This document shows, in pieces, positions 1-64,000 of a stretch of DNA of 64,000 nucleotides; position 1 is the stretch's first letter, and the number at the start of each line of letters is the position of its first letter. The stretch is from an uncultured Gammaproteobacteria bacterium (lineage in GTDB: Bacteria > Patescibacteriota > Microgenomatia > UBA12405). The translations under genes and the position numbers were made by a program. The stretch is taken from the NCBI GenBank assembly GCA_964463925.1, contig CAYXDV010000001.1, positions 12,276 through 76,275 of the forward strand, read 5' to 3'. The notes beneath the pieces are model-generated. The model had not been told where the DNA came from, searched no databases, and saw nothing but the letters and a program-made list of their open reading frames with translations.

Positions 1-285
1 ATCGACTATACCTTTGGCTTCAGCTAAACCTAACTCAGGCTTGAACTCGCGGACTACTTTAATAACTCCGATTTTGTTAGCACCGGCATTAGTAAGCATT
101 ACTTCGAATTCAGATTTTTCTTCAACGGCAGGAGCGGCGCCAGCAGCGGGAGCAGCAGCAGGTGCTGCGGCCATAGCAACAGCTTTGACATCAAATTTTT
201 CTTCGATAGCTTTGACTAATTCGGATAACTCTAAAACGGACAGCTCGGCAATTTGGTCGAGCAGTTTGGTTGTTTTGTCAGACAT
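1..285 (-). CDS. rplL: 50S ribosomal protein L7/L12, C-terminus cut by window edge
   Basis: Minus-strand translation reads [21 protein letters not shown]...AAAPAAGAA...[41 protein letters not shown], with ATG at 285-283. The listed + ORF 14-298 is its antisense shadow. Confidence 0.9.
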
Positions 286-306
286 TTTTGTAAATTAATT
301 ATTAAA

Positions 307-828
307 TTAGGCAGTAGCTGATTTTTTGTCAGCTAGAGCTTTTAAGGTTAGAGCTAATTGAGTTTGCTGATATCTTCCAGCAGCAACTAAACGTTGCAAT
401 GGATTTTGCAAATCGGCAATCAATTGAGCCAAGAGGGCAGTGCGGCTAGGTAGAGAAAGAAGTGTTTGCAATTCGTTTGAACTTAGCAATTTTCCTTCAA
501 AAAAGCCGTATTTGAATTTCAAACCATCTTTTTCTTTGGTGATTTTTTGAAATTCTTTTAGAGAAGCAATCTCATCTTGATTAGAAAAAGCAATAGCAGT
601 TGGTCCAGTGAGTTCTTCGGGTAGGGAAGCACCAGCTTTGGTGAAAACACGAGTAAGAATTGTGTTTTTTACAACTTCCATTACACCACCTGAAGTTCGA
701 ATGGCATCTCGTAGCTTTTCAATCTCTCCAGCATTTAGACCCTGATATTGAACCAGAGCAGCAGATTTGGCTTGAGATAGTTTTTGGGCTAAGTCTTCAA
801 CCTGTTGAATTTTGGCTTGATTTGGCAT
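307..828 (-). CDS. rplJ: 50S ribosomal protein L10
   Basis: 173 aa with L10-like sequence, immediately upstream of rplL in the canonical order. Confidence 0.9.
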   Translation of the reverse strand: MPNQAKIQQVEDLAQKLSQAKSAALVQYQGLNAGEIEKLRDAIRTSGGVMEVVKNTILTRVFTKAGASLPEELTGPTAIAFSNQDEIASLKEFQKITKEKDGLKFKYGFFEGKLLSSNELQTLLSLPSRTALLAQLIADLQNPLQRLVAAGRYQQTQLALTLKALADKKSATA

Positions 829-878
829 TTTTAGTTAAATAAGTAACTTAATAGATTTGTTGTTAAAGTTCTGAGTCA

Positions 879-899
879 AAAAAACCCGCCAAAGCGGGG
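879..899 (-). terminator. rho-independent terminator for the minus strand
   Basis: Hairpin CCCGC-caaa-GCGGG followed on the minus strand by a U-run (plus-strand aaaaaa at 879-884). It lies downstream of the 1047-1613 gene and upstream of rplJ. Confidence 0.5.
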
Positions 900-1046
900 T
901 GAAACAAACACTATGTTGCTTACCTCGGTAGGATAATTAAATCAGTTGCCTGATCCCTACTGTCTTTGGTTAGGATAGAGGATTATAATTGGTTTTTTCA
1001 GAAAAGGCAAGAAGATTCTTCGAGATTTTGCCGCTTTTGTGTTAAT

Positions 1047-1613
1047 TTAAAAACCGTGGGAGATTTTCCACGCTTCGGTTTCTTGCTGCATTTTTAGAAC
1101 AGAATTTTGGTAGTCTTGATTCATTTGGTTGACGGAATTTTGATAATTCTGGTTCATTTGATTAACTCGGTTCTGATAATCCTGCTGGGATTTTTGAACT
1201 TGTTGGTTGTACCAGGTATTGTCGTAAGTAGGCCAGGGGACGGGTGTTGGATATTGGCGCGGTTTGCTAGTAGGATAGATATAATAATACTGATTGCTTT
1301 TGGGTGGGGTGTATTTTTTCTGTGGGTAAGCGGTTGGAATTTTGGTAGGCTGTGTTGTGGGGATAAAAGTGATCGGCGGGCTAGTTGGCAAGGGAGTAGC
1401 TAATTTGTTTAAGAAGGTTTGATAATCGTTTTTTTTGACTTCCAGCCAATAGCGAATAGGGAATAAGATTTTAGAAAATTGGTGTGCCCCTTTCCCGAGC
1501 CCAACTATGAGCGAAAGATCGGCTATTAATAAAAAAAGTAACAGGCTGAATATTTTTGAGGCACTGGAGTTAAGCATCTTTGGTAGAGAAAAGTGCTTCG
1601 GTATTAAAACCAA
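1047..1613 (-). CDS. hypothetical membrane-anchored Pro/Gln/Asn-rich protein with tandem QNYQNSVNQMNQ-type repeats
   Basis: One N-terminal TM segment, a Pro/Thr-rich linker and C-terminal imperfect tandem repeats (DNA repeats about 1100-1260). The start is uncertain because the ORF overlaps the LemA 3' end. Confidence 0.5.
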   Translation of the reverse strand: MVLIPKHFSLPKMLNSSASKIFSLLLFLLIADLSLIVGLGKGAHQFSKILFPIRYWLEVKKNDYQTFLNKLATPLPTSPPITFIPTTQPTKIPTAYPQKKYTPPKSNQYYYIYPTSKPRQYPTPVPWPTYDNTWYNQQVQKSQQDYQNRVNQMNQNYQNSVNQMNQDYQNSVLKMQQETEAWKISHGF

Positions 1614-2112
1614 AAATAGTCGCGGCCATTAGAGCTGGGAAGGTTTGGATGGAGTTGTTGTAATTTTGCACAGTTTGGTTGTAAGTTTCACGATAGTTAG
1701 CTATAGAATCTTCAGTTTCTTCTAATTGTTTTTGTAAGTCGAGATATCCTTGATTGGCTTGTAGTTTGGGATAAGATTCAACGACTACTGCTAAGGAGCG
1801 TAGAGTTTGAGTTAAGAAATTGTCGGCTTTGGCAGCTTCGGTAGCTGTGGTACTGGTATCGACCATGGATCTGGCTTTGGCTACTTGGGTGAAAGTTTTT
1901 TCTTCATGACTTGCATATTCTTTGACAAGTGAAGCCAACCTCTCAATTAGAGAAGTACGCCGTTTTAACTGGATTTCGATATCGGAAAAGTCAGTTTTAA
2001 CTTGGTTTTTTAGGACCACAAAATGATTGTAATGAGACCAAAGGAAAAATAAAATGAATAGGAAAATAACAAAAAGAGTAATGAGGACGTAGAAGAATAT
2101 GGTTAAGATCAT
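1570..2112 (-). CDS. lemA: LemA family protein
   Basis: N-terminal TM helix plus a LemA-like coiled domain (LKNQVKTDFSDIEIQLKRRTSLIERLASLVKEYASHE...). Confidence 0.8.
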   Translation of the reverse strand: MILTIFFYVLITLFVIFLFILFFLWSHYNHFVVLKNQVKTDFSDIEIQLKRRTSLIERLASLVKEYASHEEKTFTQVAKARSMVDTSTTATEAAKADNFLTQTLRSLAVVVESYPKLQANQGYLDLQKQLEETEDSIANYRETYNQTVQNYNNSIQTFPALMAATIFGFNTEALFSTKDA

Positions 2113-2161
2113 AAATTATTATAACCTATTTCAAACATGTTTTATAATGTATTTGCTATAA

Positions 2162-2701
2162 TTGCGGGTGAAAATATACGTAATAGGGATGAGTGCTTCT
2201 GGTAAGAGTACTATCTCATCTTTGATTGCAGTTCGCATGGATTTAAAGAGTGTTGATTTAGATAATATATTTTGGGACTTAAAAAATACGAGACCTGGAG
2301 GACAGGTGTTAAGAGACAAAAATGAAGTAGATGAAAAGTTGACATGTCTACTTAAAAAAGATCATTGGGTGGTAAATGGGATATATCTTGAGGATAGGAT
2401 CCTAAATGATGCAGACAAAATTGTTTTTTTGAAACAGAATGTTGTTAGAGCACTTCTTTGGCAGTGGAAGAGATATTTCCAAGATACCGTTCAAAGAGAA
2501 ATATATGGTTTTCGAAATAACCTTAATTTATCAAAAATTATATTAAGGCAACACCTAAATTCTGCACCCGACTTCGTCTTTGATTCATACAGATATGTGA
2601 CTGTAAAAAAAATGGAAAATTATCTAAAAGAAAATTATGGTTCGAAATTAATAGTGACTGAACCAAAAAATTACAAATATTTAATGAGATTATTGGTATA
2701 A
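2162..2701 (+). CDS. P-loop NTPase, adenylate/shikimate-kinase-like (AAA_18 type)
   Basis: Walker A motif IYVIGMSASGKST at the N-terminus; small 179-aa kinase fold. Confidence 0.6.
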   Translation: MRVKIYVIGMSASGKSTISSLIAVRMDLKSVDLDNIFWDLKNTRPGGQVLRDKNEVDEKLTCLLKKDHWVVNGIYLEDRILNDADKIVFLKQNVVRALLWQWKRYFQDTVQREIYGFRNNLNLSKIILRQHLNSAPDFVFDSYRYVTVKKMENYLKENYGSKLIVTEPKNYKYLMRLLV

Positions 2702-2708
2702 TTTAATT

Positions 2709-3296
2709 ATGAAGGTGTATTTTTCTGCATCTAGATTTTACCGTGACAAATATAGAGAAATTTATTTGACGATTGCTGATCAATTAAGAGAGCAAAAATA
2801 CGAGATATTAGATAGGGCGAATATCGACCCGGCGATCGATCCAAAAAAGGTATCAGAGAAAGAAAAAGTACAGTTGCACAAAGACTTTGTAAAAGCTCTC
2901 GATTCTTGTGACTTTTCTGTATTTGAGGCCAGCTATCCTTCAACCATCCACATAGGTCACGAGATTACATTGGCTATTCAAAAAGGCAAACCTGTGATTG
3001 TGTTGTATGGAGATACTGGAGATAAAGAGCCACTGATGTTTAAGGGTCTTGGTGGTGAAAAAGTCATTTGGGTGGAATATGGTGCATTTAACTTGAAGAC
3101 CAAATTGCAGAGAGCAATTGAAAAGGCAAAAAAAATGCAAGATGTAAGATTTAATTTTTTTATCAGCCCGCGCCAACTAGAATACCTTGATTGGTTATCA
3201 AAGAAAAAAATGATACCAAGAGCTGTCTTTTTGAGGGATTTAATTGAAAAAGAAATGAAAAGAGACAAAGACTACACTGAAAGCAAGGCAGATTGA
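2709..3296 (+). CDS. nucleoside 2-deoxyribosyltransferase-like (NDT/DNPH1-like Rossmannoid) domain fused to a C-terminal ribbon-helix-helix DNA-binding domain
   Basis: N-terminus KVYFSASRFY...SCDFSVFEASYPSTIHIGHEITLAIQKGKPVIVLY resembles the NDT/RCL fold motif. C-terminus RFNFFISPRQLEYLDWLSKKKMIPRAVFLRDLIEKE has a CopG/Arc-like beta-alpha-alpha pattern. Confidence 0.5.
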   Translation: MKVYFSASRFYRDKYREIYLTIADQLREQKYEILDRANIDPAIDPKKVSEKEKVQLHKDFVKALDSCDFSVFEASYPSTIHIGHEITLAIQKGKPVIVLYGDTGDKEPLMFKGLGGEKVIWVEYGAFNLKTKLQRAIEKAKKMQDVRFNFFISPRQLEYLDWLSKKKMIPRAVFLRDLIEKEMKRDKDYTESKAD

Positions 3297-4549
3297 GATT
3301 GTTTGATTTTTTGCCAGTGGCTTGACTGTCGACAAAGTAATTTAGAATCTGGTTTGTTGTGGAATAAACCCTTGGTAACTTCTTCTAAGAAAATAGTATT
3401 TTGAGAACCTTTGACCAGAATCACTGATTGCGCAAGATAGTTTGTGTTTTTCAACAAAAAGTCTAGAGCTTGTAAATTTTTATTAAATTTGTGGATTTTA
3501 GGATGAGCGGGGAAGTATTTCTGAGTCTCTGTACCAACTGTTATGATCAGATCGGCGTATTTTAGGGCAATTTTTGCCAATTGTTTGTGTTCTTCTTCGG
3601 ACTGTTGACCCAACTCGCGCATGTCACCCAGAACTGCAATACGTAAATTATTGGTTGACTGTTGGTGTAACAATGACAAAAACTCCAACGTAGGTTGAGG
3701 AGAGGAATTGTAGCTACTATCAATAATTTTGGAATTATAAAGGCCTTTAAAGTAGCTGGCCCTTCCGGGAGGTAAACTGAAATTTTTGGTTAAATTGGTT
3801 AGGATGATTTTGTCGGAAAGTCCAAAATACTTGGCTACAACGTAAGCAGTTCCAAAAGTGATTTCATAGATAGAAGGGAAGATATATTTTTTTTGTAGGG
3901 ATTTGGGGATAAATTTTGGTTGAATAGGAATTACTTGGCAAATTAACTTTGAAGAATAAGATTTAATAAATGGATCAGTTAAATTTAAAAAGGCAGTTTG
4001 TTTGGAAGATAGGGATTTGGCTAGAACTGAATGTTGTTGGCACATTAGCTTTTTGGCGTAATCAATTCGTTTTTGACCTGTTAGATTTGAAGGAATTAAA
4101 GGATCAAAATTTTGAGTATGAACTGTGCCGACATTTAAATGAATAGCCAGGTCCGGTTTAACAATTTTTAAAAGATAAGAAATATTATTTGGTTCAGTGG
4201 GGCCATCTACATCCATTTCAATTAGATAAATATCGGGAACTTGGTTATAAATAAGCAAACGGATTGGGGCCAGAAGAGACAGTTTTAGCCACTCTATGGG
4301 ATGGTAGGAATTTAATTTAAGCCCCAGCAAACTAGCAGGCAGGCCAAACTGGCTGTTGTAGTTTTGATTAGTTTTTACCTTAAAATTGGGTATTAGGGCA
4401 GCTTCAATGGCCTGAATAGCACTAGTTTTACCAGCTGAACCAGTAAGAGCTAGAACTTTAAAACTTTGCTTTTTCAGCTTGGCTAAAAGTCTTAGTTTAG
4501 CTAGTTGTAGCCGGCCCAGAATGCGCCAATAAAGCAGAAATAAGAGCAT
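3272..4549 (-). CDS. murF: Mur ligase family protein (MurF-like UDP-MurNAc-peptide ligase)
   Basis: Mur ligase P-loop VLALTGSAGKTS; three-domain length of 425 aa. Confidence 0.7.
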   Translation of the reverse strand: MLLFLLYWRILGRLQLAKLRLLAKLKKQSFKVLALTGSAGKTSAIQAIEAALIPNFKVKTNQNYNSQFGLPASLLGLKLNSYHPIEWLKLSLLAPIRLLIYNQVPDIYLIEMDVDGPTEPNNISYLLKIVKPDLAIHLNVGTVHTQNFDPLIPSNLTGQKRIDYAKKLMCQQHSVLAKSLSSKQTAFLNLTDPFIKSYSSKLICQVIPIQPKFIPKSLQKKYIFPSIYEITFGTAYVVAKYFGLSDKIILTNLTKNFSLPPGRASYFKGLYNSKIIDSSYNSSPQPTLEFLSLLHQQSTNNLRIAVLGDMRELGQQSEEEHKQLAKIALKYADLIITVGTETQKYFPAHPKIHKFNKNLQALDFLLKNTNYLAQSVILVKGSQNTIFLEEVTKGLFHNKPDSKLLCRQSSHWQKIKQSQSALLSV

Positions 4550-4552
4550 GAG

Positions 4553-4810
4553 TTATCTTACCAAATATCCTGCTGCCGCAAGAACCCTTTTTTCTGGTGA
4601 TAGTGATTCTGTTCCCCAAAAGATACAGTTGTCGGGATTTGCTTCATATAGAGCTTCAAGAATTTGCAGTTGATTTTTACCTGAGGGCTGGTTGCGCATG
4701 GCAGTTCCAGTGCCTAAACGAGCATTTGCCCAGTTATTAGATAACATTCCCAAATCCCACAAAGCGGCTTTTTCTTCTGGAGACATTGTACGTATATTTG
4801 TTGTTGCCAT
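4553..4810 (-). CDS. hypothetical small protein
   Basis: 85-aa ORF packed tightly between murF and rplA on the same strand; no recognised motif. Confidence 0.4.
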   Translation of the reverse strand: MATTNIRTMSPEEKAALWDLGMLSNNWANARLGTGTAMRNQPSGKNQLQILEALYEANPDNCIFWGTESLSPEKRVLAAAGYLVR

Positions 4811-4811
4811 T

Positions 4812-5555
4812 TTACAACTGCACTTTAATGCCAGGACCCATAGAAGGGGAGAGGACTAATTTTTTGATTTTGGTTAAATTAATTACTTTAATCAGTTCTT
4901 CCAAATTGGCAACTAGTTCGGAATCGTCCTGGTCCAGCTTTCCAACTAAAATATGAATAACTGGGGCCGATTTTTCTGTTTTAACAATTTGTTTAGCCAC
5001 AGAAAGTTTCTTTACGGCTTCTTCCGGCTTGTCAGTTAGAGTGCCATTTTTCGGATTGGGCATAAGGCCTTTGGGACCTAAAACACGGGCCAAGGGTAGA
5101 AGCTTTGGCATAGTAGCCGGAGTGGCAACGAGAATGTCAAAATCTACTTTGCCATCTTTAATAGCAGCGATAACTGATTCGTTGGCAATTACTATTTTTT
5201 TACTAGCAGTTTTTAGGAAAGGAAAAGAAATTTCTCCTATATTTCCAGAATTGTGCAGAGTAACTAAATGGGCTTCTAAGGAGCCAGTAAATTTGGAGGT
5301 ACTAATTTCTTTGGCTAATTTTACAGCATCTTTTAAAGGATAATATTTAGAGACATCTAATTTTTTCTTAGCTGTCAAATATTTTTTGGAGCGACTAGCT
5401 TTTTTGATAACTTTGACAGAAGGTGTGGTCTTGACGGTTTCTTCGGCTGGGCGAGATTCGGTAGTAGAAACTTTGTCTACTTTGGTCTCTTCCACCTCGT
5501 TTAGCTCAACTTTTTTGGCTTTTTCAGCCTTTTTTGCTTGTGTGGTTTTGCTCAT
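4812..5555 (-). CDS. rplA: 50S ribosomal protein L1, with a Lys-rich N-terminal extension
   Basis: Strong L1 similarity (…GPKGLMPNPK…). The start is placed at the internal Met (MSKTTQAKK) just after the rplK stop. The ORF-track start at 5627 would overlap rplK. Confidence 0.9.
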   Translation of the reverse strand: MSKTTQAKKAEKAKKVELNEVEETKVDKVSTTESRPAEETVKTTPSVKVIKKASRSKKYLTAKKKLDVSKYYPLKDAVKLAKEISTSKFTGSLEAHLVTLHNSGNIGEISFPFLKTASKKIVIANESVIAAIKDGKVDFDILVATPATMPKLLPLARVLGPKGLMPNPKNGTLTDKPEEAVKKLSVAKQIVKTEKSAPVIHILVGKLDQDDSELVANLEELIKVINLTKIKKLVLSPSMGPGIKVQL

Positions 5556-5562
5556 AAGAGTT

Positions 5563-5988
5563 TTAATTAATAATTTCCAAACCCATACTTTTGGCAGTGC
5601 CGGCGACCATTTTTTTGGCGGCATCAATAGATTTGGTATTTAAGTCAACTAGTTTTTTGTTGGCAATATCAGTAATTTGGGCATCGGTGATTTTGCCGAT
5701 TTTTTCTCGTCCAGTAAGACCGGTACCTTTGGCAATACCCGTGGTCTTTTTAATCATGTCAGAAACTGGTGGTTGTTTTAAAATGAAGTCAAAACTGCGG
5801 TCTTCGTAAATAGTGATGATGGCAGGAATAATAGAGCCCGCCATAGCCTTGGTTTTATCATTAAACTCCTTACAGAAGTCCATGATTTTAATACCATGAG
5901 GACCAAGAGCAGTACCAACTGGAGGGGCGGGATTAGCTGTGCCAGCACCAATGGCTAGTTTGACAATAGCTTTTATTTTTTTTGGCAT
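5563..5988 (-). CDS. rplK: 50S ribosomal protein L11
   Basis: MPKKIKAIVKLAIGAGTANPAPPVGTALGPHGIKIMDFCKEFN... is the canonical L11 sequence. Confidence 0.95.
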   Translation of the reverse strand: MPKKIKAIVKLAIGAGTANPAPPVGTALGPHGIKIMDFCKEFNDKTKAMAGSIIPAIITIYEDRSFDFILKQPPVSDMIKKTTGIAKGTGLTGREKIGKITDAQITDIANKKLVDLNTKSIDAAKKMVAGTAKSMGLEIIN

Positions 5989-6059
5989 ATAAAAAGTTAA
6001 TTAAATTTGTTTAAAAATACGTGAGAAGCACACGCGTGGGGGTATTATAACAGAAAAGA

Positions 6060-6371
6060 TTACCAATGTATTTTTCTACCAGTTACGGGATTGCGAGAAA
6101 CTAAAGCTGAATGTATTATTTCTCCAGGATTACCGTCTGAGAAGATTACCCTGGCAACAGGATTTGTAATTAGCGGATGATAAATTTGCAGTTGAGGTTG
6201 CCAATTTCTTCTTTCTGGTGGCAGTTGGGCGCCATCTTTGTCTGGAGTCAGGTAGAACACGCTATTGAATGCCGTCCTAGTTCTGGGTTTAGGTAGATGT
6301 CTTTCAATTTTTTCTAAGGCTAAGTCAGATATTTCTACCCTCTCTCCATCTGATGTTTTTATAGTTGGCAT
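6060..6371 (-). CDS. hypothetical protein inserted between rplK and nusG
   Basis: 103-aa ORF on the same strand. Its start abuts the nusG stop (6371). No recognisable motif. Confidence 0.4.
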   Translation of the reverse strand: MPTIKTSDGERVEISDLALEKIERHLPKPRTRTAFNSVFYLTPDKDGAQLPPERRNWQPQLQIYHPLITNPVARVIFSDGNPGEIIHSALVSRNPVTGRKIHW

Positions 6372-6967
6372 TATACTTCTTTGGAAATCTGTAAGAAGTC
6401 GAGTTCAACTGGGGTTTCGCGTTCGAAGAAGGAAACTAGAACGTTGACTTTGCCTTTTTGATTGTCAATATTGTCTATAGTTCCAATAAAATCGGAGAAA
6501 GGACCATCGGTAATTTTAACCACATCGCCAATACTGTAGTTGGTTTGGAATTTTGGTTTGTCTTCGGTGGTGGCTGTAATTATCTGATCGACTTCAGCCT
6601 GGGAAATACGAGTAGGTTGTTTATTAACTCCAATAAAGCCAGTGACCCCAGGAGTTAATCTGACTGCCGACCAGGAATCGTCTTCTAGCAACATGTGGAT
6701 TAGAATATAGCCGGGTAAAACCTTTTCCTGGGCTTCCATTTTTTCGCCACGGCGAATAATCATTTTCTTTTGCAGGGGGATTATAGCTTCATATATTTTA
6801 TCCTCTACACCAAGAGATCGCATACGAGTTTTTAAGGCCTCGATTACTTTGTATTCGTGACCAGAGCTGGTATTAACCACATACCAAGCTGAACCAAAGG
6901 AGGGTAAACTATCGGATAATTGAAAACGAAATTGCTTCATTTTGGTGATAGTAGAGCTATTGGTCAT
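6371..6967 (-). CDS. nusG: transcription termination/antitermination factor NusG
   Basis: NGN and KOW domains (WYVVNTSSGHEYKV..., ...GDVVKITDGPFSDFIGTIDNID). The alternative start at 6940 is equally plausible. Confidence 0.9.
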   Translation of the reverse strand: MTNSSTITKMKQFRFQLSDSLPSFGSAWYVVNTSSGHEYKVIEALKTRMRSLGVEDKIYEAIIPLQKKMIIRRGEKMEAQEKVLPGYILIHMLLEDDSWSAVRLTPGVTGFIGVNKQPTRISQAEVDQIITATTEDKPKFQTNYSIGDVVKITDGPFSDFIGTIDNIDNQKGKVNVLVSFFERETPVELDFLQISKEV

Positions 6968-6969
6968 AT

Positions 6970-7254
6970 TTATTTATTTTTTTTGGTTGTAGCCGGAGTT
7001 GGGCTTTGGATAACGGATAGAGTGGGGGTAGGAACTTCTATTTGAACAGATGGCTGGTTGGTTTGTCCAGTTGATCTGGTACTAAGAAGACCAATTCCGT
7101 TGGTTAATAAGTAATCAAAACCGCCTAAGATTATGGCGATTGTTAACGAAATAGATATTACCACAACTGATAGTTGAATTAAAGTGGTCCGATTTGGCCA
7201 AGTTACAAGCCGTGCTTGGGCAATAGATTCTTGGATATAAGTTAAAGGATTCAT
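6970..7254 (-). CDS. secE: preprotein translocase subunit SecE
   Basis: Single-TM SecE-like core (LVTWPNRTTLIQLSVVVISISLTIAIILGGFD) directly upstream of nusG, plus a Pro/Thr-rich tail. Confidence 0.8.
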   Translation of the reverse strand: MNPLTYIQESIAQARLVTWPNRTTLIQLSVVVISISLTIAIILGGFDYLLTNGIGLLSTRSTGQTNQPSVQIEVPTPTLSVIQSPTPATTKKNK

Positions 7255-7295
7255 GGGGAATTATAGCAAAAGTAGTGAGTTTATTTGAGGGTTGA

Positions 7296-8258
7296 TTATT
7301 TGTCTAAATTTGTTTGAATTATAGCAAAAGCTTCAAATAATAGATTGGAATTAGTTTCTGGTTTACTGGCAAGGCCTGCTAAGCTGCTTCCGGCCACGGC
7401 TCCAAAAGTGTTGGCTCTTTCATCAAATCCTTCATAAGGATCATTGAATCCGCTACTAGTTCCTTGGCCGCTTTGAATTGGACGCAAGCTGCTAAACAGC
7501 TCGTATATTTTGCCAAGGGAGATAGCTATCCGCTCTCCATTGGTTGCTCTGGATGTAAACATGGAAGCTAAATCAACTAAAAGTGGGTAACTGTCTTTTG
7601 GCCACAAATTATGAGTGGTGGAATACTCAATTTGATGGGCAAAAAATAGGGCACTGAAAAAATGCTGAGAACGGTCGGCACCGGAATAGGTGTGGGCCAG
7701 CTCGGTATTGTTTGGTTTTAAGCCCTGTGGCGAAGGAATCGGAAAGATGTGGGGAACTTTTTGCCAGTGCTTGTCTAAAACAAAAAGTCGGTTGGAAAAG
7801 AAAAAAATACCAAGGCTTTGGATGGCTAAATTTAGCACTTCTTCGACTGGGATAACCTTACCTGGAAAGTCATTTTGTAGAACCGATTGGCTGGCTTCGT
7901 AAGCATAAGTTAAATAGTCTCGGACAGTGTAGGGTTTTTGTGGTGCCAGTCGGTCCAAAAAATGGTTTCTAATTAGGTTGGCAGTTTTGTTGCAAGTAGG
8001 CAGGTGATCGTACAAATATTCAGCGTGAGCCTGTGGGTGGAAAACATCAACCAAGGGAGGGGTATCTTTGGTTAAGTTCCAACCTGGTTCGGGAAAAGCA
8101 TGGGGTTGATAATTTTGTTTTTCTGAGAATAGTTTTAATAATTTGGCTGTTTCTCCGCTGGCATAAGAACCAAGGCCCAAAACAGTTAATTTACCTCCAA
8201 GTTGTAGAAATTTGCGTCGAGTAAGAGGGGGAGATTGCTCTCTGTTTTTAGCTAACAT
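7296..8258 (-). CDS. hypothetical exported protein with a twin-arginine (Tat) signal peptide
   Basis: N-terminus ...PPLTRRKFLQLGGKLTVLGLGSYASG matches the S/T-R-R-x-F-L-K Tat consensus. 320 aa with no recognised catalytic motif. Confidence 0.6.
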   Translation of the reverse strand: MLAKNREQSPPLTRRKFLQLGGKLTVLGLGSYASGETAKLLKLFSEKQNYQPHAFPEPGWNLTKDTPPLVDVFHPQAHAEYLYDHLPTCNKTANLIRNHFLDRLAPQKPYTVRDYLTYAYEASQSVLQNDFPGKVIPVEEVLNLAIQSLGIFFFSNRLFVLDKHWQKVPHIFPIPSPQGLKPNNTELAHTYSGADRSQHFFSALFFAHQIEYSTTHNLWPKDSYPLLVDLASMFTSRATNGERIAISLGKIYELFSSLRPIQSGQGTSSGFNDPYEGFDERANTFGAVAGSSLAGLASKPETNSNLLFEAFAIIQTNLDK

Positions 8259-8276
8259 TTGCTATAATTTTACATT

Positions 8277-8726
8277 ATGTTGTGCCCATACTGCGGATTT
8301 GATGAAAGTAACGTTTTGGAAAGTAGGGATGCAGTGGATGGAAAAGCGATTAGACGAAGACGAGAATGTGTAAAATGCCATAAAAGATTCACAACTTATG
8401 AGGAAGTAAAACAAATTGATTTGAGAGTGATAAAACGTGATGGGGAAATTGAGGACTATAGCCGTGGTAAACTGGAAAAATGTTTTGACAAGGCTTGCTG
8501 GAGAAATACTCCAGAAGAAAGGGCAAAATTTGTGGAGGAGGTCGAGATGAAACTTTTAAATTGGCCAAGTGTGGAGATTCCCAGCGCGGAAATTGGTAAG
8601 CTGGTGATGGAGCTACTAAAGCGGGTAGACGATTTGGCTTATATCCGCTTTGCCACAGTATTTTTGCGACTAGATAAAGTAGAGGATTTTGAGAAGTTGG
8701 TAAAAAAGTTTAAAAAGAGAAGCTAG
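8277..8726 (+). CDS. nrdR: transcriptional repressor NrdR
   Basis: N-terminal zinc ribbon (MLCPYCGFDESNVLESR...CVKCHKRFTTYE) followed by an ATP-cone. Confidence 0.9.
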   Translation: MLCPYCGFDESNVLESRDAVDGKAIRRRRECVKCHKRFTTYEEVKQIDLRVIKRDGEIEDYSRGKLEKCFDKACWRNTPEERAKFVEEVEMKLLNWPSVEIPSAEIGKLVMELLKRVDDLAYIRFATVFLRLDKVEDFEKLVKKFKKRS

Positions 8727-9247
8727 TTTAAGTCTCGATAAACATCTTTTCGATACTGAATGCTAAAGATTAAGATGGAACTTTGGTAGGTGATATAAAC
8801 AATTCGATATGGCCAAGCACGCAAGGAAAATTTTCCTTGATGGATTCTTAAAAGCATCTTGCCAAGATAAGGGTTTTTATTTAGTTGCTCTAGTTTTTTA
8901 GGACTTTTTTGGATTCTGCTTTTGGAAGAGATTGAAACTGTTTTTTGCTTTCCTGGGTGAAGTACATCTTCCAAAGTATATAACTTTCCTAGTTTGATTT
9001 CTTGCTCACTCTTGGCAATAGATTGCATTAATTTCTTGTCAGAGACAATTTCTAAAGTTTCAACCAAAGATTCGTACTGTTCGTAGGAAAGTAAGACCGC
9101 CTGGGGCCTGCCGGAAACGTTGATGGTAATAGTATTGCCCAAAGAGTTGACCTGATTAACTAGATTAGGCAGTTGAGAACGGATAGTACTAATGGGCATA
9201 ATTTGATTCATAATCTGTTGTACAAAATTTTGTACACTTTTGCCCAA
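8723..9247 (-). CDS. single ORF encoding a Phd/YefM-type antitoxin domain fused in frame to a RelE/ParE-type toxin domain
   Basis: N-terminal half PISTIRSQLPNLVNQV...ITINVSGRPQAVLLSYEQYESLVETLEI is Phd/YefM-like. C-terminal half ...LGKMLLRIHQGKFSLRAWPYRIVYITYQSSILIFSIQYRKDVYRDL is RelE-like. There is no stop or ATG between them, and an A6 run sits at the junction. Confidence 0.6.
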   Translation of the reverse strand: MGKSVQNFVQQIMNQIMPISTIRSQLPNLVNQVNSLGNTITINVSGRPQAVLLSYEQYESLVETLEIVSDKKLMQSIAKSEQEIKLGKLYTLEDVLHPGKQKTVSISSKSRIQKSPKKLEQLNKNPYLGKMLLRIHQGKFSLRAWPYRIVYITYQSSILIFSIQYRKDVYRDLN

Positions 9248-9248
9248 G

Positions 9249-10001
9249 TTATTTGACTAGTAGTTTTTTGACGGAATCGAGGACATCTGCAGGAAAGAAA
9301 ACGACAGTATTGCTTTGGTTGCCAAGGTTAGATTCAATAGTTTGTAGAGTACGAAGTGGTAGGGCACCAGATTTGGATAAAATAGTGGCGGCTTCTTGTA
9401 GGTTTTTACTGGCAGTAAGTTCACCTTCGGCGCGAATAATTACCGCTCGGCGGTCGCGTTCAGCTTCGGCTTGTTTGGCCATGACACGTTTGATATCAGC
9501 TGGCAGCTCGATATCTTGCATTTTGATGGCAGTAACATCTACACCCCAAGCGGCAGTTTCGTCATCAACTATAGCTTTGATTTCATCACTGATTTTTTGA
9601 CGCTCAGATAGTAGCTCGTCAAGAGTAACTGAGCCAATAATGTCGCGAAGAGCAGTTTGGGCGTATTGAGTGATGGCGTAATCGTAATCTTGAACTTTTA
9701 GAACAGCATCTTCGGGTTTGATTACCTGATAGTAAACAACAGCGTTAATATTGGCAGGAACATTGTCCTTAGTAATTACTTCCTGTTTGGGAATATCAGA
9801 AGTTGTAATACGAACATCAACTTTGATTACATTTTGGACAATGGGAATTACCAGTTTTAGACCAGGGTTTAAAGTGTAGCTATAAGTGCCCAAAGTGAGG
9901 ACGATTCCACGTTCATATTGATTGACGATGACGATAGATTTGAAGATTAGAAAGAGGCCAAATAAAAAGAAAAGGATGGGGAAAGTAAGTAGAAATTCCA
10001 T
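9249..10001 (-). CDS. SPFH/band-7 family protein (HflK/C-stomatin-like)
   Basis: N-terminal TM plus an SPFH domain (IVNQYERGIVLTLGTYSYTLNPGLKLVIPIVQNVIKVDVRITTSDIPKQEVITKDNV...). The start is placed at the internal Met; the longer ORF-track start would overlap the divergent gene. Confidence 0.8.
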   Translation of the reverse strand: MEFLLTFPILFFLFGLFLIFKSIVIVNQYERGIVLTLGTYSYTLNPGLKLVIPIVQNVIKVDVRITTSDIPKQEVITKDNVPANINAVVYYQVIKPEDAVLKVQDYDYAITQYAQTALRDIIGSVTLDELLSERQKISDEIKAIVDDETAAWGVDVTAIKMQDIELPADIKRVMAKQAEAERDRRAVIIRAEGELTASKNLQEAATILSKSGALPLRTLQTIESNLGNQSNTVVFFPADVLDSVKKLLVK

Positions 10002-10056
10002 ATAGACAAAGTATAGTACTATGCCAGCAATTGTGCAAACAGGTGTAGAATGAAGT

Positions 10057-10776
10057 ATGAAAAAAATAATAGTTTTATTGCTAGTTTTAGGGTTATTGGG
10101 TGGGCTGTGGTATCGAGGAGGCGGTAGTTGGGGGAGCATGACCTGGCTTCCTGCCAAAACAGTGACTGTAATGGGTGAAGCAAAAGGACAAACACAAAAC
10201 CAAATAGCCACCTTTTCAGCTGGGGTAAATGTAATAAAAGAAAATAAAGATGAAGCTACTAAAGAACTAAACCAAAGAATGGATCAGTTGGTTGAAATTG
10301 TTAAAAAATTTGGAATAAAAAGTGAGGATATCAAAACTACCAGTATGAGCTTGTATCAAAATCAAGATCCTTACTGGGACAATGGAATTCAAAAATATAG
10401 ACCAGGAAATTGGAATGCTAGTTCAAATATTGAAATAACTTTAAGAGAAATTAATAGAGCAACTGAGCTGATGAGTCAACTTACCAGTACTGGAGCAAAC
10501 AATGTTTATGGTCCTAACTTTCAAGCTGATAACACTTTGGAATTTGAAAAAGGGCTAATGGAAGAAGCGGTGAAGAATGCAACTGATAAGGCAACTAATT
10601 TAGCAAGGGTTAGTGGGCGACAGCTTGGAAAAATTGTGTCTATTAATGAACTTGGTGCTAACAATAGTGGGGTAATGTATGCAGCTGATATGGGTGGAAG
10701 GGGAGGAGGAGGACCAATGGAACCCGGAAGCCAAACTGTTTCCAAATCGCTTACTGTGGTGTTTGAGTTGAAATAA
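10057..10776 (+). CDS. SIMPL-domain (DUF541) periplasmic/immunogenic-protein family
   Basis: Signal/TM N-terminus; SIMPL-like pattern (ATFSAGVNVIKENKDEATKELNQRMDQLVEIVKKFGIK...DIKTTSMSL); Gly-rich tail. Confidence 0.7.
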   Translation: MKKIIVLLLVLGLLGGLWYRGGGSWGSMTWLPAKTVTVMGEAKGQTQNQIATFSAGVNVIKENKDEATKELNQRMDQLVEIVKKFGIKSEDIKTTSMSLYQNQDPYWDNGIQKYRPGNWNASSNIEITLREINRATELMSQLTSTGANNVYGPNFQADNTLEFEKGLMEEAVKNATDKATNLARVSGRQLGKIVSINELGANNSGVMYAADMGGRGGGGPMEPGSQTVSKSLTVVFELK

Positions 10777-11000
10777 GCCGGATATTTGGTAAAATAAGAA
10801 ATGATAAGAGATGCTGGGGGAAACGTGATTTTGCCACCCGATGCAGTAGTAATTTATGAGCAAAACAGAGCTAATTCTGTAATTGAAAAAAAATTGACTG
10901 ATCCGAGCAAAACAGGGAAAGAGCCACATGTTAAACCCGGAGGAGCACAAGAGGCATTAATCAAGACTAGAGCCGCTCTAAAAAGAATTGGAGGTTAGCT

Positions 11001-11330
11001 TTAAATTTTTTGGCGGGGAGTAAATTTAAAAAACGCCTCAAAAGGATCTTCGCTCTGAACCGGTTGATCGTAATAAACTTCCCAGCCTTGTTTCTCGTAG
11101 CTTGGTTCAACATCTAGCCAACTGTTGTCAAAAATTTCGCGTGGTTTAAAGCCTTGGGTTTCTAGAGCTGCAAGGACGTCTTTTTGTAAAACTACTGCTG
11201 AGTGGCCATCAAATCTAGTTTTAATTTGCTGATTGAATACTTCCAATACTGCATTTGGAATCACTTTTTCTACTGCTTTAACTTGGGCAGGGGAAACGGG
11301 CTTAACCTTTCGTTCAACTGTTCTAGTCAT
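11001..11330 (-). CDS. hypothetical protein, divergent from the NrtR-like regulator
   Basis: 109-aa ORF with no recognised motif. It shares an inverted-repeat-bearing intergenic region with the Nudix regulator gene. Confidence 0.45.
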   Translation of the reverse strand: MTRTVERKVKPVSPAQVKAVEKVIPNAVLEVFNQQIKTRFDGHSAVVLQKDVLAALETQGFKPREIFDNSWLDVEPSYEKQGWEVYYDQPVQSEDPFEAFFKFTPRQKI

Positions 11331-11344
11331 AGGCCTCCTTTGTT

Positions 11345-11428
11345 AACGTATAAATAACGTAAACCATATGTATGATACAACTGAGGTATATTTTGTCAAT
11401 AGCGTAGTTTGTACGTTATTAAATTTGA
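11345..11428. promoter_or_regulatory. putative operator: imperfect inverted repeat with ACGTTATT half-sites
   Basis: AACGTATAAATAACGTAAAC ... GTTTGTACGTTATTAAATTTGATATAC lies between the divergent genes. It is a candidate binding site for the adjacent NrtR-like protein. Confidence 0.4.
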
Positions 11429-11440
11429 TATACTGAGAAG

Positions 11441-12064
11441 ATGATAGACAAGAGGAGTAATTATGCAGTAGCTAGGGTGGCAGTAAATGTTGTGATTTTG
11501 ACTTTTTGGCAGAAAAAGCTGTGGGTGTATGTGACCAATCGCGAAAAGAAGCCATATTCGGGCCTTTTGGAATTGCCAGGTGGACTATTGCAAAATAGAG
11601 AAACTGCCGAAGAAACTTTGAAGCGCAAAATGGATAGTTGGCTTAAAGTTAAAAATGTTTTTTGTGAACAGTTTTATACTTTTACAGAACCACGGCGTGA
11701 TCCTAGAACTAGAACCATATCGGTGGCTTTTGTAGCTATGTTGGACGCTGGCAAAATAGATAACTGGGCCGATTTTTACCAAATAGATAAAATAAAAAAA
11801 TTAGCTTTTGATCATAAAAAAATTGTAGATAAGGCACTGGGTTCAATAAAATCTAATTTAGATGGATGGAGCATACAACACTTTTTTCCCAAAGATTTTC
11901 CAATAAACGATTTGCAAGTTTTGTACGAGTTAATTTCAGGAAAGAAAGTCGATAATCGCAATTTTAGAAAAAGAATGATTAACCTGGGTTTGCTTGAAAA
12001 AGTAGAAAAAGTACAAAAAGGTGTGGCTCATCGTCCTGCCAAATTGTATAGATTTGTAATCTAG
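11441..12064 (+). CDS. Nudix hydrolase fused to a C-terminal winged-helix domain (NrtR-like regulator)
   Basis: Nudix box around GLLELPGGLLQNRETAEETLKRKMDSWL. C-terminus DNRNFRKRMINLGLLEKVEKVQKGVAHRPAKLYRF resembles the NrtR wHTH. Confidence 0.65.
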   Translation: MIDKRSNYAVARVAVNVVILTFWQKKLWVYVTNREKKPYSGLLELPGGLLQNRETAEETLKRKMDSWLKVKNVFCEQFYTFTEPRRDPRTRTISVAFVAMLDAGKIDNWADFYQIDKIKKLAFDHKKIVDKALGSIKSNLDGWSIQHFFPKDFPINDLQVLYELISGKKVDNRNFRKRMINLGLLEKVEKVQKGVAHRPAKLYRFVI

Positions 12065-12081
12065 ATATAATAAAATAAATT

Positions 12082-12687
12082 ATGAAACAACAAGGCCTTT
12101 TGATAGATATCGAGGGTTTAGACGGTAGCGGATCATCGACTCAGGTTGCCTTATTTTCTGAATACTTAAAAATTAGAGGTAAAAGAGTTTTGCAGACCAA
12201 AGAACCTACTGATAACGTGATTGGTGGACTGATTAGAGGTGTTTTGACTGGTTCTTTACCCAAAATCCCATCAGATTGTTTACAGTTTTTGTTTGCCGCT
12301 GATCGATCTCATCACATAGACCGTTTGATTGTACCTGCATTACAACAAAACAGAATTGTGGTAATAGATAGATATTTATGGAGTACAGTGGCATTTGGAG
12401 GGGTAGATTTAGATAGAGAATGGCTTTTGCAAATGCAGAAAAATTTTTTGAAACCTGATTTTAGTTTTTTTATAAAGCTTGATCCAGAGAGATGTGTTGA
12501 AAGAATTACAGATAGTAGATTTGACATAGAGCTTTTTGAAAAGGTCAATAAACTAAAGACAGTATGGAAGAATTATTTATGGCTGGCAGAAAAGTTTCCT
12601 GAGAAAATAGCCTTAATTGATGGTAACCAATCTAAGGAAAAAGTTCTAGCTTCGATAGTTAAAATTTTTGAGGAGAAATTTGGATAA
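12082..12687 (+). CDS. tmk: thymidylate kinase
   Basis: GLLIDIEGLDGSGSSTQ P-loop plus a ...DRY... LID-like region typical of dTMP kinase. Confidence 0.85.
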   Translation: MKQQGLLIDIEGLDGSGSSTQVALFSEYLKIRGKRVLQTKEPTDNVIGGLIRGVLTGSLPKIPSDCLQFLFAADRSHHIDRLIVPALQQNRIVVIDRYLWSTVAFGGVDLDREWLLQMQKNFLKPDFSFFIKLDPERCVERITDSRFDIELFEKVNKLKTVWKNYLWLAEKFPEKIALIDGNQSKEKVLASIVKIFEEKFG

Positions 12688-13894
12688 GAATCTTTTTTCG
12701 GACTTACTTCTTCAAGAAAAAAACAGGCAGGCTACAACTATTCCTCTAATTGCCAGTGAGAATTTTGCCTATCCCGAGGTACAAAAAATAGTAGGTAGTT
12801 GTTTGATGAACAAGTACGCCGAGGGCTATCCGGGCAAGCGTTATTATCAAGGCAATAAAGTTATTGATCAAATCGAGACCCAAACAGTGCAATTGGCAAA
12901 GGATATTTTTGGTTTTGAAGCAGCAAATGTACAGGCTTATTCCGGTAGTCCAGCCAATAGCGCGGTACTAATGGCCTTGGCCGGAGAAGGAGAAAAAATA
13001 GCTGGACTTAAGTTGTCGGCTGGTGGCCATTTGACTCATGGACATCCGAAGGTAACTTTTTCAGGTTCGTTTTATGATAGTGTGCAAATGGAAGTGGACT
13101 CTTGTGGAAGAATTGATAAGAAATTCGCAGAGGAGCTAATTTTGAGGGAAAAACCAAGGGTAATTTTTTTGGGAACAACTAGTTATCCTTACTTTTTGGA
13201 CTTTGAATGGATGGCTGGACTAGCTGAAAAAGTAGGAGCTTATCTGGTTGCTGATATTGCTCATATTTCAGCATTAGTAATTGCTGGTTTACATCCAAAT
13301 CCTATGGCTTGGGCTGATGTGGTGACCATGACTACCCACAAACAACTACGCGGACCAAGGGGAGCAATTATTGGGGTGAGCAAAAAGGGGTTGGCTAAGG
13401 ACCCAGATTTGGCCAAGAAGATTGATCGGGCGGTTTTCCCTGGGTTGCAAGGTGGACCACATATGGAGACTGTTGCCGGAATTGGAGTTTGTTTGCAAAG
13501 GGCAAAAACAGAGGAGTTTAGAGCCTATGCTCAGCAAATAATTGGAAACGCCAAAGCTTTGGAAACTACCTTGAGAAAAAGTGGTTTAGCTGTATTTGGT
13601 ACAGAAAATCATTTGATGGTAGTTGGGGTAGGTGAAGGTAGAGGCAGAATAGCCGCAGAAAAGTTGGAAGAAGCGGGGCTTGTGGTAAATGCCAATAGTA
13701 TTCCTTGGGATAGAGCCAAGCCATTTTCGCCCAGCGGAATAAGACTAGGTACACCAGCAGTGTCTAGTTTAGGAATGAAAGAGCAAGAAATGGAGCTAGT
13801 TGGCCAGTGGGTAGCCGATTTGATTTTAGAAAAAAGAGAACCAAAAGAGATATTGCCTTTGGTGTTGGAGTTGAGGAAAAAGTTTGAAATATAA
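12668..13894 (+). CDS. glyA: serine hydroxymethyltransferase
   Basis: IPLIASENFAYPEV...YAEGYPGKRYYQGNKVID...SAGGHLTHG... and a PLP-lysine region; 408 aa. Confidence 0.95.
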   Translation: MRRNLDKNLFSDLLLQEKNRQATTIPLIASENFAYPEVQKIVGSCLMNKYAEGYPGKRYYQGNKVIDQIETQTVQLAKDIFGFEAANVQAYSGSPANSAVLMALAGEGEKIAGLKLSAGGHLTHGHPKVTFSGSFYDSVQMEVDSCGRIDKKFAEELILREKPRVIFLGTTSYPYFLDFEWMAGLAEKVGAYLVADIAHISALVIAGLHPNPMAWADVVTMTTHKQLRGPRGAIIGVSKKGLAKDPDLAKKIDRAVFPGLQGGPHMETVAGIGVCLQRAKTEEFRAYAQQIIGNAKALETTLRKSGLAVFGTENHLMVVGVGEGRGRIAAEKLEEAGLVVNANSIPWDRAKPFSPSGIRLGTPAVSSLGMKEQEMELVGQWVADLILEKREPKEILPLVLELRKKFEI

Positions 13895-14208
13895 CTTGGC
13901 ATGCAACTAGTTACGCAGCCATTAGAATTTAAGCAAATGATGGATTTGATGGATAGGTAGACTGGATCCAAAAAACAAACAGCACTATATGTTGGCAAAT
14001 ATTTGGAGGGCGCGAATAATTTTGCCCAGAATAAACTTGTTTTGGGAGAATATTTTTTTGTCTTTGGCTCGTGGTTATTGGGGTGGGGAATTAAAGATTT
14101 TTGAAACAAAAGACTATAAACTGAGGGCAGAGCCTATGTTAGATCAGTATTTCAAGCTTTATCATAAATATATCAATACGTATCTTTAAATAGATCAAAG
14201 TAATTAAT

Positions 14209-15186
14209 TTAGTCGGCCAGGGTGTTTTGGATTAGACGGGAGAGGAGTTCCTCAAATTCTATGCCATAGAGGGCCAGGACATTGCCAATGCTACATTCAC
14301 CCTTGGGTCCAAGGCTAGGATTGCTATTGACGTCGATAACATAATGCCGGTTAGAAGCATCGACCCGTAGGTCAAACTTGCCATAGTCATCTAGTTTGAG
14401 TATTTCAAAGCTTTTTTTTAGTTGACTCTTCACGCTTTCGGGTAGTTCGTATTTGGCATAGGTATAAATATCTTCGGTTCCCCAAACGGCGTCGAAAGTA
14501 GCAATTTTATAAGGGCCAGACAACTGTTCATTAAAGACTTTTTCACCAGCATAAACTTTGGTATTCAAACCCTCAACAACATGAACGGCTACTTCGCGGC
14601 CAACAATAAACTCTTCCACTAAAACTGGCATTTTGTAGGTGGTAATTAGATATTTGAGACGTTTTCTTAAGTCCGCTTCGTTGTGAGCGATAGCAGTATC
14701 ATCCATTTCAATAGAGCCATGAACTTCGTTTAATTTGCTAATTAAAGGATAGTCTAAAACTGGGTCGATTTCTTCAGAGGGTTCGGTGACTAGTTGGTAT
14801 TTGGGGGTAGTGATACCGTATTGCCAAAGTAAATTTTTGGTTAAGAATTTGTTGGTATTTAAGGATAAACCGAGCATGCCGGCACCAGTGTAGGGGATTT
14901 GAAGTAGTTCTAAGGTAGCGGGAATGCTGGCACAGAGGGTTTCCTGGCCGTAAACTGAGTCAACCAAATTCAGGACAAAATCTGGTTTGTATTGGTTTAA
15001 ATTTTCAATAATATGACGGTCGCCGGGAAAACATTGGGTGTGAATGCCCATGTTTTGAAGATAGGTAGCGATTTTGGCGGCTCGATCCTTGACCTCGGCT
15101 TCGGATATGAACAATTGTTCGGTAGCAAAATATTCTCGTTTGGCATCGGAGTAAAGAATGGCGATGCGTTTTGGTAGCGGGTTCAT
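14209..15186 (-). CDS. ddl: ATP-grasp D-alanine--D-alanine ligase family
   Basis: Ddl-like length and motifs (…EEFIVGREVAVHVVEG…, …DLRVDASNRHYVIDVNSNPSLG…). Confidence 0.75.
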   Translation of the reverse strand: MNPLPKRIAILYSDAKREYFATEQLFISEAEVKDRAAKIATYLQNMGIHTQCFPGDRHIIENLNQYKPDFVLNLVDSVYGQETLCASIPATLELLQIPYTGAGMLGLSLNTNKFLTKNLLWQYGITTPKYQLVTEPSEEIDPVLDYPLISKLNEVHGSIEMDDTAIAHNEADLRKRLKYLITTYKMPVLVEEFIVGREVAVHVVEGLNTKVYAGEKVFNEQLSGPYKIATFDAVWGTEDIYTYAKYELPESVKSQLKKSFEILKLDDYGKFDLRVDASNRHYVIDVNSNPSLGPKGECSIGNVLALYGIEFEELLSRLIQNTLAD

Positions 15187-15272
15187 GCTAGATTAAGTTT
15201 AAGAAGTAGGGGAGAAAAAGCAAGAGGCAAGACTGACTTGAAAAGTCCCTATTTTGGTACTATCATTTACAC

Positions 15273-15533
15273 ATGCTAAGAAAACAAGTACAGATAAAGA
15301 TTAACATGCCCTTAAAACTCAAAAAGGCAATTGAAAAAAGGGCAAGCAAATATGATTTGACTTTGGCGGCATATGTTAAGTATGCATTAGTTGGTCGTTT
15401 GGAAGAAGAGCTGTCCTTCAAAGCTTCTAAGGCAGTAGAAAAAGCCTATAAAAATATGCTCAACGGTAAGGCTGATACTGTGTCTCTTGACTCTTTAGAA
15501 AAAATGCGGGCATATGTTGATAAAATGAAGTAA
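15273..15533 (+). CDS. ribbon-helix-helix (CopG-like) antitoxin
   Basis: MPLKLKKAIEKRASKYDLTLAAYVKYALVGRLEEEL is an RHH pattern. Its stop overlaps the ATG of a downstream RelE-like reading frame (TAATG). Confidence 0.6.
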   Translation: MLRKQVQIKINMPLKLKKAIEKRASKYDLTLAAYVKYALVGRLEEELSFKASKAVEKAYKNMLNGKADTVSLDSLEKMRAYVDKMK

Positions 15534-15804
15534 TGGAGTTAGTTTTTGACAAAAAGGTTTTGTCGAAGTTGAAGAAGATACAAAGAAAAGACAGAGCACT
15601 ATATGATTAGTAAACAAGCACCTAGAATTATTCTTGATTGACGAGAATCATCCATCATTAAGAAAACATAAATTAAGAGGTGATTTACAAGACTGCTGGA
15701 GTATTTCTGTGAATATGGGAATTAGAATGGTTTATTACAAATTTGACAATAAAGTTTTCTTTATAAAAATTGGTACACACGATAAAGTTTATGAAGCGAA
15801 TTAA
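15533..15804 (+). pseudogene. RelE/ParE-family toxin gene disrupted by a frameshift
   Basis: Frame 2 from 15533 gives MELVFDKKVLSKLKKIQRKDRALYD, then a stop at 15608. Frame 1 from about 15607 gives LVNKHLELFLIDENHPSLRKHKLRGDLQDCWSISVNMGIRMVYYKFDNKVFFIKIGTHDKVYEAN*. Together they reconstruct a RelE-like toxin with one indel near 15605-15610. Confidence 0.6.
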
Positions 15805-15814
15805 AAGTGGGTCT

Positions 15815-18433
15815 CTAAGATTTTTGACGAAGAAAAATGGGGATACTAATAAAAGTTAATGGAATGAAGGCAAGACCAATAAATTCCAGAATTTGTGGCC
15901 AGAAGAAGAAATAAATGGTTGGGCAATTCTGTTGACAATTTTGTAATTCTGAAGGCAACAGCCAGCCATTGGCCCAGTTGTTCACCAATAGGTGATTAGA
16001 TAAGAAAATGGGTTTTTTACCATCAAAATAAAAAGCTAGCCAGGAGGGGGAAAAGGACTGAGGAAGGACTAAAGTATTGTTGCTAGCTGAGTTTTTACTA
16101 AATTTGTAAAAGAAAGTACCTAACTTGTTTGAAGCGTAGTAGGTTCGTTGGGTCTTGGCTAAATTTGGTGGAATGTAAGTTTGGTTGGGGTTTGTGAAAA
16201 GTTTTATATTTTTGATTTGATTGGTGGTAGTTTTGCCATCGAAACTGGGACTATTAAAAAGAATAGTAAGTCCTGTATAGAAATCTTCGCTTTCTATAGC
16301 TGGAATATTTATTGAATATGGTGTCCATTGTTTTAGATTTGGTAGCTTTATATTGAAGAATTTGTACTTTTTATTATTATCAAAGGCTGAGATGGTCAGA
16401 GGGTGTCCTGATAAGTTAGACGCATAAAAATTTAGAGTTAGTTCTTGGGTAAAGTTAGCAGAAGGGTAGTAGAAGCCTTTTAGATTGTTAGTGGCAATTG
16501 ATTTTAGTTCAAAAAAATCAGGTTTTTCTGTTGGGAACAATTCTTCTAGCTGATAATTGGGGGATTGTATAAAAGCTTCCCTATCAGAAAATTGATTAAT
16601 ATTTGGAGAATTTGTATTTGGATAAACCGAGTAATCACCCGAATTTTCAAAGGTAAAATCCCTGTTATTAAATAATTGCTGGGCGGATATTTGGGTATTG
16701 GTAGAAAAAATCTGGTTGTTGCTATTTGTTTTGTACAAGAAAATTTGGTTATTGAAGTTTTTTTCTAGAGTCAGAAAAGGGCTGTTTTCTAGTAATTGGT
16801 TAATGTAATATTTTTGTTTACTATAGATTGGCTCATCTGGATAAAAAACATTTTTATCATATAGAATATAGTCTATGTTATATTTTTGGACTATGTTTTG
16901 TAGCAAAACTGGACTATTTGTCTCAATGGCATATTTTAATTGCCAATAGTATGATTCGTTGTAAAGATTCCAAACGTCGAAAGCTCTATCTAAAATAGAT
17001 TGGCTCAGCCCGTACCAAAGGAAACCAGAGCCGCGCATTCCAAAGTCATATCTTGTCCAGCCGTAAAAAGATCCCTGTGGAAGGTTGGCTATTCTCAGAT
17101 CTGGTTTTTGGTTAAGATAGGTAATAACTTTGAAGTAGGTGTCGGGGATTTTTATTTTTAGATTGGGATAAAAAAAATTTCCTTTAAAAATTGGCTGGTT
17201 TAATAAAAGATTAAGTGTTAAAAAAAGAAAAGAAATAGTAGCAAGAACGGAGCCTGAAATTTTTTTCCAGTTGTAGAAACTTAACAAGAAATGTCCAATT
17301 AAGAGGGAGTAGATTAGGCTAAGCAAGGGGGCAAATTTGGTGAAAGGCGAACGAAAGACCTGATCAATTAGGCCTGATTGCCTCAGAAATTGGTTTATTT
17401 GAGAGAAAACTGGTATTTGGCTGCCGAGGGCTATGCAAAGTAAAAGGCTAGATAAAATTGTGAAAGTTTGTAAACTATTTTTAATTTTAGGCAGTGTCAC
17501 TAAGACTAGGCCCAAGAATGCACAGAAACTAAAAAAATATTGCAGGAGATTCATGCTGGGTGAGTTCAGAAAAGAGATCCAAGGTGACATAATGTTTCCT
17601 TCTACGTCCGTCAAATTAAAGTAATATCCCTTAAGCGACAATAAATCCCAAAAATGCCCAAAATAGTCATTACGCATGGCGGTTTCTTGATTAGCCATAA
17701 GATTGCCCATAGCAAACCTGGGGTTGTAAGATTGGGTCGAAAAGAAATATAAAAAAGGTAATAACCAAAATAGATTAAGAAAGAGAATTATCCCTAATTG
17801 TTTAAGGGTAGTTGAGGCTTTTTTATAAGTTGACAAAATAAGGCAACCCAAAATAGATAAATAAACCAGGAAAACTGTGGGGACATAGAAGCTAGGAATG
17901 GCCAAAAGATTGACAATAGTTAGTTTAAAAAAGTTTTTAAGAGTAGGCTGATTAGCGCTTTGAAGGAAGTATAGTACCAACCACGGCAGAGTGCCCCAAA
18001 AAATTGAAAAAGGTTCAAAAGGGGCCCAAAAATTTTGGACGGTGGCAAAATTTAGGAGATAAAAGCTGGCAACTAAGACTGATGGTAGATTTTTGTGCGA
18101 ATACTGTTTGAATAAAAAATATATACCATAGGTTCCTAGAAAAAGACTAAAAAAATGCCAAAAATAACGTATCTGGTTAGCGGGCAATATTAGATTTAAC
18201 AGTAAAGTTAAGAGCTGTCTTATCAGATCAGTTGCATGACCCATCCCGCCGACTAATCCTAGTCCTTGGTATTCCTGCCACACAGCCGAAAGACTCCTGG
18301 CTAAATTTAATTTTAGGTTTAGTTCTGGCATTAAATTGTCCCAGCCAGATAGCCAAGTTCCGTTTGTAAAATTAGCCAAAAATACTGCCAATAATAATAG
18401 AAACAGAAAGATAGGTGCAAACCATTTAGACAT
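15815..18433 (-). CDS. large polytopic membrane protein, possible GT-C-type (YfhO/ArnT-like) glycosyltransferase
   Basis: 872 aa with about 15 predicted TM helices in the N-terminal two thirds and a C-terminal extracytoplasmic domain. It overlaps the upstream GT2 gene by 8 nt, which suggests an operon. Confidence 0.45.
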   Translation of the reverse strand: MSKWFAPIFLFLLLLAVFLANFTNGTWLSGWDNLMPELNLKLNLARSLSAVWQEYQGLGLVGGMGHATDLIRQLLTLLLNLILPANQIRYFWHFFSLFLGTYGIYFLFKQYSHKNLPSVLVASFYLLNFATVQNFWAPFEPFSIFWGTLPWLVLYFLQSANQPTLKNFFKLTIVNLLAIPSFYVPTVFLVYLSILGCLILSTYKKASTTLKQLGIILFLNLFWLLPFLYFFSTQSYNPRFAMGNLMANQETAMRNDYFGHFWDLLSLKGYYFNLTDVEGNIMSPWISFLNSPSMNLLQYFFSFCAFLGLVLVTLPKIKNSLQTFTILSSLLLCIALGSQIPVFSQINQFLRQSGLIDQVFRSPFTKFAPLLSLIYSLLIGHFLLSFYNWKKISGSVLATISFLFLTLNLLLNQPIFKGNFFYPNLKIKIPDTYFKVITYLNQKPDLRIANLPQGSFYGWTRYDFGMRGSGFLWYGLSQSILDRAFDVWNLYNESYYWQLKYAIETNSPVLLQNIVQKYNIDYILYDKNVFYPDEPIYSKQKYYINQLLENSPFLTLEKNFNNQIFLYKTNSNNQIFSTNTQISAQQLFNNRDFTFENSGDYSVYPNTNSPNINQFSDREAFIQSPNYQLEELFPTEKPDFFELKSIATNNLKGFYYPSANFTQELTLNFYASNLSGHPLTISAFDNNKKYKFFNIKLPNLKQWTPYSINIPAIESEDFYTGLTILFNSPSFDGKTTTNQIKNIKLFTNPNQTYIPPNLAKTQRTYYASNKLGTFFYKFSKNSASNNTLVLPQSFSPSWLAFYFDGKKPIFLSNHLLVNNWANGWLLPSELQNCQQNCPTIYFFFWPQILEFIGLAFIPLTFISIPIFLRQKS

Positions 18434-19292
18434 TGATTGATTCTAGCGCAAAAGAGCTTGTTTTTTTCAAATTTCTTATACTGTACCAAAGGTTACTAAT
18501 CATAGCTTCTGGAAGAAAAGTAACTACTATAATTTGCAAAAGGTTTAGAAAGATCGCAGTTGGCGAAGGTTTTGAACCCAATTGCAGTGCATTTAGTCTG
18601 CTTTGAAAGGTTAGCCAAAAGGTTTTTTTGGGATGGGAATGGGAAAGGCTGGTGGGTAAAATTCGATAAAATAGAAGTGTTTGATTGAGATTAGAAAGAT
18701 TTCCTAAGCGCGATAAACGGAAAAGAAGATCAACTTCTTCAGCTGAGGATCTATTGGGTTGGTACCAAAGAAATTTTTTTGGCAAAAGGAGTGTGTTTAT
18801 CATCATACTGGGTTGCTGAATTGGGATGGCCCAAAAAAGCATCTTGGCCAGTTTTACAGGATTACTCGGAAAGTTTTTTTGGCCAATTAGCTTATTATTT
18901 TGGTCGATTAACTGGCATTGGCCACCAAGGGCAATTGTCTGGGGATTTGTTTTAAAGTATGCCAGTTGAAGTTGAAGACGTGTAGGGATAGAAATATCGT
19001 CGGCGTCCATACGCGCAATGAATTTGCCACGGCATTTGGATAAGGCGATATTGGAAGTTAGGCTTACGCCAAGATTTATTGGATTACGAAAAGCCTTGAT
19101 ACGTTTGTCTTTCTTAGCATACTTTTGAATTATGGTCCAAGAATGATCAGTGGAATGATCATCTACGATGATGAATTCAAAATTACTATAAGTTTGGAAT
19201 AAAATAGATTCAATTGACTGAGTTAGAAACTCGGCGGCGTTGAAGACTGGCATATAGACTGAAAGAATTGGTTTTTTGTCCGAATATTTCAT
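18426..19292 (-). CDS. family 2 glycosyltransferase
   Basis: LSVYMPVFNAAEFLTQSIESILFQTYSNFEFIIVDDHSTD...ARMDADDIS is a GT2 DxD architecture. Confidence 0.8.
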   Translation of the reverse strand: MKYSDKKPILSVYMPVFNAAEFLTQSIESILFQTYSNFEFIIVDDHSTDHSWTIIQKYAKKDKRIKAFRNPINLGVSLTSNIALSKCRGKFIARMDADDISIPTRLQLQLAYFKTNPQTIALGGQCQLIDQNNKLIGQKNFPSNPVKLAKMLFWAIPIQQPSMMINTLLLPKKFLWYQPNRSSAEEVDLLFRLSRLGNLSNLNQTLLFYRILPTSLSHSHPKKTFWLTFQSRLNALQLGSKPSPTAIFLNLLQIIVVTFLPEAMISNLWYSIRNLKKTSSFALESINV

Positions 19293-19395
19293 ATCTTGAT
19301 TTATCGTTTTCGGCTTCTTTTTGCCTCATCAGTACGAGAATTGGTTTACTCGTAAAACGATATTCCACACACAACAAAGAAAGGAAATCACCAGA

Positions 19396-19445
19396 AGACA
19401 CGCAGAGAGGCAAGCCAGGAAGGCTTGGGGGTCCTCTCTGCGTGT
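19396..19445. repeat. long perfect hairpin (14-bp stem, nested inner stem) just downstream of the lipoprotein gene
   Basis: GACACGCAGAGAGG-CAAGCC-AGGAA-GGCTTG-GGGGT-CCTCTCTGCGTGTC. It lies in a local GC-rich segment. Confidence 0.5.
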
Positions 19446-19465
19446 CAAGCGGTGGTCATGTGACA

Positions 19466-20251
19466 CTACTTGCAGGACTTGGCCGCCCGTTGCTCTTCGA
19501 GCCAAGGCGCAACGACGCCGGTTGTGACTTTGCCATCAGAAGGTGCGTTCTTTAGCATGCAGCTGGAAAATTTAGTGCCATCCGACAAAACAATGCCGAC
19601 GCCGATGACAGTGTCACCTTTCTTGAAGTTCAAAGTCTTGCCGTCGCCTGTAGCTTGGCGTTCTGAATTGACTTGCGCGGCAGGCTTGGCAGGTGATGTG
19701 GCTGTAGGCTGTTCGGCTTGCTGGGTTGAACCGGTTGGTGGATACAAGTGAGCATGTGCCCAACTGTATTTAACAGCTTCACCAACCCTAAAGTCGTATT
19801 CGTCCTTCAGCCATTCGCTCTTAACCACACTAACGAAACCGTCCTTCACTGTGACACTGAAGTCGCTTGTGTATGTCTTATAGACACCGCCTGCAACGTT
19901 ATCCACTGTGAAGCCGCCAACAACCGCAGCGGTTCCGGGGATCAACTTGATCCTCCAGGTCTTCTGTGGTGCGTCGGTTCCACTTTCCGGATCCCATTTA
20001 CCCGTTTCCAGGTACATGGAAGGATGTGCCACGTATGGTTGCGGCTGCAGGTCATACAGTTGCCCGTTTTCGGCACGGGTGGCGGCGGGGATAGGCGCTG
20101 GTGCGGCGGTTGTCGTAGTCGTGATGACGCTGGTCGCTGAGGCGGCCGGCGTGTCGCTACGAGTTGCGGTGGCGCCAGAAGCGCCGCCGCAACCGGCTAG
20201 GAGCAGTATTGCTCCGGCCGCCATCACAGATAGAAATATTTTGTTTTTCAT
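19466..20251 (-). CDS. lipoprotein of unknown function, compositionally foreign (high GC)
   Basis: Signal peptide with lipobox (...ILLLAGCGG); Thr/Ala-rich linker; GC about 55-60% against a 38-40% background. RBS aaggag sits 8 nt upstream of the ATG. Confidence 0.7.
   Translation of the reverse strand: MKNKIFLSVMAAGAILLLAGCGGASGATATRSDTPAASATSVITTTTTAAPAPIPAATRAENGQLYDLQPQPYVAHPSMYLETGKWDPESGTDAPQKTWRIKLIPGTAAVVGGFTVDNVAGGVYKTYTSDFSVTVKDGFVSVVKSEWLKDEYDFRVGEAVKYSWAHAHLYPPTGSTQQAEQPTATSPAKPAAQVNSERQATGDGKTLNFKKGDTVIGVGIVLSDGTKFSSCMLKNAPSDGKVTTGVVAPWLEEQRAAKSCK
20221..20251. repeat. left copy of a 31-bp imperfect inverted repeat (covers the first 10 codons of the lipoprotein gene)
   Basis: The reverse complement ATGAAAAACAAAATATTTCTATCTGTGATGG matches AAGAAAAACAAAATATTTCTGTCAGTGATGG at 21011-21041 at 27 of 31 positions, in the same codon phase. 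Confidence 0.55.
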
Positions 20252-20285
20252 TTTTTCTCCTTTTTTTGTTTTTTGTTTTGATTTT

Positions 20286-20339
20286 GGTATTAGAACCCAG
20301 CTATCCCCATACTAATGGGAAGAATTGGGTTCTAATACC
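20286..20339. promoter_or_regulatory. 14-bp perfect inverted repeat (GGTATTAGAACCCA/TGGGTTCTAATACC) upstream of the lipoprotein gene
   Basis: Spacer of 26 nt. Further palindromes lie nearby: TAACACgcaatGTGTTA about 20406-20422, GTGGCAAtTTGCCAC 20443-20457 and ATCTGTaaaaACAGAT about 20518-20533. Confidence 0.4.
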
Positions 20340-20659
20340 TCAAAAACTTAGAAAAGAAGAATTATTGTTGTGTGTGGAATGTAAAGGAACTTCTGGGTCA
20401 CTTGGTTAACACGCAATGTGTTAGAAAGTAAAAACCAGAGGAGTGGCAATTTGCCACCCAAAAACTAACTTAAATTAGCTTTTGGCTGACAAAATGTTTT
20501 TTACTTAAAGGTGCGAATCTGTAAAAACAGATTATGGGTAAGTATAGCAATTAAAGCCTAAATTGTCAAGTTATAGGACTTAAGAAATTTATATGTAGGT
20601 AGCTTGGGTAAAATTTAATGTCGTGAAAAACATGATTCGTTTGGTTCAATTAGAAACTC

Positions 20660-21091
20660 TTGTTGATATACTCAATTATGGCTAAGGACTTTAAGGTTAA
20701 AAGGCGAGTATGGTTGACATATGATTTATGGAGGAAAGATGGGATTTATTGCCCTGCATTGAAATCTAGAGTAAGAGTATCGTTACTTGGCTGGAGACAT
20801 ATTACTGGAGCTACTGGCCACAAAAAACGTTCTTTTGGAGATGTATACAGACGTTTAAAACTATTGCCCTATGCAAAAGAGATTTTAGAAGAGTCGACCA
20901 ACATACAAGATATAAGTATCAGAAATAGTCGTACTTTTTATGCATTTGAGGCTATGAAATTAATTGGTAGTGTATGGATTAAAGTACGAGTTGTATTGAT
21001 CGAAGATGCTAAGAAAAACAAAATATTTCTGTCAGTGATGGATCGGAAAAAGAAAAACGGAGCACCTCACGCTTCGGTTGTTAAACGTTAG
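20660..21091 (+). CDS. hypothetical protein; its C-terminal 10 codons (KNKIFLSVMD) duplicate the lipoprotein signal-peptide start
   Basis: 143-aa ORF with a basic N-terminal half and no recognised family. The 3' end contains the right copy of the inverted repeat (21011-21041). Confidence 0.45.
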   Translation: MLIYSIMAKDFKVKRRVWLTYDLWRKDGIYCPALKSRVRVSLLGWRHITGATGHKKRSFGDVYRRLKLLPYAKEILEESTNIQDISIRNSRTFYAFEAMKLIGSVWIKVRVVLIEDAKKNKIFLSVMDRKKKNGAPHASVVKR

Positions 21092-21496
21092 CGTCATGGA
21101 GTGTAAAAACACTCTTGCTCCGATGCGTTATCCTAGCAAATAAAGTAGATATGGTCAAGTAAAATATCTTATTTGACAAATAACGGAAAATAGGGTTTGA
21201 TTAAGTGATGTTGGGAATTACGTCAAATTCTCAGCTAAGATTCCGGTAGGGACCGGGATGACATACAAACTGACCTGCGCGAGAAAGTAGTGATCCGATG
21301 CGCAAGGATCAATCTGAAGGCAACGAAAGTATATGACGCGACCTTCAGCTCCTTACAGGTTGGCCCACATATAAGTTGTAATTTAAGATTACTTGTAGTA
21401 ATTTTTTAAATTACAATAGTTCTTTTTGAAAATAAAATAGACTACGAACCTCGGGGTGCGATCCACTTTCGGGGTAGGAAAAACTCTATTTTGTTT

Positions 21497-21520
21497 TGCC
21501 CCCGCCACGGCGGGGGATTT
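21497..21520 (+). terminator. GC hairpin plus T-run, plus-strand orientation
   Basis: CCCCCGCC-acg-GCGGGGG followed by ATTTTATTT. Confidence 0.4.
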
Positions 21521-21975
21521 TATTTAGATAGAAAATTTACTACTTCTGAGGGACTAAGAACTTTGATTTGTCTTAACCTTAGGCTAAAGAATGGATCCAT
21601 ATCTAGTGATTTATCTGGGGGAAAACGGGCAAAAATTGGCTTAGATTGAGCCAGGGCAAACCCAATTTCCAAACAAGTAGATGGACCAATATAGCCAGAG
21701 GGATTTTCCAAATATAGAAAGTTGCTTTGTCGCAGAGCACTTAAAAATCGATCTTCTATTTGTTTTGGATTTAGACCAATCTCATTAGGAAGTGGTCGAA
21801 AAACATCAGGGTTATAGTCTGGACTAAGCCTTAGCACTCGTGGCTTTGCCAGCCAGCCAAGTGCAGGTTCTAGAACTGTTACTCCAAGATGTTTATATTC
21901 TATAATTGTTTGGTCAATCTCTGGTTTGTATTTGGAAAAACTGCCAGAGATACAGCAGAATAACTGTTCAAACAT
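21520..21975 (-). CDS. nucleoside 2-deoxyribosyltransferase-like family protein (second copy in the window)
   Basis: ...NPSGYIGPSTCLEIGFALAQSKPIFARF resembles the NDT/DNPH1 motif (x-G-x-x-E-x-G-x-A-x-x-x-x-K-P). Confidence 0.5.
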   Translation of the reverse strand: MFEQLFCCISGSFSKYKPEIDQTIIEYKHLGVTVLEPALGWLAKPRVLRLSPDYNPDVFRPLPNEIGLNPKQIEDRFLSALRQSNFLYLENPSGYIGPSTCLEIGFALAQSKPIFARFPPDKSLDMDPFFSLRLRQIKVLSPSEVVNFLSK

Positions 21976-22447
21976 GTTTTTGGGAGAAGAATTTTGACTT
22001 TAGGATAAAGTAAACTAGATAGAAAATTAGGCAGCCAAAGGAGTTGGCAAGCAAATCCCAGGAAGTGTCGGTAATGTTTAATTTTTTTACCAAATGAAAT
22101 TGGACTAAGAATAGCTCAAAAAGCTCGTTTAAAGTCCCAAGAGAGCTAGTAAAAGCAAAGAAGGTTAAAAATTCCTGGAAAAGATTTAGTTTATGGTTTT
22201 GTGATTTTATAAATGACAAAGTCAGTAGACAGGAGAAAAAACCACCGCCAACTACATGAGTGGTAAAGGAGGTATTTTGACCGTTTATCAAAGGAGAGGG
22301 TAAATACCAGGAGAGGAAATAGCTAAAAGCTGCCAGATAAAGATAAATATTTTTACGGTACTTTTGACTAGCTATTAAATTGGCCAAAACTGGAAAGAGC
22401 AAAATCGTTAGGATGGGAATTAGAAAGGGAAAAAGTAGATAAAACAT
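21968..22447 (-). CDS. hypothetical integral membrane protein (VanZ-like size)
   Basis: 159 aa with 4-5 hydrophobic segments. It overlaps the downstream gene by 8 nt. Confidence 0.5.
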   Translation of the reverse strand: MFYLLFPFLIPILTILLFPVLANLIASQKYRKNIYLYLAAFSYFLSWYLPSPLINGQNTSFTTHVVGGGFFSCLLTLSFIKSQNHKLNLFQEFLTFFAFTSSLGTLNELFELFLVQFHLVKKLNITDTSWDLLANSFGCLIFYLVYFILKSKFFSQKHV

Positions 22448-22448
22448 G

Positions 22449-22519
22449 CAGGCCTGCTAGGATTCGAACCTAGAAGAGCGGTTTTGGAGACCGCCATGAT
22501 ACCATTTCATCACAGACCT
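22449..22519 (-). tRNA. tRNA-Trp (anticodon CCA)
   Basis: Minus strand AGGTCTG...GGCGGT-CT-CCA-AA-ACCGCT...GGTTCGAATCC...CAGGCCT-G folds as a cloverleaf with anticodon CCA and a TpsiC loop. Confidence 0.85.
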
Positions 22520-22529
22520 AGGAGAGATG

Positions 22530-22602
22530 TGGACCTGAGGGGACTTGAACCCCTGACCTTCCCCATGCCATGGGGACGCGCTACCAACTACGCTACAGGC
22601 CC
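22530..22602 (-). tRNA. tRNA-Ala (anticodon GGC)
   Basis: GGGCCTGTAGCGTAGTTGGTAGCGCG-TCCCC-ATGGCAT-GGGGA...GGTTCAAGTCC...CAGGTCC-A, with the G3:U70 Ala identity pair present. Confidence 0.85.
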
Positions 22603-22656
22603 AGATGGGCTAGTATAGCAAATATGGGTATATAGACAAATGATTTAGAATTAGAA

Positions 22657-23145
22657 ATGCTAAAAATAAAAAGACCAAACTGGGACGAATACTTCTTACA
22701 ACTTACAGGTTCTGTTGCTGCTAGAAGTACATGTGACAGAGGGAGATCGGGGGCTGTGGCAGTCAAGGACAAACAGATTTTGACGACCGGGTACGTTGGA
22801 GCGCCTGTGAGTATGCCTCATTGTGATGATGTGGGACATCAAATTAAAAAGATGGTTCATGAAGACGGTAGGGTTAGCGAGCATTGTGTTAGAACTGTAC
22901 ATGCAGAGCAAAATCTGATTTGTCAGGCAGCAAAAAATGGAGTTAGTTTAAACGGAGCAACGGTGTATTGCAGGATGACACCGTGTAGGGTTTGTGCAAT
23001 GCTTTTGATTAATTCTGGTATCAAAAGAGTAGTATGTCAGTACAAGTACCACGAGGGTATGGAAAGCGAAGACATATTTAAACAGGCAGGAATTGATCTT
23101 ATTTTTCAAAATAACGAAATTTTGGACTACAAAAAGCAAAAATAA
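22657..23145 (+). CDS. dCMP/CMP deaminase (ComEB-like)
   Basis: Zinc-binding motifs HAEQNLI...PCRVCAML. Confidence 0.85.
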   Translation: MLKIKRPNWDEYFLQLTGSVAARSTCDRGRSGAVAVKDKQILTTGYVGAPVSMPHCDDVGHQIKKMVHEDGRVSEHCVRTVHAEQNLICQAAKNGVSLNGATVYCRMTPCRVCAMLLINSGIKRVVCQYKYHEGMESEDIFKQAGIDLIFQNNEILDYKKQK

Positions 23146-23290
23146 AACTATCTAACTCCACGCGGAAGGGTGGGTAGGGGAAATTTTTGCTTTTTGCCAA
23201 AGCTGCCAAAACTAGGCTTTTGAAAAGCGGGTGGACGCACTGGCTTGGGTCCGGAAGAAGTGGTGGACTTTGGTTTGACTACTGGTTCAG

Positions 23291-23701
23291 TCATATTAAT
23301 TCAATATTACCAAAATTTTGGGCTTTGCGAAAATACTTCTTGTCGCAGGTTAGCAGTGTGGCTGAGAGTACTTTGGCCAAGTAGTGATAACTGGTGTCAT
23401 AAATACTGGTTTTTTGATGATGGGCGAGCTCTAGGATTTTTTGGTAGTCGCGAGGTTGAAGGCTATGTATTTCAAGTGGCAGGTTCAGACATTGACTTAA
23501 TAGCTCCTGAGCGCGAGATAGAGAGAAGTAGGAAAAATTTAGGCCATTAGTTAACTGAGTATAAAATAGAGGAAGGGTATATAACTTGATAACTTGTTTT
23601 TGATTATTTTCAACTAATTCAATTAATTTGTGAGTAAGATCAGCCTTTTGTTTACTTAGGGCCTGAAGGACGAAAGTAGCTGGTAAAACATAGGCAAACA
23701 T
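23291..23701 (-). CDS. vapC: PIN-domain toxin (VapC)
   Basis: PIN acidic residues in ...IYDTSYHYLAKVLSATLLTCDKKYF; 136 aa. It is 3 nt downstream of a small RHH gene. Confidence 0.7.
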   Translation of the reverse strand: MFAYVLPATFVLQALSKQKADLTHKLIELVENNQKQVIKLYTLPLFYTQLTNGLNFSYFSLSRAQELLSQCLNLPLEIHSLQPRDYQKILELAHHQKTSIYDTSYHYLAKVLSATLLTCDKKYFRKAQNFGNIELI

Positions 23702-23704
23702 AAT

Positions 23705-23950
23705 TTAGTGTTCTTTATTTAAAGCTTTTAACATATTTTTGTAGCCGGATTTAGGAGTTGAGTTAGATTTTAGATAATCAAGAAGAGTGCTGGTGGGGTC
23801 TAGATTGGGGATAGTCAGAAGATCGTTTTGGGCCAAAGAAGCGAAATATTGACTAATCATACCTTTGTGGATTTTTAGATTGACTTTCTGCCACAGAGAA
23901 TATGGCAGACTAATGGTGAGTCGTTTAGTTTTTTGACTTAACATAATCAT
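23705..23950 (-). CDS. vapB: RHH-type antitoxin (VapB-like)
   Basis: RLTISLPYSLWQKVNLKI has a beta-strand-helix RHH pattern, immediately upstream of vapC. Confidence 0.55.
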   Translation of the reverse strand: MIMLSQKTKRLTISLPYSLWQKVNLKIHKGMISQYFASLAQNDLLTIPNLDPTSTLLDYLKSNSTPKSGYKNMLKALNKEH

Positions 23951-24010
23951 ACATAAATCATACCATAGTATGAACTAGCAACAGAGTTAGAAAATAAAAA
24001 ACACAAAGTG

Positions 24011-25078
24011 TTAAATCATTTCGGAAGTTGGAAAGAAGATGACATCGTTAATGTCCTTAGTATGGGCAAAAAACATAGCTAATCGTTCTAAGCCAATGGC
24101 AATACCAGAACAGGATGGCAAGCTAGATAGAGAATCTATAAAGTCAGAGTCTTGGGGGTGGATAGGCTGGTTTAAACTGAGGCGATCGTTGGTTTCTCGG
24201 GTGAAATTCTGTGTTTGTTGGTCGGGGTTGCAAAGTTCAGTATAACAATTGGCAAATTCCAAACCATTGATGTAAAGCTCCCAGCGTTGTCCGTAGAGAG
24301 GGTTTGGACTGGGCTGGCAAAGGGTAGAAATACGTTCGGGGAAGTCGAAAACCAGGACTGGTTGGTTTTGGGGCAGATTAGGTTCAATCTCGTTAATCCA
24401 AATTTGATTATAGAGAGGTTCCCAAGTGGTTATACCCTGAGTATTGTAGCCCTTGGCTTTGGCAGTTTTTTCAATAGAGGCAAAGTCGGAATTTTCATCA
24501 AGATCTATATGGGCGTGAGTTTGAAAAAGTTCCTTAACTGAAGTTTGGTGCCAGTTAGTAAAATTTACTGGGCTTTGAAAGTCTAATTTTTCGATTAGAT
24601 AGGAGAAAAGCTGTTTGGTGGTTTGGGCAACCTGCTTGTAGTTTTTGCCTATTTCGTACCACTCCAACATGTTAAATTCCAAATTGTGAGTGGGTCCTAA
24701 ATCTTCTAGGTCTCGTACACATTTGCTGATGGTAAAACAATTATCCAGACCAGCTGCTATCAGTTTTTTAATAGAGGATTCAGGAGAAGGGGGTAAGTAA
24801 AAAGTTTTGTTTTTGTGCTGCCAAGTAACCGGAGAAAGAAAGATATTGGGTTCAATAGGGTAGCCTGGATTTAAAATAGGCAGATCGACCTCCATAAAGT
24901 TTTGAGACCAAAAAAAATCACGGATTAATCTGAATAAATGCTGTTTGACAAAAAAACTCTCCCAGGATTTTTGTTTATTTTTTAGCTGTTGCCAATTTTT
25001 GGTCATAAATAAGCTTAGGCGAATAAGGGGGCAACCGTCAAACAAGAAGTTTGTCCAAGTTCTTGTTTGTAGCCACAA
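24011..25078 (-). CDS. class II aminoacyl-tRNA-synthetase catalytic-domain paralog (EpmA/PoxA/GenX-like; lacks an anticodon-binding domain)
   Basis: Motif 1 (FMEVDLPILNP), motif 2 (CVRDLEDLGPTHNLEFNMLEWYEI) and motif 3 (GIAIGLERLAMFFA). The likely true start is the internal Met at about 25006 (MTKNWQQL). Confidence 0.65.
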   Translation of the reverse strand: MWLQTRTWTNFLFDGCPLIRLSLFMTKNWQQLKNKQKSWESFFVKQHLFRLIRDFFWSQNFMEVDLPILNPGYPIEPNIFLSPVTWQHKNKTFYLPPSPESSIKKLIAAGLDNCFTISKCVRDLEDLGPTHNLEFNMLEWYEIGKNYKQVAQTTKQLFSYLIEKLDFQSPVNFTNWHQTSVKELFQTHAHIDLDENSDFASIEKTAKAKGYNTQGITTWEPLYNQIWINEIEPNLPQNQPVLVFDFPERISTLCQPSPNPLYGQRWELYINGLEFANCYTELCNPDQQTQNFTRETNDRLSLNQPIHPQDSDFIDSLSSLPSCSGIAIGLERLAMFFAHTKDINDVIFFPTSEMI

Positions 25079-25923
25079 AGAAAATTGCGATCAGAGCAAC
25101 CATGACAAGAAGTTGAAGGACAGCTTTGGCAGCTAGTTAATCTGGAGGTAAAAGACGCAATAAGTTTGGGAACTGGCGTGGATATTTTACCCAAAGGATT
25201 GGGTGATTCGCAGCAGCCGTATACAAGACCGTTACTTTGTAGAGATAGCTGAGAGCAACCAAAATTTTTAGAGGGTATGCTTGGATAATTTTTCTTAATA
25301 TTGATTATTTGATCTACAGATAAGCCTGGGGAATCGACATTTTGGCATAATGAGTGGCAGGCTGTAAATAATTTAGTTTTGAGGGTTAGATAGTTAAAAG
25401 CAATTGGTTGGCCAAACAGATTAGCCAATTCTACGGGTAGGATATCGATAAAAGCATAGGAAGCTGGGGTCACTAAATACATAATTTCTAGATGAAAACC
25501 CAAACTAAGAGCAGATTGGATAAAAGACAGGGTTTTTTGATAATTGCCCAGGCCTCTATTTTGGTTGTGAACTTTTTCTGGCCCATCTAGCGATACCAGA
25601 AGTTGGACATGATTTGGCTGTTTTATTGACGAAAGACGATTGATAGTGCCATTGGTAATTAGGCTGACAAAAATGTTTTTGCGGGTGTAGTAGTTAACCA
25701 GATTGGGAAATTTTGGCAGAAGGAAAAGTTCACCACCGCAAAAAAGAATAGACTTTAGATTGACATATTTTTGGTAACGTCGGGTAAAGTTTTGAATTTG
25801 TGGATTGGTTAAGATGGCTTTGGTTTTGTGGGTGTAACAAAGACGGCAATTTAGGTTGCAGATTTCCAGGGGAGAGATATAAATATTTTCCAAGGCAGAG
25901 GTTGGGCCAGTTGGCAGGAGCAT
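25015..25923 (-). CDS. radical SAM enzyme with a C-terminal Cys-rich (SPASM- or KamA-type) region
   Basis: CNLNCRLCY is a CxxxCxxC motif. The C-terminus has clustered cysteines (CQSCPSTSCHGCSDRNFLCGY). Its start ATG overlaps the rpmG stop (TAATG). Confidence 0.7.
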   Translation of the reverse strand: MLLPTGPTSALENIYISPLEICNLNCRLCYTHKTKAILTNPQIQNFTRRYQKYVNLKSILFCGGELFLLPKFPNLVNYYTRKNIFVSLITNGTINRLSSIKQPNHVQLLVSLDGPEKVHNQNRGLGNYQKTLSFIQSALSLGFHLEIMYLVTPASYAFIDILPVELANLFGQPIAFNYLTLKTKLFTACHSLCQNVDSPGLSVDQIINIKKNYPSIPSKNFGCSQLSLQSNGLVYGCCESPNPLGKISTPVPKLIASFTSRLTSCQSCPSTSCHGCSDRNFLCGYKQELGQTSCLTVAPLFA

Positions 25924-26102
25924 TATTTGAGCTTGCTTGATTCTTTGTGTTCAGTAGTTTTTTTGCACCAATTACAGTATTTGTTTAGTTTGAGTTTATC
26001 TGGGGTATTGGTTTTGTTGCGCGAAGTGAGGTAATTTTGAGCTCCACAAACACTACAAAGCAGAGCGAGAAGCAGACGTGGTGTTTTTTTCTTATTAGAC
26101 AT
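25923..26102 (-). CDS. rpmG: 50S ribosomal protein L33 (absent from the ORF track; below its size cutoff)
   Basis: Manual translation gives MSNKKKTPRLLLALLCSVCGAQNYLTSRNKTNTPDKLKLNKYCNWCKKTTEHKESSKLK, which has the L33 CxxC...CxxC pattern and NY.T.KNK.N.P.+LEL.KYC motif. Confidence 0.8.
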   Translation of the reverse strand: MSNKKKTPRLLLALLCSVCGAQNYLTSRNKTNTPDKLKLNKYCNWCKKTTEHKESSKLK

Positions 26103-26128
26103 TGTGTGGGATTATAGACTAATTTAGA

Positions 26129-26992
26129 TTAATTGTCGATTAGGTGGTTGTCGTAAATGGTTTTTGCAAGGATGTTGCCGATTAATTCTTTTCCTTGGGA
26201 ACTTGGATGAATATTATCAACAGTATCGATGTACAAGGGATCACCAATGTCGCCAACCAGGCTAGCTTGATATGCATTTGCTATGGGTAGATTCTCTGTT
26301 TGGGCATAAGTAATGGTTCTTTGTAAATATTTTGAAATGGTTTGAGTTTTTTCAAGTCTAGTTGGAGCATCAAAATTGAAAACACCTTTGGCAAAAAGAT
26401 TTGGATTTGGGGCAATAGTTGCCAAAATGACTATTTTGGAAGCCGGTAATTTGGCGTGTATTGTGGCAATAATTTGACTCAACGCTTGTTGGTGTTGATT
26501 AAAACCAGATGCGGTATTACCAAAATTGTTATAAGCAAAGGATTCCACGACTACTATATCGGGTTTTTTGACTATCAAGTTGTTAAGACGATTTAGACCG
26601 CCTTCAATAGTGTCACTGCCTTTGCCAAAATTAAGACTCCGAAAAAGGTGGTTGTGAGGATAATAACGATACAAGCTTTGAGTCAGATTAAAAAAAGTTT
26701 GACCTAAGGTGTCGACCATAGAGTCTCCCAAAAGGGCAATAGTAGTGGTTTTGGCTGGAAGCGAGGTGTCAGGTTCGCTTATAGCGATTCCTAAAATTTG
26801 CGGTTCGGGTTGTAGCGTTGTTCCAATATCATTTGATTTGGTGCTAGTAACTATAATGGGATCTGGAGATACAAATTCCTGATATGTTTGAGAATGATAT
26901 GTATTGTTTAACTGAAAAAGTAGGGGTAGGTTGGCCGCATGGATAATATTCTTTGAAAATAGAGACCAAAAGACAATTAGCAGGATACCCAT
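26129..26992 (-). CDS. secreted SGNH/GDSL hydrolase
   Basis: Signal peptide; GDS block (IALLGDSMVD) and DxxH block (DNIHPSSQG). Confidence 0.7.
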   Translation of the reverse strand: MGILLIVFWSLFSKNIIHAANLPLLFQLNNTYHSQTYQEFVSPDPIIVTSTKSNDIGTTLQPEPQILGIAISEPDTSLPAKTTTIALLGDSMVDTLGQTFFNLTQSLYRYYPHNHLFRSLNFGKGSDTIEGGLNRLNNLIVKKPDIVVVESFAYNNFGNTASGFNQHQQALSQIIATIHAKLPASKIVILATIAPNPNLFAKGVFNFDAPTRLEKTQTISKYLQRTITYAQTENLPIANAYQASLVGDIGDPLYIDTVDNIHPSSQGKELIGNILAKTIYDNHLIDN

Positions 26993-27013
26993 AACAAACA
27001 GTTTAGGCTAATT

Positions 27014-27313
27014 TTAGTGTTCTTTAAAGCGGCTGATTTGTTTTTCGAGTTGATTTAAAACCTTTTTTAGGGCGACAACTAAGTCTGGTGAGTCGGCCTG
27101 ACCGGAAATTTGGCCACCTGGTCCCGGTAAGTCTAAATTAGAAACGACAGTATGAGTACCATCTTTGTCTTTGGAGATGTGTAAATTTATGACCAGGTCA
27201 GTATGATTAAAGCTGCCTAAATGTTTTTGGAGTTGTGGCTCAAATTTAGTAGCAACTAATTCTTTTAAATGCGGTCCGATTTCAAAGTTAGTAGCAGCAA
27301 GCTGGATGTGCAT
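27014..27313 (-). CDS. hpf: ribosome hibernation promoting factor (RaiA/HPF short form)
   Basis: MHIQLAATNFEIGPHLKELVATKFEPQLQKHL...LPGPG... shows HPF-like topology; 99 aa. Confidence 0.85.
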   Translation of the reverse strand: MHIQLAATNFEIGPHLKELVATKFEPQLQKHLGSFNHTDLVINLHISKDKDGTHTVVSNLDLPGPGGQISGQADSPDLVVALKKVLNQLEKQISRFKEH

Positions 27314-27366
27314 AGAATGTAAATAGCTAACTTACTAATTATACGAAGAAAAGAGAAAAAATATTG

Positions 27367-27816
27367 CTATTTCAAATATTCCTCGATAATTATTTTCTTT
27401 TGGTTCATTAGAACATTTTGAGCGTTTGGTTTGCTCATCAATTCACCCAGATTCTGGGGAATTACTTGCCAACGTAGTCCATACTTATCATTACACCAAC
27501 CACACTGCACTTCTTTGCCTTCCTGGATAAAATAATTCCAATATTTATCAATTTCTGTCTGGTTTTCACATTCGATGGTTAGAGCAAATGAATCGTTGAA
27601 ATGATCATGATCACCCTCAGTACTCATTAATGTATATCTTTGGCCAAGTATTTTTACTTCACAAATTTCTGTTCTTCCGCTGGGAGTTTGGCCTAGATTC
27701 ATAATATTTCCTGCTTCAAACAAATCTTGAAAAACTTTTTTGTAATATTCTAAAATTTTGGATAGGTCGCCGTTTGTAGCGCTAAACCAGAGACTGGGGA
27801 TTAGGGGGTTTTGCAT
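27367..27816 (-). CDS. VOC/glyoxalase-fold protein (PhnB-like)
   Basis: PhnB/3-demethylubiquinone-9 methyltransferase-like signature ...CGWCNDKYGLRWQVIP. Confidence 0.55.
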   Translation of the reverse strand: MQNPLIPSLWFSATNGDLSKILEYYKKVFQDLFEAGNIMNLGQTPSGRTEICEVKILGQRYTLMSTEGDHDHFNDSFALTIECENQTEIDKYWNYFIQEGKEVQCGWCNDKYGLRWQVIPQNLGELMSKPNAQNVLMNQKKIIIEEYLK

Positions 27817-27867
27817 AGATTAAAAATATTAAATATTAACCAAAGCCAACAATTTTATTTTAGCAGG

Positions 27868-27952
27868 CGGAAGGTGCAGGATTCGAACCTGCGAAGGGAT
27901 TTCTCCCACTAGTTTTCAAGACTAGCGCCGTAAACCACTGGGCCAACCTTCC
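27868..27952 (-). tRNA. tRNA-Ser (anticodon TGA)
   Basis: GGAAGGT...CTAGT-CTTGAAA-ACTAG with a long variable arm (TGGGAGAAATCCC) and TpsiC GCAGGTTCGAATCCTGC; 85 nt. Confidence 0.85.
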
Positions 27953-28231
27953 GATTGGTTCAATTATACCTTGTTTGATTGGATATAATCGCAGAGATAT
28001 GAGGCTTACTGTTGATAATGAACTATTTTGGCTAGTGCAAGCAGCAGGTAAGGGGATGGAAGCTGGTAGCAAATGGGATAATATGCAAGCTTGGCAAAAA
28101 GATGCATTTTTAAAAGGTAGTATTGGTTTTTTGTGTGGAGACTTGAATATTGAAGAAGCTAAAGTTAGAAGGGTGTTGGGAAGTAGTATAGGGATAGGTA
28201 GAAGGCTTTGGGTTTGTTATAATCGCAAAGT

Positions 28232-28304
28232 GCCCAGATAGCTCAGTTGGTAGAGCATTCCCATGGTAAGGGAAAGGTCGCGAGTTCAAATCTCGCTCTG
28301 GGCT
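28232..28304 (+). tRNA. tRNA-Thr (anticodon GGT)
   Basis: GCCCAGATAGCTCAGTTGGTAGAGCA-TTCCC-ATGGTAA-GGGAA-AGGTC-GCGAGTTCAAATCTCGC-TCTGGGC-T. Confidence 0.9.
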
Positions 28305-28362
28305 CAAAAGTTTTAGAAAATAGACAGATTTGCTGTATGAAGTAGTTGTTATAATTAATACT

Positions 28363-29091
28363 ATGCTAGAGATAAAAAATTTAACTGTAAAAGTTGGCGA
28401 CAAACTGGTTTTAAATGGAATAAGTTTTGCGATTGAAGATGGACAGACTGTGGCTTTTATGGGCCCAAATGGAAGTGGAAAATCTAGTTTGGCTTTGACT
28501 TTGGCTGGGCATCCGGCATACGAGATTAGTGATGGAAAAATCAGCTGGTTGGGTGAAAATATAAATGGTTTAAGTGTAGATCAGAGGGCAAAAGAGGGGA
28601 TTATGTTGTCGATGCAATATCCGGTGGCTATATCTGGCTTGTCAGCTCACACATTTTTGTGGCGAATTTATAAGCTCAGGACCAACTTAAGCAAACAAAA
28701 AGCCATGAGTTTGGGTGACTTTAGAATATGGCTGTCACAACAAGCTGATTTGTTGAAATTGAATCATGAGTTGTTAAGACGAAATTTGAATGAAGGTTTT
28801 TCTGGTGGTGAAAAGAAAAAAATGGAGGTATTGCAAATATTATGTGCCAGACCCAAGCTTTTGATTTTAGACGAAATTGATTCAGGACTTGACGTAGATG
28901 CTTTAAAAATTATTGGCAAAACATTAGCCAAATACAAGCAAGAGAGTGGGGCTTCTTTATTGTTAATTACACATTATTCTCGGGTACTGAAATATATAAA
29001 GCCAGATGTAATTAAAGTCTTAGTTGAAGGTAAAATTGTAAAAAGCGGAGGTGAGGAAATTGCTGGAGAAATTGAGGAAAAAGGGTACTAA
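28363..29091 (+). CDS. sufC: Fe-S cluster assembly ATPase SufC
   Basis: [43 protein letters not shown]...LSGGEKKK...[12 protein letters not shown]. The start is placed at the internal Met downstream of the tRNA. Confidence 0.9.
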
Positions 29092-29096
29092 AAATT

Positions 29097-30524
29097 ATGA
29101 CCAGATTTGCAAAAATAAAAATTAAAAAAAATAAAAAGGAAAATTTTTCTTCTGATTATTCTGCTGGTTTTGCAATGCCAGAGCGAGCTATTTTTAAAAC
29201 TAAAAAAGGCTTAAATGAGGAAGTGGTGCGACAGATTTCTGCGATTAAAAAGGAGCCTGAATGGATGTTGGAAAAACGTCTTAAAGCTTTGCAGATTTTT
29301 GAAAAAATGCCCTTGCCAGTTTGGGGTGGGGATTTAGAAAAAATTGATTTTAAAAATATATATTATTATTTGAAACCGCAGGAAAAAATAGAAAAAAATT
29401 GGGAAGAAGTGGAGCCAGAGATTAGACAAACTTACAAACGATTGGGAATACCAGAGGCAGAAAAAAAATATTTAGCGGGCGTAAAAGCGCAATATGACAG
29501 CGAAGTAATTTATGGTTCCTTAAAAACTGAGATTGCTCAAAAAGGCGTAATCTTTATGGGGATGGATGAAGCACTTGCTAAATATCCAGAAATAGTTTTT
29601 AAATATTTTGGGAAACTAGTACCTTCATCAGATAATAAATTTGCTGCACTAAATACTAGCGTGTGGAGTGGTGGGAGCTTTGTTTATGTACCGGCTGGGG
29701 TAAAGTTAGTTCAACCTTTGCAGGCTTACTTTAGAATAAATGCAGCAAAAATTGGTCAATTTGAGAGGACTTTAATCATTCTAGAAGAAGGAGCAGAAGT
29801 TTCTTACGTAGAGGGGTGCACGGCGCCTATTTATTCTGATGACTCTTTGCATTCGGCAGTAGTAGAGATTTTTGTGGGGGACAGGGCTAGATGTCGCTAT
29901 ACAACCATTCAGAATTGGTCAAAAAATGTTTTTAATTTGGTTACTAAAAGGTCATTAGTAGAAAAAGGGGGAATAATGGAGTGGATTGATGGGAATTTGG
30001 GAAGTCAGTTAACAATGAAATATCCAAGTGTTTATTTAAAAGGAGAAGGGGCACACGGGGAAATATTATCTATTGCGGTGGCAGGTCCTGGACAACATCA
30101 AGATGCGGGAGGTAAATGTATTCATTTGGCTGCCAGAACTACTTCTAGAATTATCTCCAAATCAATTAGTTTAGATGGAGGCAGGGCTAGCTATCGGGGA
30201 TTAATCCAAATTAACAAAGGGGCTAGGGGCTCTAAATCAAAGGTGGTTTGTGATGCACTGATTTTGGATAAAAACAGTCGAAGTGATACTTACCCTGTGA
30301 ATAAAATAATGGAAGACCAAGTGACTTTTGAACACGAAGCTACAGTTTCAAAAATTGCAGAAGAGCAACTTTTTTATTTGATGAGCCGAGGTTTTGAAGA
30401 ACACGAGGCAGAAGCCATGATAGTAAATGGATTTGTTGAACCAGTAGTTAAGGAATTGCCTATGGAATATGCCCTTGAGTTAAATCGATTGATTGATCTA
30501 CAAATGGAGGGGAGTGTAGGTTAA
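29097..30524 (+). CDS. sufB: Fe-S cluster assembly protein SufB
   Basis: 475 aa with the SufB/SufD beta-helix family C-terminus; directly follows sufC. Confidence 0.9.
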
Positions 30525-30532
30525 AATTAAAG

Positions 30533-31024
30533 ATGAAAAAACTTTGTGTGTTGATATTGATTTGTAATCTGGTTTTGGTTTTTTTTGTAAAATTTGTTGT
30601 TGTTAAACGATTTGAACCAAAGGTATGCACTGCTGAGGCGAAGCTATGTCCCAATGGCAGTTATGTTGGCAGAGTTTCGGAATTAAATTGTAAATTTGCT
30701 GTTTGTAATAACCAATTACCTGCTTTGAATGCCAAAGCCGTTACACAAATTACCTTGCCTGGTCAATTGTGGACAAATAGTGACCCAGAGACAGATAAAA
30801 TGTTTAGATATTGGTTGGTTTTCACAGAACCTTTAAAAGATACTACTTCGGCTATTGGCGAGGATAATGCAATGGCCTGGTTACAAAGAATACCCCTAGT
30901 TACTGAACAGAATTGGGATTCATATCTAAATAAAAAAGTTATGGTTTCTGGAAATTTAGAATGGGGTATAGCTGAGAGCAAGATAATTAGAGCTACTAGT
31001 GTATTTTCCTATGAAAATCCTTAA
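30533..31024 (+). CDS. hypothetical secreted/membrane-anchored protein inserted in the suf cluster
   Basis: N-terminal hydrophobic segment, then four conserved Cys in the first 60 residues; no recognised family. Confidence 0.5.
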   Translation: MKKLCVLILICNLVLVFFVKFVVVKRFEPKVCTAEAKLCPNGSYVGRVSELNCKFAVCNNQLPALNAKAVTQITLPGQLWTNSDPETDKMFRYWLVFTEPLKDTTSAIGEDNAMAWLQRIPLVTEQNWDSYLNKKVMVSGNLEWGIAESKIIRATSVFSYENP

Positions 31025-31460
31025 CCAAGCTGGAAAAACTGTTTTGATTTTTGATAAAAATGGACAGGAAGAAGAATTAATGGGTCGGTTTTTAGTTAAA
31101 TCTGGCCAAATAGTAGAAGTACAAACAGATTTAATCTTTAAGGCCAAAAAATGCAATGGCAAAGTCTGGGTAAAAGGGGTGGTGGAAAAAGGTGGCAGAT
31201 TGGAATTTAGAGGAAAGATCAAGATTGAAAAGGGAGCTGAACTAAGTGATGGTTATTTGAAACAGGAGATTTTGTTAGTAGAGCCTGGAGGAGTTGGGAT
31301 TGCAGTTCCAGAGTTAGAGATTGAAGCAAATGAGGTTAGAGCATCACACGCTGCTTCTGTCTCTTGTATAAACGAAGAACAAAAATTTTATTTGCAAAGC
31401 AGAGGTTGGAGTGAAAAAAAAGCCAAAAATGAATTAATAGAGGCGTTTTTAGCGAATTAG
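30999..31460 (+). CDS. sufD: minimal SufD-like protein (C-terminal SufBD domain only)
   Basis: ...NEVRASHAASVSCINEEQKFYLQSRGWSEKKAKNELIEAFL matches the SufB/D C-terminal signature. It is only 153 aa, where SufD is usually about 430. Confidence 0.6.
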   Translation: MYFPMKILNQAGKTVLIFDKNGQEEELMGRFLVKSGQIVEVQTDLIFKAKKCNGKVWVKGVVEKGGRLEFRGKIKIEKGAELSDGYLKQEILLVEPGGVGIAVPELEIEANEVRASHAASVSCINEEQKFYLQSRGWSEKKAKNELIEAFLAN

Positions 31461-31506
31461 CTTATGTGGTGTTTTGAAAATATATGATTAGAGCTAAAAT
31501 TGAAAT

Positions 31507-32715
31507 ATGGATATAAATGAGGTGAAAAAATTTTTTCCAATCTTTACTAATAATCCTGGTTTGGTATATCTGGATAGTGCAGCTACTGGCCTAAAACCTG
31601 CCAGTGTAATTGCTAGGGAGGTAGAATATTTGGAAAAATATAGCGCTAATATTCATCGGGGTAATTATGAAATTTCACTAAAAGCTTCAGAGGAATATGA
31701 ACAAGTAAGACAAAAAGTGGCTAGTTTTTTGGGAGCAAACGACACCAAAGAAGTGGTATTTGTTGCTGGGACTACGATGGCAATAAATACCGTTGCTTAT
31801 AGTTTAAAACAAAAAGTAAATCCAAATGATGAAATTGTGGTTAGTGTTTTGGAACATCATTCTAACTTTTTGCCATGGCAAAGACTGGCTAAGCAGGTTG
31901 GAGCAAAGTTTATAATTTGGGGTTTGGAAAAAGATGGCAGTTTGGATACAAAAAAAATAGATTGGAAAAAAGTAAAAATTTTGGCTCTGACCCAGGTTTC
32001 TAATGTCACTGGGCAAGTAGTTCCCATAAGCGAAATAGTTAAGAATGTACGTAAAATTAACCCAAATATTATTGTGGTTGTGGATGGGGCCCAGGCAGTG
32101 GCTCACATGTCTGTTGATGTGAAAAAAATGGACTGTGATTATTATGTTTTTTCTGGACATAAAATTTATGGACCGACTGGAGTTGGAGTATTGTGGGGCA
32201 AGTTGAGATTGATGGAGGAGGGTGAGCCTTTTATGCTTGGCGGCGGGATGGTGGAAGAAGCCGGGGGGGAAGTAAGTAAATGGAGGTCTAGTCCAGATAA
32301 ATACGAGGCGGGAACACCTCCTGTTGGGCAAGTCCTAGCTTTGGGAGCAGCTATAGATTTTTTGCAAGAGTGGGGTTGGGATCAAATACAGCAAAAAGAG
32401 AAGGAAATTCTTTGTTATGGATTTGATAAATTAAAAAAGATTGAAGGTTTAACTATTTGGGGGAATTGGAGTATGGGCAATAGGGTTGGAGTTATACCGT
32501 TTAGTTTGAAGGGAGTACATCCACACGATGTGTCGGAAATACTTAGCAGGATGGGAGTGGCGGTTAGATCGGGTCATCATTGTGCCCAACCATTACACAG
32601 ATATTTGGGAATAAACGCCACAACTAGGGCAAGTTTTGGAATTTATACTCAAATTGAAGATATTGACAAATTAGCTGAGAGTATTTTAGAAGTAAAAAAA
32701 GTTTTTGGGCTATGA
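31507..32715 (+). CDS. sufS: cysteine desulfurase SufS
   Basis: Class V aminotransferase/SufS motifs (…FSGHKIYGPTGVGVLWG…, C-terminal RSGHHCAQP catalytic Cys loop). Confidence 0.9.
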   Translation: MDINEVKKFFPIFTNNPGLVYLDSAATGLKPASVIAREVEYLEKYSANIHRGNYEISLKASEEYEQVRQKVASFLGANDTKEVVFVAGTTMAINTVAYSLKQKVNPNDEIVVSVLEHHSNFLPWQRLAKQVGAKFIIWGLEKDGSLDTKKIDWKKVKILALTQVSNVTGQVVPISEIVKNVRKINPNIIVVVDGAQAVAHMSVDVKKMDCDYYVFSGHKIYGPTGVGVLWGKLRLMEEGEPFMLGGGMVEEAGGEVSKWRSSPDKYEAGTPPVGQVLALGAAIDFLQEWGWDQIQQKEKEILCYGFDKLKKIEGLTIWGNWSMGNRVGVIPFSLKGVHPHDVSEILSRMGVAVRSGHHCAQPLHRYLGINATTRASFGIYTQIEDIDKLAESILEVKKVFGL

Positions 32716-33575
32716 AACAAAGAAAAATTTCTGGAATGTCGCCAACAGCAGTTGGTATTTTAATAAAAGAAATGATGAAACGCGGGATGTGGGAAATAAC
32801 CAAGCAAATGGCAGAACATGAAGTGAAAATTAAAGAAAATAAATATAAAGAAGGTATAGATTTTTTGACCTCTGCGGATTTGGCGGCACAAAAGGCGATT
32901 ATCAAAGTAGTTGAAGAGTGTTTTTCGACAGCAGGGGTGATTGCTGAAGAAAGTGGCTTACGGAAAAAGCCTAAAGATAGAGAAAAGTTGTGGTTTACTA
33001 TTGATCCATTGGATGGGACTAAGGCTTTTGTTCGAGAACAATCTAACGGGATTGGCAGTATGTTGGCTTTGGTAAAAGACAAAGAAATTATATCGGCTTG
33101 TATTGGGGATGTAATGACTGGTGAGATTTACTATTTTCGTCCAGATAGTAATAGAGTACATAGATTGAGTGAATTTCGTCATCGATTATTAGAATATAAA
33201 AAACCAACAGAATTGAGATTGTTACTCAGAGATCATCCGTTGGTTTACTCCAAATTGGTAAATCAATGGTGTCAACCAAAAGGTGGAGTGTTTACATCGA
33301 TTGAAATTGCTAATGGTAGTATTGGTTTGTCATTTGCCAAGCTTTGGAAAAGGGAAGTCCAAGCTTTGGTGTTGCATGCGGGGGTAAATATGCCTTGGGA
33401 TTGGATACCAGTAGTTGGTTTGAGTCAAAAACTGGGATATCTTTTTTTTGTAGTGAAAGATCAGGAGTTAAAATTGGTTCCAGACTCTAAATTATGGGGA
33501 TTGGGAAATATACAATTTGATTCAGAGGTTTTAGTAATTCATAAGAAAGATCTAAAAGCTTTAAAACATGGATAG
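32712..33575 (+). CDS. inositol monophosphatase / CysQ-family phosphatase
   Basis: Motifs WFTIDPLDGT and ...AEESG...; it overlaps the sufS stop and the sufU start. Confidence 0.75.
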   Translation: MKQRKISGMSPTAVGILIKEMMKRGMWEITKQMAEHEVKIKENKYKEGIDFLTSADLAAQKAIIKVVEECFSTAGVIAEESGLRKKPKDREKLWFTIDPLDGTKAFVREQSNGIGSMLALVKDKEIISACIGDVMTGEIYYFRPDSNRVHRLSEFRHRLLEYKKPTELRLLLRDHPLVYSKLVNQWCQPKGGVFTSIEIANGSIGLSFAKLWKREVQALVLHAGVNMPWDWIPVVGLSQKLGYLFFVVKDQELKLVPDSKLWGLGNIQFDSEVLVIHKKDLKALKHG

Positions 33576-33951
33576 TTTATATCAAGAAAACATATTAGAT
33601 CACTATAAAAATCCGCGTAATTATGGTGAAAGGGAGAACTGGGTAGCCAAAGATGGGGAAACTATTTTTATTAGCGGACAAAATAATCCTAGCTGTGGAG
33701 ACTCTTTGGAAGTAGCGGTTTGGGTGGTGGACAATAAAATAACTAAATTTAGATTTGTTGGTCAGGGTTGTGCGATTTCTATGGCTTCGGCCTCTATGCT
33801 AGGCGAGAAGATAGTGGGGGTCAATTTGGAAGAAGCTAGGAAAATTGACTTTGAGGAAGTGGAAATTATGTTGGGAGTGCTTTTATCTTCCGAAAGGAAA
33901 AAATGTGCCTATTTAAGCCTGATGATACTAAAAAAAATTCTGTTTAGCTAA
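33568..33951 (+). CDS. sufU: SufU/NifU-like Fe-S scaffold or sulfur-transfer protein
   Basis: ILDHYKNPRNYG...NPSCGDSLEVAVWV...GQGCAISMASASM matches the SufU conserved Cys pattern. Confidence 0.85.
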   Translation: MDSLYQENILDHYKNPRNYGERENWVAKDGETIFISGQNNPSCGDSLEVAVWVVDNKITKFRFVGQGCAISMASASMLGEKIVGVNLEEARKIDFEEVEIMLGVLLSSERKKCAYLSLMILKKILFS

Positions 33952-33955
33952 TTTG

Positions 33956-34027
33956 AGCCCGGGGTGAGATTTGAACTCACGACCTACTGTTTACAAAACA
34001 GTTGCTCTACCACTGAGCTACTCGGGC
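33956..34027 (-). tRNA. tRNA-Thr (anticodon TGT)
   Basis: GCCCGAGTAGCTCAGTGGTAGAGCA-ACTGT-TTTGTAA-ACAGT-AGGTC-GTGAGTTCAAATCTCAC-CCCGGGC-T, with one A6:C67 mismatch in the acceptor stem. Confidence 0.8.
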
Positions 34028-34078
34028 GTATACTTTGGATTATAGCAACTTTGGCTAAGTAAACCAGATTAGATATAA

Positions 34079-35245
34079 TTGGATATGCGAATTTTAATAT
34101 TGACCGATCATATGCCTTGGGGTCACAGGTCAATTGCAAAGGCTTTGTATGGCCACCTAAGCAATGTTTCTGAAAAAAATGGATGGACAGTGGATTATGT
34201 TGAGGTGGAGGCCAAAACCGGCTTGAGTGGTGATTTGTATAGTTGGAGCTATCGAAACTTCCCGCTTGGAAACAAGGTAGCTGTAAAGCTTTTGACCATG
34301 AAAAACCTGCGAAAGATGGCAATTGAATATTGTGATAAAAATATTTCTGCTCTTAAAGAAGCTTTGGACAAATACGAACCAGATTTGGTAATCTGTTCTT
34401 ATTTTTTACATAGCCAGGCCATGGCTAAAATGAAGAAAATAGGTGGTTGGAAGTTTAAATTGTGGACGGTAGTGGCTGATCCGTGGTCGATAAATACACT
34501 ATCCTTTGTAGAAGGTGCTGACATGCATTTGGTTTATGATTCGGTAATGGTAGATGCTGGTAAAAAATATGGAATTTTGAAAAATAAAATGTTTGCTAGT
34601 GGTTGGTGGGTTAGAGAGGAGATGTATAAGAAAATTAGTAATACTGAGAAAAAAGAAGTCAGACGGAAAATTGGACTTAATGACTCGATACCTGCAATTT
34701 TTGTAGGGGGAGGAAGCTTGGGAAATGCGGCTATAAAAATGTTATTACCAATATTATTGACAATTAGGAAGCCTGTACAAATAGTTTTTAATACGGGTAA
34801 AGATGAGAAGTTGCATAAAATGATAGATAGATTCGAAAAAATAATTAAAAAAATGCCGTATATAAGAGATAATTTGAAAATAATTAATTTGGCTTGGATT
34901 GAGAACATGGCAGAGATTTTGTCTGTGTGTGATTTGATTTTGGGAAAAGCAGGCCCAAATTTTCTATTTGATGTAGTGGCTTGCAATAAACCATTTGTGG
35001 CAATTACCCACATTGGCGGTCAAGAAGATGGAAATATTGAAATAATAAAAAAGAAAAGGCTTGGTTTGATTGCTGAAGACCCGATTGCCATGGCAAGAGT
35101 GATTAGAAAGTTTCTGAATTCACCGGAAAAGTTTTTAGAGCAAATAGGTAGAGGAGTTGATAAAGAAGCGAAAAATAATTTGGAAACAATGAGTAGAATA
35201 GAGAAACTAATCAAAAGTGCTCTCTTAAAGCCTAAAACTGCGTGA
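34079..35245 (+). CDS. GT28-family glycosyltransferase (MGDG-synthase/UgtP-like)
   Basis: N-terminus ILILTDHMPWGHRSIAKAL plus a C-terminal GT-B domain (…FVGGGSLG…). This matches the monoglycosyldiacylglycerol synthase architecture. Confidence 0.55.
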   Translation: MDMRILILTDHMPWGHRSIAKALYGHLSNVSEKNGWTVDYVEVEAKTGLSGDLYSWSYRNFPLGNKVAVKLLTMKNLRKMAIEYCDKNISALKEALDKYEPDLVICSYFLHSQAMAKMKKIGGWKFKLWTVVADPWSINTLSFVEGADMHLVYDSVMVDAGKKYGILKNKMFASGWWVREEMYKKISNTEKKEVRRKIGLNDSIPAIFVGGGSLGNAAIKMLLPILLTIRKPVQIVFNTGKDEKLHKMIDRFEKIIKKMPYIRDNLKIINLAWIENMAEILSVCDLILGKAGPNFLFDVVACNKPFVAITHIGGQEDGNIEIIKKKRLGLIAEDPIAMARVIRKFLNSPEKFLEQIGRGVDKEAKNNLETMSRIEKLIKSALLKPKTA

Positions 35246-35410
35246 CTTTTCCTGCATAAAGCAAGAGCGGAAAACTGTTCAATTGACCAAGGCCAACCGA
35301 AACTCCGTAATCCAAGCCAAATAAGGTAGCTAGAAAAAACACCTACGCAGAATGTATTTTAAGAGAGCATATTTATTATAGCTCTTTTTGTGAATTGGGT
35401 ATAATTAAGA

Positions 35411-35668
35411 ATGAAATTAAAGATAAAAGTAAAAGGGAAGCAAACTGCTGCTGACTATGGAAAAACAAAGATTGGTAAAAATACCTTGATTGCCAATATT
35501 GTAGCTACTAGACCAGATTTAGCTGAAATATTGACTGAAGATTATGGTTTTCATTGCGTTGGTTGTTTTGCATCGAGCATGGAGACTATTGAGCAAGGGG
35601 CATTGGTGCATGGCATGAATGAAGTAGAAATAAAGGAAATGCTAGATAAACTTAATCAATTAATTTGA
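35411..35668 (+). CDS. DUF1858 / hybrid-cluster-protein-associated redox disulfide domain protein
   Basis: IANIVATRPDLAEILTEDYGFHCVGCFASSMETIEQGALVHGMNEVE matches the TIGR03980-like CxxC pattern. Confidence 0.6.
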   Translation: MKLKIKVKGKQTAADYGKTKIGKNTLIANIVATRPDLAEILTEDYGFHCVGCFASSMETIEQGALVHGMNEVEIKEMLDKLNQLI

Positions 35669-35670
35669 CT

Positions 35671-36621
35671 TTAGAAGGCGGTATTCTTTGAGCAGATTTG
35701 CTGAGAACACAGAGACATAACTGATTTGTAGATGACTTCTTGTGGTTGACACTCGGTGCTATTGTAACTTGCTTCATAGCCATTACTACAAGTGTATTTG
35801 GCACCACGAGCCATAACTTCTTCCGAAGAGATGGTAGGGCAGAGATCAGTTAGATAATATTTTGTCAAACGGCAACTAGCTGATGTTATTGAAGTTGGAC
35901 TTGGAAGAGGGGCTTTGGTTGGCAATAGAGTAGGGCTAATTCCTGCTAAACAATGATTAGCGCAGATTTTAATGGCATAGTTTTTTAACTCTTCGTAAGA
36001 AGTACAAAATTGACTTTGGTAGTTATATTGATAACCATCATAGCAATTACCACTGACTTGGCTATAACCTTTTTGGTCAGCACATTCGCTTACATAAAAA
36101 GAGTTTATACCGCATTTAGTTATTGGGGAAAGAGTTGGAGTAGGAGGCAAAATCAAAGTAGGTTTGGCTAACTGGCAACTTTTGGTCAAAAAAGTTTGAT
36201 ACTGATCGCAATTTATATAGTTTGAAGCAGTAATCTGGTTATTGTCAGCAGGATACATACGGTTGCAATAGCGATCATATAGATCTTGGGCAGCTGAACA
36301 TGGGATATTTGGATTTAATTGGATGACAGTTGGCATGGGTAAAAAATTTGATTTTGTAGGTAGCGGTGCTTGAATAGGTGTACTCGCAGAATAGGGAAGA
36401 CAGCGTTTTAAAATTGGATGACAGTAGGCACTGGCACAATCACTATTTGTGGAACAAACATTAAAATTGGCTTTGCCGCCAACTTGGGCAAAATAACTAG
36501 TTTGGTCGCCTAAAACTGAACTTTGATTGTAATTTAGGTATTGAGTAGCTGCCTGGAGGCCACCTAAAGAGATAAAAGCTAGAGAAAACAAACCAAGAAC
36601 TAACTTATTTTGCATGTTCAT
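35671..36621 (-). CDS. secreted cysteine-rich protein of unknown function
   Basis: Signal peptide (MNMQNKLVLGLFSLAFISLGGLQA); about 30 Cys in a 290-aa mature region; Pro/Thr linkers. Confidence 0.6.
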   Translation of the reverse strand: MNMQNKLVLGLFSLAFISLGGLQAATQYLNYNQSSVLGDQTSYFAQVGGKANFNVCSTNSDCASAYCHPILKRCLPYSASTPIQAPLPTKSNFLPMPTVIQLNPNIPCSAAQDLYDRYCNRMYPADNNQITASNYINCDQYQTFLTKSCQLAKPTLILPPTPTLSPITKCGINSFYVSECADQKGYSQVSGNCYDGYQYNYQSQFCTSYEELKNYAIKICANHCLAGISPTLLPTKAPLPSPTSITSASCRLTKYYLTDLCPTISSEEVMARGAKYTCSNGYEASYNSTECQPQEVIYKSVMSLCSQQICSKNTAF

Positions 36622-36659
36622 AGATTAATGATGGTACAAAAAGACAAAAAAAACAAGAA

Positions 36660-37247
36660 CTAAAAGAGCAGGATCTTGGCAATAGAGCTAATAATTGGAC
36701 TGATTATGATATTTACTAAGCTGGTAGATCCAAAAATTGGTAAAAGAAATAAGAGTAAAAGTGGTGTGCTATAGGTTTGAAGAAGTTGCTTTAGGGTATA
36801 GGTTGTTTCTTCTGGAAGAAGATTTGTAACAATTTTTGAACCATCTAGGGGCCACAGGGGCAATAAATTAAAAACTGCCAATAACAAATTTATATACAGA
36901 AAGTTGATGATAAGATTTGGAAATATTGAAGGGAAGAAATGATAAAACAGGCTAGAAGTAATGGCTAAAAGTAAATTACTTGTCGGACCGGCAGCAGCAA
37001 CTAAGAGTTCATCGCGTTTGGGATTAGAAAAATTATAAGGATCAATTTGAACTGGCTTGCCCCAACCGAAGTGGAAAAAAAATAAAAGTATTGTGCCTAA
37101 TGGGTCTAGATGAGCCAGGGGGTTTAGAGTTAGGCGTCCTTGCAGGCTGGGAGTAGGATCGCCTAGGTGGTCGGCTGTCTTAGCATGGGCATACTCGTGA
37201 ATAGTTAGCGAGATTACAAGTAAAATAAAAGATATGGGATTTAACAT
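36660..37247 (-). CDS. M50-family site-2 zinc metalloprotease (SpoIVFB-like, no PDZ)
   Basis: HEYAHA is an HExxH motif and NLLPLWPLDG is the LDG motif, set in a polytopic membrane protein. Confidence 0.7.
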   Translation of the reverse strand: MLNPISFILLVISLTIHEYAHAKTADHLGDPTPSLQGRLTLNPLAHLDPLGTILLFFFHFGWGKPVQIDPYNFSNPKRDELLVAAAGPTSNLLLAITSSLFYHFFPSIFPNLIINFLYINLLLAVFNLLPLWPLDGSKIVTNLLPEETTYTLKQLLQTYSTPLLLLFLLPIFGSTSLVNIIISPIISSIAKILLF

Positions 37248-37480
37248 TTGGCAAAGTGATAAATGTTTGTTATAGTATAGCGTATGATTTTCATTCCATT
37301 TGTAGGTAAAAAAGCTGGAACTGGCCGAAACAGGTCACATGCACAGAATAGGACACCTAGAAAATTCAAAAAAAACTTGCAGAAGTCTACTTTTTTTGTC
37401 GATGGGGAAAAGGTGACTGGATTGTTTTTGGCTAAGTCCCTGAAACGAATTAAAAAAGAATCTGGCGGTAAACTCCAAAG

Positions 37481-37508
37481 ACAAAAAACCCCGTAAACTT
37501 GTACGGGG
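37481..37508 (-). terminator. rho-independent terminator for the minus strand
   Basis: 7-bp stem CCCCGTA/TACGGGG with a 6-nt loop, followed on the minus strand by UUUUUUG. Confidence 0.5.
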
Positions 37509-37528
37509 TTTGAAAAAGTTTAATAAAA

Positions 37529-37615
37529 CTATTTCTTCTTTTTCTTAGCAGCAGTCTTTTTAGCTACTTTCTTGACTACTTTTTTAGCAGCTTTTTTGGT
37601 TTTTTTGACGGGCAT
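37529..37615 (-). CDS. small 28-aa Lys/Ala-rich basic protein (missed by the ORF track)
   Basis: Perfect SD AAAGGAGG sits 7 nt upstream of the ATG. The product is MPVKKTKKAAKKVVKKVAKKTAAKKKKK, followed by a terminator. Confidence 0.5.
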   Translation of the reverse strand: MPVKKTKKAAKKVVKKVAKKTAAKKKKK

Positions 37616-37850
37616 GTGTATTCCTCCTTTAGATTAATTAAGACAAGAAATGTAGATAATGTCAAAAATAATTTAGCCATAAGATAGGAAGTAGACTGCT
37701 ATTTTAAGTACAAAAAATTAGATAATAAAATAAAAATATTTTTTCAAAAATACCTAATTTTGGGGATAAAAGTTGATAGGTTAATTTAATTTGGACAAAA
37801 ATTTTTGTGTAAAAAGTTAGTTAAATTACCTATTTTAGGTAATAATCTAT

Positions 37851-39557
37851 TTAGTGATCACGTGCATTTTCTTCGTACTCAGATAGACGTTGGGTAGGTA
37901 ATTTGCTGATATATTCGTTATATTTTTGTAAATTTTGATCGATTAATCTTCGTGTTTGAGTTAGCTCTGGAAGGAAACTATAAGCAGTTGATTGAAAAAG
38001 ATTCTTGTAAATAAAAGACTGAGGCGGTAGATTGAATTCTGCTGCTATATCTGGGGTAATAGTTTTTGTAGATAGCAGTTTGTCGATCAGATCTCTTTTT
38101 TGAGAACTATTAGGATCACCAATACTCCAATAATCATTTAATAAATTGGCAATTTGTTCGGAGGTTCCATATGACGTAGTTGACATTTTTATGCTGTGTT
38201 GAATGTTGGATAAAACATTTGCATCCCAATAGATTTTATAAAATTGATCTTTCGTCAAATCTTTTACATCGACATTGTTGATAATTGAGTTGATTTCTTT
38301 ACTTGAGTTTTCTATTAAACCTGGCCAGAGAGGATATGAATTGAAATCAAGTTTACTAATGTAGTTTGTGTCTACATGGCCATTAATAGTTGGTTTGAAT
38401 AGATAGATGAGGATGTTATCTGTAGGCAATAAATTTAGGAGAACTAAAATGGTAAAAGTGACAGGTAAAAACAATTTGGCAAACAAGTGGTGCCGAAAGA
38501 ATTGAATAAGCAACAAGATAAAAAGCCATAATAAAAACCAACCTCCCAGGATTCTGATTCTGGTTAATCCATTAAACTGGATGTATAAAAAAAGTTTGTA
38601 AGTGTTTAGAAGAAGTAAGCCTAGAGTAGAAAGTGTTAGTAGACGAGAAAGTTTGGTTTTTTGTACCTGGGCCACAGCTAGAGTTAAAACTGAGGCTAAA
38701 ATAAGTTCAATAAAACCAGATTTAACATAAGTTGAATAAGTAAAACCAGGGATGCTGGGATTGTGTTGAAAAAGCAGATAATTTAATTGAAGAGCCAGAA
38801 AGATTAGATAGACAATGGAAGCAAAGAGACTGGCCCATTGAGCCGAGAGCTGCAATAAATTCTGAAGCTGGTAAGTTGGGGTGGTTGAAGGTTTTGGCGG
38901 TTTGAGGAAATAAAGGAAAATTAAGGGACTAAGATAGAGAGCAGTAAAAATGGATCTGGCTAGCCTGGTGGCCAAATCATTTTTTAGGAATTCAAATAAA
39001 AAGTTGCTGGATTGTTGAAAAATCGGATCGGCAAACCGCAGAATACCTACGAGTATAAAAGTAAAGACTAGAGCAAGTAGAGAAGGTAGTAGATGTTGCC
39101 AAAGAGGTTTTAAGCTGCCAGAGGGGGTTGGTATTTCCAGTTTTAGACGCGGGATTTTTTCCAGAATAGTGATGGGGTTTAAAGGGAAAGTTGAGACAAA
39201 ATCGTGATAGGTTAACCAAGAGAGAATGGTGGCAACAATGGATAAAGGATAATTTAGAAAGTTGTTGATTCTGTGGTCAAAAACAGCTGTAAAAGTAGCT
39301 AAAGTCACAGAAATTATACTTAGGAAGTAACTATAGGGATGTGGCTTGGGGGCGCGAGTTAGAAAAAAGACTAGATTAAGAAAAAGAAGAAACAGGGGAT
39401 AGGCAAAGCCAGTTAGCTGGTGATAAAAGAAAAAATTGTAACCCAGAAGGAAAAGAAGAAAAGAAAAAACTACTTTAATGAAACTAGGGGTGAAGGATCT
39501 GGTAGTGTTTTTGGATGGCAGACCATTGAGTTGGTGATTTACCTTCGACTTTAACAT
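37851..39557 (-). CDS. hypothetical polytopic membrane protein with a C-terminal soluble domain
   Basis: About 12 TM helices plus about a 170-aa C-terminal hydrophilic domain. The annotated start overlaps the fmt 3' end, so the true start is probably internal. Confidence 0.45.
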   Translation of the reverse strand: MLKSKVNHQLNGLPSKNTTRSFTPSFIKVVFSFLLFLLGYNFFFYHQLTGFAYPLFLLFLNLVFFLTRAPKPHPYSYFLSIISVTLATFTAVFDHRINNFLNYPLSIVATILSWLTYHDFVSTFPLNPITILEKIPRLKLEIPTPSGSLKPLWQHLLPSLLALVFTFILVGILRFADPIFQQSSNFLFEFLKNDLATRLARSIFTALYLSPLIFLYFLKPPKPSTTPTYQLQNLLQLSAQWASLFASIVYLIFLALQLNYLLFQHNPSIPGFTYSTYVKSGFIELILASVLTLAVAQVQKTKLSRLLTLSTLGLLLLNTYKLFLYIQFNGLTRIRILGGWFLLWLFILLLIQFFRHHLFAKLFLPVTFTILVLLNLLPTDNILIYLFKPTINGHVDTNYISKLDFNSYPLWPGLIENSSKEINSIINNVDVKDLTKDQFYKIYWDANVLSNIQHSIKMSTTSYGTSEQIANLLNDYWSIGDPNSSQKRDLIDKLLSTKTITPDIAAEFNLPPQSFIYKNLFQSTAYSFLPELTQTRRLIDQNLQKYNEYISKLPTQRLSEYEENARDH

Positions 39558-40350
39558 CTAGTGGCTCTATTTTAGCATTATGTAGCTTGGAAGTAAAAAT
39601 TTGCAAACGGAGGGTTTGGCCGGCTGGGTTTTTTACCCAGGTCCAGGCAATTGGCCAGGGCTGCATGGCCCGGATGAATCTTTGGTTGTATTCTGCCGGT
39701 TTTGACCAATCGATTTTGCCTGAATCTTTGGTTAATTTTGGAAAATAAGTTTTTTGGGAATGATCTTGGATTTGTAAACTTACGGGATTGGTAAGATATT
39801 TTTTTAAAACTGATTCTAAATTATCTGCAGCCAAGGAGAATGCTCTGTCGTAAAAAGTGCTACTAGTGTCTGTTGGCAAAATCGGGAAGGGAAGTGTGGC
39901 AATAATTGGTCCATGATCTGGTAGTTCGTCGATTAGAAAAAAGGATATAGCTGAGCTAGTTTCGCCGTTGGCAATTTGCCAAGGGCCGGGAGCAGCGCCG
40001 CGGTATTTGGGCAGAGGACTTGGATGCAAATTTATGATGCCGTATTTTGGTATTTGGCACATTTTTGCAGTAAAAAATGGAGGACCATAAGCAACACAAA
40101 TAGCGATATCAGGGCAAAGATTAGTAAATACATCGATAAATTTTTGATCAAAATCAAGCGGTTGAAGTAAGGGCAGGTGGTGTGTGATAGCAAAATTAGC
40201 AACTGGATTTGGAGTTAGTATTTGTTTGCGTCCAACCGGGGCGTCGGGCTTGGTAACTACTGTTTGCAGCTTAAATCCAGGTATGGCCAAAAGTCCTTGC
40301 AGAATCTGGACTGAATAATTATTGGAGCCAAAAAAAACCAAATTGGTCAT
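39484..40350 (-). CDS. fmt: methionyl-tRNA formyltransferase
   Basis: Formyltransferase N-domain (…VFFGSNNYSV…NLHPSPLPKYRGAAPGPWQI…) and a C-terminal domain. Confidence 0.9.
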   Translation of the reverse strand: MTNLVFFGSNNYSVQILQGLLAIPGFKLQTVVTKPDAPVGRKQILTPNPVANFAITHHLPLLQPLDFDQKFIDVFTNLCPDIAICVAYGPPFFTAKMCQIPKYGIINLHPSPLPKYRGAAPGPWQIANGETSSAISFFLIDELPDHGPIIATLPFPILPTDTSSTFYDRAFSLAADNLESVLKKYLTNPVSLQIQDHSQKTYFPKLTKDSGKIDWSKPAEYNQRFIRAMQPWPIAWTWVKNPAGQTLRLQIFTSKLHNAKIEPLDVKVEGKSPTQWSAIQKHYQILHP

Positions 40351-40376
40351 TTGGATATTGTACGATATAATTTGGA

Positions 40377-40928
40377 ATGTATAAAATAGTGGTACATCCC
40401 GCGGAAGTGTTGCGAGCCGTAGCCTTACCTGTAGATTTTACCAATCAAGAACTTAAGAGCTTAATTTCTGGTCTGGTTGAAGTATTGCAAAAAACTAGTA
40501 ATGGAGCAGGGTTGGCAGCACCACAAATTGGAATTTCTAAACGTTTTTTTGCCTTAAAAGACAGTAAAACTAAACAAATTAGTGTGCATATAAACCCAGA
40601 GATTACAAACACTTTTAGTGCAGAAAAAAGGTTGTTTTCATTTGCAAATAGCAAAACTGGAATAAAAGAGCCATTTTTGGAGGGATGTTTGTCGATTCCT
40701 GATATTTATGGCCAAGTTGCCAGATGGCCAGAGATAGAAGTTAGATATCAACTTTTTAACGGAGAATACAGACAAGAGGTTTTAAAGGATTATAAAGCCA
40801 TAGTTTATCAACACGAACTTGACCATTTAAACGGCGTTCTATTTATTGACCATGTGGCAAAAAGCGGAGGAAAATTATTTAGAGATGTGGAGGGAAAGAT
40901 GGTAGAGATTGAGAATTCTTTGGGTTGA
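40377..40928 (+). CDS. def: peptide deformylase
   Basis: GLAAPQIG, EGCLSIP and HELDHLNG motifs. Confidence 0.9.
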   Translation: MYKIVVHPAEVLRAVALPVDFTNQELKSLISGLVEVLQKTSNGAGLAAPQIGISKRFFALKDSKTKQISVHINPEITNTFSAEKRLFSFANSKTGIKEPFLEGCLSIPDIYGQVARWPEIEVRYQLFNGEYRQEVLKDYKAIVYQHELDHLNGVLFIDHVAKSGGKLFRDVEGKMVEIENSLG

Positions 40929-41547
40929 TTTTGATGGCGGAATCAAACAGTTCTTTGGCTTTTGAGTAATTTTTTTGTTCAAAATATAATTGGCCTAGTT
41001 GTAGCATTGCATGGTCATAATTTGGTTTTAAACTTAGGGCTTGTAGATAATATTCTTGTGCTTTGTCTGAGTCGTTGATGGCTTTATATAGGTTGCCTAA
41101 CTGATAGGGGATAACAGCGTCGGTTGGAGCAAAAATTTGAGCAGCTTGGAGTTTTTCAATTGCTTGGCTCAAAAAGGATATGTTGTGTAGGGCAAGATTA
41201 GTGTAGGCAATAGAGGCTTGTTTGTAAAAGTTGATCTCAAAGGAGGAAACATTTTGGGCTTTATTTATGTAGTAGATTGCTAGATTAGATTGATTTTTGG
41301 TCGCATAAAAACTGCCTAATTGAATTGAAAAGTTTGGATTTATGGGGTCAAACTGAAAGGCGAGCAGACTAGAATTTAGACTGTTATCTTTTTGGCCAAG
41401 TGAGTAAAAAAAATCGGCCAAGTACCATTTGGTAACTGTCATGAGCCAAAGAAAAGTAACAATTAGGGTGATGAAGCTAAGAATTTTTTTCAGAGATAGT
41501 TGAGAGCAGAAAAAAATAAAGAGCAATAATGGATGTAGAAAAACCAA
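40879..41547 (-). CDS. TPR-repeat protein, possibly the C-terminal module of the upstream O-antigen-ligase-like gene
   Basis: Several TPR-like repeats (…AIEKLQAAQIF…YQLGNLYKAINDSDKAQEYYLQALSLKPNYDHAMLQLGQLYFEQKNYSKAKELFDSAIKINP). It overlaps the upstream gene's 3' end by 71 nt in another frame. Confidence 0.55.
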   Translation of the reverse strand: MVFLHPLLLFIFFCSQLSLKKILSFITLIVTFLWLMTVTKWYLADFFYSLGQKDNSLNSSLLAFQFDPINPNFSIQLGSFYATKNQSNLAIYYINKAQNVSSFEINFYKQASIAYTNLALHNISFLSQAIEKLQAAQIFAPTDAVIPYQLGNLYKAINDSDKAQEYYLQALSLKPNYDHAMLQLGQLYFEQKNYSKAKELFDSAIKINPKNSQSLPSFPPHL

Positions 41548-42706
41548 AAAAATTGGTAATTAAAATGCTTAGAAAAGAGGCCAATAGGGCAAAAGATTTA
41601 GTTTTAAAAAATAAGAGCAGAATCGACAAACAAAGAAAGCAATATGAAATAAACCCAAAAAGACCAGTATTGGCCAATATATTTAAAAATTCATTGTGGG
41701 CTTTGTTGTATAGAAAATTCCATTCTGAAGTTAGATTGTGGGAGGTAGGCCTAACCCAGTAATAAGTGTAGGCAAAAGTTTCGGGACCAAATCCCCAAAG
41801 AGGCGATTTTGAAAAAATAGCAAAAGTAGCTGGCCACAAATAATTGAAGCGAATGTCTTTACTGTCGGTAATATTTAGAATTTCTCCTGATTGATTGACA
41901 ATTGCAGCTGGTGATTTGGTTGGGAATAAACGATTTTTTAGAGGATTGGGAAAAGTGAAGAGAATGAGAAGAAGGAGAAGAAAGGGCAGATAAAAAGTAA
42001 AATTAAAAGATGTTTTTTTTTGGAAGACGACGGAAAGTAAAATGTAGAAAACAGAAGAAAAGCCAAGGGCTAAAAGTCCAGATTGAGACTTGGTTAGAAA
42101 AATGGAAACTAATAACATAGTGGAGAAAAAAAGACGAAAATAAATATTTTTGGTATTAGCAATAGTAATGAAAAAAATCACAATTAGATAAGCGCTTAAC
42201 CAATTGGGTTGACCAAGAGTAGAAAAAACACGTGATTGAACATCTTGTACCCAAAGGGTTTTATCGATCCCCATAGCTTGAAAGAGAGCATAAACAGATA
42301 TGAGTAGGCCAGTAAAAATAGAAGATTGAATTATTTTTTTTCTTAGATTTGGAGTTTGATGGACCACAAGAATAAAAAATAGAGTTGTAAAACAAAAGGT
42401 TGATAGAAGTCCACCGTTGAAACGGCCATAATAGCCGAAGAAGCTGGTGTATTTGTCGATAGAAAATATGAAAGAAATAACTTGAGAAAATAAAAACAGC
42501 AGGATAGGTAAGTTTAGTTTGTGAATTTTGAAAATAGGAGTTTGATAATTTATGGCTGATAGTAGATGCAGACATAAAATAATCCCTGTAAGTGCATATA
42601 TAAAATACATTTTTGGAAGTTCAAATAGCTCCGAAGAAAAGGGAGAAACTAGTAGGGGAGTTAGTCCAAAAAGTAGAATGTAGAGCCAAGAAATCATTCG
42701 TGACAT
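41477..42706 (-). CDS. O-antigen ligase/polymerase-like (Wzy_C) membrane protein
   Basis: About 10 TM helices with a large loop containing ...FSTLGQPNWLSAYL..., as in Wzy/WaaL. Confidence 0.55.
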   Translation of the reverse strand: MSRMISWLYILLFGLTPLLVSPFSSELFELPKMYFIYALTGIILCLHLLSAINYQTPIFKIHKLNLPILLFLFSQVISFIFSIDKYTSFFGYYGRFNGGLLSTFCFTTLFFILVVHQTPNLRKKIIQSSIFTGLLISVYALFQAMGIDKTLWVQDVQSRVFSTLGQPNWLSAYLIVIFFITIANTKNIYFRLFFSTMLLVSIFLTKSQSGLLALGFSSVFYILLSVVFQKKTSFNFTFYLPFLLLLLILFTFPNPLKNRLFPTKSPAAIVNQSGEILNITDSKDIRFNYLWPATFAIFSKSPLWGFGPETFAYTYYWVRPTSHNLTSEWNFLYNKAHNEFLNILANTGLFGFISYCFLCLSILLLFFKTKSFALLASFLSILITNFFGFSTSIIALYFFLLSTISEKNS

Positions 42707-42726
42707 GTGTATAATGATTGTAGCTT

Positions 42727-43353
42727 ATGGGAAAGGACAGAGGATGTGTGAAAGAAATGGGTAATTTGACAAGTTGGCAATTGGTTTTGGAACATTTGAA
42801 CAAACGAGATGCTCAGTTTTTAGCTCTTGCAGAGCAAATTGCAATAAAAAAATGTCCTTATTGGGGGTGGGTTAAATATTGGGAAACTGTTGGCGGATCT
42901 CATGCAAAGAGACCTTCTAATCTACATGAACAAGGATCAATTTTTTCTGGCAGTAATTGGTGCACCGTATCTTGTATTTTAATTAAGCGTGCTTTAGAAG
43001 AAATAGCTCCAAGTGTGGACGTCAAAATATTATCTTTTTTTGTTGACGTAAATGCAGAATTATGGAGACGCCATGGTTATGGTCCAGCTAACGTCGGTCA
43101 TAACATATTGTGGATAGGTGAAAATAATAATGGTGTCTATGTTGATCCAACCTACGGACAAATATATGAAGCGTATATTGGAAAGTTTGCTATTATCAAG
43201 CCTGAACTATTTCTTAAGTTTTATGGTAATGTACCAAGAATTAGAGATGTAACTTGGGAAAGTGATGTGCTTGTTGCGAACGCATTACGTAACGGCAGAG
43301 CTGGAGTTATGTATAAAGATTTACTACCTTTGGTAGAGTTGTTAAAAAGATAG
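42727..43353 (+). CDS. transglutaminase-like (papain-fold) superfamily protein
   Basis: Cys motif GSNWCTVSC...; His/Asp motif VGHNILWIGENNNGVYVDPTYGQ resembles the TGase-core H...W...DPT.G. Confidence 0.5.
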   Translation: MGKDRGCVKEMGNLTSWQLVLEHLNKRDAQFLALAEQIAIKKCPYWGWVKYWETVGGSHAKRPSNLHEQGSIFSGSNWCTVSCILIKRALEEIAPSVDVKILSFFVDVNAELWRRHGYGPANVGHNILWIGENNNGVYVDPTYGQIYEAYIGKFAIIKPELFLKFYGNVPRIRDVTWESDVLVANALRNGRAGVMYKDLLPLVELLKR

Positions 43354-43368
43354 TTTTCATGACTTCAA

Positions 43369-44406
43369 TTGTTATACTTCTTAGTGCAAATTGGCGAACT
43401 GATAAATAATCTTCCAAAACTTCGGCAGCGGCTAGCCGTGGATATGGGAAGTTTGCGTACTAGAATTTTATTGCGAGATAAGGGTGTGGTGGTAGATGAG
43501 GCTAGCTTGGTTGCTCGCTTTAAAAAGAAGCGCTGGATTGGAGTTAGCGCCCCGAATAGAAACAAAAATGGATTGATCGCCTTTGGTGATAGGGCAGCAG
43601 AAATGCTTTATGCACAACCCCCACACTTGGAAGTGGTTTCTCCTATGATTAGAGGAATTGTGACAGACGTAGAAGCTGGGATTTTGCTTGCTAACAAGAC
43701 CTTGTCGATGGCCATGCAAGTACCAACTACCAGCTCTTTTATTTTAAAACCACAGATATTGCTGGCTCATAGCTTGGGTTTGGCTGATGTGGAATTGAGG
43801 GCAGCAGAACATATTTGGAAAATGGCTGGAGTTGATCGAGTAGTTGGGGTGGTTGGGCTGGAAGCTGTGGCTGGTTTTTTGGAAAGAAGCCAGGGAGTTG
43901 GTCCAAAATTTTTACTGGATATTGGAGGGGAAAAAACAGAATGTGGAATAGTAACTCCAGATGGAGTAATTGTTGGGAATTGGTTAAAACACGGAGGCAA
44001 GGATATTGATACGGCTCTGGCCTATTATTGTAAAATGCGTTATAACCTGGCAGTTGGTGCCAGAGGAGCAATGCGAATAAAACACGCACTAAGTGAAGAG
44101 TCAGTGTTAATTAGAGGAAAAGACCTGGCAAACGGCTTGCCAAAAAGTATTTTGGTTAAGTCAATTGAGTTGGAAGAAGCCATTCTTTTGGAGAAAGCCA
44201 AAGTTGTTAAACTAGTTTTAGCAGTTTTAGAGAAAGCACCGTCTAATTTAAGTGAAACAGTGGTCAACAATGGATTGTATTTGTGTGGAGGAGGAAGTAA
44301 ATTGCACGAATTGGCAAGCTATTTGTCTACTGAATTGAAATTAATGGTAAATGTGATGGAGGAGCCAGAATACGCTTTGGTTAGGGGACTGTCAGGCTGG
44401 CTATAG
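43369..44406 (+). CDS. mreB: actin-like rod-shape protein MreB
   Basis: Motifs LAVDMGSLRTRIL, ...PMIRGIVTDVEA..., ...LLDIGGEKTECGIV..., ...LCGGGSKL.... Confidence 0.8.
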   Translation: MLYFLVQIGELINNLPKLRQRLAVDMGSLRTRILLRDKGVVVDEASLVARFKKKRWIGVSAPNRNKNGLIAFGDRAAEMLYAQPPHLEVVSPMIRGIVTDVEAGILLANKTLSMAMQVPTTSSFILKPQILLAHSLGLADVELRAAEHIWKMAGVDRVVGVVGLEAVAGFLERSQGVGPKFLLDIGGEKTECGIVTPDGVIVGNWLKHGGKDIDTALAYYCKMRYNLAVGARGAMRIKHALSEESVLIRGKDLANGLPKSILVKSIELEEAILLEKAKVVKLVLAVLEKAPSNLSETVVNNGLYLCGGGSKLHELASYLSTELKLMVNVMEEPEYALVRGLSGWL

Positions 44407-44423
44407 GATTGATAAACTAAGAA

Positions 44424-46049
44424 ATGGGAAGTTTGATAATGAATTTGCTAGTAATTTTTTCCTTGGGTGCTTTGTTTTTAAAAACAATGGAGCTAGATGT
44501 GATCAAACACACATATTTCAAAAATCTGGCAAACAACAATCAGGTATATGAAAGTCCTATACTAGGAGCCAGAGGAACCATTTTTGACCGTAAAGATCGA
44601 GTTTTGGCCCAAAGTTTGTATCACTATTTTAAAAAACAGGACAATACGGTGGTATATGAGGGTAGTGATACTTATCAGGGACTACGATTTGAAGAAGCTG
44701 GGGTTTCCTATGAACTTAGGAGGAAATATCCTTATGGCGAGAGTATGTCGTTTTTGACCGGGTATGTAGCTAGACCACAAGAGCAAGAAGTAAATAACGT
44801 TGCATGTCCAAAACATTTAAATCCAAGATCTCTGGTTGGAAAGACCGGCTTGGAAGCTTGGTTTGATTGTCAGTTGCGCGGAGAAGATGGGAGCAGACTG
44901 GTTGAAGTTAATGCTAAAGGGAAGTTTGTTCGAGATTTGGGAAGACAAGCACCTATTCCCGGGGAAGATTTGAAACTAAGTATAGATGCTTATTATCAGC
45001 AAAAAGCTTTTGAAATGCTTTCTGGATTGAGGGCAGCGATGGTAGTTAGTGAGGTGAAGACAGGAAAGATTTTAGTGATGGCTTCCAATCCTGCTTATGA
45101 TCCAAATGACTTTTCTTATGTAACTGACAATCAAAAAATTACTAATTATTTAAAGGATGAGTTTAATAAGCCACTGCTAAATCGGGCAATTGCTGCTAGA
45201 TATCATCCTGGATCAGTATTTAAGATTGCGGTGGCCTCGGCTGGTTTGGCCGAAAAAATAGTTAGTGCGAATACTACTTTTTTGGATACCGGAAGTTTGA
45301 AAGTTGGTGAGTACGAATATCGAAATTGGTTATGGACCAAGCGTGGTGGGACCGATGGAATGGTTGATATGTATAAAGGTTTGCAGCGAAGCAATGATAT
45401 TTATTTTTACAAGCTGGGTGAGCTTTTGGGGCCCGATAGGATAAAAAAATGGGCTTTGTTGTATGGTGTTGGGGCAAAAACGGGGATTGAGCTGCCAGGG
45501 GAGATTGAAGGAATAATGCCCGATCCTACCTGGAAAAAAGAAAAGAAAGGAGAGAATTGGTATTTGGGAAATACGTATCATATGGCAATTGGGCAGGGAG
45601 ATGTAGATGTGACACCCCTGCAAATTAATGGAATGACTCAGGCCGTGGCAAATGATGGGCTGAGATGTAGGCCAAGTTTGTTACTAAATAAGTCTAGTGA
45701 CTGTAGCCAGCTACCGATTAGCCACGAGCAAATTAAAGTAATCCAAGAAGGTATGAACAGAGCATGTGCTCCTGGGGGGACTGCCTGGCCACTGTTTAAT
45801 TTTAAAAACAAAATTGCTTGCAAGACTGGAACTGCGCAAGTTGGAGATGGAAGTCTGGATACTCATGCTTGGCTGACGGCTTTTGCCCCAGCAGACGATC
45901 CGCAAATTGCCATAACGGTAATGGTAGAAAGGGGAGGAGAGGGCAGTGATGTGGCAGCACCAATTGTGGGAGATTTTTTGAAGTTGTGGTTGGGTGAACC
46001 GGAAACCAAAGTACCAAGAAAAGTTGATGGCAAGGTGATATCAGAGTAA
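44424..46049 (+). CDS. mrdA: penicillin-binding protein 2 (class B transpeptidase)
   Basis: N-terminal TM plus dimerisation domain; transpeptidase motifs (…PGSVFKI…, KTGTAQV). Confidence 0.85.
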   Translation: MGSLIMNLLVIFSLGALFLKTMELDVIKHTYFKNLANNNQVYESPILGARGTIFDRKDRVLAQSLYHYFKKQDNTVVYEGSDTYQGLRFEEAGVSYELRRKYPYGESMSFLTGYVARPQEQEVNNVACPKHLNPRSLVGKTGLEAWFDCQLRGEDGSRLVEVNAKGKFVRDLGRQAPIPGEDLKLSIDAYYQQKAFEMLSGLRAAMVVSEVKTGKILVMASNPAYDPNDFSYVTDNQKITNYLKDEFNKPLLNRAIAARYHPGSVFKIAVASAGLAEKIVSANTTFLDTGSLKVGEYEYRNWLWTKRGGTDGMVDMYKGLQRSNDIYFYKLGELLGPDRIKKWALLYGVGAKTGIELPGEIEGIMPDPTWKKEKKGENWYLGNTYHMAIGQGDVDVTPLQINGMTQAVANDGLRCRPSLLLNKSSDCSQLPISHEQIKVIQEGMNRACAPGGTAWPLFNFKNKIACKTGTAQVGDGSLDTHAWLTAFAPADDPQIAITVMVERGGEGSDVAAPIVGDFLKLWLGEPETKVPRKVDGKVISE

Positions 46050-46053
46050 ATAA

Positions 46054-48129
46054 TTGACAACTAGTGATAGTATAGAGACAATGGCAAATATGGCATACAA
46101 ACTTCTAGTGGTGGAGTCGCCGACTAAAGCGAAAACAATTGGTAAATATTTAGGTGGCGAATATAAAGTTTTGGCTACAGTTGGCCATTTAAGAGATTTA
46201 CCTAGTAGTAAAATGGGGGTGGATACAGAAAATGATTTTGAGCCTACATATGTGGTTGATAAGGAAAAACAAAGCGTAGTAAATGATTTACGAGCGCAAG
46301 CAGAAGGAGCTAGTTGTGTATTGTTAGCCACGGACCCTGACCGAGAGGGGGAAGCAATTGCTTGGCATGTGAAAGAGCTAATGATAAAAAAGGATAGTGA
46401 TTCTGAAGTGGCAGCTGGTGCCAAGAAAAAAAAGAAAAAGGCAGAAAATTTTGAGCCAATTGATATAGATTTGATTAAAAGAGTAACTTTTCATGAAATT
46501 ACTAAAAGTGCAATTGAAGAAGCTTTGAAAAAACCGCGTCAAATTGATTTGGATTTAGTAGATGCCCAGCAAGCAAGAAGAATACTAGATAGGCTGGTTG
46601 GCTATCAGTTGTCTCCCATCTTATGGCGAAAAGTTAGACGTGGATTGTCGGCCGGGAGGGTGCAATCGGTTGCGGTTCGTTTGATTTGTGAGCGAGAGGT
46701 GGAGATTGCCAAATTTGTTAAAAGAAAATTTTTTAGAGTGCTTTTGAAGATTGGTAAGGGCAATTTGGATTTTGAAGCTGAACTAGTGGAGTTTTCCAAT
46801 AAAAAGGTAGAAATAAAAAACAAAATTGAATTGTTTGATGGTGAGTATACTTATGGCAGTACTATTTTTGAGGAAAAAGAGAGAGTAGAAGAAGCTATAA
46901 ATTCTTTTGGAACTGAATATAAAGTTGAAAAAGTAGCCGAAAAAGAGATTGGCAGGCACCCATTGCCACCATTCACGACTTCCAAATTGCAGCAGGCAGC
47001 TGCATCGAAATTTGGTTGGTCTGGTAAATTAACCATGAGCGCTGCTCAAAAGTTATATGAAAAGGGATGGATTACTTATCACAGAACTGATGCTACCTAC
47101 ATGTCGCCGCAGGCTGTGGATTCTTTTCGCCAATATATAGGTGAGAATTTTGGTAAAAATTATGTTCCAGATAAGCCAAGATTTTACGCAACAAAATCAA
47201 AAAATGCCCAAGAAGCTCACGAGGCAATTAGACCAACTAAAGTTGAAAGATTGGGAGATGCTTTAAAAGAACCCAGAGAGAAAAAACTTTACGAGCTAAT
47301 TTGGAAGCGGGCAGTAAGTTCACAGGCTGCTTCGGCAAGAGTAGCTAAAACAAATATACATTTGAGTAACCAAAAAGGATTGTTTAGAGCTGAAGGCCTT
47401 AGGGTGGTATTTGATGGTTATTTAAAGATTTATGGAACTCAAATAGAAGAGCAAGTATTACCACAGCTGGCAGCGGGTGATTTGCTGGAAAAGGGCGAGC
47501 TTGTGGTAAATGAACATGAAACTAGTTGTCCGCCCAGGTATTCGGATGCTTCCCTAGTGGCCAGCTTGGAGAGGCAAGGGATAGGTAGACCAAGTACTTA
47601 CGCTCCGATAATTTCCACTATTCTGACAAGGCAATATATAGAAAAAAATGAGGGTAGATTTTATCCTACGGCTTTGGGAGTAGCTGTAAATGGCTTTGTG
47701 GTTAAATATTTTCCCAAGATAGTAGATTTGCCGTTTACGGCAGGGATGGAGAATGAGCTAGATAGGGTGGCTAACGGAAAACGTTCCTGGAGAAAAATGA
47801 TGGCTGATTTTTGGCTGGATTTTAAGCCAACTGTAGACAAGGTAGGTAAAGAATCTGAGCGAGTAGCCGTGGCGGTGGAGCAAACTGGACGCAAATGTCC
47901 TGATTGTGGAGAAGGGGATTTGGTAATCAGAATGGGTAGATTTGGGAAGTTTATTGCCTGTTCCAGATTTCCAGAATGCAAACATACGGAACAAATTAAG
48001 GAAGTGGTGGATTGGAAGTGCCCCGAATGTGGCAGTGAAGTGGTAATTAGGAGAAGCAAAAAGGGACGCAAATTCTTTGGTTGTTCCAAATATCCTACCT
48101 GCAAATGGGCAGGCTGGAAGAAACCATAA
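46054..48129 (+). CDS. topA: DNA topoisomerase I with C-terminal zinc ribbons
   Basis: TOPRIM (LVVVESPTKAKTIGKYLG…DPDREGEAIAWH) plus two CxxC...CxxC ribbons at the C-terminus. Confidence 0.95.
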   Translation: MTTSDSIETMANMAYKLLVVESPTKAKTIGKYLGGEYKVLATVGHLRDLPSSKMGVDTENDFEPTYVVDKEKQSVVNDLRAQAEGASCVLLATDPDREGEAIAWHVKELMIKKDSDSEVAAGAKKKKKKAENFEPIDIDLIKRVTFHEITKSAIEEALKKPRQIDLDLVDAQQARRILDRLVGYQLSPILWRKVRRGLSAGRVQSVAVRLICEREVEIAKFVKRKFFRVLLKIGKGNLDFEAELVEFSNKKVEIKNKIELFDGEYTYGSTIFEEKERVEEAINSFGTEYKVEKVAEKEIGRHPLPPFTTSKLQQAAASKFGWSGKLTMSAAQKLYEKGWITYHRTDATYMSPQAVDSFRQYIGENFGKNYVPDKPRFYATKSKNAQEAHEAIRPTKVERLGDALKEPREKKLYELIWKRAVSSQAASARVAKTNIHLSNQKGLFRAEGLRVVFDGYLKIYGTQIEEQVLPQLAAGDLLEKGELVVNEHETSCPPRYSDASLVASLERQGIGRPSTYAPIISTILTRQYIEKNEGRFYPTALGVAVNGFVVKYFPKIVDLPFTAGMENELDRVANGKRSWRKMMADFWLDFKPTVDKVGKESERVAVAVEQTGRKCPDCGEGDLVIRMGRFGKFIACSRFPECKHTEQIKEVVDWKCPECGSEVVIRRSKKGRKFFGCSKYPTCKWAGWKKP

Positions 48130-48151
48130 AAGTGTGATATAATGTGAATCT

Positions 48152-48604
48152 ATGAGTACAAAATATTTAAAAGAATTGATTGGACAATTGGAAGATGCTG
48201 CTGGTGTGGAAAATAAAGCGGCGGAGTTATTTAAAGGCATGGGTGGTAGGCATGATCCTGACAAACTAGATGTAGCTCTTGCCAAGGCTGCATCTCAACA
48301 GCAAGAATTTCGTTCTGTTTTGAGCGATAAACTGCTCGTACAGGCTGCAGAATTGCGCGATTGGGAAAGTGTTAGGGGTCAACCGAAGAAGGGCAATACG
48401 GTATCTGAGGGTGATGTTGTTGCTACAGTAGAAGAAGGAAAATTATTTATGATAAGGCATGGAGCTGGTAGACAGTTAGAAGATGGGGTTACTGCAGTTA
48501 GTCCAGATTCTCCAGTTGGAAAGGCGGTTATGGGAATGAAAAGTGGCCAGATTGGAACCGTCTATTTGCCAGGCGGCATAACTGGCAAAATAACACTAAA
48601 ATAA
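48152..48604 (+). CDS. GreA/GreB-family transcript cleavage factor-like protein
   Basis: C-terminal FKBP-like domain (…DVVATVEEGKLFMIRHGAGRQLEDG…SPDSPVGKAVMGMKSGQ) and an N-terminal coiled-coil-like region. Confidence 0.6.
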   Translation: MSTKYLKELIGQLEDAAGVENKAAELFKGMGGRHDPDKLDVALAKAASQQQEFRSVLSDKLLVQAAELRDWESVRGQPKKGNTVSEGDVVATVEEGKLFMIRHGAGRQLEDGVTAVSPDSPVGKAVMGMKSGQIGTVYLPGGITGKITLK

Positions 48605-48837
48605 TTTTGGTACTTGACTGGCCTATAGTTTTAGTGTAGATTAGATTAGTTATTTATTAATAATCCCACTATGACAGTTCATAGTCATGAAGTGATTAGT
48701 AGTAAGGTAAAAGCTAAAACTGGTTCTGAACAACCAAAGAAGGTTGAATCGGCTAATCCAGGTTTTGTTTATTGTGATGTCTGCAAAAGCTGGCACACTC
48801 TTCCTTTGTGTGGCTAACTTGTGGTTTTTTTTAATTT

Positions 48838-48875
48838 AAAGAAGGGAGGAGAGTGATCTCCCCCCTTCTTTTGTT
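48838..48875 (+). terminator. hairpin plus T-run (plus orientation) at the convergent gene junction
   Basis: GAAGGGAGGAgagtgatcTCCCCCCTTC followed by TTTTGTT. Confidence 0.4.
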
Positions 48876-51042
48876 AATTGGATTTGGGTTTGCCCCAGCG
48901 TTCTTGGGATACACGAACTAAGCGTTCCCGACCTTGATTTTTGCATTCTAGAGGTGGAAGGGTAGTAGCGTAGAAGGGTTCTTGAGTTTGAGAATCAATG
49001 GAAAGCTTGGCTAGAATTTGATATTTACCAATTTTAACTAGGTCTTCGGCTGGGAAGTTGGGACCAAATTCGCGGGTAAGAATGGCGGCATCCTGGGAGC
49101 CTACAACGTAGGAAAGCAGTGTACCAACATTTCCTAAAATGGCATCTTGAATGGTTCGATCCAGCTGGGACATGTACTGGTTAGCAACAATTAGATTTAG
49201 CCTAAATTTACGGGCTTCGGAAAGAATTTTGATAAAGGCTTCGGTAGCAAAGTTTTGAAACTCATCGACATACAAATAAAAATCTTTACGTTCATCTGTA
49301 GCTAAATGAACCCGATTCATGGCAGAAAGTTGGATTTGGGTGATGAGCATGGCACCCAAAAGGGCACTATTGTCTTCGCCTAGCCGCCCTGTAGATAAAT
49401 CGGCAATCAGGATTTTGCCTTCATTCATTATCTGTTCAACGTTGACCTTGCTTTTGGCCTGAGAAACGGTGTTGCGAATATTACTACTAGATAGGAATTG
49501 ACCGACTTTGTTGAGAATTGGAGAAATGGCCTCAATTTGCAATTTTTGGTCCATTTTTTCAAATTCATACTGCCAAAAGTTTAAAAGAGTTGGCGGAATA
49601 CCTGGGGTGGCAAGTAACTTTTTGCGATAGGCAGAATTGGTAAGCAAATCAATAATATTTCCAAGGTGAGTATTGGGTGCATAAACCAGAGTCAAAATAG
49701 TATTGCGTAGAATATGTTCAAGCCTGGGTCCCCAGGAGGTATTTCCGTATAATTTTTTAAAAATTGAAACTACCCCCGAGGCTACTAATTCCCGTTGAGA
49801 ATCTGAATAGATTTCTAGGACATTTAGGGGATATATATAATCTGGGTCGGCTGGATTAAAATAGCAGGTATCGTTGACCCGGGAGCTGGGGATGTAATCT
49901 AGGATAGTTTGGGATAAATCGCCGTGGGGGTCGATAATGGCTACGCCTTTGCCCTTGCGGATATCGTCTACCGCCATGTTGGCAATGAGGGTGGTTTTTC
50001 CGGTTCCCGATTTACCAATGATATAAGTGTGTCGGCGCCGGTCTTCGCCATCTCGAATGCCAAAAATGGTTTCTTTGTTCCTGAATTCAGTTTTGGCAAA
50101 ATAGGTGGTTTGGTTTTTTTCTTCGGTGGTGGCGTTGGTGGCTACTGGTAAATTCTCGGGAGGATCGGCATAAAGAGTTTTTCCCCAAGCGATATTAGGT
50201 AGTTTTGTTAGCTTGGTTGGCGGATGCCACAAGAGGGCTAACTCTTCGCTATTAAGGATTTGTTTTTTTAAACGGCGACGAAGCTGGCGATTTTTTAAAC
50301 TGGAAATTAGGGTGGGTTTGACTAGGGGATTTGGGAGGCTTGACAAGAGCAGGTTGCCCCTAGGGTTGCTATAAATTCCAAAGGAAGAAGTAACGGCGGT
50401 TAGCAAAACGGGATTGGTAGAGGCCAAATTAATCTGGCAAACCAGACCTGGAAACTGGATTTTTTGTTCAAAAATCTGCCGATCAGGATGCGGTTGCCGT
50501 AGATTTTTGGTAGCATCTATTACAATTCCGTTTTGGATTAAAGAAAAAGTGTGATTTTGCCAGGAAGAAGAAGCTGGAGAAAGTAATATTTGGTAAAGGA
50601 AAAAATCCTGATTTTGACTGCTGCGCGAGAGGGGGGCCAAAACAGAAGTAAGCGGATCGACTTCCCGAAATTCTTTGGCGGATTTGAGCGGATAGGAGGC
50701 ATTTTTACTAAAAGCCATTTGGGCAAGGGACAATTTGGAAAAGTCCAAAGAATTCAAATAATCTTCTTTTGGTTCTAAAAAAAGGGCAGTGGGAAACTGG
50801 CCTAAAAACTGAGATTTTATATATTCAGATAGGTTAGGAGGAGCTAAAATATAAAAATGGATTTGCCCCTGGGATAGGACAATTTCTAAGGAAGTGAGTA
50901 AATGGTGGTGCTTAAAAATTTTTTCAGAAAAAGTTTTTTTGAGGCTGTGGGTTAGGGTAGCAAAAAAGGAGTTGGCCGATTCTATAGTATATTCATTATT
51001 TTGGGGCAAACGGACTTCGTAGCAAATTAGGGCAGAAGACAT
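48874..51042 (-). CDS. FtsK/HerA/TraD-superfamily P-loop ATPase (VirB4/T4CP-like; AAA-like DUF87 type)
   Basis: Walker A IIGKSGTGKTTL near the middle; Walker B-like FYLYVDEFQNFATE; then ...RKFRLNLIVANQYMSQL. No TM segments. About a 320-aa N-terminal domain of unknown function. Confidence 0.6.
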   Translation of the reverse strand: MSSALICYEVRLPQNNEYTIESANSFFATLTHSLKKTFSEKIFKHHHLLTSLEIVLSQGQIHFYILAPPNLSEYIKSQFLGQFPTALFLEPKEDYLNSLDFSKLSLAQMAFSKNASYPLKSAKEFREVDPLTSVLAPLSRSSQNQDFFLYQILLSPASSSWQNHTFSLIQNGIVIDATKNLRQPHPDRQIFEQKIQFPGLVCQINLASTNPVLLTAVTSSFGIYSNPRGNLLLSSLPNPLVKPTLISSLKNRQLRRRLKKQILNSEELALLWHPPTKLTKLPNIAWGKTLYADPPENLPVATNATTEEKNQTTYFAKTEFRNKETIFGIRDGEDRRRHTYIIGKSGTGKTTLIANMAVDDIRKGKGVAIIDPHGDLSQTILDYIPSSRVNDTCYFNPADPDYIYPLNVLEIYSDSQRELVASGVVSIFKKLYGNTSWGPRLEHILRNTILTLVYAPNTHLGNIIDLLTNSAYRKKLLATPGIPPTLLNFWQYEFEKMDQKLQIEAISPILNKVGQFLSSSNIRNTVSQAKSKVNVEQIMNEGKILIADLSTGRLGEDNSALLGAMLITQIQLSAMNRVHLATDERKDFYLYVDEFQNFATEAFIKILSEARKFRLNLIVANQYMSQLDRTIQDAILGNVGTLLSYVVGSQDAAILTREFGPNFPAEDLVKIGKYQILAKLSIDSQTQEPFYATTLPPLECKNQGRERLVRVSQERWGKPKSN

Positions 51043-51892
51043 AGTTGATTATAGGGGAGGTGTGGGCCTGTGTCGAGGTTGCATATGTGCTGTGTTAGAA
51101 GCGATAGTATTTATCTACTAGATTGGTGGGGGATGGGAGTTTAAGATGGAGTATGGCTGGTGGTAAAGATAAGGAAAAGAAAGGACTGGGGATTGGGGAA
51201 ATGCAAGGGCGAGGGTGGCTTCCCGGGTGGGGTGTAAGAGATAAAAGTGCTATGGGTGGTTTGTTGGTTGCAGCTTTTGGACAAGGTGGCGGAGTGGAAA
51301 AATCAGAGCCCGTCAAAAGATATAGTTTTCCGGAACCTGCTATTGAGACTCCAAATGAGAAAGAAGGGGACAAGCCAGTACAACTAGGCTTGGGCCTGTG
51401 GCTGGAACACTAAACTAATTATAGGCTTGATTTTTCAAATAAATGGGTTATAATAAGTCATTTTAGGTATAAAAATAGCCCTAGAAAAACCAAAGTCATA
51501 GCGATTTTGGAATTGTCTTTGGCTGTTCTTTAACATTCTGGACTCAATTAACCTTGGGTGGGGTTGTGGGAGAAGTAAATTACTTTTGCCATAACTCCAT
51601 CCAAGGAGGTGGAAAATACGTAATTAAATAAAAAATCATCTAAACTCCTACTCGGAAAACCAAAAAACAAGTAAAAAACAAGCCAAGTAAGAACAAAATG
51701 AAATATTTTAGTAAATTTGCCACCGGCAAAAGAGGAATGCGCTCTATCAGACGTGCAGTCAAAGATCGCTGCCGTCGTTTTAGGGGATCTGCGGTTAGCC
51801 TTGTAATCCAATCCCCAACACTCGATGCGGCGCAATTGCCGAGTCCCAAGGTTCCGTTGGGAAAGTTACCTAGGAAACCTTAGGGCGTTTTT

Positions 51893-51922
51893 ATCGTGTG
51901 CGGGCTTTCGCCCGCACACGAT
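51893..51922. repeat. perfect 13-bp-stem hairpin flanked by a GGCGTTTTTA direct repeat
   Basis: ATCGTGTGCGGGC-TTTC-GCCCGCACACGAT. GGCGTTTTTATCGTGTG lies immediately 5' and AAGGCGTTTTTAGTGTG lies 3'. Confidence 0.45.
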
Positions 51923-52235
51923 AAGTCAGAATTTAATAAAAGGCGTTTTTAGTGTGCCAGTTGGCAAAAATTGAAAAAGAAAAAATTGAGTCCAGAATGT
52001 GTTTATATCTATACATAATTGGATGAATATATTTCAATATAAAAGCAAGAATTTTTAAGAGCTGTGTACTATACGGTGGAAGGAGGTGGTAGATTTAGAT
52101 TGAAAGTCGGACCGTTTTCCAAATCTGTGGAATTGCAGGCAATCGATGCGGTGAAAGGGGATAGACAAGCTACAGATAGAATGGAATGGTTTTTTGGTAG
52201 CAGATAAAAAACACTCGGTGTTTTGGTAGCTATAC

Positions 52236-52263
52236 TTGACAAACCTAACTTTTTGGATATAAT
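52236..52263 (+). promoter_or_regulatory. consensus sigma70 promoter (TTGACA-N16-TATAAT)
   Basis: TTGACA at 52236-52241 and TATAAT at 52258-52263. The downstream ATG at 52273 is about 3 nt from the predicted TSS, so the mRNA is leaderless or nearly so. Confidence 0.55.
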
Positions 52264-52272
52264 ATATGTTAT

Positions 52273-52731
52273 ATGAGTCTAAAAGAAACAATAATGGGTT
52301 GGGTTTGCGAAAGAAGAGGTTTTCCAGTTCTGGATAAAACTGTTTTTTTATCTAATAATACTGATGAGGCGATTGCCGGAGCCTTAGGTCAAGCTTATCA
52401 GGCTGTTGTTGGTTCTGGGTTAAGAGTAGACGAAACAAGCCTATATAACGCACTTGCAGGCGCTCGGCATGCTCTTGTGCGTCTACGAGGGGATACTCTT
52501 TTATCTGACGGTACTGGTTCGGTTAATGTTATGATGTCTCATAAGGGTTCTGTTACTGCGAGAGTAGCTGGTTTTAATATCTGGTCTATGTCTGGCATAC
52601 AGATTAATGGATGTGAGAGATATGCCCGATCTGAAAGGCCTGAATCTCTTACTCCAGATGAGTCTGAGGCAGTTGCCAATTTCAAAAATCTGGCAAATTG
52701 TGGACAGACTATTAGTAATGATCCGTGGTAA
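52273..52731 (+). CDS. hypothetical protein (first of three co-directional small genes)
   Basis: 152 aa, soluble, no recognised motif. Intergenic gaps to the next genes are 39 and 5 nt. Confidence 0.5.
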   Translation: MSLKETIMGWVCERRGFPVLDKTVFLSNNTDEAIAGALGQAYQAVVGSGLRVDETSLYNALAGARHALVRLRGDTLLSDGTGSVNVMMSHKGSVTARVAGFNIWSMSGIQINGCERYARSERPESLTPDESEAVANFKNLANCGQTISNDPW

Positions 52732-52770
52732 AAATTATAAGTTGATTTTTTGAAAAAAATAAAATAAATT

Positions 52771-53232
52771 ATGCCAGGAACAGCATTAGAGAAATTAGCT
52801 CAAGTTTTTGGTTTAGCAAAGAAAGAAAAGCCAAAAGTGGATCCTAGAATTGTCAGAGCCAAACAATTGGCGAGTAGGGGTCCTTATGGGGCTAACGTGG
52901 GATTTGCAGATGAGGATATTGCTGCAAATGCACAAAGTCAATTGGACTTTAATCCTACCACTGGTGTCTTTGAATCTAGTGACATTTTAACTTCTGGTTT
53001 TAATGCTATTGCTCCTCCAATTGAGGGTGTTGATGACGGTTTTGATCTTTCTGTTCGTATGCAAGCAAAGGCATTTTCCCAGACAGATCCTAGAGATGGT
53101 AGATTATCACATAGAAAAATTGCAGTCGTAATTGAAGGAGGACATGGCTTAAAAGGGTTTGCTGATGCTTATGTTGGTAATAAAATTGTTCCACCTGATC
53201 CTAAACAACCTCCTAAAAAGGGTAAACATTAA
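52771..53232 (+). CDS. hypothetical protein
   Basis: 153 aa, Gly/Asp-rich, Lys-rich C-terminal tail (KQPPKKGKH). Confidence 0.5.
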   Translation: MPGTALEKLAQVFGLAKKEKPKVDPRIVRAKQLASRGPYGANVGFADEDIAANAQSQLDFNPTTGVFESSDILTSGFNAIAPPIEGVDDGFDLSVRMQAKAFSQTDPRDGRLSHRKIAVVIEGGHGLKGFADAYVGNKIVPPDPKQPPKKGKH

Positions 53233-53237
53233 AACTC

Positions 53238-53558
53238 ATGACTAATGTAGATAAGTCTAATAGTGGTTTTAGGGCTTGGTTAGCTGGTTTATTGTCTAAG
53301 GGTGGTTCTAAAGTATTTTTTTCTGATGGACAATTAGCAGCAGGAAGTAGCGTAGAAAAAGGAGGGGAAGAAATTAGGTTTGGATCTGAAGCCCAAGGGA
53401 TTAGAACCACAGTTGAAGTTAATCAAATAATTGCTGCTCAGCTGGGTAAACAGGGAATTCGATTTAGTATCACATCACGGGCAGTTCGGCCCACTGGAGG
53501 TGTAGTTGAGGCTGGAATAAGTAATCAAAGCAGGGGAGTACAACCTAAGAAAAAGTAG
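53238..53558 (+). CDS. hypothetical protein
   Basis: 106 aa, Gly/Ser-rich, basic tail (RGVQPKKK). Confidence 0.5.
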   Translation: MTNVDKSNSGFRAWLAGLLSKGGSKVFFSDGQLAAGSSVEKGGEEIRFGSEAQGIRTTVEVNQIIAAQLGKQGIRFSITSRAVRPTGGVVEAGISNQSRGVQPKKK

Positions 53559-53609
53559 AGCAGATTCAAATACACTCAATTCTGATTTTTTGGAAAAAGT
53601 TTTAAAGAT

Positions 53610-53647
53610 GCAGAGTAGTAGAGGGGGTTTAACCCATTCTACTCTGC
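53610..53647. terminator. hairpin between convergent operons
   Basis: GCAGAGTAG-(20 nt with nested GGGGG/CCC)-CTACTCTGC, with T-runs on the minus-strand side. Confidence 0.4.
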
Positions 53648-53673
53648 ACCTTCTATTCAGTTGTAGACACAGA

Positions 53674-53904
53674 TTATTGGTCGTCCCGTTTCCGGAACGG
53701 CCACATTCCGTCTGGCCAGGTCCTTCTAAAGGATCCTACTAGACCTACGAGGAAAAAAATGACAAGTAGAATGCCAAGGGCCTTATTTACAAAGACCCAT
53801 GGGTCTATGGAATCAAAGATCATCTGGGATGTCAGACATCCTAACCCCTCGAGAAGGATTAGGATATACAGACACCCTTTGTCGCTTTGCTTTCCCCCCT
53901 TCAT
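53674..53904 (-). CDS. small membrane protein (2 TM)
   Basis: 76 aa. Its start overlaps the upstream gene's stop by 4 nt. GC-rich codon usage. Confidence 0.5.
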   Translation of the reverse strand: MKGGKQSDKGCLYILILLEGLGCLTSQMIFDSIDPWVFVNKALGILLVIFFLVGLVGSFRRTWPDGMWPFRKRDDQ

Positions 53905-54218
53905 TTCTTGCCCCCGGCATCAAGCCTCTGGGTTTCCGCCTCAGCGACGGCATTTATGCCGTCGGTGTCCAGACTTTTGACCATTAGTGCTCCAACCCCG
54001 CTGCCTCGGCTCTCCGCCGAGCTTTTCCCCACCTTGGCTTTGAAGGCCGTATGGGAATTGACGAGCACAAATGCGGCGCCGATTAGCCCGAAAATTATCG
54101 TGGCTATCACTAGACTCCCAATTACTGCTTGGGCGATGGGGTCTAGCTGAGGAAATACCAGACCTAATGTAATGACGATTACCATTATGGCAATCGTTTT
54201 AGCAGTGTTGCTGTTCAT
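53901..54218 (-). CDS. small membrane protein (2-3 TM)
   Basis: Begins MNSNTAKTIAIMVIVITLGLVF.... The ATG overlaps the upstream TGA (ATGA). The ORF-track N-terminal extension to 54542 is the Arg-rich antisense of the neighbouring gene and is rejected. Confidence 0.55.
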   Translation of the reverse strand: MNSNTAKTIAIMVIVITLGLVFPQLDPIAQAVIGSLVIATIIFGLIGAAFVLVNSHTAFKAKVGKSSAESRGSGVGALMVKSLDTDGINAVAEAETQRLDAGGKK

Positions 54219-54742
54219 TGTTTTGCTCCTTTTTTCAATTCTTTTTTGGTGTCCGGCCTTGGCCGGACACCTTTGCCCTTGGTTTCCACGCTGGTCTCGC
54301 CAATCTGCACTCGCGAGTATGAGCTGCTCTTGGAGAGCACCCATACCATTAGAGTCAGGACAAATAAGAACCCCTCGCCGGCGAAGATCGCCAGGCAGAG
54401 AGGCTCTTTGGTCAGTAGGTAGGCGACGAGCAGTAGTGCGTTGAAACCGAAGAATCCCATTCCCAGGATTCCGACCCAGGAATGGGAGGTGGCGTGCTGG
54501 ACTGTGCTTCCAGCACCCACCTGTCCGGTGCAGGTGGGGCAAATTCTTTTTCGCGGGAAGAACCTTTCATCGTCTACCCACGGATCGGGTACACTATATG
54601 TATGGCGACATTTTTCACATGTCGCCATTACAGTTTTGTTTTGGTATTTGCGCCTCAATGCCGACTTTCGATTCCCGTCTATCACCCAGACGAAGAATGC
54701 TACGGCAAGGAAAGTGCCCACAGACCCGACAATGTCATTCAT
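54215..54742 (-). CDS. membrane protein with a cytoplasmic zinc-ribbon (CxxC-x23-CxxC)
   Basis: N-terminal TM, then ATCEKCRHTYSVPDPW...RICPTCTG, then 2-3 more TM helices and a Lys-rich tail. Confidence 0.6.
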   Translation of the reverse strand: MNDIVGSVGTFLAVAFFVWVIDGNRKSALRRKYQNKTVMATCEKCRHTYSVPDPWVDDERFFPRKRICPTCTGQVGAGSTVQHATSHSWVGILGMGFFGFNALLLVAYLLTKEPLCLAIFAGEGFLFVLTLMVWVLSKSSSYSRVQIGETSVETKGKGVRPRPDTKKELKKGAKQ

Positions 54743-55080
54743 TGGGTGCCTCCTGTGAAGAAAGTTTGGAAAAACGGTAGCCAGAACAGACTTATGTCTG
54801 CCATGGTGCTTAGGGATGTTTTTCCACTTCTAAATAGTGTGGATAGTATGGTGTCAGCTATTGTTAGTGCAATAGTTGCTATCCAGAAAAAGAAAACATA
54901 GTTACCATATCCACTTATTTGGATTGTTGGCATAAACGGTATGATGTTTCCCTTGTTTTCCATTCTCCACCAAAGCGATAGAAGAATCCAAACAATCATA
55001 CCTATCCTATAAGCCCAGACTGACCTCCAATCTTTAGGATTGTTTTTTGGGGTTATGTCTCTATCCATGTTTCCTCTCAC
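54739..55080 (-). CDS. small membrane protein (3 TM)
   Basis: 113 aa. It overlaps the upstream SPFH gene's 3' end by 20 nt and the downstream gene by 4 nt. Confidence 0.5.
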   Translation of the reverse strand: MRGNMDRDITPKNNPKDWRSVWAYRIGMIVWILLSLWWRMENKGNIIPFMPTIQISGYGNYVFFFWIATIALTIADTILSTLFRSGKTSLSTMADISLFWLPFFQTFFTGGTQ

Positions 55081-55864
55081 TTATTAGTTCATCAATTACG
55101 TGCTGTTCTAATGCCCTTCTTGTGATTTGTTGTCCACCTTCACCGATAAAGGTTACAATTGGTTGTCTTTTGCCTCTGCGTTGTGCCATTTGCGATCTGA
55201 CCGCCAAATCCACCCACCTTATGACGTGGTCTGAATTTCCACCCATCTTACTAAAAGTATCGCCAAGAGCTTTAGCCCTGAAAGCTTCTTGCCCTGCTAG
55301 TGTTCTGGCTGCAAGTTCATCTTTTAGTTCATCTTCGGGCTCTATGTCCGTTAGTTGAATTGCTTCCATTTGCACACCTATAGAGGACGTCTTGTTCGCG
55401 AATGGTTTTAGGTCTGTGGGCGTGATATTTACTCCTTGACCTTCAAGGAAGTCTTTTTCTGCTATTAGAGATCTGACTACATCTCTAGGAGCTTTAGTTA
55501 TTCCAGAGAATAGAGTTTCGTCTTCGACAAGGGCGTATCTCCACTCGTACCTTGGATCGTCTGGAACTGTATAAAATGCAATTCCTGCTACTTTAACGGT
55601 GAAGCCATCTTTGGTTACAGCATTTCCCTTGAATTCTGCATCGAATGCGACTACTGGCACTTGACGTTTTCCTCCAGGTTTTTCAAGAAGAGGAATAAAG
55701 AAATGCACTCCCCCAGGGCCAACCATACGATTTGGGGTCCCTAGTCTTAGGATTGCTATTCTAGTGTCTGGAGGTGCCATTATCCAGACTAACCCATTTC
55801 CCAAAAATAGCACCAGCAGTCCAAATACCACTAGCACTATTGGAAAAAGAATTTCACTGTTCAT
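55061..55864 (-). CDS. SPFH/band-7 (stomatin/prohibitin-like) membrane protein, second copy in the window
   Basis: N-terminal TM then ...VPVVAFDAEFKGNAVTKDGFTVKVAGIAFYTVPDDP... SPFH core and a coiled C-terminus. GC about 52%. Confidence 0.75.
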   Translation of the reverse strand: MNSEILFPIVLVVFGLLVLFLGNGLVWIMAPPDTRIAILRLGTPNRMVGPGGVHFFIPLLEKPGGKRQVPVVAFDAEFKGNAVTKDGFTVKVAGIAFYTVPDDPRYEWRYALVEDETLFSGITKAPRDVVRSLIAEKDFLEGQGVNITPTDLKPFANKTSSIGVQMEAIQLTDIEPEDELKDELAARTLAGQEAFRAKALGDTFSKMGGNSDHVIRWVDLAVRSQMAQRRGKRQPIVTFIGEGGQQITRRALEQHVIDELISERKHG

Positions 55865-55879
55865 GTTGTTTCTCCTGTT

Positions 55880-56548
55880 TTAGAAATGTCGTGGTGGGAG
55901 TTTCCCGTCACTCTTCTTTTGTGGATTTTTGATTGTGGCAACAGGTTTGTTGTTAACCAAAGGCAGGTGTTGGGCCATTTTTGCCTTTAATAAACTTGTC
56001 GCCAGTTCCCTGGTATCACTGTCCACACCCTCTTCAGCCAGCTCGGTAAGTGCCTCAATTAGCTCGGGTGTTAGCCTGAGCTCTTGATCGTCGCCACCAA
56101 CCCCTTCGAGCTCTGTGACGACCCTTACCGCCGGATTTTTTGCTGCCCTTTTTTGTTGGGGCTGGACTGGTTCATCAGTAGCGGGAGCATCCTCTTCTTT
56201 CGACCCTTCTGGCTTCCTGAAAAAGCTCAGAATCACCAAACCCACAATTAGCACTCCGGCCACGCCTGCCCCAACAATTGGGTTTTCGGTGGCAGAGTAT
56301 GCGGCCAACCCGGCCGCCAAGGCGAGCACCATCTTGTTAAGGATGGTGTTTTTAAAAAGCAAGTAGATGGCCTGAAAGAGACCACCACTTACTAACGAGA
56401 AGCTCATTTGTGCTTCTGGAAAAATCCTAAAAGTTTCATTTAGCGTTGGAAACGCTACGAATCCAATTAGGCTTCCCACGAGCCATGGACCAATGATTTT
56501 GAATAGCCATTTTGGGACTCCGTCCCTGATGGCCTGACGGGTATTCAT
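55880..56548 (-). CDS. membrane protein (4 TM) with an acidic C-terminal domain
   Basis: First gene of the minus-strand operon; 222 aa; no OB/NfeD-like signature seen. Confidence 0.5.
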   Translation of the reverse strand: MNTRQAIRDGVPKWLFKIIGPWLVGSLIGFVAFPTLNETFRIFPEAQMSFSLVSGGLFQAIYLLFKNTILNKMVLALAAGLAAYSATENPIVGAGVAGVLIVGLVILSFFRKPEGSKEEDAPATDEPVQPQQKRAAKNPAVRVVTELEGVGGDDQELRLTPELIEALTELAEEGVDSDTRELATSLLKAKMAQHLPLVNNKPVATIKNPQKKSDGKLPPRHF

Positions 56549-56623
56549 TTTTTCTCCTTTTGGCCATTGGGGCAGGGCCCCTTTGGTACTATTTTGGTAC
56601 TATTATGATGATTGGTTGTTTTT

Positions 56624-56836
56624 GGTTTACACCAAGCAGGGGATAAGAGGGGAGGTTATCCGCTAGTTGGTGTAAACCAAATAGGAGTTTTCGTTTGTCT
56701 ACAACTGAATGTTAAAGAACATAGTGGCTTTGTTTAGGCGCTATGCCTAATTAAAGTCACTTACGTTTCCGTTTGCGTAGATACGCAAACAGGCCCAAAG
56801 TCTAGTTGCAGATGCAGTAGAACTTGAGCCTGTTTG
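56624..56836. promoter_or_regulatory. inverted-repeat-rich non-coding region upstream of the membrane operon
   Basis: GGTTTACACCAA...TTGGTGTAAACC (12-bp IR, 56624-56678); GTTTGCGTA-gat-ACGCAAAC (56771-56790); CAAACAGGC...GCCTGTTTG (56786-56836); direct repeat GGTACTATT x2 (about 56586-56603). Confidence 0.45.
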
Positions 56837-56933
56837 CATGGATGATTATACCCTATAATAACCAAAATTGCAAGTTGTGGTCAACAGACTTGAGAAGCTT
56901 GACACAGAAAACCCGAGGATTATAATATAGGTT

Positions 56934-57188
56934 ATGGGTAAAGATAAAATTGGTGGTGCTGTTGCTGCCTGTTTGGTATTTGGATTATTGGAGTTAGGAT
57001 CGCCTGGAGGACCATTGTTGCCAACTATTAGGAAGGTATTATGTGGTCCTATTCCTACTCAAAATTGTGGTAACTTGTCCAGAACTGTGGCAGAGGGACT
57101 AGATGCCGTGATTGCCTATTTTACTGGTGGAGTTATAGTAAGAAGGGCAATAGGACAGTCGAGTGGTGAGGGAGAAAAAAAGCACTAA
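56934..57188 (+). CDS. hypothetical small membrane protein
   Basis: 84-aa ORF with one hydrophobic segment; weak. Confidence 0.3.
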   Translation: MGKDKIGGAVAACLVFGLLELGSPGGPLLPTIRKVLCGPIPTQNCGNLSRTVAEGLDAVIAYFTGGVIVRRAIGQSSGEGEKKH

Positions 57189-57256
57189 TTGGCTCGTCGT
57201 GTTATAATCCCTAGTTAATTTTATTTATTTAACTTTAGCCGGGAGTTTCCTGGACT

Positions 57257-58171
57257 TTGTCCAAACCGGTGATAAAAAAGGAAAATATGAAAAAAGTGAG
57301 TAATAAAGTAATTGATTTGAGGGAAGATAAGGATAAATCGAAATTAGTGATGAAGGACAAGAAGGAAGCAGTAGCCGAGAAGAACGAAGAGATTTTACAA
57401 AAAAAGAGTAAAAAAGTATTGGCAGGGGCAGTAACTAAAAAAGAAGTAGCAAAAACAAAAGTAGAAGATGTGGCGGAAACCAAAGAAGATGCTTATGAAC
57501 TGGGAATTGGACTTGAAGAAATGCTAAAAGCCGGTTGCCATTTGGGCCACAAAATTTCTAAAACCAACCCTAAAGTAACTGACTATTTGTATGGTAAAAA
57601 AGATGGAATTGCGGTAGTGGATTTGCCTAAAAGCTATGCTGATTTGCAAAAAGCCTGCGCTTTTGTGCACCAATTAGCCAAAGAAGGTAAAACTATTTTA
57701 TTTTTGGGTACAAAAAGATCGGCTAGAGAAGTAGTTCGACGAGTGGCAGGAGAATGTGGAATGCCTTTTGTGAGTAATCGCTGGCCAGGTGGAGCTATTT
57801 CTAACTGGGAGCAAATAAGAAAATCCATAAAATCAATGAATGAGACGGCTAGTAGATTAGAAAAAGGAGTAGAGGGGGCAACTAAAAAAGAGATTTCTGT
57901 AATGAGAAAAAATTTAGTTAGAACTCAGACTATGTTTGGGGGAATGTCTAAAGTAGAAAAAATGTTTGATGCAATGTTTGTAGTAGATATTACCCATGAA
58001 AAAACTGCCTTAAAAGAGGCAAAACTACACAAAATACCCATAGTGGCTTTGGTAGATACCGATAGTAATCCAGGTTTAGTTGACTATCCAATTGTGGTTA
58101 ACGATGACTCGGTTAAATCAGTAACCCTGATTGTAGAAGAAGTTGGCAGAGCAATTGCTAACAAAAAATAA
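57257..58171 (+). CDS. rpsB: 30S ribosomal protein S2 with a Lys/Glu-rich N-terminal extension
   Basis: ...MLKAGCHLGHKISKTNPKVTDYLYGKKDGIAVVDLPKSYADLQKA... is the S2 core, preceded by about an 80-aa charged extension. Confidence 0.9.
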   Translation: MSKPVIKKENMKKVSNKVIDLREDKDKSKLVMKDKKEAVAEKNEEILQKKSKKVLAGAVTKKEVAKTKVEDVAETKEDAYELGIGLEEMLKAGCHLGHKISKTNPKVTDYLYGKKDGIAVVDLPKSYADLQKACAFVHQLAKEGKTILFLGTKRSAREVVRRVAGECGMPFVSNRWPGGAISNWEQIRKSIKSMNETASRLEKGVEGATKKEISVMRKNLVRTQTMFGGMSKVEKMFDAMFVVDITHEKTALKEAKLHKIPIVALVDTDSNPGLVDYPIVVNDDSVKSVTLIVEEVGRAIANKK

Positions 58172-58196
58172 GTTTTTATAATTTAGATTAAAAAAT

Positions 58197-58655
58197 ATGG
58201 ACGTAAAAAAACTATTAGAACTAACAAAAAAAATTAGGGAAGAGACTGGCTATGGAATAATGGATATCAAAAAGGCATTAGAAGAAACTGAAGGCGATGA
58301 AACAAAGACTTTGGAAATTTTGAAAGCTAAGGGTGTACTAGCTGCTGCTAAGCGCGCCGAGCGAGAAACTAAACAAGGATTGGTGGTATCTTATAACCAT
58401 TTTACTGGAAAGATGGGCGCAATGGTAGAGCTTTTGTGTGAAACTGATTTTGTGGCCCAAAATCCAGAGTTTATGGCGCTTGCCAAAGAGCTGGTGTCAC
58501 ACGTAGCAGCAGTTGCTCCTGAATCTCCAGAAGTTATGTTGGAGCAAGAATTTGTAAAGGATCCAACTAAAAAGATCAAAGACATGATAACTGAATTAAC
58601 TGGAAAATTGGGTGAAAATATACGCCTTGGAAGAATTGCCAGATTAGAGATTTGA
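58197..58655 (+). CDS. tsf: elongation factor Ts (short form)
   Basis: N-terminal UBA-like region (…IREETGYGIMDIKKALEETEGDETKTLEILKAKG…) and the dimerisation core; 152 aa. Confidence 0.85.
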   Translation: MDVKKLLELTKKIREETGYGIMDIKKALEETEGDETKTLEILKAKGVLAAAKRAERETKQGLVVSYNHFTGKMGAMVELLCETDFVAQNPEFMALAKELVSHVAAVAPESPEVMLEQEFVKDPTKKIKDMITELTGKLGENIRLGRIARLEI

Positions 58656-58663
58656 TCTTGGTA

Positions 58664-58699
58664 AAGTAACATGTTAGTATGAAGTAACATGTTACTAAG
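58664..58699. promoter_or_regulatory. tandem palindromic operator-like sites (GTAACATGTTAG / GTAACATGTTAC) upstream of vapB
   Basis: GTAACATGTTAC is a perfect 12-bp palindrome. An almost identical copy lies 8 nt upstream. Both overlap the start of the RHH antitoxin gene. Confidence 0.5.
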
Positions 58700-58952
58700 T
58701 CACCGCACCAATGTATTGCTAGATACGGAGTTGTACGGTATTTTGCGCGAGCAAAGTAAAAAGACAGGTAAAAGTGTGGGGCAGATTTTGAGAGAAGCTG
58801 CTTTGAAGCAATATGTTAAGAAAAAGAATAAAATTGCAGATAACCCCAAGTTGTTGACATCATTTAGAAAAATTAGAAGGCAAATAAAAGAGTTAGGTGG
58901 CGGCATGACACTTGAAGAAATTTTAAAATATCGAGATGATGGTAGGCGCTAA
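58689..58952 (+). CDS. vapB: antitoxin (RHH/VapB-like)
   Basis: VLLDTELYGILREQSKKTGKSVGQILREAALKQYV is an RHH fold. Its 3' end overlaps the PIN gene by 17 nt. Confidence 0.6.
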   Translation: MLLSHRTNVLLDTELYGILREQSKKTGKSVGQILREAALKQYVKKKNKIADNPKLLTSFRKIRRQIKELGGGMTLEEILKYRDDGRR

Positions 58953-59340
58953 AGTAGTAGTGGATGTTTCGTTTGTGGCGGCGATGATTTTTGAGGTAGA
59001 AAAGCCGGGCTCTGATTTTGAGTCCTTGATTCTGGCTAAAACATTGATGCTAACACCGAGTTTATTTTGGTATGAATTCGGAAATGTATCCTTAAATAAA
59101 TTGAAAAAGGACCCGAATTTTGAGTCTAGATTAAAAATCGGACTAGAGTTTTTAATGAAAATGGATATTAGAACTACAGATTTTGACCAGATTCAAAGGA
59201 ATGAAGTACTAAAGTTGGCGATAAAATATAACCTAACTTATTACGATGCCTCTTATTTATATATGGCTCTAGCCAATCAGTGTAAGCTTTTGACCTTGGA
59301 CTCAAGATTGATTAACGCTTATAATCAGTCTATATGCTAA
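58936..59340 (+). CDS. vapC: PIN-domain toxin (VapC)
   Basis: VVDVSFVAAMIF...; ...YYDASYLYMALANQCKLLTLDSRL is the PIN Asp pattern. Confidence 0.75.
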   Translation: MMVGAKVVVDVSFVAAMIFEVEKPGSDFESLILAKTLMLTPSLFWYEFGNVSLNKLKKDPNFESRLKIGLEFLMKMDIRTTDFDQIQRNEVLKLAIKYNLTYYDASYLYMALANQCKLLTLDSRLINAYNQSIC

Positions 59341-59882
59341 ATCAAAATGAACTGAAATCAAAAATGGACAAAACCGTGGTAATTTTTGGCGAAGATATTG
59401 CCACTATTCGTACTGGTAGAGCTACACCGGCTTTGATTGAAAATTTACAGGTGACAGCCTATGGCCAAAAGATGCGATTGATTGAATTGGGTTCGATTGG
59501 AATTTTAGATGTACGGACTTTGACTTTTAGTCCGTGGGATATGGCCCTAATACGAGAAATAAGTAATGGAATTTTGAGTGCCGCTGTGGGCTTAACCCCA
59601 GTAGTTGATGGAGAAATGATTAGAATGGCCCTACCAATGCTGACTACCGAACAACGGGAAGACTTTGTAAAGCTTTTGGGCAGGAAATTGGAAGGGGCTA
59701 GGGGAATATTGCGAGATATTAGGGCAAATTTTAGAAAAGATTTGATGAATGCCAAGCAAGCAAAAACCATTTCTGAAGATGAGTTTAAAAAAGATGAAGA
59801 TAACCTACAAAAGATTACGGATGAATACATGAAAAAATTAGAAGAAATGGCTGGGAAAAAAGAACTGGAGATTAGAGGCTAA
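59334..59882 (+). CDS. frr: ribosome recycling factor
   Basis: RRF motifs (…IRTGRATPALIENLQV…, …RNIRRDA-like region); 182 aa. Confidence 0.9.
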   Translation: MLNQNELKSKMDKTVVIFGEDIATIRTGRATPALIENLQVTAYGQKMRLIELGSIGILDVRTLTFSPWDMALIREISNGILSAAVGLTPVVDGEMIRMALPMLTTEQREDFVKLLGRKLEGARGILRDIRANFRKDLMNAKQAKTISEDEFKKDEDNLQKITDEYMKKLEEMAGKKELEIRG

Positions 59883-59914
59883 AACTAAAAGATGGGAATG
59901 CTATACTGTTTTCT

Positions 59915-60994
59915 ATGCTAGATGTAATAATATTTTTTGTTTCGCTGTCTATTTTGGTAATTATCCACGAATTTGGGCATTTTTTTGCGGCAAAAAAAGT
60001 GGGAATTAAAGTGGAAGAATTTGGTTTGGGCATTCCTCCTAGAGCTATTGGGAAAAAAATAGGGGAGACTTTGTGGTCATTAAACTGGTTGCCAATTGGT
60101 GGTTTTGTGCGAATGTATGGAGAGGATCCAAATGTAGCTGGGGCAGCAGCCAAGAAAATGGGTGACAGAGCATTTATTAATAAAAAACCCTGGCAGAAAT
60201 TTATTGTAGTGATTGGCGGAGTGGTAATGAATTTGCTTTTGGCAGTATTGATTTTTAGCGTGGTTTATAAAATTACTGGAGTGCCGATGGATACTGGTCG
60301 AGTAGAAATTATTGGAGTGGCTCCAAAATCGCCTGCAGAGGCGGCTGGCTTAAAGGAAGGTTATGTGGTGATGAAGGTAGGTCAGGTTGCTGTGTTCAAA
60401 TCAAGTGAACTAATAGCCGAAGTGGCAAAGTACAAAGGGTTGGTGGTGGATTTGTATATTGAAAAACCAATAACTGGCGAGAAAGAGACAGTAAAAGCTA
60501 CAGTGAGGTCTAACCCGCCTGCCGGGGAAGGGGCTTTGGGAATTGCGGTTAGCAATACCAAAACTGAACAGATTGCTTGGTGGCAGATTTACAAGGGGGT
60601 TGGGGCTGGGTTTGAAGAAGCCTACCATTGGGCTGGGGTAATTTTGTCGGGATTAAAACAAATGGTGGTTGACGTAATGGCTGGGAAAAAACCGACTGAT
60701 GTAGCTGGTCCAATTGGTATGTATCAGGCGACAAGTAGTATTAGACAAAATCAGGGGATGTTGGCATTGTTGCATTTTTTTGGGATAATATCGGTGAATT
60801 TGGCTGTGATGAACATATTGCCGTTTCCAGCACTAGATGGCGGGCGGATGGTATTTGTGATTTGGGAGTGGGTTACCGGACGTAGACCTGATCCAATTTG
60901 GGAAGGAAGACTGCACCAGGCGGGAATGTTTATTTTGCTGGCATTAATTGCTGTGGTGGCAGTAGGAGATGTGCTAAGAATTTTGGGGAAATAG
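59915..60994 (+). CDS. rseP: RseP-like site-2 protease (M50 with a PDZ domain)
   Basis: HEFGHF is an HExxH motif; central PDZ-like region; C-terminal ...ILPFPALDGG... LDG motif. Confidence 0.85.
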   Translation: MLDVIIFFVSLSILVIIHEFGHFFAAKKVGIKVEEFGLGIPPRAIGKKIGETLWSLNWLPIGGFVRMYGEDPNVAGAAAKKMGDRAFINKKPWQKFIVVIGGVVMNLLLAVLIFSVVYKITGVPMDTGRVEIIGVAPKSPAEAAGLKEGYVVMKVGQVAVFKSSELIAEVAKYKGLVVDLYIEKPITGEKETVKATVRSNPPAGEGALGIAVSNTKTEQIAWWQIYKGVGAGFEEAYHWAGVILSGLKQMVVDVMAGKKPTDVAGPIGMYQATSSIRQNQGMLALLHFFGIISVNLAVMNILPFPALDGGRMVFVIWEWVTGRRPDPIWEGRLHQAGMFILLALIAVVAVGDVLRILGK

Positions 60995-61081
60995 AGCGGG
61001 TATTTTGACAAGAAATGAGAAAAAAGCTATAATTTTAGATACCCTCTCAAGGTGGCCACACGAAAGTCTGACCACCTTTTT

Positions 61082-61579
61082 TTATTTTTGTAGTAAGCTC
61101 TTCAATCGAAGTAAGTCAATGAAATCGCTACCAAAGAGTTTTTTTAAATCAAGAGCACAGGTTTGTGGATTTGAAAAAAGCTTTGTATTTTTCTTCTGAT
61201 TTCGAAGAAATTCAAAAAGATGATAATAATCTCCATCTCCAGTAAATAATAAAATTGAGTTGTAGGAATTAAAATTCTTCATAACTTCGAAAGTCATAAA
61301 GGAATCTATGTCAGCCTTTTTCTTTCCATTGGAAAACTGCTTAACGTTTACTAATTTAAGTTCATAACCTAACTTTTCGAGCACTTTGTAAAATGACTCC
61401 TGTTTTTTATTTTCAGTGTCCCGGCCGCCAAAATAAAATATTTTGGATACTTGGTATTTTTCCTTTAGATAGTTTTTTAGTTTTTTAAAATCTAGCTGCC
61501 AAGAGGAAGATTTTAAGCTGTAAATGATATTACTTGCATCGATATAAGCTTGAGTAGTCACATTGATTAATGGTAGCAA
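61082..61579 (-). CDS. NYN/LabA-like (PIN-related) domain protein
   Basis: AYIDASN... N-terminal acidic motif and ...LLFTGDGDY... are characteristic of NYN/LabA. Confidence 0.65.
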   Translation of the reverse strand: MLPLINVTTQAYIDASNIIYSLKSSSWQLDFKKLKNYLKEKYQVSKIFYFGGRDTENKKQESFYKVLEKLGYELKLVNVKQFSNGKKKADIDSFMTFEVMKNFNSYNSILLFTGDGDYYHLFEFLRNQKKNTKLFSNPQTCALDLKKLFGSDFIDLLRLKSLLQK

Positions 61580-61582
61580 AAG

Positions 61583-62971
61583 TTAGGGTTGCTTGGTCAG
61601 TTCTAAAAGAAGGGCGGTATTTGGTTCCATGAGAATTGTTTGTTCTAAATAAGTACCTCTGGAGTTTAAAACTTGAGTCGAGGTTTGGCCAAACAAATGG
61701 CTGGTTTTTAATTCATAGCTTCCTGGGATTAACTGCCTGAAAGTAAGCGGAACGGCTTGGGTGTATTCTCCTCTGGGGTCATAATTAACCAACAAAAGTT
61801 GGATGACTCCGAAGTTTGTTATTGTTGCCTGAGCTGTAACATAATTTCCTTGGCCCGAGATGGCAAGTTTTTGACCTGAAAGTTGGTTGATAAACTGAAT
61901 TGCCTGATAGCGAGGTTTGGGCTTGGAGCCAAATAGGGGATTGGTAAGTAAACCCCAGCCACTGCTGCCGTTACTTCTTTTAGTGGGTCCATCGACTAAT
62001 TCAAAATTAAAAATTCTATGTACTTTTCCAGATAATTGGTTGATTGTTGCCAAAGTGTGAATGGCAGAGGTTTGGTTGTCGTAAGCAAGATCAGGTTCAC
62101 TGTTAATACCAATTTCTGTAATTAAGCGTTCTAAATCCGAGTATTGTGGATAGCTTGCCAGAATAGAATTTAGTTTATCTAAATTTTTTTCAAAGTCTTG
62201 GGGATCTTTGGCATAATGATGCCAAGAAATAAAATCGATTGGTAGGTTATTTTTTTGACAAAAAGATAATAACGAAGTCATCCAAGCTGAATAAAAATTT
62301 GTTGTTGCTGGACCGCCGATAAAATGAGGAACTTTGCCGGCACCTCGAGCTACAGCCTGGCTAGTTATCTGATACATTTTTAGGTAGTTAGGAGATTTTG
62401 CATAGTGCCAATGCCCGAACAAATCTGGTTCGTTGCCAACTTCGTAATAAATGTTGGCAATGCCCAAATCTTGACTGTAGTGTTTGGCCGTGGCTTCTAC
62501 AAGGCTTGACCACTGATCCCAAGAATTTGGCTCACTATTTACTTGCCCGTCTACTGATAAATTGGCTGGAACATAAGATAAGGAAAACATAGGTATGGCA
62601 CCTGCTGCTTGAATGGATTTGATAGAAGAATCCAGCTTTTCAAAGTTAAAATTATTTGGACCCTGATAAACGTTAAAGTAGTCAAACAAGTGATCAAGAC
62701 GAATTATTTGTGGATGCAGAGCTTTAACTTGCGGCAGAACTGGCAAAAGCATGTCGCGTGGTTCTTCGCCACCTTGGGAAAAGTTTTGCCAGAGACTGGT
62801 AGATAGGGGACCTTGAGTAGTTTGGGTATCAACTGATAAATTAGCTGGAATAACTTGGGCAGAAGAACGCAAATCGAAGACTTGTTTAGCAGCAAAAACC
62901 GTAGCTGGGAGAAGGGAGGCGAGCAGTAAAGTTTTGGTAAAACGACTGTGTAAAAAAGTTGATATGGACAT
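61583..62971 (-). CDS. secreted glycoside hydrolase (GH5/GH39-like clan GH-A)
   Basis: Signal peptide from the internal Met (MSISTFLHSRFTKTLLLASLLPATVFA). Catalytic acid/base YYEVGNEPD and nucleophile ITEIG motifs. The ORF-track start at 63082 would abut the divergent gene by 1 nt. Confidence 0.6.
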   Translation of the reverse strand: MSISTFLHSRFTKTLLLASLLPATVFAAKQVFDLRSSAQVIPANLSVDTQTTQGPLSTSLWQNFSQGGEEPRDMLLPVLPQVKALHPQIIRLDHLFDYFNVYQGPNNFNFEKLDSSIKSIQAAGAIPMFSLSYVPANLSVDGQVNSEPNSWDQWSSLVEATAKHYSQDLGIANIYYEVGNEPDLFGHWHYAKSPNYLKMYQITSQAVARGAGKVPHFIGGPATTNFYSAWMTSLLSFCQKNNLPIDFISWHHYAKDPQDFEKNLDKLNSILASYPQYSDLERLITEIGINSEPDLAYDNQTSAIHTLATINQLSGKVHRIFNFELVDGPTKRSNGSSGWGLLTNPLFGSKPKPRYQAIQFINQLSGQKLAISGQGNYVTAQATITNFGVIQLLLVNYDPRGEYTQAVPLTFRQLIPGSYELKTSHLFGQTSTQVLNSRGTYLEQTILMEPNTALLLELTKQP

Positions 62972-63083
62972 GTTACTGATACAGGTTAGCAAAAAAGAAG
63001 ATGAATAGTCTAGAGTTGTACTTGATATATATAGATCTATTGCACGATGACTTTTGATCTGGTTGAATTGATGTATAAACACT

Positions 63084-64000
63084 ATGAATACATTTAAACG
63101 ACTTCAATCAGGTCTCGTTCAGGTTCCGGTGTTATTAGGTTTGGCTTTGATGCTAGTGGCACTTCCGGTAGTGTCAAATATGGTAAAGCAGAATCAGGAG
63201 AATAGAAGCCAGGCGGCAAGCTGTGGTGTTGAAGGCAGTACGACTGGGTGTCCAACTGGTTATACCTGCCATAACTACAGCTGTGTTTGTACAGCGGCCT
63301 CATGCGGAGCTTGTGTTCCTAACTGTAATTGTGCGGCAAATACCTGTAGCGGACAGACTTGTCGAAATAGTTGTGGAAGCGGTGACTGTGCCGGAATAAA
63401 ATCATGTACGATTGTTCCGACTTCTGCTCCTGAATGCCCTACTGTGGGTAGATGGGGAGGCTGTAGCCAAGGTGTCCAAAGATGTGAAGGGTATAGGCCT
63501 AACTGGCCAAATTGTGAAACAAACAATGATTGTTCTATTGGTAATTCTCGGTCTTGTAGTCAGCCTGTAAATACCCCTACTACTGCTCCGACTTCGGCGG
63601 ATTGTAATAATGGTTGTGAAGCAAATACTTGTAAAGGTCAAACTTGTTATGACAAATGTGGGGGGACTAGACAGGGTGCAAAAGACTGTACACCTGCAGA
63701 TGATGCATGTTCAGCTGGCGATAAACCAACATGTAATGGCAACTCTGTAAAAGTTTGCATTAACGGCTTTTGGACTCAAAAAGAATGTTTAAATGGTGAG
63801 GCTTGTAATGTGGCCACTGGCATGTGTGAAGCTTATCATCCAACCGATACGCCTACCCCAGCACCATCAACTGAAGCTGACTGTAAAGCAAAAGGAATGA
63901 CATGGAGTTGTGGTACGTATGATTTTGTGACGAGTTGTGTGTGTGTCGTCAGTCCGACTGCTTCAACTTCTCCCTCTACTTCTCTAAAAGATGGTTCGTT
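63084..64000 (+). CDS. partial gene: signal-peptide protein with Cys-rich repeats, running off the window end (absent from the ORF track)
   Basis: Manual translation gives MNTFKRLQSGLVQVPVLLGLALMLVALPVVSN..., then repeated C-rich modules (CNCAANTCSGQTCRNSCGSGDC...; CNNGCEANTCKGQTCYDKCGG...) separated by Pro/Thr linkers. There is no stop before 64000. Confidence 0.6.
   Translation, partial: MNTFKRLQSGLVQVPVLLGLALMLVALPVVSNMVKQNQENRSQAASCGVEGSTTGCPTGYTCHNYSCVCTAASCGACVPNCNCAANTCSGQTCRNSCGSGDCAGIKSCTIVPTSAPECPTVGRWGGCSQGVQRCEGYRPNWPNCETNNDCSIGNSRSCSQPVNTPTTAPTSADCNNGCEANTCKGQTCYDKCGGTRQGAKDCTPADDACSAGDKPTCNGNSVKVCINGFWTQKECLNGEACNVATGMCEAYHPTDTPTPAPSTEADCKAKGMTWSCGTYDFVTSCVCVVSPTASTSPSTSLKDGS

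What the first reader, a model, noticed from the sequence alone, without database searches (positions are those of the whole stretch)
2162..3296. Nucleoside-2-deoxyribosyltransferase-like domain fused to a ribbon-helix-helix DNA-binding domain, next to a P-loop kinase
NDT/DNPH1-like Rossmannoid domains are nucleotide- or nucleoside-binding or hydrolysing modules, and related folds act as sensor or effector domains in nucleotide-centric conflict systems. Fusion to an RHH suggests a nucleotide-responsive transcription factor or an antitoxin-like regulator. The upstream P-loop kinase could make or consume its ligand. A second stand-alone NDT-like protein is at 21520-21975.
Basis: inference. Interest (0 to 1): 0.55.

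Follow-up and report, generated by a model that had tools for sequence, protein, structure and literature searches.

The report
DNPH1-like domain fused to RHH regulator
A 195-residue protein of an uncultured Microgenomates (CPR) bacterium joins a domain resembling the nucleotide-cleaving enzyme DNPH1 to a ribbon-helix-helix DNA-binding tail. It belongs to a large, unstudied, lineage-specific family that most likely works as nucleotide-sensing gene regulators, which is a new combination of known parts rather than a new principle.

Summary
ORF 2709-3296(+) has an N-terminal DNPH1/Rcl-like (NDT superfamily) domain: family profile vs PDB E=1e-12, and Foldseek's top hits are DNPH1, BcmB and MilB. 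Its C-terminal ~45 residues are a ribbon-helix-helix: profile hits to VapB-type, CopG and NikR proteins, E=6e-4 to 3e-2. ORF 2162/2168-2701(+) is a P-loop kinase seven bases upstream.

The fusion defines a family of at least 218 clusters at 50% identity, present in 234 species genomes, essentially all Microgenomates. It is absent from the phage, plasmid and viral collections and is not annotated as a fusion.

- **RHH conservation:** the RHH is far better conserved than the enzyme-like domain (59% vs 32% pairwise identity; R147, F148 and R176 invariant).
- **Catalytic residues:** the nucleophile Glu is lost in 30 of 115 members, and the DNPH1 Asp80 equivalent is always hydrophobic.
- **Family organisation:** paralogs form tandem arrays, and two rare relatives carry a weakly matched HTH-like segment and no RHH.

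This favours a ligand-sensing RHH regulator, possibly still catalytic in the window's clade.

The kinase pairing is conserved only in the window's clade (13 other loci). Other clades have methyltransferases, radical SAM enzymes, PfkB or other genes upstream. No operator motif was found. The toxin-antitoxin or defence reading is not supported. The "second NDT-like" ORF lies on the minus strand and is only weakly supported.

The parts
2143..2162 (+). Two TATAAT boxes (2143-2148 and 2157-2162) in the 55-nt divergent gap between the lemA start (2112) and the kinase start. This is the putative promoter of the kinase/NDT-RHH pair, giving a short or absent leader. An 8-bp palindrome AACATGTT lies at 2134-2141.
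   Evidence: Read from the sequence. Orthologous kinase genes also carry a (TG)nTATAAT box 5-15 nt before their start. The consensus scan did not call a promoter here. Function is inferred.
2168..2701 (+). P-loop kinase-fold protein (177 aa from GTG 2168; 179 aa from TTG 2162). The Walker A motif GMSASGKST is at 2186-2212, and the conserved DLD..F.D motif includes D34 and D39 (2261-2278).
   Evidence: family alignment A3 starts at MKIxIIGP. NCBIfam 'DNA topology modulation protein' E=5e-13, far below its cut-off. 11 of 12 family members hit AAA_18. PDB profile hits to adenylate kinases 7/8/9, shikimate kinase and nicotinamide riboside kinase cover mainly the N-terminal P-loop part.
2709..3296 (+). 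The fusion protein, 195 aa: DNPH1-like domain plus RHH. It starts 7 nt after the kinase stop, and its 3' end overlaps the convergent Mur-ligase-like gene (3272-4549, minus strand) by 25 nt.
2709..3128 (+). DNPH1/Rcl-like (NDT superfamily) Rossmann-like domain, residues 1-140. Y4 (2718-2720) corresponds to human DNPH1 Tyr24. The motif FEASYPSTIHIGHE runs from F72 (2922) to E85 (2963). E85 (2961-2963) corresponds to the Glu104 nucleophile and S78 (2940-2942) to Ser98. F60 (2886-2888) occupies the Asp80 position and P108 (3030-3032) the Ser128' position.
   Evidence: Residue roles are taken from PMC10483697.
3141..3266 (+). Ribbon-helix-helix domain, residues 145-186. The strand is D145-VRFNFFIS-153 (R147 and N149 predicted to face the DNA), helix A is 154-167, the PR(A/S) turn is at 170-172, and helix B is 171-185.
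   Evidence: (RHH-only PDB hits).
21520..21975 (-). Stand-alone 151-aa ORF that the finding calls NDT-like. It probably belongs to the NDT superfamily (motif GPSTCLEIGFALAQSKPIF), but support is weak and it is not a member of the fusion family.
   Evidence: PF05014 E=0.017. Only 4 homologs apart from the window's own sequence. No PDB sequence hit. AF2 pLDDT 65. Foldseek top hits are Rcl, DNPH1 and NDT at E about 7e-3 and probability 0.99. hhalign against A1 gives probability 3%.

Best explanation
The 195-aa protein is a one-component, ligand-sensing DNA-binding regulator. Two chains pair through the C-terminal ribbon-helix-helix, whose two-stranded sheet (R147 and N149) reads the DNA major groove. 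They probably also pair through the DNPH1-like domains, whose pocket in DNPH1 is built from two subunits.

The DNPH1-like pocket binds a nucleoside or nucleotide-type metabolite. The conserved elements are the Y4-E85 pair, the PST motif and E73. In the window's clade it may still cleave this ligand slowly, making the protein a 'trigger enzyme' in the sense of PutA.

Ligand occupancy would change DNA binding. That would tune transcription of the two-gene unit it shares with the P-loop kinase, and perhaps of other salvage genes. The kinase would act on the same metabolite pool.

What is shown: the domain identities, the family's size and lineage restriction, the conservation pattern and the gene neighbourhoods. 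What is inferred: dimerisation, DNA binding, the ligand class and the regulatory logic.
For: - **Domains:** both are established.
- **Family:** ~190 aa with both domains in nearly all of the 150 best cluster representatives. 218 clusters at 50% identity score E<=1e-30, and 234 species genomes carry a relative.
- **RHH is the constrained part:** mean pairwise identity is 59% in the RHH against 32% in the N-domain, and the RHH is the more conserved in 98% of pairs. R147, F148 and R176 are invariant in 115 of 115 members.
- **Catalysis is dispensable:** the nucleophile Glu85 is replaced by L, I, V, F, W, M, C, Q or K in 30 of 115 members. This occurs in several clades, including loci that show only one copy in the fetched 10 kb. 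Tyr4 is kept in only 82 of 115. The DNPH1 Asp80 position is hydrophobic in all members (residue roles).
- **Paralog arrays:** tandem arrays of 2-4 copies exist, in which later copies change the predicted DNA-contact residue (RFN to RFT) and look like classical RHH (SRSEYIR). One family member, P0112, hits RHH_1 at 4e-6. This is the pattern expected of diversifying transcription factors.
- **HTH-like variants:** two rare relatives with the same FPSTLHIGHE-type domain lack the RHH and carry a helix-turn-helix-like segment (P0131 HTH_31 E=0.03; P0244 by sequence similarity to P0131 only).
- **Operon signal:** the gene is co-directional with its upstream gene in 92 of 111 cases, with a median gap of 8.5 nt. 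The background in the same loci is 67% co-directional with a 24-nt median gap. The kinase-NDT-RHH pair persists in 13 other loci at 49-58% identity while the flanking genes change.
- **Neighbourhood:** more distant members sit next to ThyA, PfkB, AdoHcy hydrolase, a phosphoribosyltransferase, a YfbR-like HD nucleotidase, NUDIX and HAD phosphatases.
Against: - No shared operator was found. No k-mer, inverted dyad or direct dyad is significantly enriched upstream of the 90 transcription units that carry these genes, compared with 376 control upstream regions. The kinase-clade promoters share only a -10 box.
- The invariant DNA-contact residues predict a conserved half-site, which should have been detectable if the protein autoregulates.
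- In the window's own clade Y4, E73, H84 and E85 are all intact, so a plain enzymatic role is not excluded.
- The upstream partners are heterogeneous. Some (TadA-like deaminase, RecR) look like unrelated housekeeping genes, so part of the 'partner' pattern may simply reflect compact-genome synteny.
- The HTH assignment in P0131 is weak (E=0.03), and P0244 has no Pfam HTH hit.
- No experiment exists for any member.
Confidence: 0.45

Rival explanations
1. It is primarily a salvage enzyme: a (deoxy)nucleoside 5'-monophosphate N-glycosidase, or an N-deoxyribosyltransferase, of a bacterium that cannot make nucleotides de novo. The RHH would serve only as an obligate dimerisation or oligomerisation module, or as a non-specific tether to DNA. 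The kinase, HAD phosphatase, NUDIX and PfkB neighbours would be other steps of the same salvage route.
For: The window's clade keeps Tyr4, Glu85, Ser78 and Glu73. The closest solved relatives are all enzymes (DNPH1, BcmB, MilB). DNPH1's active site is built from two subunits, so an extra dimerising module would be useful. Several clades sit among nucleotide-metabolism genes. UniRef already names one member 'DNPH1' automatically. A Tupanvirus protein annotated as adenylate kinase contains an NDT-like domain.
Against: The Asp80 acid/base position is hydrophobic in every member. The Ser128' position is Pro, and the Arg30 position is not conserved. The nucleophile is lost in 30 of 115 members while the RHH stays invariant. 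A mere dimerisation module would not need invariant solvent-facing R147 and N149, and would not be conserved more strongly than the catalytic domain.
Confidence: 0.3
2. It is a DNA-directed enzyme. The RHH would place the N-glycosidase/transglycosylase-type domain on DNA, where it excises or exchanges a base. The variable upstream enzymes (methyltransferase, radical SAM, kinases) would make or process the modified base.
For: This rests on architecture only: a glycosidic-bond-cleaving fold joined to a DNA-binding domain, with variable small-molecule-modifying enzymes immediately upstream. The RHH is conserved unusually strongly and no promoter operator was found.
Against: The closest relatives act on free mononucleotides, with the 3'-OH hydrogen-bonded to the nucleophile. 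The catalytic Glu has been lost repeatedly. No restriction-type, DpdA-type or other DNA-modification genes were seen in the neighbourhoods. The genes sit in core-genome positions.
Confidence: 0.07
3. It is the RHH antitoxin or regulator of a toxin-antitoxin or anti-phage 'nucleotide-centric conflict' module, with the upstream kinase as toxin or effector.
For: RHH domains are common in antitoxins, and the best PDB hit of the RHH profile is a VapB-type protein. NDT, TIR and SLOG folds occur in defence systems, and a few members hit ThsB_TIR weakly. The kinase gives a weak VakA hit in PADLOC (E=1.5e-3, P-loop region only).
Against: There is no PADLOC hit for the fusion protein. The gene holds a conserved core position between ribosomal-protein operons or next to recR/cysS. 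Partners are ordinary metabolic-type enzymes, sometimes on the opposite strand. No copies occur in the phage, plasmid or IMG/VR collections. The family is present in 234 species genomes, which suggests vertical inheritance.
Confidence: 0.03

Closest known systems
DNPH1 / Rcl (2'-deoxynucleoside 5'-phosphate N-hydrolase; PDB 4fyh, 8qhq and others)
   Same: Same fold, and the best sequence and structure match. Shared motif ..(A/F)E(V/A)(T/S)xPS..G.GxE.., with the Tyr and the nucleophile Glu aligned.
   Different: The Asp80 acid/base is missing (hydrophobic). The Ser128' position is Pro. There is a one-residue insertion in the PST loop. The Glu is lost in a quarter of the family. The protein carries a C-terminal RHH that DNPH1 lacks. 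About 22% identity.
MilB / BcmB CMP N-glycosidases and Lactobacillus-type nucleoside 2-deoxyribosyltransferases (PF05014)
   Same: Same superfamily and overall fold. BcmB works in a pathway alongside a methyltransferase and a kinase (this is from my own knowledge of bacimethrin biosynthesis, not tested here).
   Different: Weaker matches than DNPH1 (profile E=0.18-0.6). No RHH. The window protein scores below the Pfam gathering threshold.
NikR (RHH plus ligand-binding domain regulator)
   Same: An RHH joined to a small-ligand-binding oligomerisation domain in one chain. NikR RHHs are among the best PDB hits of the C-terminal profile, strand included (IRFSISIP vs VRFNFFLS).
   Different: The domain order is reversed (RHH N-terminal in NikR). 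NikR's sensor is an ACT-like nickel site rather than a nucleotide-hydrolase fold.
PutA (an RHH-bearing 'trigger enzyme')
   Same: An enzyme and an RHH repressor in one polypeptide (established knowledge). This is the model for a catalytic regulator.
   Different: Unrelated enzyme domains, a far larger protein and an N-terminal RHH. No homology outside the RHH.
HicB-type antitoxins (N-terminal partner-binding domain plus C-terminal RHH)
   Same: Same domain order, with the RHH at the C-terminus. One family member hits HicB_lk_antitox weakly (E=8e-4).
   Different: No HicA-like toxin nearby, a different N-domain and a core-genome context.

Membership tests
NDT / DNPH1 superfamily (PF05014 fold) | Significant profile and fold match over the whole domain | tested here: met
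   Family profile vs PDB gives DNPH1/Rcl at E=1e-12 over residues 3-134. Foldseek probability 1.00, TMt about 0.8. 54 of 62 members hit PF05014.
NDT / DNPH1 superfamily (PF05014 fold) | The window protein alone reaches the Pfam gathering score | tested here: not met
   19.5 bits against a 28.8 cut-off, E=1.1e-3.
DNPH1 (catalytically competent dNMP N-hydrolase) | Nucleophile Glu (human Glu104) paired with Tyr (human Tyr24) | tested here: met
   E85 and Y4 align with them (roles). Across the family, E is present in 85 of 115 and Y in 82 of 115.
DNPH1 (catalytically competent dNMP N-hydrolase) | General acid/base Asp (human Asp80; Asp72 in Lactobacillus NDT) | tested here: not met
   The aligned position 60 is F in the window protein and L, V, M, I, F or A throughout the family. 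Neighbouring position 59 is not conserved.
DNPH1 (catalytically competent dNMP N-hydrolase) | 5'-phosphate site: the Ser98 hydroxyl, Ser128' of the partner subunit, and the backbone of Ile29-Gly31 | tested here: inconclusive
   The Ser98 equivalent S78 is kept in 109 of 115. The Ser128' position is Pro108 in 88 of 115. The loop SASRFY differs from GSIRGG. A backbone-mediated site cannot be judged from sequence.
DNPH1 (catalytically competent dNMP N-hydrolase) | N-glycosidic bond hydrolysis of dNMPs | not testable with these tools
   Requires an enzyme assay.
Ribbon-helix-helix (CopG/Arc/MetJ/NikR) superfamily | A ~45-residue strand-helix-helix segment with a profile match to solved RHH proteins | tested here: met
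   The ten best PDB hits of profile A2 are all RHH proteins, E=5.7e-4 to 0.15. The NikR alignments include the strand. The AF2 model has helices 154-167 and 171-185.
Ribbon-helix-helix (CopG/Arc/MetJ/NikR) superfamily | The window protein alone reaches a Pfam RHH gathering score | tested here: not met
   RHH_3 scores 15.0 bits against a 21.6 cut-off. One family member (P0112) hits RHH_1 at 4e-6.
Ribbon-helix-helix (CopG/Arc/MetJ/NikR) superfamily | Intermolecular two-stranded sheet and sequence-specific DNA binding | not testable with these tools
   The monomer model leaves residues 145-153 unstructured, as expected for a monomer. No operator motif was detected.
Type II toxin-antitoxin or anti-phage defence module | An adjacent toxin or effector gene of a known family, in a variable or mobile genomic location | tested here: not met
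   No PADLOC hit for the fusion. Partners are kinase, methyltransferase, radical SAM, PfkB and others. The position is conserved and core. The family is absent from the phage, plasmid and IMG/VR collections.
P-loop kinase (adenylate/shikimate/nucleoside kinase fold), FlaR-like | Walker A motif and family-level profile match | tested here: inconclusive
   Walker A GMSASGKST is present. 11 of 12 relatives hit AAA_18. The NCBIfam FlaR 'DNA topology modulation protein' model gives E=5e-13 but only 49 bits against a 224 cut-off. PDB hits cover mainly the P-loop region. The substrate is unknown.

The most novel reading that the evidence does not exclude
The family is not a promoter-binding regulator. 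Instead it is a DNA-targeted N-glycosidase or transglycosylase system. The ultra-conserved RHH would dock the DNPH1-like domain on DNA to remove or swap bases. The variable upstream enzymes (SAM methyltransferases, MoaA-like radical SAM enzymes, kinases) would supply or process non-canonical bases, and the Glu-less paralogs would act as non-catalytic targeting subunits. That would amount to a new DNA-modification or repair chemistry specific to CPR bacteria.
Probability: 0.07. Interest if true: 0.85.

Novelty: new variant of a known kind. Interest (0 to 1): 0.5.

Why it matters
Microgenomates and other CPR bacteria have tiny genomes, cannot make nucleotides de novo, and have almost no characterised transcription factors. 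This family is large (at least 218 clusters at 50% identity), lineage-specific and multi-copy. It links a nucleotide-hydrolase fold to an unusually conserved DNA-binding domain. That makes it a concrete candidate for how these organisms sense and regulate scavenged nucleotide pools.

It would also add a new sensor fold to the set of one-component RHH regulators (NikR, MetJ, PutA). And it would show the DNPH1/NDT fold being re-used as a binding module after losing catalysis. Databases currently label members as 'hypothetical', 'nucleoside 2-deoxyribosyltransferase' or 'DNPH1', and none of the names returned here mentions the DNA-binding half.

Tried and rejected
- **Operator search.** I compared 7-10-mers in the 150 nt upstream of 90 NDT-RHH transcription units with 376 control upstream regions. 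The best result was GATATAA at p=1.4e-4, which is an extended -10 box and is not significant after multiple testing. Inverted and direct dyads of 4-6 nt with 0-12 nt spacers gave nothing. Inspection of the kinase-clade promoters showed only -10 boxes. The window's own palindrome AACATGTT (2134-2141) is not shared.
- **Defence and TA libraries.** PADLOC gave nothing for the fusion protein.
- **Mobile elements.** tblastn against the phage and plasmid collections, and an IMG/VR scan, found no relatives.
- **NCBIfam.** No model matches the fusion protein.
- **C-terminal profile against the 5.8-billion-protein set.** Only 3 hits came back. At least one of them (P0121) clusters with a full-length 188-aa family member, so there is no evidence of a stand-alone form.
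- **Second NDT-like ORF.** It could not be linked to the fusion family (hhalign probability 3%) and has no PDB sequence hit.
- **Literature.** No paper in the library describes an NDT/DNPH1-RHH fusion.
- **Tight coupling to the upstream gene.** I considered this as strong evidence for function. I downgraded it after the background check: other same-strand gene pairs in these compact genomes have a median gap of 24 nt.
Full report
**1. What is in the sequence**

The window is a piece of a low-GC (about 34-42%) Patescibacteria genome of the Microgenomates group. It carries secE-nusG-rplK-rplA and rplJ, with its L10 leader at 869-987, all on the minus strand. The closest relatives of the target protein come from Shapirobacteria, Woesebacteria and 'Microgenomates group' MAGs.

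Between rplA and the rplJ leader lies an inserted block: lemA (1570-2112, minus strand), then two plus-strand ORFs, then a convergent Mur-ligase-like gene (3272-4549, minus strand).

The two plus-strand ORFs are the finding.
- **Kinase ORF.** A 179-aa ORF runs from TTG 2162. The family alignment starts at 'MKIxIIGP', so it more probably starts at GTG 2168. Its Walker A motif GMSASGKST is at 2186-2212.
- **Fusion ORF.** Seven bases after the kinase stop, a 195-aa ORF runs 2709-3296.
- **Promoter.** Two TATAAT boxes (2143-2148 and 2157-2162) precede the pair. No terminator-like site lies between or after the two genes; the only one found is inside the kinase ORF on the minus strand.

**2. Domain identities**

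*N-terminal domain.* Taken alone, the 195-aa protein gives only sub-threshold Pfam hits: PF05014 at E=1.1e-3 and RHH_3 at E=0.025. The family settles the question.
- A search of the 5.8-billion-protein set returned 199 relatives. Almost all are 186-199 aa and match over 92-99% of the query.
- 54 of 62 aligned members hit PF05014, best E=1.8e-9.
- The profile of alignment A1 hits rat and human DNPH1/Rcl at E=1e-12 to 6e-9 over residues 3-134. Classical NDT and MilB score far weaker, at E=0.18-0.6.
- An AlphaFold2 model (mean pLDDT 85) has DNPH1, BcmB and MilB as its best Foldseek matches in the PDB, with probability 1.00 and target-normalised TM 0.75-0.85.
- In BFVD it matches phage and giant-virus NDTs.

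*C-terminal domain.* A profile of residues 141-188 from 35 diverse members (A2) finds only RHH proteins among its ten best PDB hits. These are the VapB-type chain 3h87_C (5.7e-4), a CopG-family regulator 7by2 (1.7e-3), P. horikoshii NikR (8e-3), and H. pylori and E. coli NikR. CopG itself and YiiF follow further down the list. The NikR alignments include the strand (IRFSISIP vs VRFNFFLS). The model shows the two helices, 154-167 and 171-185. The strand is unpaired in the monomer model, as expected for a fold that only forms in a dimer.

**3. Is the N-domain an enzyme?**

According to PMC10483697, human DNPH1 uses three catalytic residues. Glu104 is the nucleophile and forms a short hydrogen bond with Tyr24. 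Asp80 is the general acid/base. The 5'-phosphate is held by Ser98, Ser128' of the other subunit, and backbone amides of residues 29-31 and 100.

In the HMM alignment the window protein has:
- Y4 at the Tyr24 position;
- E85 at the Glu104 position;
- S78 at the Ser98 position;
- F60 at the Asp80 position;
- P108 at the Ser128' position.

Across 115 distinct family members from 80 loci:
- position 60 is always hydrophobic;
- Glu85 is present in only 85, replaced elsewhere by L, I, V, F, W, M, C, Q or K;
- Tyr4 is present in only 82;
- E73 (113 of 115), S78 (109), G83 (114) and Y124 (115) are retained.

The Glu-less forms fall in several separate clades. Some occur in loci where only one copy is visible (L059, L063, L076, L083, L085, L088, L091).

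So the family belongs to the DNPH1/NDT superfamily but is not an orthodox DNPH1. Catalysis, if any, is not the constraint that holds the family together. The window's own clade keeps Y4, E73, H84 and E85, so it may still be active.

**4. The RHH is the constrained part**

Mean pairwise identity is 59% in the RHH and 32% in the N-domain, and the RHH is the more conserved half in 98% of pairs. R147, F148 and R176 are invariant, N149 is N or T, and the motif DVRFNFF(V/I)SP...YLDW..K....PR(S/A)V(F/Y)LR.LIE recurs at overall identities as low as 36%.

By the alternation rule for RHH strands (established knowledge of Arc, CopG and MetJ), R147 and N149 face the DNA.

In tandem paralog arrays of up to four copies (L077 4427-6746; L010 5001-7333), later copies switch to RFT(M/L)(I/L)L and to a classical '(S/N)RSEYIR' helix. 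They have often lost the Glu as well. This pattern looks like diversification of DNA specificity.

Two rare cluster representatives, P0131 (401 aa) and P0244 (291 aa), carry the same FPSTLHIGHE-type domain without the RHH. In its place is a segment resembling an XRE-type helix-turn-helix. The support is weak: HTH_31 at E=0.03 for P0131, and only sequence similarity to P0131 for P0244. If real, this is an independent link between this domain and DNA binding.

**5. Distribution and context**

*Distribution.*
- 234 of the GTDB species genomes scanned encode a relative.
- An exhaustive HMMER search of 1.84 billion cluster representatives gives 218 clusters at E<=1e-30 and 1055 at E<=1e-10. Nearly all of the best 150 are 184-206 aa and match end to end.
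- There are no relatives in the phage, plasmid or IMG/VR collections.
- There is no PADLOC hit and no NCBIfam model.
- Only one copy lies in this 64-kb window.

*Synteny.* In Shapirobacteria- and Woesebacteria-like genomes the gene sits between rplJL and rplKA, near Mur-ligase and Ddl genes. In other Microgenomates it follows dnaX-ybaB-recR and precedes cysS.

*Upstream neighbour.* It is co-directional in 92 of 111 cases, with a median gap of 8.5 nt. The background for other gene pairs in the same loci is 67% co-directional and 24 nt, so the coupling is only modestly tighter than average.

The upstream partner is clade-specific:
- the FlaR-like P-loop kinase in the window's clade, present in the window and 13 other loci at 49-58% identity of the fusion protein, with gaps of 4-40 nt and changing outer flanks;
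- a different AAA_33 kinase;
- several SAM methyltransferases;
- a MoaA-like radical SAM protein, either co-directional or divergent;
- PfkB, NUDIX, a TadA-like deaminase or RecR.

HAD phosphatases, a YfbR-like HD nucleotidase, ThyA, AdoHcy hydrolase and a phosphoribosyltransferase occur nearby in some lineages.

The kinase link is therefore real within one clade but is not a property of the whole family. Part of the partner pattern may simply be inherited synteny.

**6. Mechanism**

The best reading (confidence about 0.45) is a one-component regulator, analogous to NikR, MetJ or PutA. It would be an RHH dimer whose DNA affinity is set by a nucleoside or nucleotide bound in the DNPH1-like pocket, and possibly slowly hydrolysed there. 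It would be co-transcribed with an enzyme acting on the same metabolite pool.

The main weakness is that I could not find an operator. Invariant contact residues predict a conserved half-site, so the target may lie elsewhere in the genome.

The rivals are:
- a salvage enzyme that uses the RHH only to oligomerise (about 0.3);
- a DNA-directed glycosidase or base-exchange enzyme (about 0.07);
- a TA or defence module (about 0.03).

**7. The other claims in the finding**

The stand-alone 'NDT-like' ORF at 21520-21975 is on the minus strand. The evidence on it is as follows.
- It has only four homologs apart from the window's own sequence.
- It has no PDB sequence hit.
- Its AF2 model is poor (pLDDT 65).
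- The model's best Foldseek hits are nevertheless all Rcl, DNPH1 and NDT, at E about 7e-3 and probability 0.99.
- It carries an NDT-like GPSTCLEIGFALAQSKPIF motif with an invariant Glu.

It is probably a distant member of the NDT superfamily. It is unrelated to the fusion family at sequence level. It lies about 700 nt from a dCMP-deaminase gene.

**8. Novelty**

No paper in the searchable library describes an NDT/DNPH1-RHH fusion. Database names for members are 'hypothetical protein', 'nucleoside 2-deoxyribosyltransferase' or, automatically, 'DNPH1'.

The parts are known, and so is the logic of ligand-binding domain plus RHH. What is new is the sensor fold, the C-terminal RHH subtype with its extreme conservation, the paralog arrays and the restriction to Microgenomates. 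I rate it a new variant of a known kind, with interest 0.5.

Noticed in passing
window 23291-23950 (minus strand): A PIN-domain protein (23291-23701; Pfam E=4e-5) is preceded by an 81-aa ORF (23705-23950) whose N-terminus, 'KRLTISLPYSLWQKV', looks RHH-like but has no Pfam hit. This is probably a VapBC-type toxin-antitoxin pair.
   Followed up: partly
window 22448-23145: A dCMP/cytidine deaminase gene (22657-23145, plus strand; E=1.5e-22) lies next to tRNA-Trp and tRNA-Ala, about 700 nt from the weak NDT-like ORF at 21520-21975 (minus strand).
   Followed up: partly
window 1-64000: GC skew on the plus strand is strongly positive (0.10-0.37) across almost the whole window, although genes are split 37 plus to 39 minus. 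Only 54-56 kb is negative, and it is also GC-richer at 0.458.
   Followed up: no
window 869-987 (minus strand): An L10 leader (RF00557, 57.7 bits) lies upstream of rplJ. The lemA / kinase / NDT-RHH / Mur-ligase block is inserted between rplKA and this leader.
   Followed up: no
L077 4427-6746; L010 5001-7333; L027 3221-5570; L065 1924-5570: Tandem or clustered arrays of 3-4 diverged NDT-RHH paralogs. Later copies often lack the nucleophile Glu and have an RFT-type strand.
   Followed up: partly
P0131 (L095 1037-2242) and P0244 (L096 306-1181): Relatives in which the same NDT-like domain is combined with an XRE-type HTH-like segment and there is no RHH. P0131 has the order NDT-HTH-NDT. The HTH match is weak: HTH_31 E=0.03 for P0131, and no Pfam HTH hit for P0244.
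   Followed up: partly
BFVD entry A0A6N1NX88 (Tupanvirus soda lake): A 602-aa protein annotated as adenylate kinase contains a domain matching the NDT-like model (E=1.1e-4). This is a possible kinase-NDT fusion that parallels the gene pair in the window.
   Followed up: no
L041, L051, L053-L055, L059, L060, L063, L064, L069, L076, L083 (about 5570-6800): In the recR/cysS-type neighbourhood, the NDT-RHH gene is always followed by two conserved ORFs of about 70 and about 167 aa that have no Pfam or NCBIfam match.
   Followed up: no
window 3272-4549 (minus strand): The Mur-ligase-like gene (Mur_ligase_C E=2.9e-7) overlaps the 3' end of the fusion gene by 25 nt in convergent orientation. The same convergent arrangement recurs in many related loci.
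   Followed up: no

Follow-up and report, generated by a model that had tools for sequence, protein, structure and literature searches.

Does a single long open reading frame (ORF) that joins a YefM/Phd-type antitoxin to RelE-like toxin sequence encode a genuine fused toxin-antitoxin (TA) protein, or did the two parts come to share a reading frame in some other way? The ORF in question was found in a 64-kb stretch of DNA that was analyzed as a whole (here called the window), and the coordinates of its features are collected in Table 1. Overall, our verdict is that the locus is either a disrupted canonical TA module or the result of a homopolymer error in the assembly.

Table 1. Features of the antitoxin-toxin locus, with positions in the window and strand.
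Feature	Position	Strand	Remarks
Codons 1-12 of the mechanical ORF, from the TTG	9212..9247	-	Leader and operator DNA, non-coding
Putative YefM-type autoregulatory operator, TGTACA-N6-TGTACA, TGTACAAAATTTTGTACA	9219..9236	.	Perfect 18-bp palindrome
Phd/YefM antitoxin core (ORF codons 13-94, MNQIMPIS...YTLED)	8966..9211	-	PF02604, TIGR01552
Antitoxin C-terminal tail, VLHPGKQKTVSISSKSRIQKSPKK	8894..8965	-	Toxin gene's 5' part, read in the antitoxin frame
Toxin 5' fragment in its own frame, ATG 8967, 25 codons, MYFTQESKKQFQSLPKAESKKVLKN, TAG 8892-8890	8890..8967	-	Homology to toxin N-termini
A6 run named by the first-pass annotation (gga aag caa aaa aca)	8941..8946	-	Same in the window, L001, and L002
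A6 run at the lesion, CTA AAA AA-C TAG	8894..8899	-	A7 in the intact relative L001
Toxin 3' two thirds, residues 26-81, LEQLNKNPYLGK...RKDVYRDLN, and TAG	8723..8893	-	Now in the antitoxin frame

The long ORF, its start, and its antitoxin

As the first-pass annotation had described, an ORF of 174 codons plus a TAG runs without interruption on the minus strand (8723-9247), beginning with a TTG at 9247 and ending with the stop at 8723-8725. The same annotation held that no internal ATG or GTG was available as a start, which is incorrect in that form: codons 13, 17, 74, and 131 are in-frame ATGs, and an out-of-frame ATG (8967-8965) opens the toxin's own N-terminal frame. When the fused ORF was used as the query in a word-indexed search of 5.8 billion proteins, two proteins only were returned, namely, the identical P0001, encoded on Logan contig L002 (SRR12404947), and P0002, a 111-aa antitoxin encoded on L001 (SRR32910815). 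L002 matched the window at 100% over 13,316 bp; the alignment with L001 spans 1607 bp at 92.8% identity and contains 115 mismatches and a single gap. The gene caller placed the start of both proteins at an ATG (9211 in the window), giving P0001 a length of 162 aa, and homologous antitoxins start 3-8 residues ahead of an 'LPIS' motif. Within the first 12 codons of the long ORF, CAACAG in the window is CAATAG in L001, and since this places a TAG in the L001 leader stretch, translation must begin at ATG 9211. The operator lies within the same 12 codons, which likewise makes ATG 9211 the real start. The biologically meaningful ORF is therefore the one of 162 aa that begins there.

Kedzierska et al. 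described the yefM-yoeB operator as a pair of boxes in this layout, located ≤80 bp from yefM starts in diverse genomes (PMC1802561). The site in the window agrees with that description in having paired TGTACA boxes whose centres are 12 bp apart (6-bp spacer), and it lies 7 nt upstream of ATG 9211, i.e., well within 80 bp. TGTACA-N6-TGTACA occurs once in the window, where the chance expectation is 0.01, and the palindrome is identical across the window, L001, and L002. It is plausible, judging from these sequences, that the locus keeps an autoregulatory site that is the same in both lineages. A scan for sigma-70 promoters and terminators gave a site count not above that of shuffled sequences, with none on the minus strand.

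The YefM/Phd antitoxin claimed for one half of the ORF was borne out. PF02604 matched aa 15-86 (profile positions 2-73 of 74) at 48.1 bits (cut-off 29.8), and TIGR01552 scored 42.3 bits against a cut-off of 20.8; the antitoxin is all that NCBIfam recognizes in the ORF. It lies directly upstream of, and is co-directional with, the toxin sequence, and the toxin ATG at 8967 falls inside its 3' end. This gene order is common to the window, L001, and two metagenome cassettes, L006 and L007. Related antitoxins terminate 3-13 residues past an 'EDV' motif, which corresponds to the position of the toxin ATG here, and in L001 the C-terminal tail goes on as TRAAK and then stops (...SPKKTRAAK*).

Toxin sequence in two reading frames

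The other half of the ORF had been described as a RelE toxin domain, but this domain proved to be incomplete. ParE_toxin (PF05016) matched the ORF as given at aa 117-170, corresponding to profile positions 34-89 of 89; the first third of the domain (positions 1-33) was absent, and the score of the ORF, 19.1 bits, was below the 23-bit cut-off. The in-frame version of the toxin scored 21.6 bits, again over positions 34-89 only. Analysis by tblastn placed two toxin pieces in different frames. The upstream piece begins at the ATG at 8967-8965, which overlaps antitoxin codons D94/V95, and it ends at a TAG that comes immediately after the third of three A6 runs. As given, the toxin frame of the window thus stops after 25 codons and offers no intact ORF of 80-100 aa, whereas that of L001 is intact at 81 aa.

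Comparisons with other toxins identified the upstream piece. Against the N-termini of four stand-alone toxins, the frame-0 peptide from ATG 8967 gave z values of 5.5-6.5 (500 shuffles), and the linker that occupies the equivalent place in the long ORF gave z values of -0.6 to 2.0, i.e., about 0, against the same N-termini (500 shuffles). Residues K9, E18, K24, K25, and L29 were invariant in the N-terminal alignment of the restored toxin with the four stand-alone toxins; as an example, the N-terminus of P0125, FKDSSYKQLKKLNKVEKNKVSKKLLALASDPY, pairs with FTQESKKQFQSLPKAESKKVLKKLEQLNKNPY of the restored toxin. With one A restored, the window encodes an 81-aa toxin ORF that scores 26.3 bits over PF05016 positions 4-89, above the threshold, and the 81-aa toxin ORF of L001 is also above it at 31.2 bits. 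Among solved structures, 3g5o_B (Rv2866; E = 0.004) matched the restored toxin best, over residues 3-78, and E. coli RelE aligned with residues 3-74. Two C-terminal motifs, WPYRIVY and YRKDVY, are common to the homologues and align with Rv2866 and E. coli RelE. RelE toxins act by mRNA cleavage and ParE toxins by gyrase poisoning, and the restored toxin may be of either kind. By alignment, then, the ~23 N-terminal residues missing from the ORF's toxin lie intact in the adjacent frame. G41R was considered as a window-specific damaging substitution in the toxin and was rejected, since an Arg stands at or beside the aligned position in both Rv2866 and E. coli RelE.

Comparison with related loci, proposed in the first-pass annotation as a check on the fusion, gave two genes rather than one in the 93%-identical L001. 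Its antitoxin ORF (369-704, 111 aa) and toxin ORF (613-858, 81 aa, MYFTQESKKQFQSLLKAESKKVLKKLEQLNKNPYLGK...RKDIYRDLN) overlap by 92 nt, and the latter begins at the same ATG as the toxin 5' fragment of the window. The sole gap in the 1607 bp aligned is an A7 run in L001 against the A6 run at 8894-8899 in the window, and L002 has the same A6 as the window. At this site L001 reads CTA AAA AAA CTA, coding for the conserved Lys24-Lys25; the Lys-Lys pair is invariant in homologues, and its codons are AAA AAA in L006, L007, and L003.

The tract to which the first-pass annotation had drawn attention, an A6 homopolymer at the domain junction, is indeed present at 8941-8946, but the intact L001 has it unchanged, and the lesion lies elsewhere. 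Read in the toxin frame, this tract codes for K8-K9 of 'ESKKQF' ('SKKQ'), of which K9 is invariant among homologues. Two further A6 runs lie at 8905-8910 and 8894-8899, and the lesion is 47 nt downstream of the tract originally named. The suggestion of a slippage-prone junction or an indel was therefore sound insofar as a 1-nt difference in an A-run explains all of the observations, but the site is 8894-8899 and not 8941-8946. The annotation had spoken of an indel whose repair restores a separate stop and start; the restored genes overlap by 92 nt and do not abut.

To place the locus among wider homologues, an exhaustive search of 1.84 billion representative proteins was performed with the fused ORF, and the best 150 of its 1039 matches were examined. 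One of these was the L001 antitoxin, three were stand-alone toxins, and the rest, except for P0141, matched the antitoxin part only. The stand-alone toxins (P0072, P0082, and P0125; 82-102 aa) matched query residues 105-173 only, leaving 16-26 N-terminal residues unmatched, and were 45-54% identical to the toxin 3' part. P0125 (in L006) and P0082 (in L007) are each the second gene of a Phd/YefM and ParE_toxin pair, with gaps of 9 and 6 nt, respectively. P0141 (191 aa) was alone among the best 150 of 1039 in matching both halves of the query; since its inter-domain stretch is also without a recognizable toxin N-terminus, it looks like another frameshift product. Accordingly, no fusion family was found among the best 150 of 1039 matches in the 1.84 billion representatives.

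Searches for additional strains gave little more. With the 81-aa toxin as the query, the word-indexed search of 5.8 billion proteins returned no match; gene calling passes over the toxin of L001 because of its 92-nt overlap with the antitoxin. An exact-sequence look-up of the neighboring NrdR returned the SRR12404947 contig only. Scans of genome_contigs and metagenome_contigs yielded the distant L003 and L004 and no more strains of this lineage, and viral_contigs and plasmids gave no relatives. L003 and L004 carry distant RelE/ParE toxins in two-gene cassettes, following 72-aa genes for ribbon-helix-helix-like antitoxins. A paralogue search within the window detected no second copy of the toxin or the antitoxin.

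Origin of the one-base difference

We consider it likely that the locus is a canonical, two-gene, type II Phd/YefM and RelE/ParE operon whose toxin gene has lost one A (A7 to A6, at 8894-8899). Since the peptide in the alternative frame is the toxin's N-terminus, the ancestral gene would have read through the A-run in the toxin frame, with the window carrying a -1 deletion, and A7, or an equivalent, was probably the ancestral state. L001 is the only intact relative, and the basis of this polarity is therefore homology between the N-terminus and more distant toxins rather than a phylogeny. We infer that the cells do carry A6.

Under such a deletion, the structure of the ORF would follow from the overlap of the two genes. 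In the intact form, as in L001, the first 92 nt of the toxin ORF are also read, in a different frame, as the end of the antitoxin ORF. Loss of 1 nt within the overlap would cause the toxin frame to meet a TAG after 25 codons and, at the same time, would bring the antitoxin frame into register with the downstream part of the toxin frame, where no stop occurs before the toxin's own. Since the long ORF is the arithmetic outcome of a deletion in the overlap, selection is not needed to explain the fusion. The A-run codes for Lys-Lys in both frames, and the product (...SPKK-LEQLNKNPY...) would consequently keep toxin residues ~24-81; the predicted 162-aa protein would be an intact antitoxin with a 56-residue C-terminal toxin appendage. 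From the Pfam profile position and general RelE structure, we take the missing toxin part to be beta-strand 1, helix 1, and part of helix 2. With the N-terminal third of the toxin absent, the fusion product would be expected to be non-toxic, and its toxin appendage is probably poorly folded.

The scheme by which antitoxins bind operators and toxins is established for the YefM-YoeB and RelBE systems. By analogy with these, an antitoxin dimer of the intact relative would bind the paired TGTACA operator, and would bind the toxin through its C-terminal region. In the window, the function that most likely remains, to judge from the conserved sequences, is that of the antitoxin as an autorepressor on the TGTACA-N6-TGTACA operator; with antitoxin and operator persisting, it would become an orphan repressor. 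Chromosomal TA modules are well known to lose the toxin and keep the antitoxin.

Substitutions between the window and L001 were counted to compare selection on the two parts. The antitoxin core had 0 nonsynonymous and 11 synonymous changes (omega 0), and the toxin 3' part had 5 and 6, respectively (omega 0.21; Fisher p = 0.035 for the two sets of counts). In the neighboring genes, the values were 5 and 38 for NrdR (omega 0.02) and 0 and 15 for a band-7 fragment (omega 0). Results showed, therefore, that the antitoxin is strongly conserved under purifying selection and that the toxin is less so but not neutral. An omega so far below 1 in the toxin 3' part means that the frameshift either happened recently or does not exist. 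Both a recent frameshift and an assembly error are consistent with the selection pattern, which does not discriminate between them.

An error of sequencing or assembly in the homopolymer, in which case the organism would have A7 and an intact two-gene cassette like that of L001 and the fusion would exist in the assembly only, is in our estimation unlikely, albeit the most serious of the alternatives. One base in a homopolymer is the classic type of error, the frame-0 N-terminal ORF is wholly intact save for the shift, and the toxin 3' part is undecayed, with its low omega and no further lesion. Against such an error, A6 is present in two assemblies, the source of the window and the Logan contig from SRR12404947. 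However, that contig, L002, is the only second record of A6, is 100% identical over 13.3 kb, and was perhaps built from the same reads; since it may represent the same sample, it counts at most as an independent assembly and not as an independent observation. Runs of six or seven A's are short for systematic consensus errors in short-read or HiFi data, and the error-free k-mer assembly over 16.7 kb suggests that the reads were accurate, both of which weigh against an error.

Recoding or phase variation would accept the A6 as real but hold that full-length toxin is still made at a low level, or that the run toggles between A6 and A7 as an on/off device. Ribosomes that shift by -1 on A_AAA_AAC ahead of the TAG could yield the full-length product, as could transcripts that gain an A through slippage. 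The toxin frame (CTA AAA AAC TAG) does contain a formal X_XXY_YYZ heptamer, A_AAA_AAC, with a stop directly after it, and two related lineages differ at exactly this A6/A7 run. Nevertheless, we regard this explanation as very unlikely. The folding energy of the 116 nt downstream equals that of shuffled sequences (z = 0.01), and there is no stimulatory RNA structure in them; L001 is simply in frame, which means that a requirement for frameshifting is not conserved; and the run is accounted for by invariant Lys-Lys codons in AT-rich genes, as the AAA AAA of L006, L007, and L003 illustrates. Runs of A/T of 6-7 nt are, in addition, very common, with 194 of length 6 and 71 of length 7 in the 64-kb window (265 together), beside 26 of length 8. 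Such runs are short for known contingency tracts or for efficient transcriptional slippage. We give still less credence to the specific proposal that the A6/A7 run in the overlap serves as a heritable, or a transcriptional or translational, switch of the TA module. If it were true, A6 cells would make the antitoxin-toxin(deltaN) fusion together with traces of full-length toxin, produced by -1 slippage on A_AAA_AAC-TAG or by RNA polymerase stuttering, A7 cells would make a normal TA pair, and a small-genome bacterium would have a TA module subject to phase variation or recoding.

The idea with which the locus was first presented, a genuinely evolved single-polypeptide TA protein whose tethered toxin is neutralized in cis or released by proteolysis, is the least credible of all and, on the evidence of L001 and the frame analysis, is already largely refuted: uninterrupted though the ORF is, and although WPYRIVY and YRKDVY are retained and align with RelE-family sequences and fused TA proteins exist in other families, e.g., CapRel (PMC13423816), PF05016 positions 1-33 are absent with the score under threshold, the absent part is intact in the neighboring frame, the linker has no homology to toxin N-termini, the architecture is not kept even in L001, and the best 150 of 1039 matches in 1.84 billion representatives include no such family.

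Comparison with known systems and consequences for annotation

Among characterized systems, M. tuberculosis Rv2865-Rv2866 (RelBE2/RelFG; PDB 3G5O) resembles the locus in having its antitoxin, Rv2865, a member of the Phd/YefM family, upstream of a toxin of about 80-100 aa. It differs in that sequence similarity is low, the toxin of the window is split by a frameshift, and antitoxin and toxin overlap by 92 nt in the intact relative L001. E. coli YefM-YoeB and Enterococcus Axe-Txe share the Phd/YefM antitoxin, and their operator layout is an exact match (PMC1802561); in contrast, the toxin reaches only 13.5-15 bits with the YoeB/Txe model TIGR02116 (cut-off 51.8) and belongs instead to the general RelE/ParE Pfam family.

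The closest toxin sequences are P0125 and P0082 of the uncharacterized metagenome cassettes L006 and L007, which are 44-47% identical to the restored toxin over its full length, including the N-terminus, and which agree with the window in gene order and antitoxin family. In those cassettes, however, the genes are separate and non-overlapping, with 6-9-nt gaps and 88-90-aa antitoxins, whereas the window has no stop in the antitoxin frame near the toxin start and its toxin is frameshifted. On sequence, therefore, the locus is best described as a divergent, damaged Phd/YefM and RelE/ParE module whose toxin shares 44-54% identity with the closest related sequences. The 92-nt overlap of antitoxin and toxin in L001 exceeds that of the nearest cassettes, a point that counts against a canonical operon that has lost one A.

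EzeT of E. coli is a fused toxin-antitoxin protein. CapRel has been described as another (PMC13423816). Both resemble the window in carrying antitoxin-like and toxin-like sequence in one ORF, but in them the toxin and antitoxin domains are complete, the architecture is conserved, and activity has been demonstrated, whereas the window has a truncated toxin part in an arrangement that is not conserved and that a 1-nt indel explains. The claim of a genuine fused toxin-antitoxin is thus not supported: the toxin's N-terminus lies in the other frame, the close relative has two genes, and there is no fusion family.

A deletion of one A from a two-gene operon would make the locus one more case of toxin loss with the antitoxin under purifying selection, an outcome that is already known. 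Its wider relevance concerns annotation. Where an antitoxin ORF overlaps the toxin start, any single-base indel in the overlap automatically creates a long "fusion" ORF, and catalogues of fused TA proteins consequently need to be screened for fusions made by indels. Annotation pipelines then call one Phd/YefM protein, as they did here with P0001 at 162 aa, and the intact toxin of L001 was never called.

Toxin genes and apparent fusions

The relative contig L001 (SRR32910815), which is ~93% identical to the window over 1607 bp and carries the antitoxin and toxin as two intact genes, has a toxin ORF of 81 aa for which the public collection gives no gene call; a 92-nt overlap with the antitoxin ORF is presumably the reason. 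Therefore, the toxins of the lineage represented by the window and L001 are invisible to protein-level searches. Among the 150 best representative-protein matches to the fused antitoxin-toxin ORF of the window, only P0141 (191 aa, high-GC) matched both halves. Its N-terminus is Phd/YefM and its C-terminal motif is RelE/ParE (YRIVYRI...GHRADIYRRR), while the stretch between the domains is rich in Pro, Gly, and Arg and lacks a toxin N-terminus. Judged from its sequence, P0141 looks like an independent pseudo-fusion produced by a frameshift, i.e., of the same kind as the window ORF. The toxin 3' part of the latter also contains a perfect 18-bp palindrome, CAAGGAAAATTTTCCTTG. Since alignment showed that the palindrome is not conserved in L001, where the counterpart reads CGGGGAAAATTTTCTTTG, it is probably due to chance.

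Features in the window and in L001
Feature	Position	Strand	Remarks
L10 leader (ribosomal protein)	869-987	-	RF00557, 57.7 bits
320-aa protein	7296-8258	-	adjoins nrdR; no Pfam match on record
nrdR	8277-8726	+	convergent with fused ORF (minus strand)
18-bp palindrome	8822-8839		within toxin 3' part; encodes QGKFSL
Five tRNA genes	22.4-34.0 kb
81-aa toxin ORF	L001, 613-858		intact

Packing of the cassette and its neighbors

Two housekeeping genes, nrdR and band-7, closely flank the toxin-antitoxin cassette, and the same packing occurs in L001. Because the stop codons of nrdR and the fused ORF lie within one CTAG tetranucleotide (8723-8726), neither intergenic space nor, according to the site scan, a terminator-like site separates the two genes. 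On the upstream side, only 13 nt lie between the band-7 stop and the start of the putative operator (9219-9236). Compared with L001, NrdR and band-7 showed omega values of 0-0.02, and the 320-aa protein evolves far more quickly (omega 0.61 over the first 95 codons compared). By eye, its N-terminus carries a twin-arginine-signal-like RRKFLQLGG motif.

Chromosomal setting

GC content ranged from 34 to 46% across the window. The GC skew of the + strand, calculated in 2-kb windows over 1-64000, was markedly positive nearly throughout, with typical values of 0.15-0.37, which are large for a bacterial chromosome. It approached zero only at 54-56 kb and showed no switch point within the 64 kb. The L10 leader and the five tRNA genes are an ordinary housekeeping context, consistent with a cassette residing on the chromosome and not on a mobile element.

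Follow-up and report, generated by a model that had tools for sequence, protein, structure and literature searches.

Is the GC-rich lipoprotein gene of this locus a foreign cassette, horizontally acquired and grafted onto a native 5' end? The gene lies in a 64,000-nt stretch of contig CAYXDV010000001.1 (assembly GCA_964463925.1; the window hereafter). A sequence-only reading proposed this origin, based on a 261-aa lipoprotein gene of about 55-60% GC in a 38-40% GC genome, the strong hairpins on both sides and the AT-rich, host-like signal-peptide codons. The observation itself is confirmed. The interpretation, however, is only partly supported, and a recent one-off import is largely not. The gene is probably the first of an envelope operon shared by many ultra-small bacteria (Patescibacteria). 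Homologues at the same position in six other genome contigs (L009-L014) are all GC-rich, and a previously unnoticed hammerhead ribozyme motif separates the gene from the downstream enzyme genes. The features of the locus are collected in Table 1.

Table 1. Features of the lipoprotein locus and its neighbors, in window coordinates.
Position	Strand	Feature	Observation
20541..20569	-	Promoter-like site (TTGACA, 17 nt, TATACT, with a TG before the second hexamer), about 290 nt upstream of the start codon	11 of 12 consensus matches; a consensus match only
20441..20459	-	Terminator-like hairpin inside the long leader	The leader 20252-20540 folds at -88.6 kcal/mol, z -8.9
20365..20380	-	5' arm of the perfect 16-nt inverted repeat (AUUCCACACACAACAA on the mRNA strand)	Only these two copies in the window; 0 of 200 shuffles of the flanks reach 16 nt; pairs with the 3' arm in both the MFE and the centroid fold of the 1036-nt RNA
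20286..20339	-	5' leader hairpin (14 bp perfect plus an inner stem), 25 nt downstream of the 5' arm	25 nt at 84%, z -5.6; comparable strong hairpins lie just after the 5' arm in L004 and L014
20255..20262	-	Shine-Dalgarno sequence AAGGAGAA	An identical 18-nt RBS-plus-start also occurs at 56544-56561
19466..20251	-	Gene for the 261-aa lipoprotein (MKNKIFLSVMAAGAILLLAGC...): signal peptide with LAGC lipobox, Thr/Ala/Pro linker, domains D1 and D2 of an uncharacterised family	329 family representatives at E<=1e-3; AF2 model (pLDDT 70) with two beta-rich domains, no significant Foldseek match in the PDB
20221..20249	-	AT-rich patch: last base of the ATG and codons 2-10 (KNKIFLSVM), copied in inverted orientation from the neighboring LPD3 gene	27/29 nt identical to 21013-21041, 0 matches expected by chance
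21013..21041	+	Source of the patch: codons for the conserved KNKIFLSVM motif near the 3' end of ORF 20660-21091 (a stand-alone LPD3 domain protein)	
19397..19446	-	GC-rich 3' hairpin, 19 nt after the stop codon	14-bp perfect outer stem, 5-nt bulge, 6-bp inner stem, 5-nt loop; -49.7 kcal/mol for the 121-nt context, z -6.8; the 3' UTR 19378-19465 is 56% GC
19362..19377	-	3' arm of the 16-nt inverted repeat, abutting the ribozyme motif and sharing nucleotide 19362 with stem III	Same geometry in L014: arm 3447-3461, predicted cleavage after 3467
19302..19362	-	Type III hammerhead ribozyme motif: stem III 19362-19356 with 19308-19302; H17 is U at 19355; stem I 19354-19349 with 19338-19333; core CUGAUGA 19332-19326; stem II GGC/GCC; GAAA 19311-19308	Cleavage predicted between 19355 and 19354; Rfam RF00008 score 28.9 bits (E 0.0017 in 2.3 kb)
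18426..19292	-	GT2 glycosyltransferase	AUG 9 nt after the ribozyme motif, no obvious Shine-Dalgarno sequence
15815..18433	-	872-aa polytopic membrane protein with a conserved GWDNLxPE motif	Always downstream of GT2 in the relatives

The composition of the gene is clearly anomalous. Its GC content is 0.552 (GC1 0.56, GC2 0.52, GC3 0.57), against a window mean of 0.389 and a native-gene GC3 of 0.336, and its whole codon usage differs. It is the strongest GC3 outlier among the ORFs of at least 100 aa in the window, and 200-nt windows across 19300-20300 reach 0.50-0.655. Amino-acid content alone explains only about half of the excess (expected GC 0.477, expected GC3 0.35). Expression-linked codon bias was rejected as well, as the ribosomal protein genes of the window have the lowest GC3 (0.24-0.35).

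Some details of the sequence-only reading need correction. The 3' hairpin, given there as a perfect 50-nt structure at 19396-19445, is shifted by one nucleotide and is not perfect over 50 nt, although it is still very stable. The upstream 14-bp inverted repeat was confirmed as described. Only the first 10 codons are AT-rich (23% GC, counted from the sequence): from codon 11 on (AAGAILLLAGC), the hydrophobic region and the lipobox are already GC-rich and align with the signal or anchor region of family members. The graft junction lies inside the signal peptide and not at the start of the mature domain. The extreme 5' end is indeed native sequence: it copies the KKNKIFLSVM motif of the LPD3 gene and, since this motif is conserved across the LPD3 family, the lipoprotein copy is the derived one. 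Neither hairpin arm recurs convincingly elsewhere in the window, each giving only one extra match with two mismatches, at 1600 and 54390; the hairpins are not insertion-site repeats. The bracketing 16-nt inverted repeat, which encloses the gene and both hairpins, the inverted 29-nt copy of codons 1-10 and the hammerhead motif had all been missed.

The encoded protein has the features of a bacterial lipoprotein: a positively charged n-region, a hydrophobic h-region and a lipobox. The lipobox is conserved in L011 (LLLAGC), while other members have a plain membrane anchor instead. Searches of Pfam, NCBIfam, PHROGs and PDB sequences with the lipoprotein, the 872-aa protein and their profiles returned nothing beyond signal-peptide noise and generic GT2 models. 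Only three relatives of the lipoprotein were found by a word-indexed search; a later search of this type with an 18-sequence profile was swamped by low-complexity linker words and also returned only three proteins. Cluster look-ups named only one further member, from Saccharimonadales, and the 872-aa protein has no close relative among the GTDB species representatives.

Homologues in L009-L014 lie directly upstream, on the same strand, of the same GT2 and large membrane protein. All are GC-rich islands, with a gene GC of 0.51-0.65 against 0.27-0.41 in native reference genes, and a GC3 of 0.49-0.87 against 0.19-0.40. The pairwise identities of the island protein, GT2 and the membrane protein run in parallel: 92/89/91% for L014-L009, 56/58/41% for L011-L013, 52/49/39% for L010-L012 and 33-41/41-47/29-43% for the window against the others. 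Between L009 and L014, dS is 0.34-0.58 in the island genes and 0.48-0.97 in the flanks. The finding of GC-rich orthologs with congruent relationships, which had been named in advance as evidence against the foreign-cassette view, is thus obtained. No member was found outside Patescibacteria-type contexts, nor in viral contigs. Among 185,579 species representatives, the only contig not labelled Patescibacteria (L009, "Gammaproteobacteria") has Levyibacteriota-like flanks about 90% identical to L014.

A type III hammerhead motif lies in the spacer between the lipoprotein gene and GT2. The core is complete (CUGAUGA, GAAA, A15.1-U16.1, G10.1-C11.1, H17 = U), and stems of 7, 6 and 3 bp are present. 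The motif lies in the same spacer in seven loci: it is found at this position in the related loci L004, L005 and L006, as well as in L009, L013 and L014, with a truncated hit in L002, a short high-GC contig. The core columns are invariant in all seven loci except N7 (U or C in L009); the G10.1-C11.1 pair is present in 7/7 and U16.1-A15.1 in 6/7, and H17 is C, U or A in the other loci. A covariance model built from these loci found no second copy in 220 kb and recovered the truncated L002 hit, which was not used to build it. In the alignment, 87% of cells pair, against 32-50% when the partners are slid, 14 of 21 pairs change on both sides, and 0 of 500 shuffles reach the observed score; the alignment was fitted to the structure, however, which inflates the pair counts somewhat. 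The scores remain below the Rfam gathering threshold of 48.5 bits, also in L006 (38.5), L014 (31.5) and L009 (26.5), probably because of the short stem II or long stem II insertions. In the window, stem II is only 3 bp long and the cleavage triplet UUU is not the commonest, and self-cleavage is a prediction from sequence alone. A search for a second ribozyme upstream of the islands, with Rfam E-value scans and with our own model, found none. L010, L011, L012 and another related locus, L007, have GC-rich slot genes but no hammerhead core in the spacer; the ribozyme therefore cannot explain the GC richness.

Perfect 15-16-nt inverted repeats of unrelated sequence bracket the island in the window, L014 and L004, and in each case 0 of 200 shuffles reach the observed length. 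Such repeats are significant in only 3 of 9 loci, and they contain no G-U pairs, which fits DNA-level repeats at least as well as RNA stems. In the window and in L014, the 3' arm ends 6-7 nt before the predicted cleavage site (7 nt in the window), and in the predicted fold the arm-arm duplex closes the RNA of the window into a panhandle. Strong hairpins of different sequence but similar placement flank the island genes in the relatives as well.

The explanation that we favor, with moderate confidence, is that of a ribozyme-processed, hairpin-capped mRNA module for a variable surface protein, forming the first cistron of an operon conserved in Microgenomates-type Patescibacteria. In the direction of transcription, this operon comprises a long structured leader, the GC-rich gene for a lipid-anchored surface protein, the GC-rich 3' hairpin, the hammerhead, GT2 and the large membrane protein. 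In this view, the ribozyme would cut the polycistronic RNA and release the lipoprotein mRNA as a GC-rich molecule with a stem-loop near each end, its 3' end held in the panhandle and carrying a 2',3'-cyclic phosphate. The enzyme mRNA would start with a 5'-OH followed by stems I and II. The likely effect is to uncouple an abundant, long-lived surface-protein mRNA from the low-level enzyme message. The synteny, the composition, the ribozyme motif with its covariation, the repeats and the predicted folds are established by the present analysis, whereas self-cleavage, in vivo in particular, mRNA stabilization and any role of the protein as partner or substrate of the glycosylation genes are inferred. 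The only strong promoter-like site is 150 nt upstream of the 5' arm, and the 5' end of this putative mRNA is itself an assumption. GC richness is a persistent, lineage-wide property of this cistron and not a mark of recent import into this genome, but selection for mRNA stability is an unlikely sole cause of a GC3 of 0.87 in L014/L009. The slot is nevertheless recombinationally plastic: domains are shuffled, a mature domain has been swapped in relatives, and in the window the first 10 codons were rebuilt from the LPD3 gene. Moreover, L004, L006 and L007 hold non-homologous but also GC-elevated genes in the same slot, which fits recurrent replacement as well as vertical descent.

This plasticity makes a recombination hot spot a possible, though less likely, alternative, which can coexist with the favored explanation and would supply the missing cause of the GC anomaly: the segment between the conserved N-terminal anchor/linker and the stop codon/ribozyme would be repeatedly replaced by recombination among Patescibacteria, and GC richness would be produced by GC-biased gene conversion or be needed by the recombination mechanism, as is argued for the Borrelia vls locus. 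L004 and L006 are 88% identical through GT2 and the membrane gene and 82% identical over the RBS plus the first ~60 codons, but the ~600 nt coding for the mature domain are unrelated; in this pair, the mature-domain region really has been exchanged between conserved flanks, and to this extent the sequence-only reading is right. Domain order and number vary within the family (D1-D2, D2-D1, split genes, D2 repeated three times), and the codon 1-10 patch points the same way. The GC elevation extends into the non-coding 3' UTRs and an intra-island spacer (0.45-0.64), which fits a regional process rather than codon selection, and all ten loci examined show excess GC3, none of them looking ameliorated. 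On the contrary, no silent cassettes or partial copies were found in the 64-kb window by a profile search of six-frame ORFs, blastn and tblastn, GC skew on the coding strand is near zero, no G-quadruplex motifs were found, and the GC-biased conversion effects reported so far in bacteria are much smaller than +0.2 to +0.5 in GC3. The co-varying identities of island and flanks also indicate that replacement is not frequent enough to scramble the phylogeny. A more speculative and rather doubtful extension, which would be of considerable interest if true, regards the slot as a dedicated exchange site for surface-protein modules in Patescibacteria, its GC richness (GC3 up to 0.87 in genomes at 0.38) being generated or required by the exchange mechanism, through GC-biased conversion or a composition-dependent recombination step. 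This would be a free-living or episymbiont counterpart of the vls principle, with the ribozyme and terminal pairing defining the expressed RNA unit. That the cut, end-paired mRNA is ligated into a circular coding RNA is very unlikely.

Recent acquisition from a high-GC donor is improbable. In its favor are the composition of the gene and of the 3' hairpin, the few relatives in the word-indexed search and the fact that the two closest proteins are encoded on short contigs of 58-62% GC, L001 and L002. However, L002 ends in the L014-type spacer and the truncated hammerhead, and L001 drops to 0.44-0.52 GC over its last 300 nt; they are therefore islands too and not donor genomes. No integrase or transposase is annotated within about 10 kb, no such Pfam family appears in the 13-kb annotated context, the nearest tRNAs are about 2.1 kb away, and no target-site duplication is seen next to the inverted repeats. 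An integron attC, MITE or IS reading of the flanking repeats was likewise rejected, as the repeat sequences are not shared between loci or repeated in the window, no target-site duplication is seen and the position is syntenic. A single ancient import with slow amelioration was rejected by inference, since the lineages share only 41-58% GT2 identity and synonymous sites are hence saturated. Polarizing synonymous changes in L014/L009 with L002 gave 16 GC-to-AT against 3 AT-to-GC changes, about the ratio that noise alone predicts with this saturated outgroup (62% nt identity, GC3 0.82). An invertible element is also unlikely, in which the 16-nt repeats would serve as crossover sites to flip the whole gene and switch lipoprotein expression or read-through into GT2, or the 29-nt repeat would mediate an in-frame intragenic inversion. 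Repeats that differ between lineages but are perfect within each are what recombination-maintained sites look like, GC skew is near zero inside the segment while the flanks are strongly positive, as expected for DNA that spends time in both orientations, and the 29-nt repeat keeps the reading frame in both genes. But no recombinase is annotated in the 13 kb around the gene, every assembly has the gene co-oriented with GT2, the chimeric LPD3-lipoprotein protein predicted from the 29-nt inversion is absent from 15 billion proteins, and six of nine loci lack the 16-nt type of repeat. The constant 6-7-nt spacing between 3' arm and cleavage site in two distant lineages rather points to an RNA-level role. 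A diversity-generating retroelement target is not supported: the gene shares no repeat longer than 29 nt with the rest of the window, and no reverse transcriptase appears in the annotated 13 kb. Finally, an assembly chimera or contamination, suggested only by the sharp compositional boundaries, is extremely unlikely. An independent Logan assembly (L003) is colinear with the window across 9466-22557, judged from three exact 100-200-nt anchors, and shows the same junctions; seven further genome or metagenome contigs from different studies show the same arrangement, and the reading frame, RBS and repeats run across the composition boundary.

The locus shows that a GC island need not mean recent gene transfer. 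Here, a gene has stayed 15-30 GC points above its genome across deeply diverged lineages of ultra-small bacteria, so that some force must oppose the AT bias of these genomes. It also places a hammerhead motif in a conserved chromosomal operon with a clear putative job, cutting a surface-protein mRNA away from the enzyme genes and leaving its 3' end in a panhandle, a concrete case for bacterial hammerheads, whose biological roles remain unclear (PMC3088659). In addition, it defines an uncharacterised, variable surface-protein family and its linked glycosyltransferase module in Patescibacteria, for which cell-surface contacts with hosts are central and poorly understood.

Several known systems resemble parts of this locus. 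A horizontally acquired genomic islet or phage "moron", a self-contained gene with its own terminator, is likewise a single gene of atypical GC with hairpins on both sides and, here, a surface lipoprotein product, but the present gene is found at the same locus in distant relatives, without mobility genes, a donor or a known empty site. Invertons, DNA segments flipped between short inverted repeats, share the perfect 15-16-nt inverted repeats, about 1-2.5 kb apart, around a surface-protein gene; here, no recombinase and no second orientation were seen, and the repeat is positioned relative to a predicted RNA cleavage site. In extracytoplasmic glycosylation modules (CsbB/YfhO, GtrB/GtrC, Ppm1/Pmt), a GT2 polyprenyl-phosphate-sugar synthase is combined with a large GT-C membrane transferase; here too, a GT2 gene is followed by a large polytopic membrane protein, and the upstream protein has a Thr/Pro/Ala-rich linker of the kind that is O-glycosylated in actinobacterial lipoproteins. 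The membrane protein of the locus matches no Pfam, NCBIfam or PDB family, however, and GT2 hits only generic EpsE/TuaG-like models below their cut-offs, and glycosylation of the lipoprotein is pure inference.

The best-documented parallel found for the GC richness is the Borrelia vlsE/vls antigenic-variation locus (PMC11499132), where the force is also unexplained. There, a surface lipoprotein locus at ~49% GC in a ~28.6% GC genome stays GC-rich across species, with inverted repeats whose presence is conserved but whose sequence and position are not, and a mirrored copy of the 5' end nearby; the authors infer selection to maintain high GC. In contrast to vls, no array of silent cassettes was found in the window, GC skew is not high, the mirrored 5' piece is borrowed from an unrelated LPD3 gene, the proteins are unrelated, and the hosts are environmental episymbiont-type bacteria and not a vertebrate pathogen. 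Bacterial and phage hammerheads that flank individual genes in polycistronic transcripts (Perreault et al. 2011, PMC3088659) share the canonical type III core, the three stems and the position between two co-oriented genes, where cleavage would turn one transcript into gene-length mRNAs, as shown in vitro for clustered bacterial hammerheads. No paper in the literature searched combines hammerhead ribozymes with Patescibacteria. Compared to the published cases, the motif described here scores below the Rfam gathering threshold, is a single ribozyme motif rather than a flanking pair, lies in a conserved chromosomal envelope operon rather than a prophage, and is coupled to a long-range 5'/3' pairing that ends 6-7 nt before the predicted cleavage site.

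The protein encoded by the GC-rich open reading frame is a 261-aa lipoprotein that begins with MKNKIFLSVMAAGAILLLAGC and possesses a lipobox, a Thr/Ala/Pro-rich linker and two beta-rich regions. The GC content of the gene is 0.552 (GC3 0.573), compared with 0.389 for the window and a GC3 of 0.336 for twelve native genes, making it the strongest GC3 outlier among the ORFs of the window. Strong hairpins are present on both sides of the gene, and both fold far better than shuffled sequence (z -6.8 for the 3' hairpin and z -5.6 for the upstream hairpin). The observation made by the sequence-only reading, a GC-rich lipoprotein gene between two hairpins in a GC-poor genome, is thus confirmed. The upstream hairpin is as described there; the 3' hairpin, on the contrary, is not a perfect 50-mer, but consists of a 14-bp perfect stem, a 5-nt bulge and a 6-bp inner stem. 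Only the first 10 codons are AT-rich. An independent Logan assembly is colinear with the window across the region.

Positions of the features in the window and in the related loci L004, L006 and L014
Feature	Position	Strand	Remark
Lipoprotein gene	19466-20251	minus	261 aa
AT-rich codons 1-10 of the lipoprotein gene	20221-20249		27/29 nt identical, in inverted orientation, to 21013-21041
Origin of the copied codons	21013-21041		inside ORF 20660-21091
LPD3-domain ORF	20660-21091	plus	PF18798 in its homologues
3' hairpin	19397-19446
Upstream hairpin	20286-20339
Inverted repeat	19362-19377 / 20365-20380		perfect, 16 nt; brackets the gene and both hairpins
Type III hammerhead motif	19302-19362	minus	H17 is U at 19355
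Ribosome-binding site plus start codon	20247-20264		lipoprotein gene; 18 nt
Identical ribosome-binding site plus start codon	56544-56561		ORF 55880-56548; 18 nt
Inverted match, GT2 codons to LPD3 codons	19104-19120 and 21006-21022		17 nt, 94%
Stretch with no ORF of 50 aa or more	21092-21519		430 nt
GC-rich stem-loop ending this stretch	around 21499-21517		GCCCCGCC...GGCGGGGG
Second GC-rich block	53600-56600		holds minus-strand ORFs 55880-56548 (222 aa, GC3 0.50, no Pfam hit), an SPFH/Band_7 gene at 55061-55864, and the overlapping ORFs 54215-54742 and 53901-54542
Inverted repeat in L014	952-966 / 3447-3461		perfect
Inverted repeat in L004	4384-4398 / 5348-5362		perfect
Unrelated mature-domain segments	L004 4736-5347 versus L006 762-1359		~600 nt each

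Two further repeats were not part of the sequence-only reading. The perfect inverted repeat around the gene has only these two copies in the 64 kb, and none of 200 shuffles of the flanks reaches 16 nt. The second repeat links the first 10 codons of the lipoprotein gene to the neighboring ORF, and no match of this kind is expected by chance. This ORF encodes a stand-alone LPD3-domain protein, belonging to a family with 121 homologues in Microgenomates-type bacteria (Daviesbacteria, Roizmanbacteria, Shapirobacteria and Woesebacteria). The copied peptide (KKNKIFLSVMDKK) is one of the conserved motifs of this family; hence, the start of the lipoprotein was copied from the neighbor and not the reverse. 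Elsewhere, the LPD3 gene sits in unrelated contexts, next to toxin-antitoxin, Fic and AAA genes, so its adjacency here is incidental. From codon 11 onwards, the GC-rich sequence aligns with the signal or anchor region of family members, and the junction is therefore located inside the signal peptide. A shorter inverted match connects the GT2 codons for YAKKDK to the LPD3 codons just before the copied patch, probably a coincidence of lysine-rich low-complexity sequence. Between the LPD3 gene and a nucleoside-deoxyribosyltransferase-like gene lies the stretch without ORFs, for which no convincing Rfam match was obtained.

A word-indexed search identified only the protein itself and two relatives with 43-44% identity, both encoded on short contigs (L001 and L002) of 58-62% GC. 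A full HMMER scan of 1.84 billion representatives recovered 329 family members, built from two domains (D1 and D2) in varying order and number. None of them matches Pfam or the sequence of any solved structure, and the only named members are from Patescibacteria. Scanning one genome per species yielded six loci (L009-L014). In all six, the homologue is a GC-rich island, with a gene GC of 0.51-0.65 and a GC3 of 0.49-0.87, in contigs whose native genes have a GC3 of 0.19-0.40. In all six, it lies immediately upstream, on the same strand, of the same GT2 glycosyltransferase and a membrane protein of 758-1148 aa with the GWDNLxPE motif, which is exactly the arrangement in the window. The contig of L009 (CAZMSF010000043.1) is binned as an uncultured Gammaproteobacteria MAG, but its GT2, membrane protein and island genes are about 90% identical in protein to those of a Levyibacteriota locus (L014), and it is probably a mis-binned Patescibacteria contig. 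The two short high-GC contigs are islands too: L002 ends in the same spacer as L014, and L001 falls to 0.44-0.52 GC over its last 300 nt. No relatives were found in viral contigs.

The pairwise identities of the island protein, GT2 and the membrane protein run in parallel: 92/89/91% for L014-L009, 56/58/41% for L011-L013, 52/49/39% for L010-L012, and 33-41/41-47/29-43% for the window against the others. Between L009 and L014, the synonymous divergence in the island genes (0.34-0.58) is comparable to that in the flanks (0.48-0.97). The gene has therefore traveled with its operon. As these lineages are so diverged that synonymous sites are saturated, a single old import should, by inference, have ameliorated completely. 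Every locus nevertheless keeps an excess GC3 of +0.13 to +0.49, the outcome that the sequence-only reading had named as a refutation of a foreign cassette. Amino-acid composition accounts for about half of the excess GC of the lipoprotein gene (expected GC 0.477), and synonymous choice and GC-rich 3' UTRs account for the rest. Ribosomal protein genes have a low GC3, so translational selection of the usual kind is not the cause. A second compositionally atypical block is present in the window, with a GC of 0.45-0.555 and a GC skew near zero or negative, compared with +0.2 to +0.35 in its flanks; this could be a genuine foreign island or another persistently GC-rich module. An identical ribosome-binding site plus start codon (AAAAAGGAGAAAAAATGA on the coding strand) heads both the lipoprotein gene and the 222-aa ORF of this block, although it may simply be the strong consensus start region of this genome.

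The slot occupied by the gene is nevertheless plastic. Three loci found through the membrane protein (L004, L006 and L007) carry non-homologous, but also GC-elevated, secreted or anchored proteins at the same place. L004 and L006 are 88% identical through GT2 and beyond, and 82% identical over the ribosome-binding site and the first ~60 codons, while the mature-domain coding segments behind the shared anchor and linker are unrelated. The downstream identity starts exactly at the sequence AAATAATTCTACGG, which in L004 also occurs inverted upstream of the leader. This is a clean replacement between conserved flanks and represents the part of the proposed graft of a foreign mature domain onto a native 5' end that holds true.

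A permissive Rfam scan flagged a type III hammerhead motif downstream of the lipoprotein gene at 28.9 bits, below the gathering score of 48.5. Read by hand, the motif is complete: stem III is UAUCGUU/AACGAUA, H17 is U, stem I is UACGAG/CUCGUA, the core is CUGAUGA, stem II is GGC/GCC and GAAA follows. A stem-aware scan found the same motif in the island-to-GT2 spacer of L004, L005, L006, L009 and L013, and Rfam reports sub-threshold hits in L006, L014 and L009. A covariance model built from the seven sequences finds no other copy in 220 kb, but does pick up a truncated hit at the end of L002, which was not used to build it. On the model alignment, which was fitted to the structure, 87% of cells pair (32-50% when the partners are slid), 14 of 21 pairs change on both sides and none of 500 shuffles reaches the observed score. 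The core is lacking in L010, L011, L012 and L007. In four of the five independent lineages, the ribozyme motif ends 2-15 nt before the next start codon; in the window, this gap is 9 nt, without a Shine-Dalgarno sequence, whereas in L013 the next start lies about 260 nt downstream.

Perfect 15-16-nt inverted repeats of unrelated sequence also bracket the island in L014 and L004, and in each, none of 200 shuffles reaches the observed length. Six other loci have none. In the window and in L014, the 3' arm ends 7 and 6 nt, respectively, before the predicted cleavage site. Folding of the 1036-nt RNA from the 5' arm to the cleavage site predicts the arm-arm duplex in both the MFE and the centroid structure, with both hairpins intact. 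Strong hairpins follow the 5' arm and the stop codon in the relatives as well. The hairpins and the repeat are therefore read as parts of an mRNA architecture, in which a ribozyme-made 3' end would be tucked into a panhandle.

The protein is an uncharacterized two-domain surface protein, lipid-anchored as judged from its sequence, and its AF2 model (pLDDT 70) has no significant Foldseek match in the PDB. The downstream genes encode a generic GT2 and a large polytopic membrane protein without a family match. This pairing resembles GT2 plus GT-C extracytoplasmic glycosylation modules, and the Thr/Pro/Ala linker resembles O-glycosylated linkers, but a role in glycosylation is inferred by analogy only.

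The interpretation given by the sequence-only reading, a horizontally acquired cassette, is only partly supported: recent horizontal transfer is largely refuted, apart from the rebuilt 5' end and the cassette-like plasticity of the slot. A DNA-level role of the repeats, namely inversion, is not excluded, as they contain no G-U pairs and the GC skew inside the segment is near zero. In 1-kb windows, the skew is strongly positive (+0.1 to +0.4) across almost the whole window, whichever strand the genes are on; it collapses only in the two GC-rich blocks (19-20 kb and 53-57 kb) and dips at 27-28 kb. However, no recombinase was found among the annotated genes around the locus, no second orientation in the assemblies examined and no predicted chimeric product in the protein collection. 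The data are best explained by a conserved, ribozyme-bounded, hairpin-capped expression module for a variable surface protein. Differential mRNA processing and stability is proposed, with moderate confidence, as the function of the hairpins, the repeat and the ribozyme. For the composition, recombination-linked GC bias is the leading candidate, but only a tentative one, and it is compatible with the first proposal; the persistent GC richness remains unexplained. The composition, the conserved gene order, the repeats and the ribozyme motif are direct observations, whereas self-cleavage, the effect on the mRNA and any glycosylation of the protein are inferred.

Hammerheads that flank single genes and cut polycistronic RNAs are known, mainly in prophages (PMC3088659), but no paper linking hammerheads to Patescibacteria was found in the literature searched. 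No silent cassettes were detected in the window and the gene shows no GC skew, so the locus is not a member of the vls kind. The closest parallel for the composition is nevertheless the Borrelia vls locus, a lipoprotein system at about 49% GC in a genome of about 28.6% GC, with inverted repeats of inconsistent sequence and a mirrored 5' end, for which selection to keep the GC content high is inferred by its authors (PMC11499132).
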